A stretch of DNA of 64,000 bases from Eledone cirrhosa (lineage: Eukaryota). The stretch is taken from assembly GCA_964016885.1 (NCBI GenBank), contig OZ024742.1, positions 324,756,001 to 324,820,000 on the forward strand, given 5' to 3'. Both the position numbers and the translations under genes were made by a program. The notes beneath the pieces were generated by a model. It was not told where the DNA came from and did not search any database. It saw only the letters and a program-made list of their open reading frames with translations. Numbering within the stretch: position 1 is the first letter of the stretch; the number at the start of each line of letters is the position of its first letter. Below are positions 1-64,000 of this stretch, one piece after another.

Positions 1-1146
1 TATTCTTATTGATTAGTCCCAAGACAATCCTGATGAGCAGTTCCTTGTTGTCAGGCATCGCAGCCGTGACAATTCCTTATTTTGTATAAGGGTACAGTGC
101 TATTGCTATAATCAGGAACATCTTAGAGCTCAGATAGGACTCAGTCAAATGTGCTGTATCGTCATTTTTAATTTTATATAAATGCTACAACTGCATTTGA
201 TACATAGAAGCAGCTAATTTTATGCAACATTTGCCAACGTCACCATAACACACAAACGATTCTGAATCACCAGTATTTCTTTTACTAAAAAAGATCTTAT
301 ATCGGATGCGGTAAATCGATAGTGTTAATAGTTATATAATCCGAAAAGAGATTAGAGCAAATGAGTTTCGCACACGGATATTTATCTGGTTACCGTTTTC
401 TCAACCATATTACTAGGAAGATACAAGACTTCAATGTGGTGAGGGGCACATATAGAACGATTTTATCGAGTGAGGGATATATTCGCATAAATTACAAGGG
501 GTTTTGTTTCATGTTTGAAACCATTTTACTGACAAAAATATAATAATATGCACAACGACTACTACAATATCCTTATGATAAATATCCTTTTTCAGAATCA
601 ATCAGATTCGTGCGGCATGTCGAAAAAGAAAATCCTTAGTTTAGGGATCGATTCAATCAACTACCCACTTCTCAGCCAATAAGGAGGAGAGTAGTCAAAA
701 TAAAAATAAAATTAAAATATGCATCGCGTCATTTTATATCTAAGTAAGTGAGATATTTAAATTATTATTCAGATGCAAGACTGCAATATTCATCTTTTGT
801 AATGCACTTAACAATAAATGCATTATTGACGCTACTACATTTGTAAGTAATACTGCCAATTTCTATACTGACATTTCTGCAATTCTTTAAGTGCACCATC
901 GCTAATAATTTTAGCCTATAATTTAAATGTACTATATCTGAATCCACAAGCTCATCTGATGGAATTAATATTGCACAGAGAGCAGTGAATTTTACGTACA
1001 TTCATAATATAATAGAGACGTACTAGCTTACTGGCTTTTTGATGTTGCCCGCATGTATACTATTTGTATGCATATCTCTATATGTGTATGAATATCTATG
1101 TACATACATGTAACATATTAAATATATGTATGTCTCTATGTATATA

Positions 1147-1181
1147 ACACATACACACACATATGCACAGGCACAGGCACA

Positions 1182-1270
<89 letters not shown>

Positions 1271-1297
1271 ACGCACACACACATACATATATATATA
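1147..1297. repeat. (CA)n/(TA)n microsatellite
   Basis: Direct reading; explains the CV/HT-repeat ORFs in the track. Confidence 0.97.
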
Positions 1298-1829
1298 ACA
1301 ATATATGAAATAAGAAAAGATTTAATAGAAGAGGAGATGATTGCCTTTGTTATAGTTAAGTGTGATTCTGAGAAATAATATTCATTCACAAGTAATAGAT
1401 CCTTGCTAGCCAACTGCTAGTCGTTATACGACCACAAGAATTCTATCCCTGACCACCATGTCTTACATTTCAACAATAACTTTGTTCACTGTGTCCTTTT
1501 ATTTTAAAGTAAAATGGTGTGATTTTTCGCTAAAGATTTGACTGCTAAATCAACTTAAGTGAAGGCTCACATAATCGCTCCTTCACGTGGTAATTAGAAT
1601 GTAAGATAAGGAGCCAGAGTGGGAATGATTGAATGATGTTTCAACCATCACTCAATTCAAACTTTCTACTTATTCTTTTGATTTGCAAAACGCGAGTGTA
1701 TGTGGATGTGTTAATGCCATCTTGTTGATAGCCTTAATCTTGTTTAAATTGTTCAGAAAATGTTTGTTGTATAGTTTCTGAGAACATTCCTTTTTTGTTG
1801 TTGTAACTCTTCTGTCTAGAAATTAGATT

Positions 1830-2035
1830 TGTTTTTCAAGTTTGACTTTCATCATTTCGGGGTCGAGAAAATGAAGTACCCCTCAACTATTAAAGTTGAT
1901 TTAACGGACTTTTCCATTCCTGCAATTTTGTTCGACTTTTGACTTAATTAGAGACTATAATAATAACAATAATGGTTTCTACTATAGACACAAGGCCAGC
2001 AATTCGGGGGGGGGGGTAATTAAATCGACTCCAGT
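1830..2035. mobile_element. Degenerate fragments of the tRNA-derived SINE family (one + at ~1830-1950, one - 3' end at ~1972-2035)
   Basis: tttgactttcatcatttcggggtcgagaaaatgaagtacc and cacaaggccagcaatt resemble the complete copies at 32982, 44141 and 52774. Confidence 0.6.
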
Positions 2036-2064
2036 TAATTAATTGTATTACAGAAATATAATAA

Positions 2065-2249
2065 TGGTTTCTGATTTTAGGGGAGGGGAAAGTCGATTAA
2101 ATCGTCCGCAGTACATTACTGGTGCTTTATTTTATCGACGCCGTAAGGATGAAAGGCGAATCTAACCTCGGCAGGATTTGAACTCAGAACATAAAGAGCT
2201 GTAACTCTATGCCGCTAAGTATGTTTTCCGACGCTCTACCGATTCTGTC

Positions 2250-2250
<1 letters not shown>
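2065..2250 (-). mobile_element. tRNA-derived SINE
   Basis: Reverse strand reads TGACAGAATCGGTAGAGCG (A-box-like) ... GAGTTCAAATCC (B box) ... ttcatccttacggcgtcgataaaataaag; same family as the other copies. Confidence 0.85.
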
Positions 2251-2304
<54 letters not shown>

Positions 2305-2547
2305 TTTTCTTTATTAACCACAAGGGTTTACATAAAGTAGACATTAAGGACAGTACAGGACTATACAGGGCGGTACAAATGGGCATTTCTGCGTGTAAAA
2401 AAAACAGAGGATGAAATAAAATAACAAAGAAAAATTCCCCAATAGGGGGGAGACTTCCGAGGGACATTTGTGGAGAAAGCCCATTAAAAGACCACAGTGG
2501 CCCTGACCACCAGGGCAAGTGCCCTCTCCCAGTTTTCCACCTTTAAT

Positions 2548-5500
2548 TTACAGACACATACTCGGAGAAGGCCCATTCATTCGGGCCATACTTGCTTCTC
2601 TCACCCATCTTTCAACAAAATGCTGGGAAGAGAGCACTTCCCTCTCTACCCTGATTTTCCTTTTCAGATGAAATTTGAAAAAGTTAATCAGAGCATCACC
2701 GAAGAGGTAAGTGCTCGTCTTCAGCCCTTTCAAACGTGTCCACCATACTATCTCTTTCGCCATGGCCACCAGACAGATAAAAACTGCCTGCCCTTCCCGG
2801 ATAAAGGAAGAGGGCGGGGCAATCCTCACGATGGACTCAGCTGATAGCTGGATCCGTCCTACACGTGACAGCAGGTGTACGACATAAACCCACAAGTCAG
2901 CAATGCTCGGACACTGGACGAGTGCGTGCAGGACGGTTTCGTCGCCCTGTGCGCATCTCGGACATGCCCGGCTGACGGCACCTCCATGCCTGTAAAGTTT
3001 ATCCCGAACTGGCAAAGCACCCCGGTAGCACTGCCAGGCCAGGGATTTCTGGAAGTTGTCCATAGGCCCCGGCCCGAAAATCCTTCCGAAGAGATTGGCT
3101 AGTTGATTTTCGTCGACGCCTAGAGTTTCTCCAAGTATGTCGTCGCTCTTCCCCTCCACTAATCCCCTATAGAACGCCAAGGTGGAGTTTCCACCGATCA
3201 CATTGCCCGATTGGTCGAGGGCTGTGAGCGCCTGAAGACATTCCAGTCTCCAAGCGCTCCCTCTCAGTCTTCGCTTGACCCAGGACTGCAGCTCCGTCAA
3301 GGAAACGAGCTGGGGAAAAACGTGTCTAGCAAACGGCAACCACACCTGATCACCGTCGAGGAAGAGGTGGAGATGTCGTAGCCTGAGCGCGTGTCTGCGC
3401 ATCATCAGCCACGGCATGCCCAGCCCTCCACGTAGCGGGTGTTGACAGCAGATGGACCGCCTGACCATCGGAGCGCGTCCCTTCCACAAGAAGCGAAAGA
3501 GCAAACGCTCCAGCGCAGTCAGGCGGGGCTTAGGACAAGGTACAACGGTCAGGCGGTAGTAGATGACGGACGCGATGTACGCGTTAGCCACCTCCGCTCG
3601 ACCTTTCAGGGATAGCTTCCTCTCGGCCCATTTCTGGGTGAGAGAAGCCACCCTGCTCGTCACCTCGTCCCAGTTTTTGTCCGTCTGTAGGTCTGGACCG
3701 AACCAGACCCCTAACAATTTAACCGGTCCGTCCGTCCAGCGCCCGACGACGCTGTTGGACGGCATGGACCTGCCTCTCCAGGTGCCGAGCTGCAGGCCCA
3801 CTGACTTTTCCTGCTTGATCATTGCTCCTGTCACCACTCGTATTCTCTTAGTGTAGTGCCGATCGCCTCGATGTGTTTGGCGTTCGACACCACTACGGTG
3901 ACATCGTCGGCATATGCTGACACCGATCTTCCGCATCCTAGTTCGCGCGGGACCCCACTCAACGTCTCCAGTTTGTGCAGTAATGGCTCGAGAGTCAATA
4001 CGTACAATAGGGAGGAGAGGGGACATCCTTGGCGGACCGAGCGCATGATGTTGAACGGTTCCGAAAGGTGACCGTTCACTCTCACTACAGAGCAGATGTC
4101 GCTGTGCATGGCAGCGATCCAGCCTCTGAAGACGGGCCCAAAGCCAGCCGCCCTCAGGACTGCCGCTAGGTAACGATGGTCGACCCTATCGAAGGCTTTC
4201 GACTGATCTAAATTGATCAAAGACCCACCCGTGCCAGGTTCCCTAGCTACCCTCTCTACGATGTATCGCATGAGGTGGAGGTTGTCGTGGATGGATCTGT
4301 CGGGAATGGCGCATGTCTGTGCATCTCCCACCAGACCACCAACGACAAGCGCCAACCTCTTTGCTAGCACCTTGGCCAAAATCTTGAACTCTGTGTTTAG
4401 CAGAGTTATGGGCCTAAAACTATCTATGTTATCCCCCTTGTTCGGATCCTTTCTCAGCAGCACCACCGCTCCTCGGCTCACTGAGCTGGGAATTCTCCCG
4501 TTCTGTTGCCAGTTGCAGTAGACGTCCGCCAAGAGGCCTCCGAACAAGTCTGGCATTTGTACGTAAAGTTCATAGGGTAGACCATCCAAACCAGGCGATT
4601 TACCCCTTGTGCAACTAGTCATTGCATCCCGTACTTCAGCGGTTGTTATCGGATTTTCGCAACACTCCGCCTCAGTGGCCGAAAGCCGCGGCAGTCCGTC
4701 GAGGTAGACACTAATGTCCATCCCTCGATCCGGCCCGCCACTGCCCCCGAACAGTTGAGCGAAGTGTCGCTGAAAAGCTTCACACATTTGCCCGAGATCG
4801 AGTAGCATGCGCCCCTCGTGGTCCACCAAAGACCGGATCGTGGCTTTGTTGTCACGACGCGCCTCCGCCACTCGGGCCCATTGAACGGCTTTCGTCCCCT
4901 CGTGTCTGAGAGCACGCACCCTAGCTCTGACAACGCAGCATTCGTGCTTTGCATTGAAGAATTGGTCAAGGGCCAATTTCGCCGCAAGTACGTCGGTCGC
5001 GATGCCTTTGCTAAGCGCCTCATCTAATTTTCTAACTAATTCTCCCTCTGCTCTATCTTTCTCTATTGCTAAAGTCTTACTAAACCTAATGGACTCTATT
5101 CTAATTGCTCTTTTCAGAGCAAACCACCACTTGTTGTTGACGATGGCCCCCGTCAACGCCCGCTTAACTAGTTCGCTAATCCGGTCTCTGTAGGCCTTGA
5201 GCGCTGGTAAGGACGCGTTTAGCTTCCAGTAACCGGGTCCTCGTCTATGAAGCCTATCTAAGTCAAGCACACAGATCACGAATTTGTGGTCCGTGTAGCT
5301 GACTATCTTGAATTGTGGACAGACTATGCTAGACCTATCTATTTCCCTACAAAATACTCTATCTAGATATGATCTGGATGACCCTATGCGATTTGTCCAA
5401 GTCCACATTGGTACATTCGGGAAATCCATTCGGTACCTGTCAGACAGTTCAAAACGCCTGAGCAGGTTGGTGAGACTCTTGCACCCTCCTTCCCTATCCA

Positions 5501-5967
5501 CTAATCCCACACAATCTCAGCGTGCATCTAAGATCCCGTTCCAGTCGCCCACTAACACTAAAGAGCGGGACGTTCCAAGAAAGGTCTCCAGACGCCGGAA
5601 GAAATCAGGCCGCCCTGCTCCTGTCGGGGCATAGACGGCCACTAACCTGAAAGCTTGCTCGTCTCCGCTGGTCACGTCCAGCACCACCAACTTACCTTCT
5701 GGGTCCAGGAATATGGCCCGTATGGCAAGATCCAAACCTCTCCGAAAAAGCACAGAAATTCCTCTCCCCGATCCCCGGACGGCTGGGAGATGCGTACACA
5801 TCGTAGCCGCCAAAGATCGGTGCGAAAGCCTGTGCTTCGGAGATTCTGGTCTCGCTGATGGCCACTACATCTATGTTTAGTGACCTGAGTTCGTTGAGCA
5901 CGTGGCCCTGCTTCCATGACGACCCCAATCCACGCGCATTTATGCTGCCTATTCTGAGTGAGGTCAT
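2548..5967 (-). pseudogene. Tx1-type ORF2 (AP endonuclease + reverse transcriptase + zinc finger), broken by frameshifts and a stop
   Basis: MTSLRIGSINARGL/ISET, VYAP, GDWN, YLDR, TDHK (APE); KSPGLDG, RPITLLN, DQSKAFDRV, RQGCPLS, YADD (RT); CPRC...ETVLHALVQC. Split over track ORFs 5692-5967, 5517-5813, 3831-5510 and 2548-4026. Confidence 0.92.
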
Positions 5968-6001
5968 GTTGAAAAGGAGTGGAAAAGATGGGAAAGACCA
6001 C

Positions 6002-8026
6002 TTACCTTACTTCTCGTAGGGGAAGGACGGTTTTTCCATCCTTTTCACTGCTTGTGGCCTCCTCAGGAAGGATGTCCTTATAAATCCTCCTGGAGAGTGC
6101 TTGTCGGAAGTCTCCGATATCTTTGGGAAATTTTTTTTTTAGTGTCATGTACGTTTTCTGTGTGATGCGAGTGATTTGTATGTGTGGAGGTGGTGTGAAT
6201 TTTGGGGTTGTTGTGTAGTCTTTTTCTGTGATGCTGGTGTTGTGTTGGATGTAGTGTAATAATTGCTTGTTGTTCAAATTTAATGCTGTGTAGTGTGTAT
6301 CGTTTTGGTTGTTTTGTTTTGTTTGCGTTTGTTGTGGGTTTGTTTCTGTTTCGCTTTTTTGGTGACTTTTGTGGTGTAGGTGATGGTGGTGTTGGGGTTA
6401 ATGATGGTGAAGGTGTTGGTGTTTGGGTTGATGGGGTTGGTGATGCTGGTGTGGATGGTGGCATATCTGTCCTAACTTTTTTGTTTCTTAGTTTATTTGT
6501 TTCTCTCTGTATTTTGTTTTTGGAGGGGGAAGGAAGAGAATTTTTTCTTTTTTGGTTTCTTTTTTTTTTTCCCGGATATCGTTTCCCACTCCTCGTCATC
6601 ACAATCTGTCTCCAGTTGTGATAGGCCGGGGAGTGGAAAATCCTCCACAGGCGTTAGTTTTGGTTGTGGCGTGGTGGATGGTGTAGGCGCTGGTGCTAGT
6701 TCTGAAGCGTTGGGTGGTGGTGGTGTTGGTTTTGCTGGTGGTGGTGGTGGTGGTGGTTTTGCTACTGTTGCTGGCGTTCTTGCTGTTATAGTTGCTTCTG
6801 TTGTTGCTGCTACAGTTGTTGCTGCCATCTCTGCTACTGGTGGTATTGATGGTTGTGTCACTGGGGTGGGTAGGAGAGGTGGCCTCAACCTTTTAGCCTG
6901 AGGGCAGAAAGCCCTTAGGTGGGTTCCTTCACCATAAACGACACACCTAGGTCTTCTGCCCTCGACAATTACCGTGAGGTGGCTGCCGTCAGTGAGGTCT
7001 ATTACCTCTGGGATCTCCTCAATGCTTTTTTGGTCCGCTTGGATCAGAAGCTCCATCCCAGATCCGGACCAGTTCTCCTGCTTTTCTTTTGCTATTGCTA
7101 TTATTTTTGTGTTGGCTTCGATGCCGGCGAGGACGGCCGCTATTAGCCAGGGAATTTCGATGGCCGGTGGAACGTGGGTCACCCTGATCTTTACGAGTCT
7201 CTGGCCACAATAGCTTGGGACGAGTGTGAAGTCGTCACTTCTTAATGGGGCCATGGAGTGTTCTCTAGCCTCCTCTGGTGTTTCAAAGAACACGTCCACG
7301 GTTCCATACTTTTGCCCACGTCTGATGTGGGTTTTTCTTGCCCACACATGTCCCAAAGCTTTTTGGATTTGGGACTCGGATGCCCGTTCCACTCGGCGCG
7401 ATTTTACATTTATTGTTCGATACGACACGGTGCATAGGCGCGGATGCTCCATTTTATTAGGTGGGGGTGGGGTGAGGCTGACCCTGTACCCATCTTTCTT
7501 TACCATTTGTTTGGCATTTTCTAAATCCTCCTGAGTTACCGTAAATGCTTCGAACTGTTTTGCTACTCTGGCGAAACTGAGGGTGGTTTTTATAATGTCA
7601 TTGTTGTTGTTGTTGCTATCGTTATTTGTGTTAATATTAATTTTAGTTTCAGTTGTGGTGGTGGTGACATCAGTCGTCTTTGGTGGGGAAGAGTCCATTT
7701 TGCTTGATTTCATTTCGACATCACGAGTTAATTTATTTTTTTCTTGTTTTGTTTCTGTTGTCGCGGTGGTGGTGGGGTGGTGGTTGTCGCGGTGGTGGTG
7801 GGGTGGTGGTTGTCGCGGTGGTGGTGGTGGTGGAGGCTTTAACACCTGCAGTCATTGGTAATGGCAGGAAATGAATGTCTGCCTGAGACAAATTTAAAAT
7901 ATTGCTAATGCTTATATTTTTTGTAGTGTTGACAAACGTAGTAACATTTACAATGGTGGTGTCGGTGTGAGGTGTTAATTTGTGAGGAAGGCTTTCAGCT
8001 GCTTGGTGCAGAGGTGAATTAGCCAT
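6002..8026 (-). pseudogene. Tx1-type ORF1 (gag-like; Pro/Thr-rich, degenerate CCHC knuckle), frameshifted in simple repeats
   Basis: Track ORFs 7733-8026, 6493-7845, 6078-6602 and 6002-6277 chain together; RPRCVVYGEGTHLRAFCP knuckle-like motif; ends about 35 bp before the ORF2 ATG. Confidence 0.75.
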
Positions 8027-8235
8027 TTTTTTTCAAAGAAATTTTTTGATAATAATAAAAGTTTAAATTTTGTGCACAAGGCCCCAATCTTTTTGGGTGT
8101 CCTTTTCGGAAAACAATGTATGTGCGCTTATATATGGTTAACAATAAAAATTTTCCATAAATGGCAATTTTTAACAAACAGAAATAACAAACCTTTGCGG
8201 AGCTCACGATGATACGATTTACTACGTAGGTCGCC

Positions 8236-8276
<41 letters not shown>

Positions 8277-8909
8277 GGCAAGAAGACGCACAAGGTGGTA
8301 GAAGGTCATGAAATCGCTCCCGTAAGTTTTTGATTTTTAACATATTTAAATCAATTGTGAAATAACAATTCTTAGTACAAATGTTGCATAAACCACCGAA
8401 TGAGGTCCCATAAAGTTTCGGATCCATATTATATTGTTGTATCGCTCAAATATTCAATTTTGTATTATATATTTTGTATTCAAAAAAAGAAAATGGTTAT
8501 AAATGGAAGAAAACACCCTCTGTCTACACTATATAAAACAGCCAAATAACAGCAATTTCACCAACACCAGAAACTTGATACACCACCTATCCCATCACAC
8601 TAAATATAACAGCCAGATAACGGCAATTTCACCACCACCACCATCAATCCCAGCATCATAATAATAATTACTATTATTATTGTCTCAAATTTTAACAAAA
8701 TGTTTAATTCCAATTTTACGGGAATATGTCAACACAATATATAATAAAAATATATATTAAACATACGAACACAAACTCATAGATACTACATATCAGTAAC
8801 CACAACGCCACCGCTGCCACCACCCCACCCCATCCATCACTGCTACCACTATCCCATCGCCGCCGCCACCACTCCTTCATTGCTACCACCACTATTCCCC
8901 TGTTAACTT

Positions 8910-11900
8910 GGTTCAAACCTTCCCATCACTTCGGAGCTGGAGACCTCCCATAACCGGAATACTCCTACTGTTGGCCCTCCATGCTCACCACCAAGAAATC
9001 CAAAGAAAAGAGAGAAAAATGGTCAAGGGAAGATAATAAAGAAGTCCTTGAGGCTTTCTACACTGCCATGTACTACCCATCAAATACATCGAATACAGAA
9101 CAGACATATATCAACTGGAAAAAGAAACATCCCGAAAACAGAGGCTATATTGACAGTAATAAACTAGCCAATATACGAAGAAATATTGTAAGAAAAAAGT
9201 TACTAACTGATATAGAAATTGATCAGATCAAGCTATTAGCACAAAGTCAGCGAAGGGAAAATGAAACATGTGTCAGTGAAAACGAGGTAAACTGTAACAC
9301 TTCGAATTCCAGGGTTGGGGCGGAATCACTGGCAACAGAACAAATTAAAGAAAGGATCGAAAAAGTGGAGGGAGTGCATGCTCAGGATGAAACTCCAAAT
9401 GAAAATAATGAGATTGTAAATGATAAAGAAATGAATGAGAATGAACTTGCCAACTTGAAGGATGAAATTATGATCGAATGGATGAAAATGAAAGAATCTG
9501 ACATGGGGCAACGAGACACTCTCGCTAAGATCCAGAACTCCAAACAGAACCAAAAGATAATACACAAGACTAACATAATTCTCAAAAACATTATCATCAC
9601 AAACAAACTAAACATTACTGATTTAAATCATCTCTATTATGCATCGGCTAAAGTCACCACTCACTTATGTGGAGTGAAGATGATAAAACAAAGGAATTCC
9701 CACAAGAAATCTACTTGGCAAGAGAACATCAATCGCCAAATAAACCTTCTCCGATCTGACATAGAAATTTTAACAAACTATAAAGTAGGTGAACATGTTA
9801 AACAAACTAAACTTAAAAAATTGAAAAAAAAGTACAGTATAAAATCAACATGTGACATAGACATGCTGATAGAAATAATCAAGCAAAAAGTGTCGGCCAA
9901 AGCTGCTCGTATAAGGCGCTTTGAAAAACGATCTAGATTCTATAAGGACAATAATATGTTCAAAAACAACCAAAGAAACTTCTACAGAAAAATTGCTAAG
10001 TCAATAATAACTGCTAAATCAATACCACCCAAGGAGGAAGTGCAAGAATTCTGGGAAAAGATCTGGGCCGAAGAAAAAGTTCATAACATACATGCCCCAT
10101 GGATAGACAGACAAATGAAAGATACAGCTCACCTTGAGGAACAAATATGGGAAAATATAACAGTTGAACAGTTGCGCTTGGCTCTAAGAAAAACCAGCAA
10201 ATGGAAATCCCCAGGAAAAGACAAAATACAAAACTTTTGGATAAATGCCTTCACAGAGTCTCATGAGCTGTTAGCCCAACTTTACAATGAAATAGTTAAG
10301 GAGCCAGAAAAGATACCATCATGGCTAGTTAACGGCATTACATTCCTGCTTCCGAAGAATGATGAGACAAACAATCCCAAAAATTACAGACCGATAACTT
10401 GCTTGACCACAATGTATAAAATTTTAACATCAGTCCTAACTGAATACACATATGACCACCTGATAACAAATGACCTATTTCCCATTGAGCAGAAAGGGTG
10501 TAAACGAGGCTCATATGGCTGTAAGGATCAGCTTCAGGTTAACAAAATGATACTGGAAGATTGTCATAATAGACACAAAAATCTATCGATTGCTTGGATA
10601 GATTATAAAAAAGCATTTGATAGTTTGCCACACAGTTGGATTGAAAAATGTTTAGAGATTTTCAAAATATCCCCCGTTGTCTGGAGGTTTTTGTCATTCA
10701 GTATGAAGACATGGAAAACGACACTACTTTTGAATAGTGAAACAAAATCACTGGAAGCTGGAGAAGTTAATATTAATTGTGGAATTTTTCAGGGTGACTC
10801 TTTATCACCGCTTTTATTCTGCATCGCACTTATACCATTAAGTAAAATGCTCAATGAAACAAAACATGGATATAAAGTCTATGAGAAAACCATTAATCAC
10901 TTGTTCTACATGGATGACCTGAAACTATTTGCAAAAAATGATGAACAATTGCAAGGGCTATTATCCACTGTGGAGCAGTTCAGTGATGACATTAAAATGG
11001 AGTTTGGCCTAGATAAATGCGCCAAACCAACGTTCACCAGAGGAAAGCTACTGAAGAGTTCAGACATTAATCTTGATCGGGGGAACGTGATAAGAGAACT
11101 TGATCAAGAAAAAACTTACAAATATCTAGGTGTTTGTGAAGGAGACGGAATCAAGCACTCGACAATGAGGGAAAGGATAAGGAAGGAATGTTACCGCAGA
11201 GTAGGAGCAATCTTAAGAACGGAATTGAATGCAAGGAATAGGATCGATGCCATAAACACGCTTGCCATACCAGTAGTAACCTACAGTTACAATGTCATCA
11301 ACTGGTCAAGCACAGAGATCCGTAGGCTCGATACAAAAATTCGAAAATTCTTAACCATGCACAGAATGCATCACCCTAAGGCAGATATAGATAGAATATA
11401 TCTCCCTAGGAAAGAAGGAGGACGTGGGTTAATCCAGTTAGACATTGCGTTGAAAACTGCAACAATTGGATTATCTACATATCTAAGGGAATCACATGAT
11501 TGGATGATCAAACTCGTTTTGAAACACGAAAGCAGCAAAAGATCATATTCCATTACAAAAGATGCACAAAGATACAGTAATGGACTACAAATTTCAGAAG
11601 TCCCATTTACTGCTGAAATGGAAAACACAGAAAAAACAAAGCAGGTAAAAGTAACTGCAAAGAAAGAACTGCTACAGAAACTGGCTAAGAAATGGCAAGA
11701 AAAGCCTCTGTATGGAAAATACCCAGAACGAGCTAACAATCCTGATGTTGACAAAACTTTAACCCATCAGTGGTTGGCATCCTCTGGACTGAAATCGGAG
11801 ACTGAAGGACTGATTATATCAGCACAAGATCAGTGTCTGCCAACAAAAAATTACCAAGCCAACATAATAAAAAATGGAAGCAGCCCATTATGCCGTGTAT

Positions 11901-12620
11901 GTAAAAAACAACCAGAGACCATTGACCATATAATTTCAATGTGCAGTCCTATAGCTCCAACCGAATACCTAAATAGGCATGACAGAGCAACACAATACAT
12001 ACATTGGATAATGTGTAAGCATTTTGACCTGTCCCATCAAAAGAATTGGTGGGAGCATCAACCACCTCCCATACTTGAAAAAGATCACATCTCAATCTTG
12101 TGGAACTTTAGCATCCAAACAGACCGAAAAATAGATACAAATAGACCTGATATAATATTGAACGACTTTAAAAAGAGGGTGTGCCTGCTAATTGATATGT
12201 CTGTTCCAATAGACAAGAATGTATCTATAAAAACATTTGAAAAATTGAGCAAGTATAAGGACCTGGAGATAGAAATTGGAAAAATGTGGAAAGTGAGAAC
12301 TAAAACAGTACCAGTGGTTGTAGGCGCTCTGGGAATGATATCTAAGGGGTCTAATGATTACTTATCGCAAATCCCAGGAAACCCGCGTATATGAGAAATA
12401 CAAAAGATAGTACTAATGGGAACTGCCCATACACTAAGGAAGATTCTGTCAATATAAGTACATCACAAGTCTAAACACTAAAGATGCATGTGTGAGTATG
12501 TATGTTCTTTCTTGAACATGGCAGACCTTGTTTTCTCTTGAGGTCACTGGTTGTGACTTGGTGATAACTCGTATGAACATAAAGCAAGATAAATGCAACT
12601 GTAACAATAATAATAATAAT
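8910..12620 (+). mobile_element. Dong/R4-clade RLE non-LTR retrotransposon
   Basis: Single long RT+RLE ORF, ~145-bp 3' UTR and (AAT)n tail at 12606-12620. The 5' boundary is approximate. Confidence 0.88.
8981..12457 (+). CDS. Dong/R4 polyprotein: RT + CCHC + restriction-like endonuclease; premature TGA at 12392-12394, frame continues to TAA at 12455-12457
   Basis: WKSPGKD, NYRPITCL, DYKKAFDS, GIFQGDSLSP, FYMDD; CRVC..ETIDHIISMC, RHD, RPDII, LIDMSVP, KLSKY. After the TGA the frame reads EIQKIVLMGTAHTLRKILSI*. Confidence 0.92.
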
Positions 12621-15600
12621 TCTTTCTTTATTAACCACAAGGGTTTACATAAAGTAGACATTAAGGACAGTACAGGACAATACAGGGCGGTACGAATGGG
12701 CATTTCTGCGTGTAAAAAAAAAAACAGAGGATGTAATAAAAACAACAAGGAAAAATTCCCCAATAAGGGGGAGACTTCCGAGGGACATTTGTGGAGAAAG
12801 CCCATTAAAAGGCCACAGTGATCCTGACCACCAAGGCAAGTGCCCTGTCCCAGTTTTCCACCTTTAATTTACAGACACATACTCAGATAGACCCATTCAC
12901 TCGGGCCATACTTGCTTCTCTCACCCATCTTTCAACAAAATGCTGGGAAGAGAGCACTTCCCTCTCTACCCTGATTTTCCTTCTTAAATGAAATTTGAAA
13001 AAGTTAATCAGGGCATCACCGAAGAGGTAAGTGCTCGTCTTCAGCCCTTTCAAACGTGTCCACCATATTATCTCTTTCGCCACGGCCACCAGACAGATAA
13101 AAACTGCCTGCCCTTCCCGGCTAAAGAAAGAGGGCGGAGCAATCCTCACGATGGACTCAGCTGATAGCTGGATCCGTCCTACACGTGACAGCAGGTGTTC
13201 GACATAAACCCACAAGTCAGCAATGCTCGGACACTGGACGAGTGCGTGACCGTTCACTCTCACCACAGAGTAGATGTCGCTGTGCATGGCAGCGATCCAG
13301 CCTCTGAAGACGGGTCCAAACCCAGCCGCCCTCAGGACTGCCGCTAGGTAACGATGGTCGACCCTATCGAAATCTTTCGACTGATCTAAATTGATCAAGG
13401 ACCTACCCGTGCCAGGTTCCCTAGCTACCCTCTCTACGATGTATCGCATAAGGTGGAGGTTGTCGTGGATGGATCTGTCGGAAATGGCGCACGTATGCGC
13501 CTCTCCCACCAGACCACCAACGACAAGCGCCAACCTCTTTGCTAGCACCGTGGCCAAAATCTTGAACTCTGTGTTTAGCAGAGTTATGGGCCTGAAATTA
13601 TCGATGTTATCCCCCTTGTTCAGATCCTTTCTCAGCAGCGCCACAGCTTCTCGACTCACAGAGCTGGGAATTCTCCCGTTCTGTTGCCAGTTGCAGTAGA
13701 CGTCCGCCAAGAGGCCTCCGAAAAAGTCTGGCATCTGTACGTAAAGTTTATAGGGCAGACCATCCAAACCAGGCGATTTACCCCTTGTGCAGCCAGTCAT
13801 TGCCTCCCGTACTTCAGCGGCTGTTATCGGCTTTTGGCAACACTCCACCTCAGTGGCCGAGAGCCGCGGCAGTCCGTCGAGGTAGACACTAAAGTCCATC
13901 CCTCGATCCGGCCCGCCACTGCCCCCGAACAGCCATGCAAAGTGTCGCTGGAAAGCTTCACACATTTGCCCGGCATCGAGTAGCATGCGCCCGTCGTGGT
14001 CCACCAAAGACCGGATCGTGGCTTTGTTGCCACGACGCGCCTCCGCCACTCGGGCCCATTGAACGGCTTTCGTCCCCTCGTGTCTGAGAGTACGCACCCT
14101 AGCTCTGACAACGCAGCCTTTGTGCTTTGCATTGAAGAATTGGTCAAGGGCCGCAAGTACGTCGGTCGCGATGCCTTTGCTAAGCGCCTCGTCTAATTTT
14201 CTAACTAATTCTCCCTCTGCTCTATTTTTCTCTATTGCTAAAGCCTTACTAAACCTAATGGACTCTATTCTAATCGCTCCTTTCAGAGCAAACCATTACT
14301 TGTTGTTGACGATGGCCTCCGCGAACGCCCGCTTAACTAGTTCGCTAATCTGGTCTCTGTAGGCCTTGCGCGCTGGTAAAGACGCGTTTAGCTTCCAGTA
14401 GCCGGTTCCTCGTCTATGAAGCCTATCTAAGTCAAGCACACATATCACGAATTTGTGATCCGTGTAGCTGACTATCTTGAATTGTGGACAGCCTATGCTA
14501 GACCTATCTATTTCCCTACAAAATACTCTATCTAGATATGATCTGGATGACCCTGTGCGATTTGTCCAAGGCCACATTGGCACATTCGGGAAATCCAATC
14601 GGTACCTATCAGACAGTTCAAATCGCCTGAGCAGGTTGGTGAGGCTCTTGCACCCTCCTCCCCTATCCGCTAATCCCACACAGTCCCAGCGTGCATCTAA
14701 GATCCCGTTCCAGTCGCCCACTAACACTAAAGAGCGGGACGTTCCAAGAAAGGTCTCCAGACGCCGGAAGAAATCAGGCCGCCCTGCTCCTGTCGGGGCA
14801 TAGACAGCCACTAGCCTAAAAGCTTGCCCGTCTCCGCTGGTCACGTCCAGCACCACCAACTTACCTTCTGGGTCCAGGAAGATGGCCCGTATGGCGAGAT
14901 CCAAACCTCTCCGAAAAAGCACAGCAACTCCTCCCCCGATCCAGGACGGCTGGGAGATGCGTACGCATCGTAGCCGCCGAAGATCGGTGCGAAGGCCCGT
15001 GCTTCGGAGATTCTGGTCTCGCTGATGGCCACAACATCTGTTTAGTGACCTGAGGTCGTTAAGCAGGTAGCCCTGCTTCCATGACCACCCCAAGCCACGC
15101 ACATTTATGCTGCCTATTTGGAGTGAGGTCATGTTGAAATGGAGTGGAAAAGATGGGAAAGGCCACTTACCTTACTTCTCGTAGAGGAAGGATGGTTTGT
15201 CCATCCTTTTCCCTGCTTGTGGCCTCCTCCGGAAGGATGTCCTTATAAATTCCCGGAGAGTGCTTGTCGGAAGTCTCCGATGTCTTTGGAGAATTTTTGT
15301 TTTAGTGTCGTGTACGTTTTCTGTGTGATTCGAGTGATTTGTAAGTGTGGAGGTTGTGTGAACTTTTGGGTTGTTGTGTAGTCTTTTTCTGTGATGCTGG
15401 TGTTGTGTTGGATGTAGTGTAATAATTGGTTGTTGTTCAAATTTAATGCTGTGTAGTGTGTATCGTTTTGGTTGTTTTGTTTCGTTTGCGTTTGTTGTGG
15501 GTTTGTTTCTGTTTCGCTTTTTTGGTGACTTTTGTGGTGTTGGTGATGGTGGTGTTGGGGTTAATGATGGTGATGGTGTTGGTGTTTGTGGTGATGGGGT

Positions 15601-15846
15601 TGGTGATGCTGGTGTGGATGGTGGCATAGCTGTCCTAACTTTTTTGCTTGATAGTTTATTTGTTTCCCTCTGTATTTTGTTTTTGGAGGGGGAAGGAAGA
15701 GGATTTCTTCTTTTTTGGCTTCTTTTTCTTTTTTCTTTTTTCCCGATAACGTTTCTCACTCCTCGTCGTCACAATCTGTCTCCCGTTGCGATAGGTCGGG
15801 GAGTGGAAAATCCTCCACGGGCGTTGGTGTTGGTTGTGGCGTAGTG
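12621..15846 (-). mobile_element. Second Tx1 copy, 5'-truncated in ORF1, with an internal deletion of about 1.14 kb in ORF2
   Basis: Highly similar to 2304-6676; VRVNGH is joined directly to ALVQC at 13246-13248; abuts the (AAT)n tail of the Dong element. Confidence 0.93.
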
Positions 15847-16497
15847 AATAATAATTATTATTATTGTTATTTTTAACATCACCATTATCATTATTACTGT
15901 TATTGATTATGATTTGTTATTGTTATTAGATTTATTGTTAAACGTTGTAAACATTTCAATTTATACATACTACACAATTCCTTTACAAAAGTACAATCGA
16001 CACTAAATATCGTTTCTTGTTTTCCCTATGGATCGATATTCCTCAATTTCTTTATGTACTCTCTCTATATTTTACTATCGATTTCATAAGGAGGATTAAG
16101 TAGATCATTTAGAGCACCGAATTATATACATAATAGCATATATTTTCATTTCTCTGTCCATATCGTGTTGTGATTCAATAAAATAAGCACCAGTAAATAT
16201 ATTCATTCCATTTCATTCCTTCTAGTCATAATTTGTTTTTGTGCACATTTAAAAGAATTTGTTAGAATAATAAATCAATAAAACATATTTATTTCGAATA
16301 TATTACATGTTTTTGGTGTTTTTCGTTGTTTTTCCTTTAATGCACATCGATAATCTATAGTATTAACGCAAACAACTGCAAACAAACCACACATGAAAGG
16401 TGCCTCATATCACACACAGCCAGCTGCGCAATGAAGAACGCATTGGATAATGTGGTAATAAAACATACTATGTCTAAATAAAATATAGGATACTCAC

Positions 16498-16546
16498 GGC
16501 TGGAGGATCTTTCATAATGGATCTGCTCAATCAACCCACGTTTTGC
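16498..16546 (-). other. Candidate 49-bp host exon
   Basis: Minus strand: ttcatatttag | GCAAAACGTGGG...CCTCCAGCC | GTGAGT. Sequence is unique within the window. No expression evidence. Confidence 0.3.
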
Positions 16547-16841
16547 CTAAATATGAACAATAGGATTAATAAATATCTAAACATATTCGCAAATTATAAT
16601 GTATACAAGATTATACAATAGCTATCTTTTTAAAAAGTTTTCCTCTTCATTCTGATTTCCTTGGTATCGGCCTTATAATTCACTACACCAAACTTGATAA
16701 AATATTGAGCACAACATAAAGAATTCAATATTTTTTATATTCTTTTAGTGGTTTTAGTTATTAAACTGCAATCATGCTAGAACATTGTTTTGTTTTATCT
16801 GATCATATCAACACCAGTACATTTTCTCTTTTAATTTGGTA

Positions 16842-17009
16842 CCATATTTCCCGGCGCCGAAGAGGCTTCGTCCTCGAGGACACACCCTAATTTTGACAAA
16901 CAAAAATTTGTAAAAAAATTATAAACAACCTTCGGCCTCCAGGACGCGTGGTACATTTTTGAGACTTATTTTATGAAAAAAGTAGCGTCTTCGACGCCGG
17001 GAAATATAG
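16842..17009. mobile_element. 168-bp Tc1/mariner-pogo-like MITE inserted in a SINE remnant
   Basis: TIRs ccatatttcccggcgccgaagaggct / agcgtcttcgacgccgggaaatatag; TA on both sides (16840-16841, 17010-17011); flanks rejoin as the SINE motif tggtacttattttatc. Confidence 0.8.
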
Positions 17010-17139
17010 TACTTATTTTATCAATCTTTTTGACGAAGTATCAAGTAGCTGAACATAAATAGAGATACGGTCACTCACACATAAACACAGATATATACAT
17101 ACAAACATATGAACTATATAGTAGTTTTGGGAAAAAACA

Positions 17140-18975
17140 TCTTTGTGTACTAACATTAAGAAAACATTAAGGATGGCACAGTAGTGTACAGGATGGCACA
17201 AGACGGTATTGTGTAGGTTTCGGCGTGTAAGCAAATTTTAACAAAAATCATGTAAAAAATTCGAAAGAAATTCATTCGCCAATAGGGGAACTTCTCTGGT
17301 CACGCATCGAAACAGCCCAAAAAAGGCCACAGTCACCCTGTTCCTGTTGTCCTCCAATCTGCAGGCGCATACTCAGAGAAGGCTCATTAATTCGGGCCAT
17401 GATCGCTACTCTGACACACCTTTCAATAAAATTGATTGGAAGGCAGCACTTCCCTCAACGCTCTCCTTTTTCTTTTGAAGTGAGACCTAGAAAAATTAAT
17501 CAGAGCTGACAACTGACAAAATTAATAGACAACTGACCAGGGAAACCTGTCCCTTCTACAAAAAACGAAAGAATATACGTTCCAGTGTAGTGAGGTGTAC
17601 CAGAAGGATATACGACGGTCAGGCGAAGGTAGATGACGGACGCAGTGTACACGTTCGCCATCTGAGTCCGATATTTGAGGGATAGCTTTCTCTCGGCCTA
17701 TTTCTGGTGGAGAGAGGACACCCTGCTCGTTACCTCTTCTGGATAGAGACACCGAGTAATTTAATTGATCCGTCCGTCCAGCATCAAGCGACGCAGTTGG
17801 ACGACCATTCCAGGTGCAGAGCCGCAGGCTCACCGACATTTGTGTATCGGTTCAAACTTCATGAGGGCGGGACCTATTATCTCAATGGGTTGGTGTTCGA
17901 CACCATTACGGTGACATCGTCAGCATATGCTAACACGGATGTCACGACCCTCAACGTTTCTACTTTATGTATTAACGACTCGAATGTCAATACATAAAAA
18001 GGGGACGAGAGGGACAACTTTCACAGCCCGAGCGCTCGATGTTGAACGGCTGCTTAAGATGGCCGTTCACTGTTACCACAGGACAAAAGTCACTGTGCAT
18101 TGCAGCGATCCAGCTCTTGAAAACGGGTTCGAAGTCAGCTGATTGGAGGACTGCCGTGCGGTAGCGATGGTCGACTTTATCGAAACTTTTCGATTAATCT
18201 ATATTGAAGAAGGGCCCCACCCGTACTAATCTTTTTATGATGTATCACATGAGGTGGAGGTTGTCTTGGTCGGGACTGTCCGGAAAGACGCATGCCTTCG
18301 GCTTCTATACCAGACCACGACCGACAAACGCCAACCTCGTCGCTAACACAGTTTTAAACTCTGCGTTTAGCAATGTTATGGGCCTGAAATTATCTATATG
18401 GGTCTCCTTGTTCGGGTCCTTTTTTAGCAGTGCTACCACCCCTCGGCTCACAGAACTGGAAGTTTTCCTGTTCTGTTGCCAGTTATAGTAGACGGCAGCT
18501 GTGATGACCCCGAACAAGTCTAGCATGTTAGTGTAAAGCTCGTAAGGTAGATCATCCTAACAAGGTGATTTGCACCTTGTACAGCTAGCCATTGCATTCC
18601 ATATTTCATCGGCTGTTATCAGCGTTGGAAAATTCGTCCAGGGACAACCACACCGAAAGCATGTCGGCTGGGATGACTTTACTAAACTTCTTACTAGCTC
18701 TCACTCTATCCTACTTTCCTCTCTTATTACAGCTTCACTAAGCCTTATCGAATCTGTTCTAATAACCCTTTTCTGGGTAAAACAACATTTGTTGTGTGAC
18801 GATTTTCACCGTCAACGCCCGCTTAAATAATTTCTTTGGAATCTTTGCGCATTGGGAACGATGCGTTGTGCTTCCAATAACAGGGTCCCTGTATATGGAG
18901 CTTATCTAGGAAGACTCTACAAATAAAAGATTTGTGGTCTATGTAGTCGATTTATTTAAATTGTGGACAACAATA
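17140..18975 (-). mobile_element. Older, multiply deleted Tx1-family relic
   Basis: MLDLFG..VYYNWQQN..SRGVVALLKKDPNK..NFRPITLLN (18305-18526) plus patchy similarity to the 3' end and RT of copy 1. Confidence 0.8.
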
Positions 18976-19452
18976 ATAATTGTTTCTACTTTAGGCACAA
19001 GGCCAGCAATTACCCAAACAATAATAATAATATCTAAAAAGAGAAGACCTCGCAGGGAATCCTACTTTGACGGCGCCACACGCTGTCCAATATAATGAGA
19101 ATAAAACTCTATCTAGAATATGCACGTACGTATATGAATAGAGCCAATATTCACGATTTTTATAGTCAGCAATTGCAAAGACCATACTGCGAGCTAATGG
19201 AGTTAGATTCTAGTATTGCCTGTGTATTATTAAGTTCAATATCTAACACATTTTTAGAAACGTATCAATAATAATTACAAGTATCAAACCTGTCACATAA
19301 CACGTAGTAACAAATAATCACTGGCGCATTTTACTTCTACGTACGTGGGCATATGTGAATAGATGTCACTTCCTTTCTCTCTTTCTCACTCTTCCTATGT
19401 CCTTTACACACAAATATACACTCACATACAAGCCCATCCAGGTATATGTATG

Positions 19453-19489
<37 letters not shown>

Positions 19490-19490
19490 A

Positions 19491-19548
<58 letters not shown>

Positions 19549-19710
19549 TTGTAGGTTGCTTGAAGCATTGTTGAATAGGAAATACAAATTTAAATAATTT
19601 TGAAGACCAAAACGCATTGTGTTGTTTTTCGAAATTATATATATATATATAGTAATAATATTAAATTTGAAGACTAAAATCCAAAGAGAGCTCGATAAGG
19701 ATAAATATAT

Positions 19711-19761
19711 AGTTTCAGAAGATCCCGTTAAGGGTGAAAGCAGCGATTCTTTGCTTAAACT
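19711..19761 (+). ncRNA. Hammerhead-like motif with variant core CAGAAGA (PLE terminal fragment)
   Basis: agttt CAGAAGA t ccc gttaa ggg t GAAA gca...tgc TT aaact; identical block at 38354-38404. Confidence 0.5.
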
Positions 19762-19772
19762 TTAATCTGTTA

Positions 19773-19869
<97 letters not shown>

Positions 19870-20431
19870 GTGTGAGTGTGTATGTGTGTGTGTGTGTGTG
19901 TGCGTGTGTGTGAGTGTGTGTGTGTGTGTGTGTACGCATATATGTATATCTACAAATAGAGATGTAAATATACACACACACACCCACACCCACACACGCA
20001 CTCCCTCACTCAAGCACACACACACACATACGCAGACACACCCTAACACACACACACACACACATATATATTATTGTATTCTCCTAGTTTTAAGCGGTAA
20101 AACTGGCGCACTAACGTGAAGGAATTCAGTTTGCCATATCAAGCCATACCTTATTTTATCGATCTGTATTTGTAGAACTTCTATTTTACAGGATATAAAC
20201 AAATAGTAAACCAAAAATGAAAGCGCTCACACGTACAAATTCTCATATATATATATATAAACATTTATATATATATGTGTGTATGCATATATATATATAT
20301 GTATATATACATTTATATATATACAAATATGTATATGTATATATACATATATATGTGCAACATACACATACACACAAACAGGCAAAGACACACGCGCACA
20401 CATATGTATATATATATATATTTATATATGA

Positions 20432-20471
<40 letters not shown>

Positions 20472-20688
20472 GTAAGTATGCATGTATACGTACATACATA
20501 TATGTATACAGACGTACAGTAGCATGCACATATATATATATATATATACATATATATATACATATGCATACAGGTACACATACATATATGCACGTATCAG
20601 TTTAGCGGCGCTTATTATAACGTCGCTTTGTTCGTTTGTAAACAAACTGAACAGCCTGAATTTATGCCATACGGTGTTAAGGCAGGTA

Positions 20689-20737
20689 AACGGTGCTGAT
20701 GATAGCTAACAAGCTTGAAACTAGCTAGTACATCGTT
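20689..20737 (+). ncRNA. Type I hammerhead ribozyme (stem III lengthened by a 4-nt duplication)
   Basis: aacggtg CTGATGA t agct aaca agct t GAAA ctagctag TA catcgtt. Confidence 0.8.
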
Positions 20738-21166
20738 CCTGTGTCAGTGTTGAACAAAAAGGTGACGTGGTTGCCTTAACACCGTATGGCATAAATTCAG
20801 GCTGTTCAGTTTGTTTACAAACGAACAAAGCGACGTTATAATAAGCGCCGCTAAACTGATACGTGCATATATGTATGTGTACCTGTATGCATATGTATAT
20901 ATATATGTATATATATATATATATATGTGCATGCTACTGTACGTCTGTATACATATATGTATGTACGTATACATGCATACTTACATTTAAGTAAGTGCCA
21001 TACTAAGAGTGAGAAATGAAATTTCGTTTTCATTTTGTTTCAATTTATCGTTTTCGGTATGCCTGACCGATTTAACTCACTCAATATGCAAATTAGGCTG
21101 CTCAGCCGTTAATTTTCATAAGGAAAGTATATACTTTCGAACGTTCAACTATCTGGCAGATGGGTA

Positions 21167-21211
21167 AACGGTGCTGATGATAGCTAACAAGCTTGAAACT
21201 AGTACATCGTT
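21167..21211 (+). ncRNA. Minimal type I hammerhead ribozyme
   Basis: aacggtg CTGATGA tagctaacaagctt GAAA ctag TA catcgtt; 7-bp stem I, palindromic ACUAGU stem III, GUA cleavage triplet. Confidence 0.85.
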
Positions 21212-21351
21212 CCTGTGTCAGTGTTGAACAAAAAGGTGACGTGGTTGCCTTAACACCGTATGGCATAAATTCAGGCTGTTCAGTTTGTTTACAAACGAAC
21301 AAAGCGACGTTATAATAACCACGTCACCTTTTTGTTCAACACTGACACAGG

Positions 21352-21396
21352 AACGATGTACTAGTTTCAAGCTTGTTAGCTATCATCAGCACCGTT
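21352..21396 (-). ncRNA. Minimal type I hammerhead ribozyme
   Basis: Reverse complement of the 21167-21211 motif. Confidence 0.85.
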
Positions 21397-21630
21397 TACC
21401 CACCTGCCAGATGGTTGAACGTTCGAAAGTATATACTTTCCTTATGAAAATTAACGACTGAGCAGCCTAATTTGCATATTGAGTGAGTTAAATCGGTCAG
21501 GCATACCGAAAACGATAAGTTGAAAAAAATGAAAACGAAATTTCATTTCTCACTCTTAGTATGGCACTTACTTAAATGTAAGTATGTATGTATACGTACA
21601 TACATATATGTATACAGACGTACAGTAGCA

Positions 21631-21665
<35 letters not shown>

Positions 21666-21813
21666 CATATGCATATATATATATACACATATGCATATAT
21701 ATATATACACATATGCATATATATATATACACATATGCATTAGGCTGCTCAGCCGTTAATTTTCATAGGGAAAGTATATACTTTCGAACGTTCAATTATC
21801 TGGCAGATGGGTA

Positions 21814-21858
21814 AACGGTGCTGATGATAGCTAACAAGCTTGAAACTAGTACATCGTT
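21814..21858 (+). ncRNA. Minimal type I hammerhead ribozyme
   Basis: Same motif; CTGATGA at 21821-21827. Confidence 0.85.
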
Positions 21859-22020
21859 CCTGTGTCAGTGTTGAACAAAAAGGTGAGGTGGTTGCCTTAA
21901 CACCGTATGGCATAAATTCAGGCTGTTCGCTTTGTTGACAAACAAACGAACAAAGCGGCCGGCGTTATAATAAACGTCGACTAAACTGATGCGTGCATAT
22001 ATGTATGTGTACCTGTATGC

Positions 22021-22073
<53 letters not shown>

Positions 22074-22235
22074 TGCTACTGTACGTCTGTATACATATAT
22101 GTATGTACGTATATATACATACTTACATTTAAGTAAGTGCCATACTAAGAGTGAGAAATGAAATTTCGTTTTCATTTTTTTTCAACTTATATATATACAT
22201 ATATATATTTATATATATTTATATATATTTATATA

Positions 22236-22267
<32 letters not shown>

Positions 22268-22324
22268 ATGAATTACTGTTGCCTTCACGCTCACAATAAT
22301 TTCTAAACTTTCATTTAAATAAAG

Positions 22325-22355
<31 letters not shown>

Positions 22356-22358
22356 TAA

Positions 22359-22413
<55 letters not shown>

Positions 22414-22420
22414 GATATAA

Positions 22421-23099
22421 TAACTAGAGATTGATTAACATATAAATAAACATGAATAATCACAGGAGATCATTTTTACAAGTGTGTAACCACACATAGC
22501 TAGGTAGGTAACTAAATAAAGTTGACCAGAACTTCAAAAATAGATACCTTATAATAATTAATCAGATGGTAAACCACAGAAGTGGATACTTGGATTTTCA
22601 ACAAGGAAGAAGTTCCAGCAATCCGTGTTTACGCTTCAAGTTCAAATCAGCGACTGGCCAGCACGTGTAGTATTTACTAGAAATACACACACCATACTAG
22701 CTTCGTCCCAGTGGCGTGAATAGGGTTATCGACAACTAGAAACAGCAGTCGAGTCCTTTCAACAGAGTTAGCTCTACAATTAAGGAGCCGTATTTATATA
22801 TCTATATCCAAAATTAAGAGAAATCAAATGAATTTAATCTAAATCAAAATTATGGGTGTCATGCCAGAAAGACATGCGCCATATCACCCGCAAAATAAGC
22901 TCTAAGATTCTAACGAGTAGGTCCGAGCATTTTATAATAACTAGAGATTGATATTTATATGTTAATCAATCTCTAGTTATTATAAAATGCTCGGACCTAC
23001 TCGTTAGAATCTTAGAGCTTATTTTGCGGGTGATATGGCGCATGTCTTTCTGGCATGACACCCATAATTTTGATTTAGATTAAATTCATTTGATTTCTC

Positions 23100-23108
<9 letters not shown>
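22421..23108. mobile_element. ~517-bp non-coding element with a terminal direct repeat and an inverted partial copy
   Basis: taactagagattgat at 22421 and 22938; ~140-bp perfect inverted arms at 22810-22952 / 22965-23108; flanked by (TA)n. Confidence 0.7.
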
Positions 23109-23161
<53 letters not shown>

Positions 23162-23233
23162 AATTACTGTTGGCTTCATGCTCACAATAATTTCTATACT
23201 TTCATTTATATAAATATATATACATAAATACAA

Positions 23234-23264
<31 letters not shown>

Positions 23265-23285
23265 AATATATATACATAAATACAA

Positions 23286-23476
<191 letters not shown>

Positions 23477-23635
23477 ATATATAAGTATTTATGTATGTAT
23501 ACGTACATACATATATGTATACAGATGTATAGTAGTATGTATATATATACATACATGCACATAAACAAACAGCCCGAATTACACCGTACAGTGTTTAGGC
23601 AACCACGTCACCTTTTTGTTCAACACTGACACAGG

Positions 23636-23680
23636 AACGATGTACTAGTTTCAAGCTTATTAGCTATCGTCAGCATCGTA
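23636..23680 (-). ncRNA. Hammerhead ribozyme, diverged copy
   Basis: tacgatg CTGACGA tagctaataagctt GAAA ctag TA catcgtt. Changes fall at N7, loop II and the outer stem I position, plus a G-U to A-U change that keeps stem I paired. Confidence 0.8.
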
Positions 23681-24168
23681 TCCCTTCCTGCCAGATGGTT
23701 GAACGTCTGAAAGTATATACTTTCCTTATGCATATTAACGGCTGAGCAGCCTAATTTGCATATCGAGTGAAACCTAATTTGCATATAGAATGAAACGAAA
23801 TTTCATTTCTCACTCTTAGTACGGCACTTATGGCACTTACTAGTACATCGTTCCTCTGTCAGTGTTGAACAAAAAGGTGACGTGGTTGCCTAAACTCTGT
23901 ACGGCGTAATTCGGTAAGCCGATATAATAAATGTTCGGTAAACCGATACGTGCATATATATATATGTGTGCATGTATGTATATATACATACTACTGTACG
24001 TCTATACATATATGTATGTACGTATACATACATACATACTTACATTTAATTAAGTGCCGTACTAAGAGTGAGAAATGAAATTTCGTTTCATTCTATTCCA
24101 TTTATATATATATATTTATATAAATGAAAGTATAGAAATATATATATGAAAGTATATATATATGAAAG

Positions 24169-24441
<273 letters not shown>

Positions 24442-24444
24442 GCC

Positions 24445-24970
24445 TCGTTATGATTAATGTTTATTTTTCCCCGGTAACAGATGTTATGTGATTTCCCCGT
24501 AAACACTGATCGAACAATCAAAGCCAAGACACCTGATATAATTGTGAAGGACCATAAAGAGAAAACATGTTTCTTAATTGACATGAACATTCCATCATAT
24601 CGTAACATCTCCTCGAAAGGATTTGGAAAGCCCAGTAAGTATAAAGATCTAACAATTGAAATTGAGAATATGTGTCATCTTAAGGCCTGTACATTGCCAG
24701 TGATAATTGGCGCACTTGGAATGATAAAGAATGGAACTGAATAATATCTGGAACAGATACCTGGTAAGCCATCTCTGCAAGAGAAGGGTATTATCAATTT
24801 AAAAACGCTGCAAAGACATTTATTGTTGTTTGTGTCCCTGTGGCTACATTTGTATGACAATTGATGGTAAAATGTGTATATCATCAAATATTTTGCCTCA
24901 GGTGCCAGGTTGACATTCGGTATGATTTTGAAAAATAGCAGAATTCAGAGCAAATTTCAAATAATAATAT
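24445..24970 (+). mobile_element. 3' fragment of a Dong/R4-type element (RLE domain and 3' UTR)
   Basis: [35 protein letters not shown]...[18 protein letters not shown] (24481-24744), homologous to the C-terminus of the 8981 ORF. Confidence 0.85.
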
Positions 24971-26284
24971 AATCATCATCATCATCATCATCATCACAAG
25001 GGTAAGAAAAATCATTGCAATAACAACATCATCAACAGAATTAAGAGCAACAACAGGAATTCAGCATTGTTTCCAAATATAATTTTCTGAGTCTGTCGAA
25101 GTGTAAATATACTTATTAATTCAGACGTTGAGTTCAGCTTAATCTAATTCTGTCAATAACATTATGGATACTTTTAAAAAATACCAATATCGTGACGACA
25201 AGTTATTACAATATTTCAAGAAAATTTAACAACAAAATTAAATCTGTATAATTTAGCTGTTTATTTGATATTAAGCAGAGTCAAAACAACACTTAACACC
25301 CCTTTTTATGGAATTATCACTGGAAGAAGGAGATGTCATTCTGCGGTTAGCTGGAAGATCTGTGTAAGTGTGATGTCATGTGACATCAAGGTCAATTTAT
25401 TGCCCTCAACCCAGTTTCTGGGTTTTGGGAACAGACATCCTTGTGTTATACGGAGGATGGGCTGACTGATAGAGTGGTATTTTCGTGTCGTGCCTGAACT
25501 ATCGATTATGTTCAGTTTTATGCGAAGATGGATTGGTCTATTTCACAAAATATTCTTAATCATCCTGTCATCGTCGCCCATATCTAAGCCAACGATACCG
25601 TTATCAATTTAAACTAACTAGTGGGTGTCTACGTAATTGGTCAATCTGCTTGAAATGGCATCCAAATCTCCCCAAATCACATTATTACTATTTCAGTAAA
25701 GACCATGTTATATAATGTAGTATGATGTATACTATATCGAAAATAAATGATGCCGTATTAGCTTAAATGCCTTTGATTTGTTCAATCAATGCAGCTTACA
25801 TCATATATTTATTAGACAACTGAAAGCAGATGCTTCGAAAATAAAAAGTAATGACTGATAAGTGTATTAATAGTTATAGATTCAGAGCACCTATTATAAA
25901 CAGGATATGTATTTCAGTTGTTAAATTAAGAGAAAGTCTTAGCCTGAGAGATTAGTTTGCCATGTAGCTGTGTATTGCAGTGGTGGTGTAATAAAATTAA
26001 ACAAGAGAGAAGAAGCGATGTTAAACTGTGCGACAGATTAAGTCTAAAGAGACCCATATAAATGCATACGCATACCTATAGTTAAAACAAAAGCCTCCTA
26101 CATGTCAATATAAATATAAGTAGGGATTCCAGAGGGAGTCTGAGGGGCGCCATATCGACATACGGTGTTTCTAGGGCACTTTTTAAAACCCAGTGGAGCG
26201 GAACCCATCTCCTTTCCAGGTCTGAATACAGCAGAAGTTTTCCAGGGGATAGAGAATGAGAGAATAGAAGTGATAAAGAGATAT

Positions 26285-26742
26285 AGGGGAACATTCGACC
26301 CCAGTAATTGTACGATTTTTATCGACTTCGAAAGGATTTTTAACGCAAAGGATAGAGAGCCGGAACGAATACCGCAAAACATTTTATCCGACGTTTTAAC
26401 GACTCTACCAATTCGCCGCCTACGTGGATTCCTATGTCTAAACGTATACATAAATCTATTCGTGTAAAATCCACGATATAAATATTTTGAATGTGTCAAT
26501 CGTCAGAACTTAAATATCAAATATATTCTATATACTAGTTCTAAAAATATACATGATAATTGTTTCTACTTTTGGCACAAGGCCAGCAATTAACCAGTGC
26601 ATTACTGGTATTTTATTTTATCTACCCCGTAAGGATGAAATGCAAAGTTAACCTCGGCGGGATTTGATCTCAGAATGGCAAGGGCCGTAACTCTATGCGT
26701 CAAAACATGGTGTCCGACCCTCTACCGATACTGCCAATACAC
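26285..26742 (-). mobile_element. Two tRNA-derived SINE copies (older ~26285-26422; younger ~26560-26742)
   Basis: Reverse complement of the TGGCAGTATCGGTAGAG...ATCAAATCCCGCCGAGG...GGCCTTGTGCCAAAAGTAGAAAC family. Confidence 0.85.
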
Positions 26743-27028
26743 CGCAAAATAATGAAATCTAATCTTTAAAGTTTAGTTACAAATCATAAGTATCCAAAAT
26801 TAGTTTCCGATTACAATATTATAGGCTCAGCCTAGAATTCTTTGTGCTATATATGACACCCCCACAAATATGATTGAAGAGAGTAATTAACTTGATCCGA
26901 CATTTGTAAATGATGTAGGGATTTAGATATGTAACAATTATGCCGATATCATGTCTACTAAAAATGTCTGCATGTATTATATACATAGAACGTCTTTGCT
27001 TGTCCACATACATATGAATAATATATAA

Positions 27029-27072
<44 letters not shown>

Positions 27073-27199
27073 TCACATTGGGATGGTCATGTTGCCAATA
27101 AAAGTATAACAATATCTATTTCAACACACGTTTTCAGATAAGAAATCTCGCAAAACAAATTAAAAGACGAATTAAATATATATATATATATAACTTTAA

Positions 27200-28140
27200 T
27201 CTGTTATATATATAAAATTTCAAGTTATCAATAATGTAGTGATAATATATCGTCACGTTAGAGATGAACAGCGTACGCGTAGATTTACTCAACGAGTATA
27301 AATTATATTCTGGAGAAAATGTAGAAAAGATGAATATAAAATGAAAGTGCTTTTATAAAGGAATTTATTAGGTATTGACATATGTTTCTGTAACAGACGG
27401 AATACCTATGTATCGCTGCTTGTGTAATCATATAATGTTAGCAAGTATTCGATAGCAAATGTATAATCAGTTGTCACTTCTTCAGAGATATTGGATTAAT
27501 TGGAAAAAATCAGAAAAATTGAAGTATTTATATTACTTGTAAGAAAGGAAGAAGAGAGGGGATAGTATATGACAGATGGCAATCAATTTGCTGGTAAACA
27601 AGTATATAGAAGGTTTTTAATGAGAATACAATGAGTATATGGCTTATTTTATCTAACTAAGAATTTTTGGGAGTGCCTATATTAATCTATATTTGACCAA
27701 TTGAACAATGGACAGGGCTGGTCGTTTGGTGTAGTAGTATTAATACAGATATAAAGTATCAAGTAAGGAAGAGAGAGATTTTCACTGCTACTGTATAACA
27801 ACAATGCTGGTAGCCTGCTGGTATAAGCATTAGGGAATTGAATTAAGAAATCTCATTTTATCTATAGCAGTTTATATTAAATGGTAAAGAATAGAAGCGT
27901 TGATAGAATTAAGACTAATAGAGAATGTTAATATGTATTTTGACAATCAAACGGAGATGGAGACAGGCGTTCAATCCTGGTAACGTTTGTAATATGAAAA
28001 TGTAGATTTCAAGCGATTTTTACAGTATAACGATCGCTCTATTCTGTTATTTAATAAAATATTTTTGGATTTCATAATACAAAATAATTCCATATTTCCA
28101 AGGACAGGAATTTTGAAAATTGTGTAATATGGAATTATTT
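27200..28140 (-). mobile_element. Degenerate Penelope-like element 3' end with a hammerhead remnant
   Basis: Minus strand encodes EIYIFILQTLPGLN (PLE GIY-YIG C-terminal-like, ~27968-28010). Minus strand also has CTGAAGA a gtgaca...tgttac a GAAA catatg TC (27373-27490). Confidence 0.55.
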
Positions 28141-28191
28141 TCGAATAATAGAAAAGAGAGATAAATACATATATGTCTTGAAATCGTAAAT

Positions 28192-28287
28192 ATATACATA
28201 TATGTGTTCAAATTGTAAGGGAGCAGATCCGCTAAGGTGGTCATTAGCGAATCTGGTCCCTTACGATTTGAACACATATATGTACAT
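28192..28287. repeat. ~96-bp near-perfect hairpin
   Basis: 44-bp arms (…gtgttcaaattgtaagggagcagatccgctaa / ttagcgaatctggtcccttacgatttgaacac…) around an 8-nt loop. Confidence 0.85.
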
Positions 28288-28292
28288 ATCTC

Positions 28293-28354
<62 letters not shown>

Positions 28355-28356
<2 letters not shown>

Positions 28357-31300
28357 CGAAGGAAATGTGGTAACGAACCAGATGGACCATAACGCACCAA
28401 AGTACTCAATACTTAGGGTAGTAGAGTGGGTAATAGGAACAAGTACGACACCGACGGCAGAGCTCAAGCCGTTTCGACGGCTAATTCTGGACTAAATAAT
28501 AATTTTTAGCCTGGTAAATAAATAGCCGAACTTCTCAGGGGGGTAATGCCATATATGGGGAGTTAGTAATTGTCTAAAGGATTGGTCAAAAATTTGTTGT
28601 AAAGACAGATGATTCTATCATGGCATTTAGTGGATGGTAGGGGCAGCTGAACTTGCCGGTAGAACAAAGAGGGAGTGTGCGAAACCCAGTCAAGCGTTGA
28701 AAGTGAAATCTATACAGCAGATTCTAAGGATAGTGTATAGAAGGTCAAAAAAAGTGTACTGGCGAAGGGGAGGGGCGGGGGTTTGAAAAAATAGGTAAAC
28801 CGAAAGGGAGTAAACAAAAAAGCCATTATAAAAATGAGGAAATAAATATATAAAAAAACAAATATATAAAAAAACAATTTCTGGTTACTGCTCCACCCCC
28901 CACAATTACCAAATCTCTCATTGGTATTGCTAAGCTATAGAGAAGTTTAATAGGTGGAGAAAAATGCTAAATACGGGATTGTAGTGAAATAATTTTATAA
29001 AGCCATCTTTACAGGGGGGTCTAACACCACTGCTATAGTTAGTAGTAATCAGCCAATGCTATCTTACAATGACAGGGTAATAAGTTAAAGACAAACATAC
29101 TAAAAAACTAATACGAAATATTAATTCAGAATACTAATACATAAATATTAATACAAGAATACTAATGCAAAAATACCACTAAGAAATTTAGAAATCACGG
29201 AAATGGAGCAGCAACCATAAAGAAAGCAATTATCTGGGGTCTAACACATCTGCTATAAAAAGCGTAATCGACCAATTCTATCTTAAAATCAGGGGGGGGG
29301 GGGGTTGAGGCTACAGAGGACCGATGGGCTGCATCGGGGTGGGCGAAAAGGTGAACAAAAAAGACGACAAGGAAGGAGATCTGGGGTGGAAGGACTAGGA
29401 AGAGATGTGGGGAAGAAGGAAATATAGAAGAAAAGATTAAAAAAAAGTTACGTCTACCTTTGTAAGCAGGGGTTACCCCTTAGTGGGGTGTTTCAGCCCT
29501 TGTATACCCACCCGGGTCATTATGGGGTTTGAGGGCGTGGTAAGTCCTACGCAATCTGTGTTTGCATGCAGTTACCAGTTCGTCTTTCTTGTTTAGGAGT
29601 TGGTCCTTCGAAAACAGCATTTGTAATGTTTCCTCCGAGCATATATTACACGGACGGCGTCCTCCCGTGTAAGAGTTAGCTCTGGACAGTAAATTCCTTA
29701 GCAAATTAACAGAGTATGAAAACACCAACGACATCATGGTGCACTCGGACAAAACCGGTAACCTCTACTTCGTCAACCCCGACTGATACCACACACTGAT
29801 CAGGAGCAGCCTCAACTCCACCTATAAAAAGGCTAACCATTCAAGTATCGAGGACATAAATCGGGATGGACAACAAATTACCTCCAGCCTCGCACTGAAC
29901 CCCTAGACAACAGACTCCCTACTTCACACTGAAGGACCACAAATCCGACTTCGACCGTAAATCATCCATCAGGCTTATGTACCCAACGAAGTCCGACATA
30001 GGGAGAATCAGTAAAAAAAATCCTAGACAGCGTTATACCAAAAGTTAAGCAAAGCGCGAGACTTAGCCTATGGGTCAACACCCAGTAAGTAATCTCATGG
30101 TTCAGCAATATGGAGGACAAACGAGACACAAAATTCATCCAGTTTAACACAGAGAGTTACTATGCTTCAATTATCTTACCGCTCCTTACGGCCGCCTTGG
30201 ACTTTGCCGAAACACTCACGCCCATCACGGACCAGGAAAGAAATATCATCCTCCACGCCAGGAAGACAGTCCTACTTTTCGACAACTCCAAATGGATAAA
30301 CAGACCTCCTGACTCCCCTTTCGTCAGTATGGGCGCGATGGATTCGGCTGAGGTCACATATCTTATAGGATTATTCCTACTATTTAAAATCACCGAAATG
30401 TTTCCTGCATTCGGCGGTGGATTGTACCGTGATGATGGACTCCTTACCCTCAAAGAGTACAACCCCAGTAGTACAGACCGGGTCCGTAAACAATTAATCA
30501 GCTTCTTCCGCGACTTGGGATTTAAAATAACCCTACAAACGTCCCTAACCCGAGTAAACATCCTGGACGTTACCCTTAACCTCAATAATGATCTGTACTA
30601 CCCATACAGGAAACCAAACGACAACCTACATTACATCCACCGCCGGTCGAACCATCCTAGAAACCACCAATAACCTGGTTAAAAACATCTCACTCCGCAT
30701 ATCTCGTTTGTCCGCTAATGAGCAGATATTCGATGAACATGCGCCTTATTACAATCAGGCCCTCAAGCGGAGTGGCTTCCGGGAGGAAATATCCTATTAT
30801 CCAGCTTCCATTAGCGGAACCAGCAGGCGACACCGCCGCTCACGCAACGTAACATGGTTCAATCCTCCCCACAATGCCGAGGTGACAACACCTATCGGGA
30901 AAATCTTCTTTAGGCTCATCGAAAAACACTTCCCACTACAACACCGCTACCACAACATAATCAACAAAAACACCATCAAACTCTCCTACAGCACCACACC
31001 TAACTTTGCACAAAACATCGTCTCCTCTAACAACAAAAAACTCAATGCCTATGGAAGAAATAACCTAGACAGCAGTGAAGAGCCGACCACGAGGTGTAAC
31101 TGTCCTGATAGATCCCTTTGCCCCTCAACAACAGATGCCGAGATCGTAATGTGATCTACCAGTGCAACGTGAGGAAAAACAAAGCTCCAACAAAGCTTAT
31201 ATAGGATTAACTGCTTGTGACTTCAAGACCCGGCTCTACCTGCACACATACTTTCCGAAACCCGACACGGCGTCACCCCATTACACGTTCGGGCCACATC

Positions 31301-32797
31301 TGGGACCTCAAAGATAATAATATAACCTACAATCTCACTTGGAGCTTACTGTCCAGAGCTAACTCTTACACGGGAGGACGCCGTCCGTGTAATCTATGCT
31401 CGGAGGAAACATTACAAACGCTGTTTTCGAAGGACCAACTCCTAAACAAGAAAGACGCATTGGTAACTGCATGCAAACACAGATTGCGTAGGACTTACCT
31501 CGCGCTCAAACCCCATAATGATCCGGGTGGGCAGACAAGGGCTGAAATACCCCACTTGCCGACTTTGTATGGGGTAACCCCTGCTTACAACGGTAGACGT
31601 AACTTTTTTTTTTTAAAATCTTTTCCTCTATATTTTCTTCTTCCCCCCCCATCTCTTCCTAGTCCTTCCACCCCAGATCTCCTTCCTTGTCGTCTTTTTT
31701 GTTCACCTTTTCGCCCACCCCGATGCAGCCCATCGGTCCTCTGTAGCCTCAACACACTCCACCCTAATTTTAAGATAGAATTGGTCGATTACGCTTTTTA
31801 TAGCAGATGTGTTAGACCCCAGATAATTGCTTTCTTTATGGTTGCTGCTCCATTTCCGTGATATCTAAAATTTCTTAGTGGTATTTTTGCATTAGTATTC
31901 TTGTATTAGTATTTATGTATTAGTATTCTGAATTAATATTTCGTATTAGTTTTTTAGTCTGTTTGTCCTCTAACTTATTAACCTGCCATTGTAAGATAGC
32001 ACTGGCTGATTACTACTAACTATAGCAGTGGTGTTAAACCTCCTGTAAAGATGGCTTTATAAAATTCTTAGTAGTATTTTTGCATTAGCATTCTTGTATT
32101 AGTATTTATGTATTAGCATTCTGAATTAATATTTCGTATTAGTTTTCTTAGTATGTTTGTTCTCAACTTATTAACCTATCATTGTAAGATAGCATTGGCT
32201 GATTACTACTAACTATAGCAGTGGTGTTAGACCCCCTGTAAAGATGGTTAAATAAAATTCTTCCACTACAATCCCGTATTTAGCATTTTTATCCACCTAT
32301 TAAACTTCTCTATAGCTTAGCAATACCAATGAGAGATTTGGTGATTGTGGGGATGGTGCAGTAACCAGAAATGTTTTTTTATATATTTGTTTTTTTTATA
32401 TATTTATTTCCTCATTTTTATAATGGCTTTTTTGTTTACTCCTTTTCGATTTACCTATTTTTTCACCCCCCTTTCTCCAGTACACTTTTTTCGACCTTCT
32501 ATACACTATCCTTAGAAACTGCTGAATATATTTCACTTTCAACGCTTGACTGTGTTTCCCCCACTCCCTCTTTGTTCTACCGGCAAGTTAGCTACCCCTA
32601 CCTTCCATTAAATGCCATGATAGAATCATCTATCTTTACAACAAATTTTTGACCAATCCTTTGGACAATTACTATCTTCCCATATATGGAATTACCCCCT
32701 GAGAAATTCGGCTATTTATTTACCAGGCTAAACATTCTTATTTAGTCCAGAATTTACCGTCGAAATGGCTTGAGCTCTGCCGTCGGGGTCATAATTG

Positions 32798-32800
<3 letters not shown>
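28355..32800 (+). mobile_element. Naiad-type Penelope-like element: 5'-truncated RT-GIY-YIG body with an upstream inverted pseudo-LTR
   Basis: Body is ~29690-32800. Region ~28435-29690 is the reverse complement of ~31345-32800, and 28355-28435 extends further 3'. Both ends lie in (TA)n. Confidence 0.88.
29692..31520 (+). pseudogene. Naiad RT + GIY-YIG endonuclease, frameshifted
   Basis: DKTGNLY, MGAMDSAEV, GLYRDDGL, YRKPND..YIHRRSNHP, TWFNPP, KLSYS, CNC..CP, IYQC, YIGLT, HIWDLK, CNLCSEE. Confidence 0.85.
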
Positions 32801-32842
<42 letters not shown>

Positions 32843-32981
32843 GTATGTGAATGACGGCTGAGAGAAAATAGTACTCAATACTGAAGTAGAGTTTTAATAT
32901 TTATTATTATTAAGATTAAAAAGTGAAGAAGATGAAGGATCTACATTACTGCTGCTGTTACCTCATAATTATAACTTCCAG

Positions 32982-33167
32982 GGTAGGGGATTGGCAGTAT
33001 CGGTGGAGAGTCTGGCGCCTTGCTTTACAGTACAGAGTTAAGGCCATTTTCGTTCTGAGTTCAAATCCCGCCAAGGTTAACTTTGCCTTTCAACCCTATG
33101 GGATCGATAAAACAAAGTACCAGTAATGCACTGGAGTAATTGCTGGCCTTGTGCCAAAAGTAGAAAC
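32982..33167 (+). mobile_element. tRNA-derived SINE with a 15-bp TSD
   Basis: A-box-like TGGCAGTATCGG, B box GAGTTCAAATCC; TSD aattataacttccag (32967-32981) / aattatgacttccag (33168-33182). Confidence 0.9.
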
Positions 33168-33330
33168 AATTATGACTTCCAGTACTGCCATTGCTATATT
33201 TACAGCTCTTCTCTTCTGATTAATACAACCACTAACAATTCCAAAAATTGTAAAAACACAAACGATTCTGAGAATTGTATTTCTCGATCTAACAATCCTG
33301 ATGTCCACACCGACACCATCTTAAACGATG

Positions 33331-33500
<170 letters not shown>

Positions 33501-33772
33501 CATATCATCTTCAACAACATCAGAAATAAACCGACTGAGCTTCTACTTTGTCGTTAAATATTACTATAGTCATATATACCTAATTCACAGACTACCTTAC
33601 TAACATACTTGACACATATTCCACAGTATAGTCCTTAAAAAATATATAATGCCATGGGAGAGATAGAGGGAATATTGCGATTATAAATCGCTTTCTTACA
33701 ACACAGCTTATATGGAGGTAAACACCAAAGAAAATTTTATCTTGGAATTATCATCTATATAATTTTTCTTAC

Positions 33773-33825
33773 CTGTTGTACAAACATGGCTGGACACAGA
33801 ATACTGCACAAATATTCTAATAGTT
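33773..33825 (-). other. Candidate 53-bp host exon
   Basis: Minus strand: ttcataattctatag | AACTATTAG...GTACAACAG | GTAAGA (strong CAG/GTAAG donor). No expression evidence. Confidence 0.3.
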
Positions 33826-34129
33826 CTATAGAATTATGAAATAATACATATGAACAAGCCATAGATGACGAACATCATTAAGTAATGTCAGTTTCATGAG
33901 GGGATAAAACGCCTCCATCCTTTTGAAGGAAAAAAAAAATGAGTATAAATCCTGGAAAACTGTAAGTCCGGTATTGGAAACAACAAAAAAAAAAAAAAAT
34001 CATAAGGGATTGACACTCCAAATTCACTATTTTCCTTTTACTTTGCTTAACTTTTCAAATTAAATGACATGACGGTTCAGTTATATTCAAATATTGTAAG
34101 CGCGTCCATTGAGAATATCGTCTTTGACA

Positions 34130-36990
34130 AACTGCTCAGTTGCTCGCATGTGTGCGTGCTGAATTCTGGGTCTTTCCGCTGGGAACAACCCCTTGTTTCC
34201 CCCTCCACCCTATTTTGTGTACATCCATCCATTCACTCATTCATTTACTGCCATTCTACCTTCCTGTGTCTCCCCCTCCATGCAGCCCCTTTTTGCTCTC
34301 GTTTTCTGGAACCTCCATATATATAGGTGAGCTATGCTTCCCTCTTACTACCACTTTCCCTTCAAACCACACACACCAGCCACCCACCCCTGATGCCGAC
34401 GGTGCCCCAGTCCCCGGCCTCACGCCCCATCCCCACCCCTCCAAATCGACATCTGCAGCACTTGCGGCACTACTAACAAACGGAAGAGGGGCCGGAACTG
34501 TTTGGGGTGCGGCTGCTTCCACCACCTCACCTGCATTGGCTTGACTCCTCGAGCTTCCAAATCCCTCGCAGCGTGGAGGTGTAGGAGCTGCCTATTCCCC
34601 ACGTCTTCCCAGCCACGGCCGTCTGGCACACCACTAGATGGGACAGCGAGCTTGCCGGACGCCCGAGCCTCGCTGGTCAACATCGCTCGGCTCAGGCGGC
34701 TCCGGAAGATCCCACTCAGGATCCCAAGAGCTGCACGGGAGCAGGTGGCCGATGCCCTCGCTTCCCCGATTGAAAGCGCCCTGGACTCCAATCGATCCAA
34801 TGACTGGAAGCGGCTGTTCTATTTCGCCCCACCCGTCCTCGGCCTCCCCAGCTCTGGCGCTGACCGGGGCGGCCGTCAGCAGCAGCCTTCGTCAAGGCCA
34901 ATGTCTCGTCATTTGGGCGAGCGCCCATTCCAAGCGTGCCCAGGGACGCCACACACCCCACCCTCAGGTACCTCCTATCCTCCACCCCCGAGGCCAGCGC
35001 CAGGCGGTTGCGTGACCAGGTAAACGCAAAGCTTATCATGGGTGATGGCTCGGCCGCAGTCAGAGTTGTGACCTCAGAGGACACTGTCCTCCAACCCACC
35101 GAGGAGATCCTGGCTGCTCTGCGGCTCAAACACCCCGAGTCACCCAATGATCTCAGACCCATACCCCCACCCGTCCCCCACCTGCTCCTTGTGGCTACTG
35201 ATGCATATATCATGTCCGCCATCAGGTCCTTCCCAGCTAGCAGCTGCGGAGGTGTTGATGGTCTCCGACCAGGCCCTCTCCGCTGAGGCCGGGCGCCGCC
35301 TTCTGAGTGCAATTGTGGCGCTCACCAATAGGCTCATTCATGGTGCCCTCGACCCTTACGCTCGAGGCCTCTTTTTTTCGGCCAGCCTCACCGCTCTCAG
35401 GAAGAAAGAGGGTGGCATACGCCCCATTGCTGTGGGCAATGTCTTCCGGAGGCTGGCTGCTAAGCTGATCTGCAAGTCCGTCACACATGAATTGGGTGAG
35501 GAGTTTAGTCCGGTGCAACTGGGTGTCGGCGTGTCCGGTGGCTGTGAGAGAGCCTCTCATGCAATCAGGCAGTTCTTCAGCAGCTGCCCGTCGGTACCGG
35601 CATCCAGGGACTCCAGGCACATCATCGTCAAGCTTGACATGAGGAATGCCTTTAACACTTAAACGGCGGGATCATCTGCTCGAGGCCTGCCTCAGCCGAG
35701 CCCCCTCTGCCTACTCGCTGGACTACCTGTCATATGGAGCCCCGAGCATGCTCCTAGGTGCTGATACGGTCATACGCTCGGCTACTGGGGTCCAACAGGG
35801 CGACCCTTTGGGACCCTTTCTGTCCGCCCTTAGTATTGACCACATCGCCAGGAGTATCACGGCCCCTCTCAACGTTTGGTATCTGGATGATGCTACGTTG
35901 GGCGGACCCATACGGACGGTCTGCCGAGACCTTGAATCGGTGATTCCTGCTCTGGCGGGAATCGGCCTCCAGGTCAACTCGGCCAAGTCAGAGGTGGTGA
36001 AAGTCAGCCTCGATGCTGTGAGCTTTGCAGTCTCCGTCTTGGACGTGCGGTCCATTATCCGCCAGGTTCAGGTGATCCCCAAAGAGGATGTCCTCATCAT
36101 CGGGTCACCGATCCACTCGCCGGCCATCCGCTCCACCATCAGGTCCAGGCTTCAACAGCTCCAGACTCTCACGAGCCGATTGGGTTTGATTGACGGTCAC
36201 CCAGTTCTCTTTCTGCCGAGGAACTGCTTCGCCATGCCGAAACTCCTCTATACACTCCGCAGCGCTTCATGCTACACCCAGACATCTCTCCTCGCTGACC
36301 TCGATACTTGTATCCCAGCAGCAGCCGAGGGGATATGCAACGTCAAGTTTGACGACATAGGGTGGCAACAGGCCACCTTACCGGTCAGGTATGGCGGCCT
36401 AGGCCTCCGGTCCCCGATCTCACTAGCTTTGCCGGCGTATCTTTCGTCGGTAACCTCATGCCGCGTCCTTGTCAGCAGGGTTCTTCCAAACACAACAGAA
36501 CCCTCTGTGTTCAGAGAACGTGAGGCCGCCTGTGAGACGTGGGACCGGCTGGGACTTAGCCCAGTAGACGTCCCTCCCCTTCTCCCCCTGTTGACGTCAA
36601 GTCCCCCCAACGCACATGGGATGCCATCCAGTGCAGCCTGGCCTCAGACAGGCTCACGCGCCAGCTCGACCAGCACCGCCTTGCTTGTTTTCGTGCGGCC
36701 TCCAAACCCCACAGTGGTACCTGACTCCATGCTCTGCCCTCCTTCTCCACTGGCACACAGCTAGACAACCATAGCCTGCGAATCGGCGTTTCCCTGAGGC
36801 TCGGCCTCCGGATCTGCCAGCCACACCAGTGTCGTTGCGGTTCCACCGTGGACTCTTTCGGCCTCCACCCACTTTCCTGTCGCAACAGTGCCGGCCGCAT
36901 TCCACGCCATACTGCCCTCAATGAGGTCATAAAGCATGGCTTGGACGCTGCAGGCTTCCTTTCCCAGCTCGAGTCGGTGGGGCTGGTCTA
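34130..36990 (+). mobile_element. CRE-clade-like non-LTR retrotransposon, frameshifted and 3'-truncated, with an N-terminal PHD finger
   Basis: [86 protein letters not shown]-rich island; boundaries approximate. Confidence 0.85.
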
Positions 36991-37719
36991 TCTACTAACG
37001 AGCATATTTTCAAGGACAATTCCACTTATTACAATGAAGCTCTTGCTTGGAGTGGATTTGTCGATAAGGTAGCATACACAGAGTACGAGAATAGACCTAG
37101 AAGAAATAGATCCCGTCGCATTATATGGTATAACCCACCCTATAATATGGAGGTGGCCACACCATTGGCTGAGATCTTTCTATCCCTTATTACGAAGCAT
37201 TTTCCCCCTACACATAAATATAGTAACATTTTTAATAGAAATACTATTAAAGTTTCTTACTTTCCTGTATTACAGCCCCACATTATACCCTAACGGATAG
37301 TACGATCTATACGTGGATATTTTACGTCTTGATGTGGTAGCTAAGTATATGTTATGTTTATACCATTACTTATTTGCATAGGTAAGTATATATTACCTGT
37401 ATATTTTGTGAAGGTACGTATAATTTCTCGTACGTATATTTGATTGTATATGTTATGGCGTATATTTTTATATATTATGGTACATATGCTTTTGGTTATG
37501 TGTTTACGGGAGTTTTGCGTCTGTGTGAGTATGCGGGTTCGTACGTATGTTGGGTGTGTGTATATGTGTACTTCATGTTTTGGTTGCCGTACGTCTCCGA
37601 ACATTTGTGTATTTACATGTAGGTATGTGTCAGTTATATACGTATTTATTTATTTATATACGTTTATTTAATTACTTATTTATTTGTATACACGCACACA
37701 CACGCACACACACACACAC

Positions 37720-37829
<110 letters not shown>

Positions 37830-38002
37830 GTATATGTGCACAGTTTTGTATACTTATGGCGAGTATTTTCACGTATGCTTGTGTATGTACGTATTTGGAT
37901 GCGTCTATGTATTTATTTAATTTCAATTACCTCTGTATTGTATTTTATTTACTTTATTCTTAACTCTGAAGCGGAGAATCATTCGGTCTCCTAGTTAGAA
38001 TT

Positions 38003-38265
38003 TTAGTCTACGACTTCTGCTATACCATTTACGTGGTTTTGTCTTTGCGTGCAATTGTTCTCCACGCTCCACATATGACGTATTATCTTCGTTTTTTTTC
38101 GTTCATTGCCAGAGAACGTCTCTATGCACCACCTAAGAGAACATTAGTCTACGACTTCTTTTATACCATAAACGTGGTTCTGTCTTTTCGTGTAATTGTT
38201 TTTCACCGCTCCAAATAATGACGTATTATATTCGTTTTTTCCCGTTCTTCGCCAGCGAACGTTAC
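38003..38265. repeat. Diverged 141-bp tandem duplication upstream of a hammerhead-like motif
   Basis: ttagtctacgacttct...tatacca..acgtggtt at 38003 and 38144. Confidence 0.75.
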
Positions 38266-38353
38266 CACGAACCAAAGTATCGTCTTCCTGTCTTCCTCCG
38301 GTTGCAACGTTTTTTTGAAATATCCACTTCTGCGTTTACAGATTGACTTTGTT

Positions 38354-38404
38354 AGTTTCAGAAGATCCCGTTAAGGGTGAAAGCAGCGATTCTTTGCTTA
38401 AACT
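38354..38404 (+). ncRNA. Hammerhead-like motif with variant core CAGAAGA
   Basis: Identical to 19711-19761; followed by ttaatctgttat and then an AT tract. Confidence 0.5.
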
Positions 38405-38427
38405 TTAATCTGTTATATTAATTTAAA

Positions 38428-38477
<50 letters not shown>

Positions 38478-39213
38478 GCAAGTTCTCGCATAGTTTGTTG
38501 AAATTTAGAAATATATATATGTGTGTGTGTATATATATATATATTTATATATGTAAATATATACACACACACACATATATATACATATATTTCTAAATAA
38601 AAAAAAATACTGTGCGAGAACTTGTCATTACCAGCAACATCATAATTGATACACAAATATCATTAACTTTTTTTTCTTTTTAATAATAAAGTTAAGTTGT
38701 ATATTAATTAGAAGAGACAGTGCAAAACAGATTTTAGTAATAAAAATTTCTAAATCGTAAAAAATTCTATTTCAAATAACAACAACACTACATATATTGT
38801 TGTTTTCCTGCTTCCTCTACAACTACAACGGTACGCAATGGGGCCCACCCACAGCCCGGCAGACAGAATGGAGAAGTTTAACGACACTACCACTGTCGCA
38901 GAAGAGATCATCAACATCGGCAGTAACGACAAAGAAATGTTAATCATATTATCGCCTCGCGGTAGTATATATTCATTGATGTCGGCACCAACGAGAGAGA
39001 CTAATACTTAAGAAAGAAAAAATAATGTCAAAATGGTTGCAAAATTTATAAAGCACTTTGTAGTTCACCATTATAAATTCATCAATTATTCATATCAAAC
39101 AGATTCCTTTGAAGTAAACGACTACAAAAACAACTACGTTAATATTTATATATATATATATATATATAGATATAAATATTACAGTAGTTGTTTTTGTAGT
39201 CGTTTATATATAT

Positions 39214-39244
<31 letters not shown>

Positions 39245-39604
39245 AATATATATATATATAATATATATACATAATATATGTGTATATATATAGTCCATGA
39301 AATATTTTGTGCAGATTATTTGTCGCGAAATTTTGCCACTTTGCGTATTTCATAGGTTTACTAAAGAAATCCCTTGCAGCCTCTAGCTAATCGATGAAAG
39401 TGAAAATTGCAGTGTAAAATTCTAACCATCATTTTTATTCATTATTTAAAATAATCTACTTACGTCCTATTAGTCTACATTAGGCTTTCTTGGTAACAAC
39501 TAAAATTGCTACAGATTTAATTATATATGTATATTCTATAGTATGCAAACTTGAAGGAAAATGTATACACCGTATTTTCAAACAGTGTTTTATATATATA
39601 TATG

Positions 39605-39688
<84 letters not shown>

Positions 39689-39805
39689 GCATTATTTTGT
39701 GTATATATATATATATATATAATTTTGTACCACGATTATATCTTAATATAAAAATAAATTATATGCACATGGACATATTTTTTCTTTCTCGTAAGCGTAT
39801 GTATA

Positions 39806-39949
<144 letters not shown>

Positions 39950-40074
39950 ATATGCATATGTATCCATGTATATATGCATAAATATATCTATATCTACTCA
40001 TGTATATATGAATGCACTCGAAAATACACACATATATATATACACACACACATATATATATATACACACACGAT

Positions 40075-40552
40075 TGCTGCAGACTCTGCTAAGAGTATTG
40101 CAATCGCTTGTCAGATTATAACAGATCCTGAACAAGCAATGTCTGTGATTTGATGGTTTTCTGAGTGCGGAAAGGTCTTGCACTCGGCCAATCCTACTCT
40201 CTGAGCATGGAAAACACTTACCCGAAAAGGAGAAGTTGTCAACATCATCGGATACTTCCGAATCCGTACGTTATTTTTTTCAGAGTTTCCTTCTCCTAGA
40301 AAGGTGTTCTGACATCAACTGGGGGCCTTCACTTCCAGGTTAAAAAGAAAAGTACTATTTGGATGGTCGTTGACTCTGTTGAGTTCCTCCGCCCTTTGCC
40401 GGGTCTTGTATTTCATCCTGCAGGGTGTCCAAATATGACCCTCCTCACCAAGCAAGCTTGGTGGGGTTGCCGGTTTAGTCGCTGACGACCCGACCATGAG
40501 ACAGGTTGTACTGGGTTACTGTTACCAGTAGCACTCGAGAGTGACCTGACAT
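40075..40552 (-). mobile_element. GC-richer structured repeat fragment, possibly a LINE (RTE-type) 5' UTR
   Basis: Compositional island between microsatellites with several hairpins (tactgg/ccagta, caccaag/cttggtg). Family assignment is a guess. Confidence 0.3.
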
Positions 40553-40599
40553 AAAATATATACATACATACATGCATACATACATAAATACATACATAA

Positions 40600-40693
<94 letters not shown>

Positions 40694-40791
40694 AGAATAG
40701 GGTGGCTGTGTAGTTGCTAGTTAAGGTAGGCTTAAAAATAGGAATAAGAATAAGAAGAAAGCAAGAAATGGTGGTAGGGCGGGGGGTTTTC

Positions 40792-40883
<92 letters not shown>

Positions 40884-41496
40884 CGTGTGTGTGTGTGTTG
40901 TCGAATGTATAAACCACTGATGAACATTAATCGGTCAGTTTCAACTGAAAACATAAAAAGAAAGATTTTAGTTAAATGTATACACACTTTCTGTGCAAAT
41001 TTCATACAATAATACATTCAGCTGAAATGTTTACAATAAATTAGAATTTTATTCTTTGTTTTTCAGCTGGGATATTTTTTCACAAATGTCAACATCTATG
41101 CCTGACATAATGTTAGGATACATATATTATTGTACAGTATTGTACAAGATCTGAAGTTATGTGATCTGGAAACTACCCAGTTGATATAGGTAGGCATGAA
41201 ACCTTTGTAACGCTGATTCTCCAAGTACACTCTACCATACCTTGTCTGCCATAGGAGAGTTACGAAGATTGAAGCCAAATTAGCACTTATCGAAAAAACT
41301 GCTATATGGGAAAAAGAAACGTTTAAAATAAAAGTAACTATTAAAACATATTTTCAATGTGTAAATATTTTTATAAATTTGACAGTGGAGTACTTGTTGA
41401 CGGATTGGATCTCTGATGAAATATGATTTCCAAAAGACGGCAGTAATGAAAGATGTTAGAGAAATTTTGCTCATAATAATAATAATGATAATAATG

Positions 41497-42716
41497 AAAA
41501 TATTGTGTACAGTGCTCAGGTGCACTACAACTCATCAAAAGTGTATGTATAGTACATAAGGCAATGTACAAACGTCAGGAAAATGAACAGTGCATGAGTC
41601 ATGATATACACATGTGTGTATGTGTATGGAAGGGGTACATCAGGTGTAGTTTTAGCGAATTTCGGAAAGCATGAGGGTTTTAAAGGATGCAGTGTCTCGG
41701 CAACTAACAACTGACGCAGGCAGTTTGTTCCATGCTTCAGCAACTCTAAGCGTGAAAAAATGTTTCCGAAAGTCATGGGAGCTGTGCTGTTTTCTGATTT
41801 TGTAGGCATGTCCACGTGTGTTAGACACATGGAGATCAAAAAGGTGCTCAGGATTGTTGTTGGCGAGATGGTTAATAACTTTGTGGGTGTTTACCAAGTC
41901 CATTGCCAGACGTCGGAGTTTCAATGAATCCATGCCCAGGGAATCAAGGAGTTCAGAGTATGGTAGGTGTCTGATGGAGGGTATGCGCTTGGTTGCACGT
42001 CTCTGAACAGTTTCCAGGAGGTCAATGTTGTGAGCAAGATAGGGGTTCCAGACTGATGATGCAAATTCCAAGTGTGGTCGTACCATAGCTGTATACAGCT
42101 TTAAATAGATGGCTGAGTGATGCCAAGATACCCTAGGCCTTCTTGACAATCTTAGAGACGTGCTTTGTCCAACGCAAATCGCCGCTGACAGTAATGCCCA
42201 GGTCACGTTCACAAGAGGACTTCTTGATATAAGTATTGTGGAGGGAGTAAGTGGATGCTGGCTGTTTCCCTAAAAAATGCATGGTGGTATACTTGTCCAC
42301 AGCCAGCTTCAGTTGTCAGTCTGTGATCCATTGCTGCATTGTGTCCAGGTCTGATTGTAGGAAAGAGTTGTAGATTTCAGGATCAGTCCTTTTGATTTCA
42401 AGATGCAGCTTGATGTCATCTGCATATTTCAGTACCGTGGCATTCTTTAAGTTGGCATCTATGTCATTAACATATGCCACAAACAAAAGGGGACCAAGAA
42501 CAGATCCCTGTGGTACACCAGATGACATCTCATATGGTGAAGAATGCTGTCCTAGAACCGTGACTACCTTTTTTCGGCTGAGAATGAAAGATTTCAACCA
42601 GTTAAAAAGATCATCCCTCACACCCATTGCAGAGTGTTTCGCCATAAGTCTTTTGTGTGGCACAGAATTAAAAGCCTTAGCGAAGTCAAGGTAAACAACA
42701 TCCACCCATGAGCCGC
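41497..42716 (-). mobile_element. CR1-type LINE 3' fragment (RT)
   Basis: VDVVYLDFAKAF, SGVPQGSVLGPLLF, YADD, LYTAMVRPHLEF..VWNP, TRGH, RKHFFTLRVAEAWNKLP; ends at an (ATT)n tract. Confidence 0.9.
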
Positions 42717-42871
42717 TCTGTTGCGAATTGCACATTATGAAACAAACAATAGTAAAAGGATGTTTTAGAAGTTGTACTGGAGCCACAGATTCCCTCTAAA
42801 ATAACGTAAGTGTATATGGAAAGCTTGAAACACTTATTTTTACTATAGAGATTAATCCGGAAATGTATGTG

Positions 42872-42993
42872 AATTCGCTTTAACTGTGGATGAAGATGCA
42901 ATCATAATTCGCTTTAACTGTGGATGAAGATGCAATCATAATTCGCTTAAACTGTGGATAAAGATGCAATCATAATTCGCTTTAACTGTGGAT
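42872..42993. repeat. 34-bp minisatellite, about 3.6 copies
   Basis: aattcgctttaactgtggatgaagatgcaatcat at 42872, 42906, 42940 and 42974. Confidence 0.92.
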
Positions 42994-44140
42994 TAAGATC
43001 ATGTTGCTTTCACAGCGATCCTGAAGCTTCATATGCGTTGTTTCAATTGTCTTGTAAATATTCAAAACATCCGAGGATTGAACATTTTCAAGGAAAATAT
43101 ATTGCTCACCGATCGATATTAAACCAATCTTCCCACAAAATATGTATGATTTATTGTAATGTATAATAAGAATTCGGGACAGTTAAGCACAGGAATCACG
43201 AAAGACGGATAAAGATTTAGATATAACGATAGCTGAATGGTTAAAACATTTCCATTTGTGGCAATGACTTGTGAAATGTTAAGAACTACTAAATAGTATA
43301 GCAGTGTAGGTTTATGTGAGAGTCTATAAATCAAACAACCAATAGCAGTGCGATCAACAATGCACTAACCATTCTATAAATATAAGTAAAAATGAAATGT
43401 ATTCGTATACATTAGTCCTATCACCTACCAGCCTTTACATATTCGCTCGACCTCCTAATACAACGGCAGAGTTTCAATTAAAAAAATAATACGTTTCATA
43501 TTTCAGATGCACGCTATTTCACAATGAACTTAGAAGTGCAAGGCTAAAATAACAGTGATTAATGGATTGCCCAATCAAAACTAACTTGGAGCTAAACAAC
43601 AACAATAACATTTTACCAGCTTATTAAGATGCTTTAATAACATGTTCTCTATTAAATATTCTAGGAAGAGGATAATCTTTAGGATGAATTAATCAATGAA
43701 ATAGAAAGAGAAGGAATTTTAAATCGTTTTATCTGTTTAACCGTTTAGTAACTTTGGTTAATATGCTATCAATTATAGCAAATCTTACTAATTTTCCATG
43801 AATATAAAACAAAAATAAAATGTTTTAGAAAATATACTTCGAATTCATCTCAAACAGAACGCGACAGTTATTTTTCCACTGGAAGTTTACTCATATAACA
43901 TACAAGATAACCTCATATCTCAAGCTTTCTTTGATGATTCCAGATGATGCCCGACTGAAATAAGTCCTCGAAATAAATGACAATGTGCCATTTAAGACAT
44001 CTATTGATTTATATAAGTTCTATCTACATTTGTATTTAAGTTTAATATATATTTAAATATAGTATCGAGCAATATCTGTGAGCTGAAATATATAGGAATT
44101 AATCAGTTGGCATGGACATCGTAACTTCTCGTCATTATGG

Positions 44141-44515
44141 TGAATTGGCAGTATCCGTAGAGGGTCGGAATCCATTCTTTGACGCTTAGAGTTACGGCCT
44201 TTGCTATTCTGAGATCAAATCCCGCCGAGGTTAACTTTGCCTTTCATCCTTACAGGGTCGATAAAATAAAGTACCAGTAATGCACTGGGTAATTGCTGGC
44301 CTTGTGCCAAAAGTAGAAACAATTATGACACGAATATTGGGCAACGGATTGGCTGAGCCGTCTGAGTGTCGGACAATTACGTCCTAATTGTGCCCCGCTT
44401 CTTCTCGTTCTGAATTCAAATCCCGCTCAGTCCTTCATCCTTCTGGGTTGATAAAATAAAGTAGCAGTAAAGAACTGAGGTCAATACATTCCACATACTC
44501 CTCCCATGGCCTTGT
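44141..44515 (+). mobile_element. Two adjacent tRNA-derived SINEs (young ~44141-44323; older ~44335-44515)
   Basis: ttggcagtatccgtagagggtcgg...gagatcaaatcccgccgagg...gtgccaaaagtagaaac, then a diverged copy. Confidence 0.85.
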
Positions 44516-44778
44516 AATGTTGTCCTCTCTATCATGTGTGGAACCAGTCGGCTGGAAGTTGCAGACGACATGGTACTACTTCATTGGTCTTGAGATCTCA
44601 GACTCGGAGAGGTTAGACATCGCACACAGATGTGTCTCGTGTACATTAGAATATGCTAATGGTGAAGAGAGGAGAACAGTAGACGGGTTCCGGATTATCT
44701 CTCCCTGTATATATTATATATCCCAGCAAAATTTTGGATAAGTTGTGACATTCCTGATTTCATACAGATGAACAGTTC

Positions 44779-44844
<66 letters not shown>

Positions 44845-45040
44845 TCAGTCGATTGACTTTCATCAAATCGGACCGAGGAAACAATGTTTCCATGAGTCTT
44901 TCCAATTGCTAATACTATCTATCGGTCGCAACTCCAGGTAGAAGGAGCAACGTGAAATAAAGTGTCTTGCTCAAGGACATAACACCCGGTCCGCGAATCG
45001 AAATCACAACCTCACGATTGCGAATCCAATTCTCTTACCC
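44845..45040 (-). mobile_element. Second SINE family (tRNA head + CORE-like segment)
   Basis: Reverse strand: ATTTCGATTC B-box-like, then tgtccttgagcaagacacttt; related to 63140-63450. Confidence 0.7.
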
Positions 45041-45066
45041 TATATATATATACACACACACACACG

Positions 45067-45157
<91 letters not shown>

Positions 45158-45162
45158 GTGTG

Positions 45163-45247
<85 letters not shown>

Positions 45248-45780
45248 CTTCATATACACATATACACATACATACATGTGTTTATACATTGCGGTCAATG
45301 ATAAGAAACAAATTAACATTTTATATGCTTCCCAATATTATCCTTTCCCTCCCTCATTACTATGTTTAATACTTCCTACTGATCATAACTATGTACGTAT
45401 AGCGAACTGTTTTAGGAGCGTGATTATTGAGACGAGTGCAAACGCAAATACAAGAACAAACTGCTACTATACAATTAGATGACACCATTAACCTGATGAG
45501 GTTTTCCTACAATAGAAAATAATCATTTGTCACTATTTTATCAACGCAGAGAGAATTATGGAATGCCTATTCTGAAAATAACTAACGTACGTGCTTTTAT
45601 TATCTCTTATGATTTGTTCCATTATAGAGTTATAGGGGTCATTCTACCAATAAATATGGTGACATTTATTATTGGATCTCTCTTTTTTTTGTGTTCGTGC
45701 AGGCTCCCCGATATATATATATATATATATATATTACGAAGGAAGTATGGTATATATATATATATATATATATAGTGTGG

Positions 45781-45822
<42 letters not shown>

Positions 45823-45940
45823 AACGCATACATACATGCACACATACACAGACATATATATATAATATATATAAGTGCATATTATATTGTTCTTATATAT
45901 GTGTTTTTGTGTGTGTATGCGTGTATATATCTACAGACAG

Positions 45941-45992
<52 letters not shown>

Positions 45993-47392
45993 GTGAGTGC
46001 GGGTTTGTGTTTTTGATTATTTGTATTTATATAAATATTTTGTTTAAACATATATACATATATTCATAGCAAATTACTGAATATTTGACGTAAAAGATTT
46101 TTACATGATTTTTTTTTCCCATAGTTTCTGACTTTCTCTGCTGAATTACTTGTTGCCATGTTTGGTAGTACATTAACAATGGGAGCATTGCTATGAGTTA
46201 AATGTAAATTCCAGTAGAAAGCTTACTAAAACGTCTTCGTCTTTATATTCCTTCTACATACGCACACTATTCGGGCTAATATCAACTAGGAGAAATTTTC
46301 CACCGCAGCGATCTCTCGTGGCCAATATTGGCAATTTCATATTCTTGCCATCCACCCTTTCTCAAGTTCCTCCAGAAAAAGGGCAAAAAATTAGACACAA
46401 GTTTAAGTGTCGCAATATATACATTCGCACGAACACACATATACGCCCACTAACAAATATACACAAACAAAATGTCAGAGTATATTTCTACACTGATTTA
46501 CAAGAAATATTCTGTTGCTTGATGTTAATTTATGCTAATATATCTAAAAAATAAATGTGTCTGTGTATCTAAAGGCTGTAGCCTTCTATATTAATAAGTG
46601 TGAGATACTCCGTGTCGTTTCTCAACGGGTAACATCCATAAAAACAGTCCGTAGTGAAATATTTAATTCAGTAGACATAAACATTATTTCTGGTCTCCCA
46701 AACTCCAATACTAATATTTATTTCCGTTAAATGTCACACAAGCCTTTCTCGAATTATCTCCCGCTAAAGAAATCAATACATAGGGATCACCTAAAATATA
46801 ACCAGTAACCAGAGCAGGAAATTACTGTTAAAAAATATTTATATCAGGTTCATCAGTTAAAAGAGTATTAGCGGCCTATTATTAGTGATCAATTCTGAGG
46901 ATGGGGACTTGCAATATTATTGAACTTATAAAACATCAATGCATAAAGGACTAATGAGCAAATATGAAAATTCTCTTTTATAAAACCTTAAATCGCAAAG
47001 AAATTGTGTCTTATATGTAATAGTCACACACTCACACGCACACACACATACACACACATACAAACACACACACACGCACATACACACATACACATGCATA
47101 CACACATGCACACACATATATATATAACCAAATTAAAAGATATATGTTTATATATTGTGACAAAGAGTCATATATGGTAAATGAAACACGGTATATTGTA
47201 TATATACCAAATACCTATTCTATAGAAGAATATGTACTCAGATGGAATCATAAATGAAACCTTATAGCGGTATTTCATACCTGGAAAGTGTGGCTAAAAA
47301 TAAATCTATGTAATCGGTTATTATGGCTGTAGATAAAGTCTATTGAGAAACAGAAAATTCTAAACATATTTGATATGTTTTGACTCATCATT

Positions 47393-47443
<51 letters not shown>

Positions 47444-47564
47444 ATATATGAGGTTATAGTCTAATAGTTCACTATCTTCATTGGTAAGATGTAACGCATT
47501 GAAACGTAGTGATTTATAAATAAATAATTTTAATACCAATCCTTGGTCTTATTGAATTTTGAGT

Positions 47565-47628
<64 letters not shown>

Positions 47629-47850
47629 ACACATTAACGGAGAAAGCTTTAAGCAATACTCCGACCGGCTTCCGTCTCACTCAACAAATATTAGGATATA
47701 CCTCAGTATAATCCCAATTATACGTTTGGGGTGCTAACTATACGATAGCCAGTTGTATTATTTTATATGAGACATAATTAAATACATCTCTCTCTCCAAA
47801 CGATCGTTTCATTATAAGTTTTCTACAAATTGAGAAAATAATGTCCATAA

Positions 47851-47890
<40 letters not shown>

Positions 47891-47895
<5 letters not shown>

Positions 47896-48100
47896 AACGA
47901 GTAGGACCCCGACGACTGAGCTCAAGCCGTTTCGACGGCTAATTCTGGACTAAAATTGTTAGTCCAGAATTAGCCGTCGAAACGGCTTGAGCTCAGCCGT
48001 CGGGGTCCTACTCGTTCCTATTACCCACTCTACTACCCAAAGTATTGAGTACTTTGGTGCGTTATGGTTCACCTGGTTCCTTACCACATTTCATTCGTTA
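47891..48100 (+). mobile_element. Naiad 3'-terminal fragment with 63-bp inverted arms
   Basis: Arms at 47891-47953 / 47959-48021; matches 28355-28497 and ~32741-32790; sits in (TA)n. Confidence 0.85.
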
Positions 48101-48640
48101 TATATATATAACACGTGGGAAAAAACGTGGGAAAACACACAAACATGAGGACAATTCCCGCATATGTTCCCAATACCATAATATATTAACTTAGATATTG
48201 ATAACCCCCCCGCTTCAAAATGCCAGTCACGATAATATATTCACAGAACGAAGTTAGAGACACCTTACAAAACAGAAAGCAAAATAAAATAATAAATTAA
48301 GTTCATGATTAAAGTATATCACATTTAACCTAATTATTTTCTTTTCGCTCTTTCCACTGTGGAATAAACTTCTAAACTATTTTCTATTAACAAAATGAAA
48401 TATTATCTACAATTTCTAACAATTTGTGACAAAAATTTAATCGAAGTATTAGAATGATTTTTTTTTAGAAAGGGTATTTCAATAACCAATAGTCTGACTA
48501 TGATATTAAGAATGGTTTAGATACTTTGGGAATTGATCTATTATTTAATTGAATATAAGCGGCAATCTAGAGATTAAATTATAAAATTTGACATACGATA
48601 TTCAGCATAGCAATAGATATTCATTCATTCATTCATTCAG

Positions 48641-48748
<108 letters not shown>

Positions 48749-48897
48749 GTTTACTCTAAATTATGCATATATAGTTTAGACACACACATAAACCCATATA
48801 TATATATATATGTGTAAGAGGTAAACAGAAATAACACCATCAGTACAGTATATGGAAGGAATATATTAGATTAACGCTTAAAATACCAGGAAGAGGG

Positions 48898-48933
48898 TTT
48901 TAACGTTTCGGACGCTAGTCCTTCATCAGAAGA
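48898..48933 (-). ncRNA. Minimal hammerhead ribozyme in pLTR (weakened stem I)
   Basis: tctt CTGATGA a ggac tagc gtcc GAAA cg TT aaaa. Confidence 0.65.
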
Positions 48934-50777
48934 AAGAATGAGAAATTAGAATGATTGAAAGGACAGTCAGAGCGGAATTGGAAAAAATATTTTTAGAGAA
49001 AAATAACAGGTCTATTCATGTTGCTATCTCTTGGAAAATTGTTGATGATGGCGTTTTGTGTATGATATATTTTTTTAGAAAAGTGGATGATGCAGCACGT
49101 CTGCCTGAAATGGAAAAAAACACCATTTACTCTTTAGAGCTATATGTGTGTGCGTGTGCGTGTGTGTTATTATACGTCCGTACGAAACTAAGAGGATATG
49201 TGTGTATGTATATGTAAGTAAAACAGTGTTTGTGTGCTTGTAAGTACGAAGCTGTGAGCAAAAGTATGTTAATATAAGGGTGTGTGTGTATGTGTGTACA
49301 CACCTGTGAATGGAACAGTAGAGGTGTGTGTACGTATTTTGTTGGTCTGTATCAGCTGTAAGAGCATATGTTTCTGACCATAAGAGAGCCGTAAGAATCT
49401 GTGGGGGTGGGGGGGATGTACAAGCGCGCGTGTGATAACGGACGGGGTAAACTTGACGGACCAAAGGGTAGATAAGTAAGCACGAACGTAATTTATGTGT
49501 AATATTAAAGAAATTGAGTACATGAGGGAAACAGGACCCAAAGCGGTAAATCAGACTCTGTTCAGTCCTGGTGTGCGAGACCCGTGATTCGTGATGTAAA
49601 AGGGCACCCAGGACTGAGATATGTAGGGAAGAGTAAACTTGGGAGGAGTGCAGGTGAAGGCGTAGCGGATATGGAATGGGCCATTGGGGCATATGTCGCC
49701 GGAGAGGTAGGGTGATGGCTGGTAGGTGAGAGGAAAAGGAAGGCGGGTATTGGGAGGGTGCTGGTTAGGTGAGAGGCCTGTGGTACCGTCGGTTTCACGG
49801 GCGCGCTTGAGAGCAGCTTGGATCAGGGTGGGGGGGATATTCACGCTGAGTGAAGTAGGAGGCCATGTGAAGGGAATGGGTTTCGAAATCGTGGTCCTGG
49901 CTACAGAGCCGACGAAGACGGAGGAATTGGCAGTAGGGTATGGAGGTTTGGTGTGGTTGAATGGGAGGATGTGAAGTCGAGGTAAGAGTGGGAGGGAGTT
50001 GGTTTATAGAAGATAGAAGTAGAAAGGGTGTGGTGAGTGTGATCGATAAAGAGAGAGATATCAAGAAAAGGGACAGAAGAATCAGAGACGGAAGTGGTGA
50101 AAGTGAGAGCGGAATGAAAAGATTGAACAAAAGATAGAAAGCAGTCTAGCTGTTCACGTGATAGCGAGGTAGCACCGATATAGTCGTCGATATAACGACC
50201 GTATAGCTCAGGATAGGTCCAGCAATGGAAAGGAATATGGGAAATTTAAAAATCAAAGAGGCCATTTTCACCATCAACAAAAAGCTACATATAAATAATA
50301 GATTAGAAATATTTGAAGCAAATTGCCAACTATAACGGCTCAACGCATGCGTCTTTCAAGCACGTAGATCAGTTAGGGAAGAACACATCGATCGTTCCGT
50401 TTTATGTTGAACTTTTTCCATTGCATATTTGAAAAGTGGATAGTAGCCCTAAAATATCAAGTGGAAATATACTGGGTAAACAATACTTCTTTTGTTTTAT
50501 TTGTATCCCATTTTACATTTTACCGGCGTTATGTATATATATATATATATTACACGCGTGCACAAGTATAGCTCTTTTTACAAAATGTTTTTTTTTCTCC
50601 ATTTCAGGTAGACGCGCTCCATCATCTACTTTTCTAAAAAATAAATCATACACAAAACGCCAGCACCAACAGTTTTGCAAGATATGTCAACATGAATGGA
50701 CCTGTTATTTTTATCTGAAGACATTTTTTCCAATTCCTACCCGTCCGCCTCCTCAATCTATCCTATTTCTCATTCTT

Positions 50778-50813
50778 TCTTCTGATGAAGGACTAGCGTC
50801 CGAAACGTAAAGA
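50778..50813 (+). ncRNA. Minimal hammerhead ribozyme in pLTR
   Basis: tctt CTGATGA a ggac tagc gtcc GAAA cg TA aaga; palindromic ACGU stem III. Confidence 0.8.
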
Positions 50814-51334
50814 CCTCCTTCCTGGTATATCAAGCGTTAGGCTAATATATCCCTTCCATATACTGTACCAATTGTGTGTGTTATTTTTGTTTAGCTTTTA
50901 CACACACACACACAAATACACACACACACACACATACACATATATACATTTATTTACCAGATTTAAAAAAAAACAGTTATCGGGAAACTTACGACGTCAC
51001 TACAAGAGTCAATCGCCTTCAAATGACACTCACCAGTCAGAAAAAAAAAATCACATTAAAAAAAGCTATCTAGACTATTCTAAAAAATGGTGTTATCACA
51101 GTTGGAATATATTTCGTCGTACATCAACACGATCAGGTCTGACCCTGAACTAAATGGCAATTATATTATAATCGTTTTCCTCGCCATCACCATCCTCGTT
51201 ATAAATATCATCATCGTTATCATCTACATCACCTTCGTCATTATCACCCACGTCATCATCTTTTGAATTTTAGCTGAATGTTCTTTCTTTTTCCTCCACC
51301 ACAATCAGGACAAGCACTACAACCGCCATCCATC

Positions 51335-51372
51335 GCCACCACCACTACTACTACTACTACTACTATTACTAT

Positions 51373-51426
<54 letters not shown>

Positions 51427-51494
51427 CCCCACCCCCACCACCACCATCACTCTACTACTACTGCTACTGCTACTGCTGCAGCTGCTGCTACTAC

Positions 51495-51532
<38 letters not shown>

Positions 51533-51563
51533 TCACCACCACCACAACAACCACCACTACCAT

Positions 51564-51605
<42 letters not shown>

Positions 51606-52735
51606 CACCACCACCACCACCACCACCACCACCACTGCGAATATTTACAACATATCTAAATCTAACAAACTTCTATTTGAATCTGCTCTCCTCATCATTT
51701 TACACCACCTATTTACCTCCCTTTCTCTTCCACCCCACATATTCTCCCTTTCTCTTCCACCCCACATATTCTCATCACTCTTTATCTCCTTCGTTGCTAA
51801 TCACTATCATTTCAACGTTTATTTAATCGCTTTTATGACAAACCATTCTGGTAAAACATCATCACCAACTTTGTTACATGCGTCAGAAGATTTCATTTAA
51901 AACATTATAGCAGAAAACAAAATCGCGTTAGCCGCCATCATGTCAGCTATAATCTACATCACAGTCTATTTTGTTTGTCCGAGTGCACTTGACCTGAGCT
52001 TTTGCACTTCTACATTAAATATCGCCACACGATAAAGCCACTGATTGCGATGGTCATTATTGTAATGATGATGATAATAGAGGTGGTAGTGGTGGTGATA
52101 GTGCTGGTGGAGGTGGTGGTGATAGTAGTGGTGGTAGTGGTGATGGTGGTTGTTATGAGGGCGCTGATGATGATGGTCACTATGATGATACGTTGTCAAT
52201 GTCTTAATAGTCGTTATTTAATGTCCAATAATTTTCTACTTCTGTCTGTCGTTCCTGTTTACTTTAAGCACTCTGCTATAGTTTCAGTTTGTTTTCTCCA
52301 TTGTCATGCAAGATCCGTGTCTCTAAATGATTTAATCTTCTCTACCATTCTCATCATCATCATCACCAGGATCAACACCGGTAGCAACATAGATGTCGTC
52401 ATCTTCAACATCCTCATTAACATCAACAGAACATCGCCTACACCATAACCACCACCAACATGATAATCGACAATATAGTCATTTTATCATAATGAGGATT
52501 ATCCTAATCATCATCATTCTCTTCATCATCATAATCATCACCACAATCACCATCATCAACAACTTCATTGCCATCATCCACATCCAACGAATACACCGAC
52601 ACCGTCATCATCATGATCACCATCATCATCATCATCATTATCATCATCGTCATCATCATGATCATCATCATTACCATCAACACCATAGAGGATACCATCA
52701 TCAACATCCCCTCTATCATGATAATCATCATTAAA
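51335..52735. repeat. Trinucleotide low-complexity tracts (ACT/ACC, GGT/GAT, CAT)
   Basis: Direct reading at ~51335-51635, ~52050-52190 and ~52350-52735. Confidence 0.9.
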
Positions 52736-52773
52736 ACCATGCTGATGTATTTCAACGCATTATATATCATTGT

Positions 52774-52955
52774 GGATTGGCAGTATCGGTAGAGGGTCGG
52801 ACGCCATGCTTTGCAACAAAGAGTTACGGCCCTTTATGGTATGATTTCAAATCCCGCCGCGGTTAACTTTGCCTTTCATGCTTACGGGGTCGATAAAATA
52901 AAGTACCAGTAATACACTTATATAATTGCTGGCTTTGTGCCAAAAAGTAGAAACA
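52774..52955 (+). mobile_element. tRNA-derived SINE with a perfect 15-bp TSD
   Basis: TSD attatatatcattgt at 52759-52773 and 52956-52970. Confidence 0.92.
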
Positions 52956-54538
52956 ATTATATATCATTGTATTTTTCTTTCTTCCAGCACCATCTCATCT
53001 ACGGCTGCCATCTAAAAACATTCGCAGGATAAGGGTCAAATTATATTTATCATACATTCTGGATTTGTCGATGTCAATCCCATGAATGTTATGGTGTAAA
53101 TTGTGGCTTTAATATGTAATGTATCTATGATCCGACAATATTCGAAATCTCTGTTCTAAATCTCTGTTCCAACTACTTAAAGATACAACACAATTTTCTT
53201 AACTCAACGTGATTACGAATAAATACAATATCGGACATAGTAATAGAGCCTGCCTTTCATATGTTACACTATTGGCATTAATGTCGATTAAGACAATGTT
53301 TCTAAGTTTTAGAACTCCATGACAGAATGAATTCTAAAATACTTAGCCGATTAAATTTTCACTTTACTTTAACTTAAACAATGTACTAGTTTCACAGTGG
53401 CATTTTCAATGTGTTACATTTGTTGTATTACATTTACTTTTCTATTTTAATTAATACTGAATCTGTTTGCAAACTATCACTGGGTTACATTTTATTGAGT
53501 TAATAAATCCACGTTTTTGATTAGTTCAAATAGATCCACAAATATTGCCACGATCTCCATACTCATAACTAACCCTGACGTCACTTCACGCCGATATTAC
53601 AAAATCTTCAACAAAAATTCGGTTAAGATCATCTATAGTTGTATATGTAGTATATGATTGGATATCTCTAACCCAAATCAAGGATAGAAAATAAGCAGAA
53701 CATTTAGCATGAACGTATAGCGGATTAAACATGAATACTTTGAAAGCTTTACTTTATTATTTTATGAAAATTCCTCCCGAATGGAAATTTGTATGTATCC
53801 ATGGGTACATACACACATAACATAGATACATATAACTTCATCCAAGATTTAATTTGTTGATAACATACCATTAAATTATAATTTCTGATTATTTGCACTC
53901 AAATTACATTAAATACTATTTTACATCTACATCATAATCTTCGAAAATATACAGTAGACTTTCGCCTCATAAATACACCCACAATGTTGCCATCTGACAT
54001 CCCATCCCAAATTGCTAATAGCAACTCAGAATCCATTACTGTATAAATTACTACTATGATTAACTAATATTTTTTTTCATTTTACAAGATATATTTGAGC
54101 TGTTTTTTTCACATCTCCTATTTCCTTCCTTCTAACTATTTAATTGGAAGCATTGCATAATGTATGTATGTATGTATGTATGTATGTATGTATGTATGTA
54201 TGTATGTATGTATGTATGTATGTATGTATGTATGCATGTATGTATGTATGTATGTATGTATGTATGTATGTATGTATAGGCAACTCGGGAAACTGGGATA
54301 ACTCCGATATAAAATCTGCGGCTCAGTAGTTACCGATGATGTTGATCTTTTCTTCTTTGCGGGTTATAGCTACTGTCGCTCACAGAGTGGGTTTGGCTCA
54401 GTGCACAGTCTTTTCTCACTTTAAAAAATATCTTGACGTACAGGTATTCCACAATAGATTTAATTAATAATTATTAATAACTTAATAACGGTATATCGTG
54501 CAATGGGCATACTCGATAACGAGGGGGCAGCCATCATC

Positions 54539-54600
<62 letters not shown>

Positions 54601-54602
54601 AT

Positions 54603-54634
<32 letters not shown>

Positions 54635-54636
54635 AT

Positions 54637-54670
<34 letters not shown>

Positions 54671-54672
54671 AT

Positions 54673-54706
<34 letters not shown>

Positions 54707-54736
54707 ATATATATATATATTATATATATATATAAT

Positions 54737-56194
<1,458 letters not shown>

Positions 56195-56293
56195 ATATAA
56201 TAACTTGTGTGTTACACCTCTATTCTTTTAACTATATATATATATATATATATAAGTATGTATACGTACATACATATATGTATACAGACGTAC

Positions 56294-59200
56294 TGTCTAA
56301 TGCCATGTGCGTTTTTCACCGCTAGTTGACTCCTTTGCCGCCAGGATAAAACTCGTTGACAACGTAAACTCCATTCCACTTATTCTAGTAGGCTTTTATA
56401 TTTATATGTGAGCTGATAGAGTACTGTCTAAGGATTTACAGAAACCCATGAAGCTAGATTTAACACCTTTCTAGTGGGTCCGGGTATGATTTTACATTCA
56501 TTTAAATTATTGACGTATTGTTTTATTGATATTTTTTATCTGTTTGGCCCGAATCTTCCTTTATCGATTTTAAATCGTATGGTTGATTGTAGACTTGTTC
56601 TATATGTGACGGTATTTTAACGATAGTTATAGCTCTGATTCATCTGAATTATTGAGCCCTCTGCCGCTCATATCGGATTTCGTTTTTCGTTAACTCGTGC
56701 GCCGATTTTTCGATACTCGATCTTTCTAATATATTTAGCTCTGGACATAGCTATCCACCAGTTAATTTTATTGCTCATATTTTGTCGATTCTATTGAGTG
56801 ATGAATAGCTTTTGTTTTATTTTAACATGTCTATTGAGCACTCTAATTCGATATGTGTATTTCCACATTCACTCGAATTATTTTCGCGGATATAGGGGTC
56901 ATCTCCCTTGTCTAATGCCATGTGCGTTTTTCACCGCTAGTTGACTCCTTTGCCGCCAGGATAAAACTCGTTGACAACGTAAACTCCATTCCACTTATTC
57001 TAGTAGGCTTTTATATTTATATGTGAGCTGATAGAGTACTGTCTAAGGATTTACAGAAACCCATGAAGCTAGATTTAACACCTTTCTAGTGGGTCCGGGT
57101 ATGATTTTACATTCATTTAAATTATTGACGTATTGTTTTATTGATATTTTTTATCTGTTTGGCCCGAATCTTCCTTTATCGATTTTAAATCGTATGGTTG
57201 ATTGTAGACTTGTTCTATATGTGACGGTATTTTAACGATAGTTATAGCTCTGATTCATCTGAATTATTGAGCCCTCTGCCGCTCATATCGGATTTCGTTT
57301 TTCGTTAACTCGTGCGCCGATTTTTCGATACTCGATCTTTCTAATATATTTAGCTCTGGACATAGCTATCCACCAGTTAATTTTATTGCTCATATTTTGT
57401 CGATTCTATTGAGTGATGAATAGCTTTTGTTTTATTTTAACATGTCTATTGAGCACTCTAATTCGATATGTGTATTTCCACATTCACTCGAATTATTTTC
57501 GCGGATATAGGGGTCATCTCCCTTGTCTAATGCCATGTGCGTTTTTCACCGCTAGTTGACTCCTTTGCCGCCAGGATAAAACTCGTTGACAACGTAAACT
57601 CCATTCCACTTATTCTAGTAGGCTTTTATATTTATATGTGAGCTGATAGAGTACTGTCTAAGGATTTACAGAAACCCATGAAGCTAGATTTAACACCTTT
57701 CTAGTGGGTCCGGGTATGATTTTACATTCATTTAAATTATTGACGTATTGTTTTATTGATATTTTTTATCTGTTTGGCCCGAATCTTCCTTTATCGATTT
57801 TAAATCGTATGGTTGATTGTAGACTTGTTCTATATGTGACGGTATTTTAACGATAGTTATAGCTCTGATTCATCTGAATTATTGAGCCCTCTGCCGCTCA
57901 TATCGGATTTCGTTTTTCGTTAACTCGTGCGCCGATTTTTCGATACTCGATCTTTCTAATATATTTAGCTCTGGACATAGCTATCCACCAGTTAATTTTA
58001 TTGCTCATATTTTGTCGATTCTATTGAGTGATGAATAGCTTTTGTTTTATTTTAACATGTCTATTGAGCACTCTAATTCGATATGTGTATTTCCACATTC
58101 ACTCGAATTATTTTCGCGGATATAGGGGTCATCTCCCTTGTCTAATGCCATGTGCGTTTTTCACCGCTAGTTGACTCCTTTGCCGCCAGGATAAAACTCG
58201 TTGACAACGTAAACTCCATTCCACTTATTCTAGTAGGCTTTTATATTTATATGTGAGCTGATAGAGTACTGTCTAAGGATTTACAGAAACCCATGAAGCT
58301 AGATTTAACACCTTTCTAGTGGGTCCGGGTATGATTTTACATTCATTTAAATTATTGACGTATTGTTTTATTGATATTTTTTATCTGTTTGGCCCGAATC
58401 TTCCTTTATCGATTTTAAATCGTATGGTTGATTGTAGACTTGTTCTATATGTGACGGTATTTTAACGATAGTTATAGCTCTGATTCATCTGAATTATTGA
58501 GCCCTCTGCCGCTCATATCGGATTTCGTTTTTCGTTAACTCGTGCGCCGATTTTTCGATACTCGATCTTTCTAATATATTTAGCTCTGGACATAGCTATC
58601 CACCAGTTAATTTTATTGCTCATATTTTGTCGATTCTATTGAGTGATGAATAGCTTTTGTTTTATTTTAACATGTCTATTGAGCACTCTAATTCGATATG
58701 TGTATTTCCACATTCACTCGAATTATTTTCGCGGATATAGGGGTCATCTCCCTTGTCTAATGCCATGTGCGTTTTTCACCGCTAGTTGACTCCTTTGCCG
58801 CCAGGATAAAACTCGTTGACAACGTAAACTCCATTCCACTTATTCTAGTAGGCTTTTATATTTATATGTGAGCTGATAGAGTACTGTCTAAGGATTTACA
58901 GAAACCCATGAAGCTAGATTTAACACCTTTCTAGTGGGTCCGGGTATGATTTTACATTCATTTAAATTATTGACGTATTGTTTTATTGATATTTTTTATC
59001 TGTTTGGCCCGAATCTTCCTTTATCGATTTTAAATCGTATGGTTGATTGTAGACTTGTTCTATATGTGACGGTATTTTAACGATAGTTATAGCTCTGATT
59101 CATCTGAATTATTGAGCCCTCTGCCGCTCATATCGGATTTCGTTTTTCGTTAACTCGTGCGCCGATTTTTCGATACTCGATCTTTCTAATATATTTAGCT

Positions 59201-62200
59201 CTGGACATAGCTATCCACCAGTTAATTTTATTGCTCATATTTTGTCGATTCTATTGAGTGATGAATAGCTTTTGTTTTATTTTAACATGTCTATTGAGCA
59301 CTCTAATTCGATATGTGTATTTCCACATTCACTCGAATTATTTTCGCGGATATAGGGGTCATCTCCCTTGTCTAATGCCATGTGCGTTTTTCACCGCTAG
59401 TTGACTCCTTTGCCGCCAGGATAAAACTCGTTGACAACGTAAACTCCATTCCACTTATTCTAGTAGGCTTTTATATTTATATGTGAGCTGATAGAGTACT
59501 GTCTAAGGATTTACAGAAACCCATGAAGCTAGATTTAACACCTTTCTAGTGGGTCCGGGTATGATTTTACATTCATTTAAATTATTGACGTATTGTTTTA
59601 TTGATATTTTTTATCTGTTTGGCCCGAATCTTCCTTTATCGATTTTAAATCGTATGGTTGATTGTAGACTTGTTCTATATGTGACGGTATTTTAACGATA
59701 GTTATAGCTCTGATTCATCTGAATTATTGAGCCCTCTGCCGCTCATATCGGATTTCGTTTTTCGTTAACTCGTGCGCCGATTTTTCGATACTCGATCTTT
59801 CTAATATATTTAGCTCTGGACATAGCTATCCACCAGTTAATTTTATTGCTCATATTTTGTCGATTCTATTGAGTGATGAATAGCTTTTGTTTTATTTTAA
59901 CATGTCTATTGAGCACTCTAATTCGATATGTGTATTTCCACATTCACTCGAATTATTTTCGCGGATATAGGGGTCATCTCCCTTGTCTAATGCCATGTGC
60001 GTTTTTCACCGCTAGTTGACTCCTTTGCCGCCAGGATAAAACTCGTTGACAACGTAAACTCCATTCCACTTATTCTAGTAGGCTTTTATATTTATATGTG
60101 AGCTGATAGAGTACTGTCTAAGGATTTACAGAAACCCATGAAGCTAGATTTAACACCTTTCTAGTGGGTCCGGGTATGATTTTACATTCATTTAAATTAT
60201 TGACGTATTGTTTTATTGATATTTTTTATCTGTTTGGCCCGAATCTTCCTTTATCGATTTTAAATCGTATGGTTGATTGTAGACTTGTTCTATATGTGAC
60301 GGTATTTTAACGATAGTTATAGCTCTGATTCATCTGAATTATTGAGCCCTCTGCCGCTCATATCGGATTTCGTTTTTCGTTAACTCGTGCGCCGATTTTT
60401 CGATACTCGATCTTTCTAATATATTTAGCTCTGGACATAGCTATCCACCAGTTAATTTTATTGCTCATATTTTGTCGATTCTATTGAGTGATGAATAGCT
60501 TTTGTTTTATTTTAACATGTCTATTGAGCACTCTAATTCGATATGTGTATTTCCACATTCACTCGAATTATTTTCGCGGATATAGGGGTCATCTCCCTTG
60601 TCTAATGCCATGTGCGTTTTTCACCGCTAGTTGACTCCTTTGCCGCCAGGATAAAACTCGTTGACAACGTAAACTCCATTCCACTTATTCTAGTAGGCTT
60701 TTATATTTATATGTGAGCTGATAGAGTACTGTCTAAGGATTTACAGAAACCCATGAAGCTAGATTTAACACCTTTCTAGTGGGTCCGGGTATGATTTTAC
60801 ATTCATTTAAATTATTGACGTATTGTTTTATTGATATTTTTTATCTGTTTGGCCCGAATCTTCCTTTATCGATTTTAAATCGTATGGTTGATTGTAGACT
60901 TGTTCTATATGTGACGGTATTTTAACGATAGTTATAGCTCTGATTCATCTGAATTATTGAGCCCTCTGCCGCTCATATCGGATTTCGTTTTTCGTTAACT
61001 CGTGCGCCGATTTTTCGATACTCGATCTTTCTAATATATTTAGCTCTGGACATAGCTATCCACCAGTTAATTTTATTGCTCATATTTTGTCGATTCTATT
61101 GAGTGATGAATAGCTTTTGTTTTATTTTAACATGTCTATTGAGCACTCTAATTCGATATGTGTATTTCCACATTCACTCGAATTATTTTCGCGGATATAG
61201 GGGTCATCTCCCTTGTCTAATGCCATGTGCGTTTTTCACCGCTAGTTGACTCCTTTGCCGCCAGGATAAAACTCGTTGACAACGTAAACTCCATTCCACT
61301 TATTCTAGTAGGCTTTTATATTTATATGTGAGCTGATAGAGTACTGTCTAAGGATTTACAGAAACCCATGAAGCTAGATTTAACACCTTTCTAGTGGGTC
61401 CGGGTATGATTTTACATTCATTTAAATTATTGACGTATTGTTTTATTGATATTTTTTATCTGTTTGGCCCGAATCTTCCTTTATCGATTTTAAATCGTAT
61501 GGTTGATTGTAGACTTGTTCTATATGTGACGGTATTTTAACGATAGTTATAGCTCTGATTCATCTGAATTATTGAGCCCTCTGCCGCTCATATCGGATTT
61601 CGTTTTTCGTTAACTCGTGCGCCGATTTTTCGATACTCGATCTTTCTAATATATTTAGCTCTGGACATAGCTATCCACCAGTTAATTTTATTGCTCATAT
61701 TTTGTCGATTCTATTGAGTGATGAATAGCTTTTGTTTTATTTTAACATGTCTATTGAGCACTCTAATTCGATATGTGTATTTCCACATTCACTCGAATTA
61801 TTTTCGCGGATATAGGGGTCATCTCCCTTGTCTAATGCCATGTGCGTTTTTCACCGCTAGTTGACTCCTTTGCCGCCAGGATAAAACTCGTTGACAACGT
61901 AAACTCCATTCCACTTATTCTAGTAGGCTTTTATATTTATATGTGAGCTGATAGAGTACTGTCTAAGGATTTACAGAAACCCATGAAGCTAGATTTAACA
62001 CCTTTCTAGTGGGTCCGGGTATGATTTTACATTCATTTAAATTATTGACGTATTGTTTTATTGATATTTTTTATCTGTTTGGCCCGAATCTTCCTTTATC
62101 GATTTTAAATCGTATGGTTGATTGTAGACTTGTTCTATATGTGACGGTATTTTAACGATAGTTATAGCTCTGATTCATCTGAATTATTGAGCCCTCTGCC

Positions 62201-62257
62201 GCTCATATCGGATTTCGTTTTTCGTTAACTCGTGCGCCGATTTTTCGATACTCGATC

Positions 62258-62269
<12 letters not shown>
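56294..62269. repeat. 615-bp tandem array, about 9.7 apparently identical copies, non-coding
   Basis: tgtctaatgccatgtgcg at 56294, 56909, 57524 ... 61829; no differences seen by eye; no ORF of 60 aa or more in the track. Confidence 0.97.
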
Positions 62270-62313
<44 letters not shown>

Positions 62314-62318
<5 letters not shown>

Positions 62319-62735
62319 CATGCACACATATATATATGTACGTATGGATTCACCGAACATTTATTATAATGCTCGGTGTGTTTGTAAACAAACATCCCGA
62401 ATTAAGCCGTACAGTGTCTAGCAACCATCGTAATAAGCTTGAAACTAGTACAGCGTTCCTTTGTCAGTGTTGAACAAATGAGCAACGATGGTTGCTAGAC
62501 ACTGTACGGCTTAATTCGGGATGTTTGTTTGCAAACACACCGAGCATTATAATAAATGTTCGGTGAATCCATACGTACATATATATATATGTTTGCATGT
62601 ATGTATATATATATATATATATATATATACATACTACTGTACGTCTGTATACATATAAGTATGTACGTATACATACTTATATTTAAGTAACAGCCGTACT
62701 AAGCGTAAGAAATGAAATTTCGTTTCATTTTTGCC
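62314..62735. mobile_element. Palindromic copy of the retrozyme-like family (partial hammerhead); the distal part of its left arm lies at 56253-56293
   Basis: aagcttgaaactagtacagcgttcc...gtcagtgttgaacaaa; inverted arms ~62314-62431 / ~62485-62605; 56253-56293 is the reverse complement of ~62639-62679. Confidence 0.8.
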
Positions 62736-62787
62736 GTTTATATATATATATATGTATACCATTTAGATCGCGGTTGATTCATTTTTC

Positions 62788-63090
<303 letters not shown>

Positions 63091-63139
63091 TATATATGTA
63101 AATGTATGTATGTATATATATATATTCATGTATGTATCT

Positions 63140-63450
63140 GAAGGTGTGTGCCTTCCTGGGTAGGGAATCGGCTCACGATCGTAAGGTCATGAGTTCGATT
63201 CCTGGCGGCGCGCTGTGTCCTTGAGCAACGTATTTTATTTCAGGTCGCTCCAACTGAGTTGTACTGTAATTCGAAGGATTAGCCTTGCCTCCTTCATTGT
63301 CCCTCCAAATCTCCCTGAGAACTACGTAAAGGGTACGCGTGTTTGAGTTATGCTCAGCCACTTGCACGTTAATTTCAAGTGCAAGCAGTTCCGTTGATCG
63401 GATCAACTGGGACATTCGTCTTCGTAACCGATGGAGTACCTTCCACTCCA
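63140..63450 (+). mobile_element. tRNA-derived CORE-like SINE
   Basis: GAGTTCGATTCC B box followed by tgtgtccttgagcaa... Confidence 0.75.
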
Positions 63451-63465
63451 TGTATGTATGTGTGC

Positions 63466-63516
<51 letters not shown>

Positions 63517-63733
63517 ATAATAATAAATGGAAACTATATTTATAAAACCATATTTATTTTATTATATATATTTCAAGGCAAATTATGGTGCGCTTTCATC
63601 AGATAAAATACAGATTTGTTTTATAAATAAATATTGATACACCTGGAAAAAAAGACAACCTTAACGGTTGGAACTTCCTGGATAGTCCTGGGTATTTAAG
63701 CTTGTTGAATCCCAACAAATTAAATATAACCTC

Positions 63734-63777
<44 letters not shown>

Positions 63778-64000
63778 GATGAGTGTGTGTGTACGCATGT
63801 GTGAATAATTTACTAACATATTCAATTTATAAAACGTAACTGCTGATCTTCAAGTGATACTGGAGGGTAATCTTACAAAGGATATCAGTATTAATGGGTG
63901 TTTGTCATGAAGTCTATCTGTTACTAAACGATCTTTAGTAACTTTTGCATTCGTGCATATATAGAATGTTCTACACATAAAATATTCCTCCTCGGTAGTT

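What the first reader, a model, noticed from the sequence alone, without database searches (positions are those of the whole stretch)
56253..62735. Perfect 9.7 x 615-bp non-coding concatemer inserted inside a hammerhead retrozyme-family element: a rolling-circle insertion?
Seen: a 615-bp T-rich unit is repeated head-to-tail from 56294 to 62269, with a non-integer copy number and no visible substitutions, although the other repeat families here are visibly diverged. It splits the left arm of a palindromic retrozyme-family copy: 56253-56293 continues after (TA)n at 62314, with about 9 bp (agtagtatg) missing and no TSD. Its right end runs into (TA)n, like the PLE-type insertions in this window. 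It has no ORF and no 5S/snRNA/tRNA signature. Inference: one recent event in which a PLE-type RT copied a circular RNA (or a DNA circle was copied) about 10 times. That would be a non-coding mobile circle without a canonical hammerhead, and a possible way for satellites to arise.
Basis: partly seen in the sequence, partly recalled or inferred. Interest (0 to 1): 0.75.

Follow-up and report, generated by a model that had tools for sequence, protein, structure and literature searches.

The report
Ribozyme circle copied round into DNA
This is one fresh copy of a 615-base, protein-free jumping element that carries a hidden, predicted self-cutting hammerhead in every repeat and sits at about 700 places in the genome, and its copies bear marks suggesting that a Penelope-type enzyme likely read a single small RNA circle round and round into AT-repeat DNA, a step long proposed for such elements but not yet shown.

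Summary
The array is real: 9.72 identical 615-bp units. It is one of 710 dispersed insertions that end at the same base against (TA)n; the other end varies. So this is a non-LTR retrozyme. Evidence for rolling-circle reverse transcription of one RNA molecule per insertion: 52 of 71 multi-unit arrays carry their own variant in all units; private errors lean T>C over A>G (11:1, looser count 15:0); some arrays misread one site differently on scattered passes, and one stops next to it; 15 of 47 sub-unit insertions begin just 3' of the predicted cut; arrays reach 26.6 units and the youngest are longest. An intact Hydra-type Penelope-like element has the same rare core and also forms concatemers at (TA)n, but shares no other sequence, so the helper is a candidate only. 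Cleavage and the circle are not shown. The scan noted this same family before at another locus (e1-8667680).

The parts
56294..62269 (+). Concatemer of 9.72 identical 615-bp units of a non-LTR retrozyme; 5' end truncated at unit position 175 (unit numbered so that 615 = fixed end)
   Evidence: same haplotype as the commonest young arrays
56351..56485 (+). First of 10 variant type I hammerheads (repeats every 615 bp to 61886-62020): stem I, U3-A8 core with an extra unpaired base on each side of stem II, 78-nt stem II arm, long stem III, GUC triplet
56480..56481 (+). Predicted self-cleavage site (unit 361|362), recurring every 615 bp
   Evidence: position; 15 of 47 sub-unit insertions start 4-30 nt 3' of it
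62264..62269 (+). Fixed 3' end = inferred main start site of reverse transcription; exact base blurred by 4-6 nt shared with (TA)n
   Evidence: 710 junctions genome-wide, control 0; 19 of 20 arrays picked by unit similarity end here, the 20th runs into a gap
57236..57241 (+). Minor second end (unit ~506, in every unit), used at 9 loci, 5 of them two-armed; not used at this locus
62270..62313 (.). (TA)22 target tract, internal to the host element
56253..56293 (-). Outer 41 bp of the host element's inverted arm; 9 bp of target lost at the array's 5' junction
62314..62735 (.). Rest of the two-armed (palindromic) host copy of another hammerhead repeat family (period about 430 bp in L188); only the 3' half of its minimal hammerhead is present, about 62427-62452
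30089..31861 (+). Decayed copy of the Hydra-type Penelope-like family that is the candidate helper (not part of the insertion)

Best explanation
The array is one young insertion of a non-coding 615-nt retrozyme: each unit carries a predicted self-cleaving hammerhead, and the insertion was likely written by a Penelope-like reverse transcriptase that primed at a (TA)n break and likely read one circular RNA monomer about ten times. Steps: (1) an array is transcribed on the U-rich + strand (inferred); (2) the hammerhead cuts every 615 nt (motif shown, cutting inferred from the start peak); (3) part of the monomers are ligated to circles (inferred); (4) a GIY-YIG/RT protein cuts (TA)n and starts cDNA at a fixed internal site 254 nt 3' of the cut (fixed site shown, enzyme inferred); (5) on a linear monomer synthesis ends near the cut and leaves a 220-250-bp insert, on a circle it runs on for up to 26 rounds (lengths shown, template form inferred); (6) the cDNA end is joined to the target, mostly by TA microhomology, here with a 9-bp deletion (shown).
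For: Fixed 3' end and variable 5' end at 710 loci. Hammerhead: descriptor hits 10 of 10 units, + strand only, 0 of 1000 shuffles; the isolated motif folds as the three-way junction in the unit, two sister families and the PLE; 223 of 224 cells paired in 16 sequences, 3 of 5 stem II pairs change on both sides, slid controls 18-48%; inner stem III switches A-U to G-C, 70 of 70 cells paired in 14 sisters; 4,067 copies. Cut used in vivo: 15 of 47 sub-unit inserts start at 362-392, against 1 in 331-361 and 0 in 393-423 (p 6e-9), while only 5 of 80 longer arrays stop there; a microhomology-weighted null gave mean 3.9, max 12 against 18 of 110. One template unit per array: 52 of 71 arrays with two or more full units carry a variant in all units, 36 distinct haplotypes. 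Error-prone copying of the + strand: 29 singleton substitutions in 264 kb (1.1e-4), T>C 11 vs A>G 1 (p 0.03), pooled wobble types p 0.035; looser count 15 vs 0. Re-reading of one molecule: L044 has G307>T in 5 of 13 scattered units and stops at 308; L142 shows four states at one site over 13 units; L171, L165, L166, L102 similar. Youngest arrays are longest (rho -0.53, n 55) and reach 26.6 units. Two end sites, two-armed copies and AT targets match Penelope-type priming (PMC11167929). An intact 784-aa PLE with the same UUGANAA core forms 3,531-bp concatemers ending in (TA)n.
Against: No cleavage assay and no circle observed. In PMC11167929 hammerhead cleavage was not needed for insertion in vitro and uncut RNA was the main template; in the 2026 preprint 8 of 9 predicted retrozymes did not cleave in vitro. 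The error bias weakened from 15:0 to 11:1 with more loci and a stricter filter, and G>A vs C>T (7:4) is not significant. Several mosaic sites lie in T runs and could be consensus errors; raw reads of this assembly were not seen. Old arrays may be short because they shrank. No excess of errors or stops at the presumed ligation site in multi-unit arrays. The unit and the candidate PLE share no sequence beyond the ribozyme core (local score 28, null mean 25.6, max 35). No promoter was identified.
Confidence: 0.66

Rival explanations
1. Same retrozyme and enzyme, but the template is a cut linear monomer and the RT jumps from its 5' end back to its 3' end (or to another monomer) again and again, telomerase- or DRT2-like; no covalent circle.
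For: Also gives one haplotype per array and re-read lesions; PLE RTs are telomerase-related (PMC8557442 abstract); linear monomers are clearly used (start peak).
Against: Repeated jumps should leave scars at 361|362; none among private variants in 50 young arrays, and only 5 of 80 long arrays stop there. Monomer circles are shown for other animal retrozymes (PMC7229834 discussion).
Confidence: 0.12
2. Short (1-2 unit) retro-insertions later expand at DNA level by unequal exchange or extrachromosomal-circle amplification, the usual satellite route proposed for retrozyme tandems in the 2026 preprint.
For: Gives one haplotype per array; a few variants sit in two adjacent units (L166, L074, L159).
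Against: Youngest arrays are longest, median 9.9 units against about 1 for older ones; most private variants are singletons and strand-biased; L044 and L142 mosaics are scattered with several outcomes, and L044 ends at its site.
Confidence: 0.09
3. Uncut multimeric read-through transcripts of existing arrays are reverse transcribed from an internal start site; no monomer step.
For: Uncut RNA is the main substrate of the one PLE studied in vitro; the hammerhead fold is 2-3 kcal/mol above the predicted minimum in full-length RNA.
Against: Cannot fix new variants in all units of an array (36 such haplotypes); daughters should repeat the parent's unit-specific variants in register, and the only shared private variants (456T>C, 107C>T) lie on different haplotypes.
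Confidence: 0.07
4. A DNA circle moved by a Helitron-like HUH rolling-circle transposase with one fixed origin end.
For: Fixed end plus variable end and concatemers are also expected from one-ended rolling-circle transposition (recalled, not tested against references).
Against: A conserved RNA ribozyme, a start peak at its cut, an error rate near 1e-4, two-armed copies with a second start site, and no Helitron-type terminal hairpin seen.
Confidence: 0.04
5. Assembly or concatemer artefact.
For: Perfect identity of the units; raw reads of this assembly not seen.
Against: 710 loci with one polarity, nested haplotypes, sister families, and the head-to-tail joint in contigs of independent runs.
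Confidence: 0.02

Closest known systems
Metazoan non-LTR retrozymes (Cervera and de la Pena 2020, PMC7229834, passages and Discussion read; Li, Clavereau and Pollet 2026, bioRxiv 10.64898/2026.07.22.740005, parts 1-3 of 5 read)
   Same: Non-coding head-to-tail repeats, low GC (36%), a type I hammerhead in every unit, dispersed monomers to multimers, co-occurring PLEs; unit length within the 51-972 bp range of the preprint. Both papers propose circle-templated reverse transcription by PLEs.
   Different: U3-A8 core with long stems II and III that folds as a monomer and escapes Rfam; no pLTR homology to the PLE examined; a mapped internal start site, start peak at the cut, per-array haplotypes and lesion mosaics were not reported in the parts read.
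PLE hammerhead variants (Cervera and de la Pena 2014, PMC4209133, parts 1-2 of 4 read)
   Same: U3-A8 core (Schistosoma Cercyon elements), extra base between positions 9 and 10.1, G10.1-C11.1 pair; long helix III as in fungal and protist PLEs; proposes circles as templates for more-than-unit copying.
   Different: There the motifs are mostly minimal dimer-type and lie in pLTRs; here a full three-helix motif with a further extra A before G12 lies in a protein-free unit.
Hydra-clade Penelope-like elements (Craig et al. 2021, PMC8557442, sections 10, 11, 15 and passages read)
   Same: Candidate helper has the clade's DKT motif, an RWR in place of RWK, CxCx5C linker, C-terminal GIY-YIG-like domain and (TA)n targets; 5' truncation, tandems, inverted arms.
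   Different: Autonomous; Hydra hammerheads were described as canonical; clade assigned here by motifs only, no tree.
Non-autonomous Chlamys elements such as MRC1 (PMC8557442 section 10)
   Same: Protein-free PLE dependants with multicopy head-to-tail insertions at microsatellites.
   Different: They mostly lack hammerheads and share 3' ends with their helpers; no such shared end was found here.
PAc Poseidon element in vitro (Frangieh et al. 2024, PMC11167929, parts 1-2 of 4 read)
   Same: Internal start of reverse transcription at two sites 3' of the hammerhead, AT-rich target, both strands extended.
   Different: Start sites 30-40 nt apart there, about 109 nt here and used 710:9; cleavage dispensable there; circular template not tested in the parts read.

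Membership tests
Non-LTR retrozyme | Short head-to-tail non-coding repeats, no LTR, PBS or ORF | tested here: met
Non-LTR retrozyme | Type I hammerhead motif in each unit | tested here: met
   variant U3-A8 core
Non-LTR retrozyme | Canonical C3-G8 core found by standard models | tested here: not met
   no Rfam hit; core is U3-A8 or U3-G8, a natural variant known from PLEs, so this marks a variant and does not exclude membership
Non-LTR retrozyme | Dispersed genomic copies, monomers to multimers | tested here: met
Non-LTR retrozyme | Self-cleavage of the transcript | tested here: inconclusive
   indirect only: start peak 3' of the predicted cut; no assay
Non-LTR retrozyme | Accumulation of unit-length circular RNA | not testable with these tools
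   needs RNA from the organism
PLE-mobilised element | Fixed 3' end, 5' truncation, (TA)n target, no clear TSD | tested here: met
PLE-mobilised element | Two start sites (tail) and inverted second arms | tested here: met
   9 minor-end junctions, 5 two-armed; rare compared with 710
PLE-mobilised element | Sequence homology to the pLTR or 3' end of an autonomous PLE | tested here: inconclusive
   none to the one intact family compared; other families among 33,522 candidates not examined
Hydra-clade PLE (candidate helper) | DKT, RWK-like and CxCx5C motifs, C-terminal endonuclease, (TA)n target | tested here: met
   protein read against section 11; no Pfam hit; no tree built
Helitron / HUH rolling-circle element | 5' TC and 3' CTRR ends with subterminal hairpin, RepHel partner | tested here: inconclusive
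   no such ends seen by eye; features recalled; no partner search run
SINE (tRNA/5S/7SL head) | Pol III RNA-derived head | tested here: not met

The most novel reading that the evidence does not exclude
A Penelope-like reverse transcriptase performs target-primed rolling-circle synthesis on a single ribozyme-made RNA circle for up to 26 rounds (16 kb), and the resulting arrays are single-molecule records: they fix the template's haplotype, log the enzyme's errors, and show damaged bases of the one circle being misread pass after pass. The superfamily's U3-A8 hammerhead is invisible to standard searches, so many 'plain satellites' of animals may be such circles.
Probability: 0.6. Interest if true: 0.75.

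Novelty: new variant of a known kind. Interest (0 to 1): 0.6.

Why it matters
How retrozymes and Penelope-like elements come to lie in tandem is an open question: circle-templated copying was proposed in 2014 and 2020 and, in the papers read here, not shown. This family is young (97 near-identical insertions), has a mapped cut site, a mapped start site and a candidate intact enzyme in the same genome, so the model can be tested in a tube with three defined parts. It also shows a way to make multi-kilobase satellite arrays in one step, and a ribozyme variant that standard searches miss.

Tried and rejected
Rfam at gathering score and at E<=10 found no ribozyme; the motif emerged only from comparing sister families. 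The CUGAUGA-like heptamer near unit position 63 and the CUGAUAGA near 294 were considered as cores and rejected: they lie in ordinary stems. A hairpin-ribozyme, HDV-like or CRESS-origin reading was considered by eye and dropped. No RNA holder listed by the look-up of sequencing runs: no evidence on expression; X13 (RNA guessed) gave only short low-complexity pieces and one 144-nt match. Raw-read runs X18 and X19 had 0 reads on the unit, which is no test. Holders with small shares (X13-X17) were not used. Helper search: PLE fragments joined inverted to the 5' end of arrays at L087 and L288 both carry stops or frameshifts, and L288's nearest relatives are about 1% apart, so they are likely older neighbours; two such joins among about 150 loci is near what PLE abundance would give (rough estimate). 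The array with the length of e1-8667680 (10,801 bp; L275/L284) has no PLE in the 7.5 kb 5' of it or the 250 bp 3' of it; further 3' DNA was not read, so that note's claim of a joined helper stays open. Pfam gave no hit for the PLE protein. Alignment A2 held a wrongly placed row and was replaced by A3. Inner stems were left out because MAFFT shifts them by one column; they were counted by anchoring, on loci selected by a pattern that fixes the core and part of stems I and III. L045 was dropped from unit counts (gap at its 3' end); 12 of 139 loci were dropped from start counts (cut off or at a gap). Literature: 6 searches showed no paper describing this family or genomic signs of single-molecule re-reading; subscription journals are not covered and supplements were not read.
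Full report
Observation. The stretch 56294-62269 has an exact period of 615 bp, 9.72 copies, no mismatch. It interrupts the inverted arm of a palindromic repeat: 56253-56293 matches the far arm, the arm resumes after (TA)22 at 62314, and 9 bp are lost at the 5' junction. There is no frame above 62 aa and no Rfam match.

It is a dispersed mobile family. A search of the own 3.0-Gb genome scored 21 of 397 candidates, all near-identical arrays. Of 20 of these read in full, 19 end at the same base against (TA)n and the 20th runs into a gap; the other end falls anywhere in the unit. The exact junction occurs 710 times, control 0, 97 times with the youngest haplotype. I read 139 loci unit by unit: 19, 60 of the first places listed on contig 1, and 60 of the 97 young ones. 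Lengths run from about 50 bp to 26.6 units. The 5' end abuts a TA tract in 66 of 110 loci. The fixed end is not a product of microhomology alone: older haplotypes share only about 4 nt with (TA)n there (614A>T in internal units) and the unit has other TA-rich sites. A second end near unit position 506 is used 9 times, and 5 of these loci have an opposite arm. Internal initiation at two sites, AT-rich targets and extension of both strands are what the one purified Penelope-like protein does (PMC11167929). Public runs of 13 studies hold the unit or part of it; one holds it as a single 645-nt contig with 7 differences, the length a closed 615-nt cycle would have (inferred), and two show the head-to-tail joint.

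The hidden ribozyme. Two sister families, 629 and about 605 nt, are also head-to-tail with the same polarity. Their shared blocks form a type I hammerhead: stem I, the core UUGANAA (U3-A8 in place of C3-G8), one extra base on each side at the foot of stem II, a 78-nt stem II arm, GAA, a long stem III and GUC. A descriptor finds it in 10 of 10 units, on + only, and in 0 of 1000 shuffles (the descriptor was written after seeing the motif). The isolated motif folds into the three-way junction in all three families. In 16 sequences 223 of 224 cells pair, with two-sided changes in 3 of 5 stem II pairs; slid controls give 18-48% (related sequences inflate the shuffle test). The inner stem III changes A-U to G-C between families; stem II is less perfect in some sisters, 56 of 70 cells. 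Position 8 toggles between A and G, both of which pair with U3. The pattern has 4,067 copies. U3-A8 and the extra base after A9 are known from PLE hammerheads (PMC4209133). The element therefore meets the sequence definition of a non-LTR retrozyme (PMC7229834; 2026 preprint).

Signs that the cut is used. Insertions shorter than one unit pile up just 3' of the predicted cut: 15 of 47 start at 362-392, 1 in the 31 nt before and 0 in the 31 nt after; weighting for TA microhomology does not explain it. That is what copying a cut, linear monomer from the fixed site to its 5' end would leave. Longer arrays pass this site freely (5 of 80 stop there), so their template was continuous across it.

Signs of one template molecule per insertion. 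52 of 71 arrays with two or more full units carry at least one variant in every unit, in 36 distinct haplotypes that nest from young to old. Copying a linear multimer cannot fix a new variant in all units. Private substitutions in 50 young arrays run at 1.1e-4 per base, with T>C 11 against A>G 1 (p 0.03) and G>A 7 against C>T 4 (not significant); a looser count on 40 arrays gave 15 against 0. The lean fits wobble errors made on the U-rich strand; mutation after insertion would be symmetric (inference). Several arrays have a private hot site: L044 reads G307 as T in units 5, 9, 10, 12 and 13 of 13 and stops at 308; L142 shows four states at one site over 13 units; L171, L165, L166 and L102 are similar, mostly changes to T or deletions. 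A damaged base in one circle, read on each pass, explains this most simply; some sites lie in T runs and could be assembly errors. The least diverged arrays are the longest (median 9.9 units against 1.3 and 1.05; rho -0.53, n 55), against slow DNA-level growth, though old arrays may also have shrunk.

The helper. A decayed Penelope-like frame in the window leads to a family with many intact 784-aa copies. It has the Hydra-clade motifs (one search read), ends in (TA)n at two sites 83 nt apart, forms its own near-perfect concatemer of 4.55 x 3,531 bp and carries the same UUGAGAA core with long stems. Among the 92 hammerhead variants found in the fetched loci, the recurring U3 cores belong to this PLE family and to the unit's superfamily. 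Beyond that core there is no sequence similarity, and other PLE families were not compared, so it is a candidate, not the proven partner.

Host element. The interrupted copy belongs to a different family with a minimal C3-G8 hammerhead, complete at five places in the window; this copy keeps only the 3' half. The new array simply used its internal (TA)n.

Earlier notes. After my reading was formed (notes 1-4) the scan's index showed the same family reported at another locus (e1-8667680) and several sister retrozymes in this genome. These agree but are not independent support. The claim of a helper joined to that copy was only partly testable and was not seen in the DNA read.

Verdict. A new variant of a known kind: a non-LTR retrozyme with a non-canonical hammerhead, and unusually direct genomic evidence for the proposed rolling-circle route. 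Cleavage, the circle and the enzyme remain inferred. Interest 0.6.

Noticed in passing
L181/L182 (G000:C1:437198328-437214407): Intact Hydra-type PLE as a 4.55 x 3,531-bp concatemer with one difference among units 2-5; more such tandems and inverted arms at L183-L192. Suggests the autonomous element also copies from a circle.
   Followed up: partly
L284:2450-3100: A further, more distant ~650-nt family with the same U3 core, the same first stem II pairs and a much longer stem III, ending in (TA)n.
   Followed up: partly
L063 and L159 (310-bp period, about 9-10 copies each): Tandem arrays of another hammerhead repeat with a minimal palindromic stem III.
   Followed up: no
window 20691-23678: Five complete minimal hammerheads of the host family, in direct and inverted arms.
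   Followed up: partly
window 62990-63070: Hammerhead-like hairpin fragment of another family between (TA)n tracts; not hit by the strict descriptor.
   Followed up: no
window 8954-12394 (+): 1,146-aa open frame of a non-LTR retrotransposon type (RT with C-terminal cysteine and nuclease-like motifs), apparently intact.
   Followed up: no
window 2548-7851 and 12883-15768 (-): Two broken copies of an L1/Tx1-like non-LTR element (ORF1 plus endonuclease-RT), by eye.
   Followed up: no
L288:4600-7495 and L087:6060-7392: Broken Hydra-type PLE copies of other families joined in inverted orientation directly to the 5' end of an array; the L288 family has many 98-99% identical copies.
   Followed up: partly
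public runs X4, X6, X11 versus X20, X21, X23, X24: Runs with the same organism code differ between holding most of the unit's words and none; X4 holds the unit at 98.9% but not the flanking repeat family. Could be library type, patchy presence or transfer between species; not resolved.
   Followed up: no
unit position ~425-432 (window ~57160): A block complementary to the strand just 3' of the cut is kept in all three families and competes with stem I in predicted folds of two of them; possible switch that protects the circle.
   Followed up: partly
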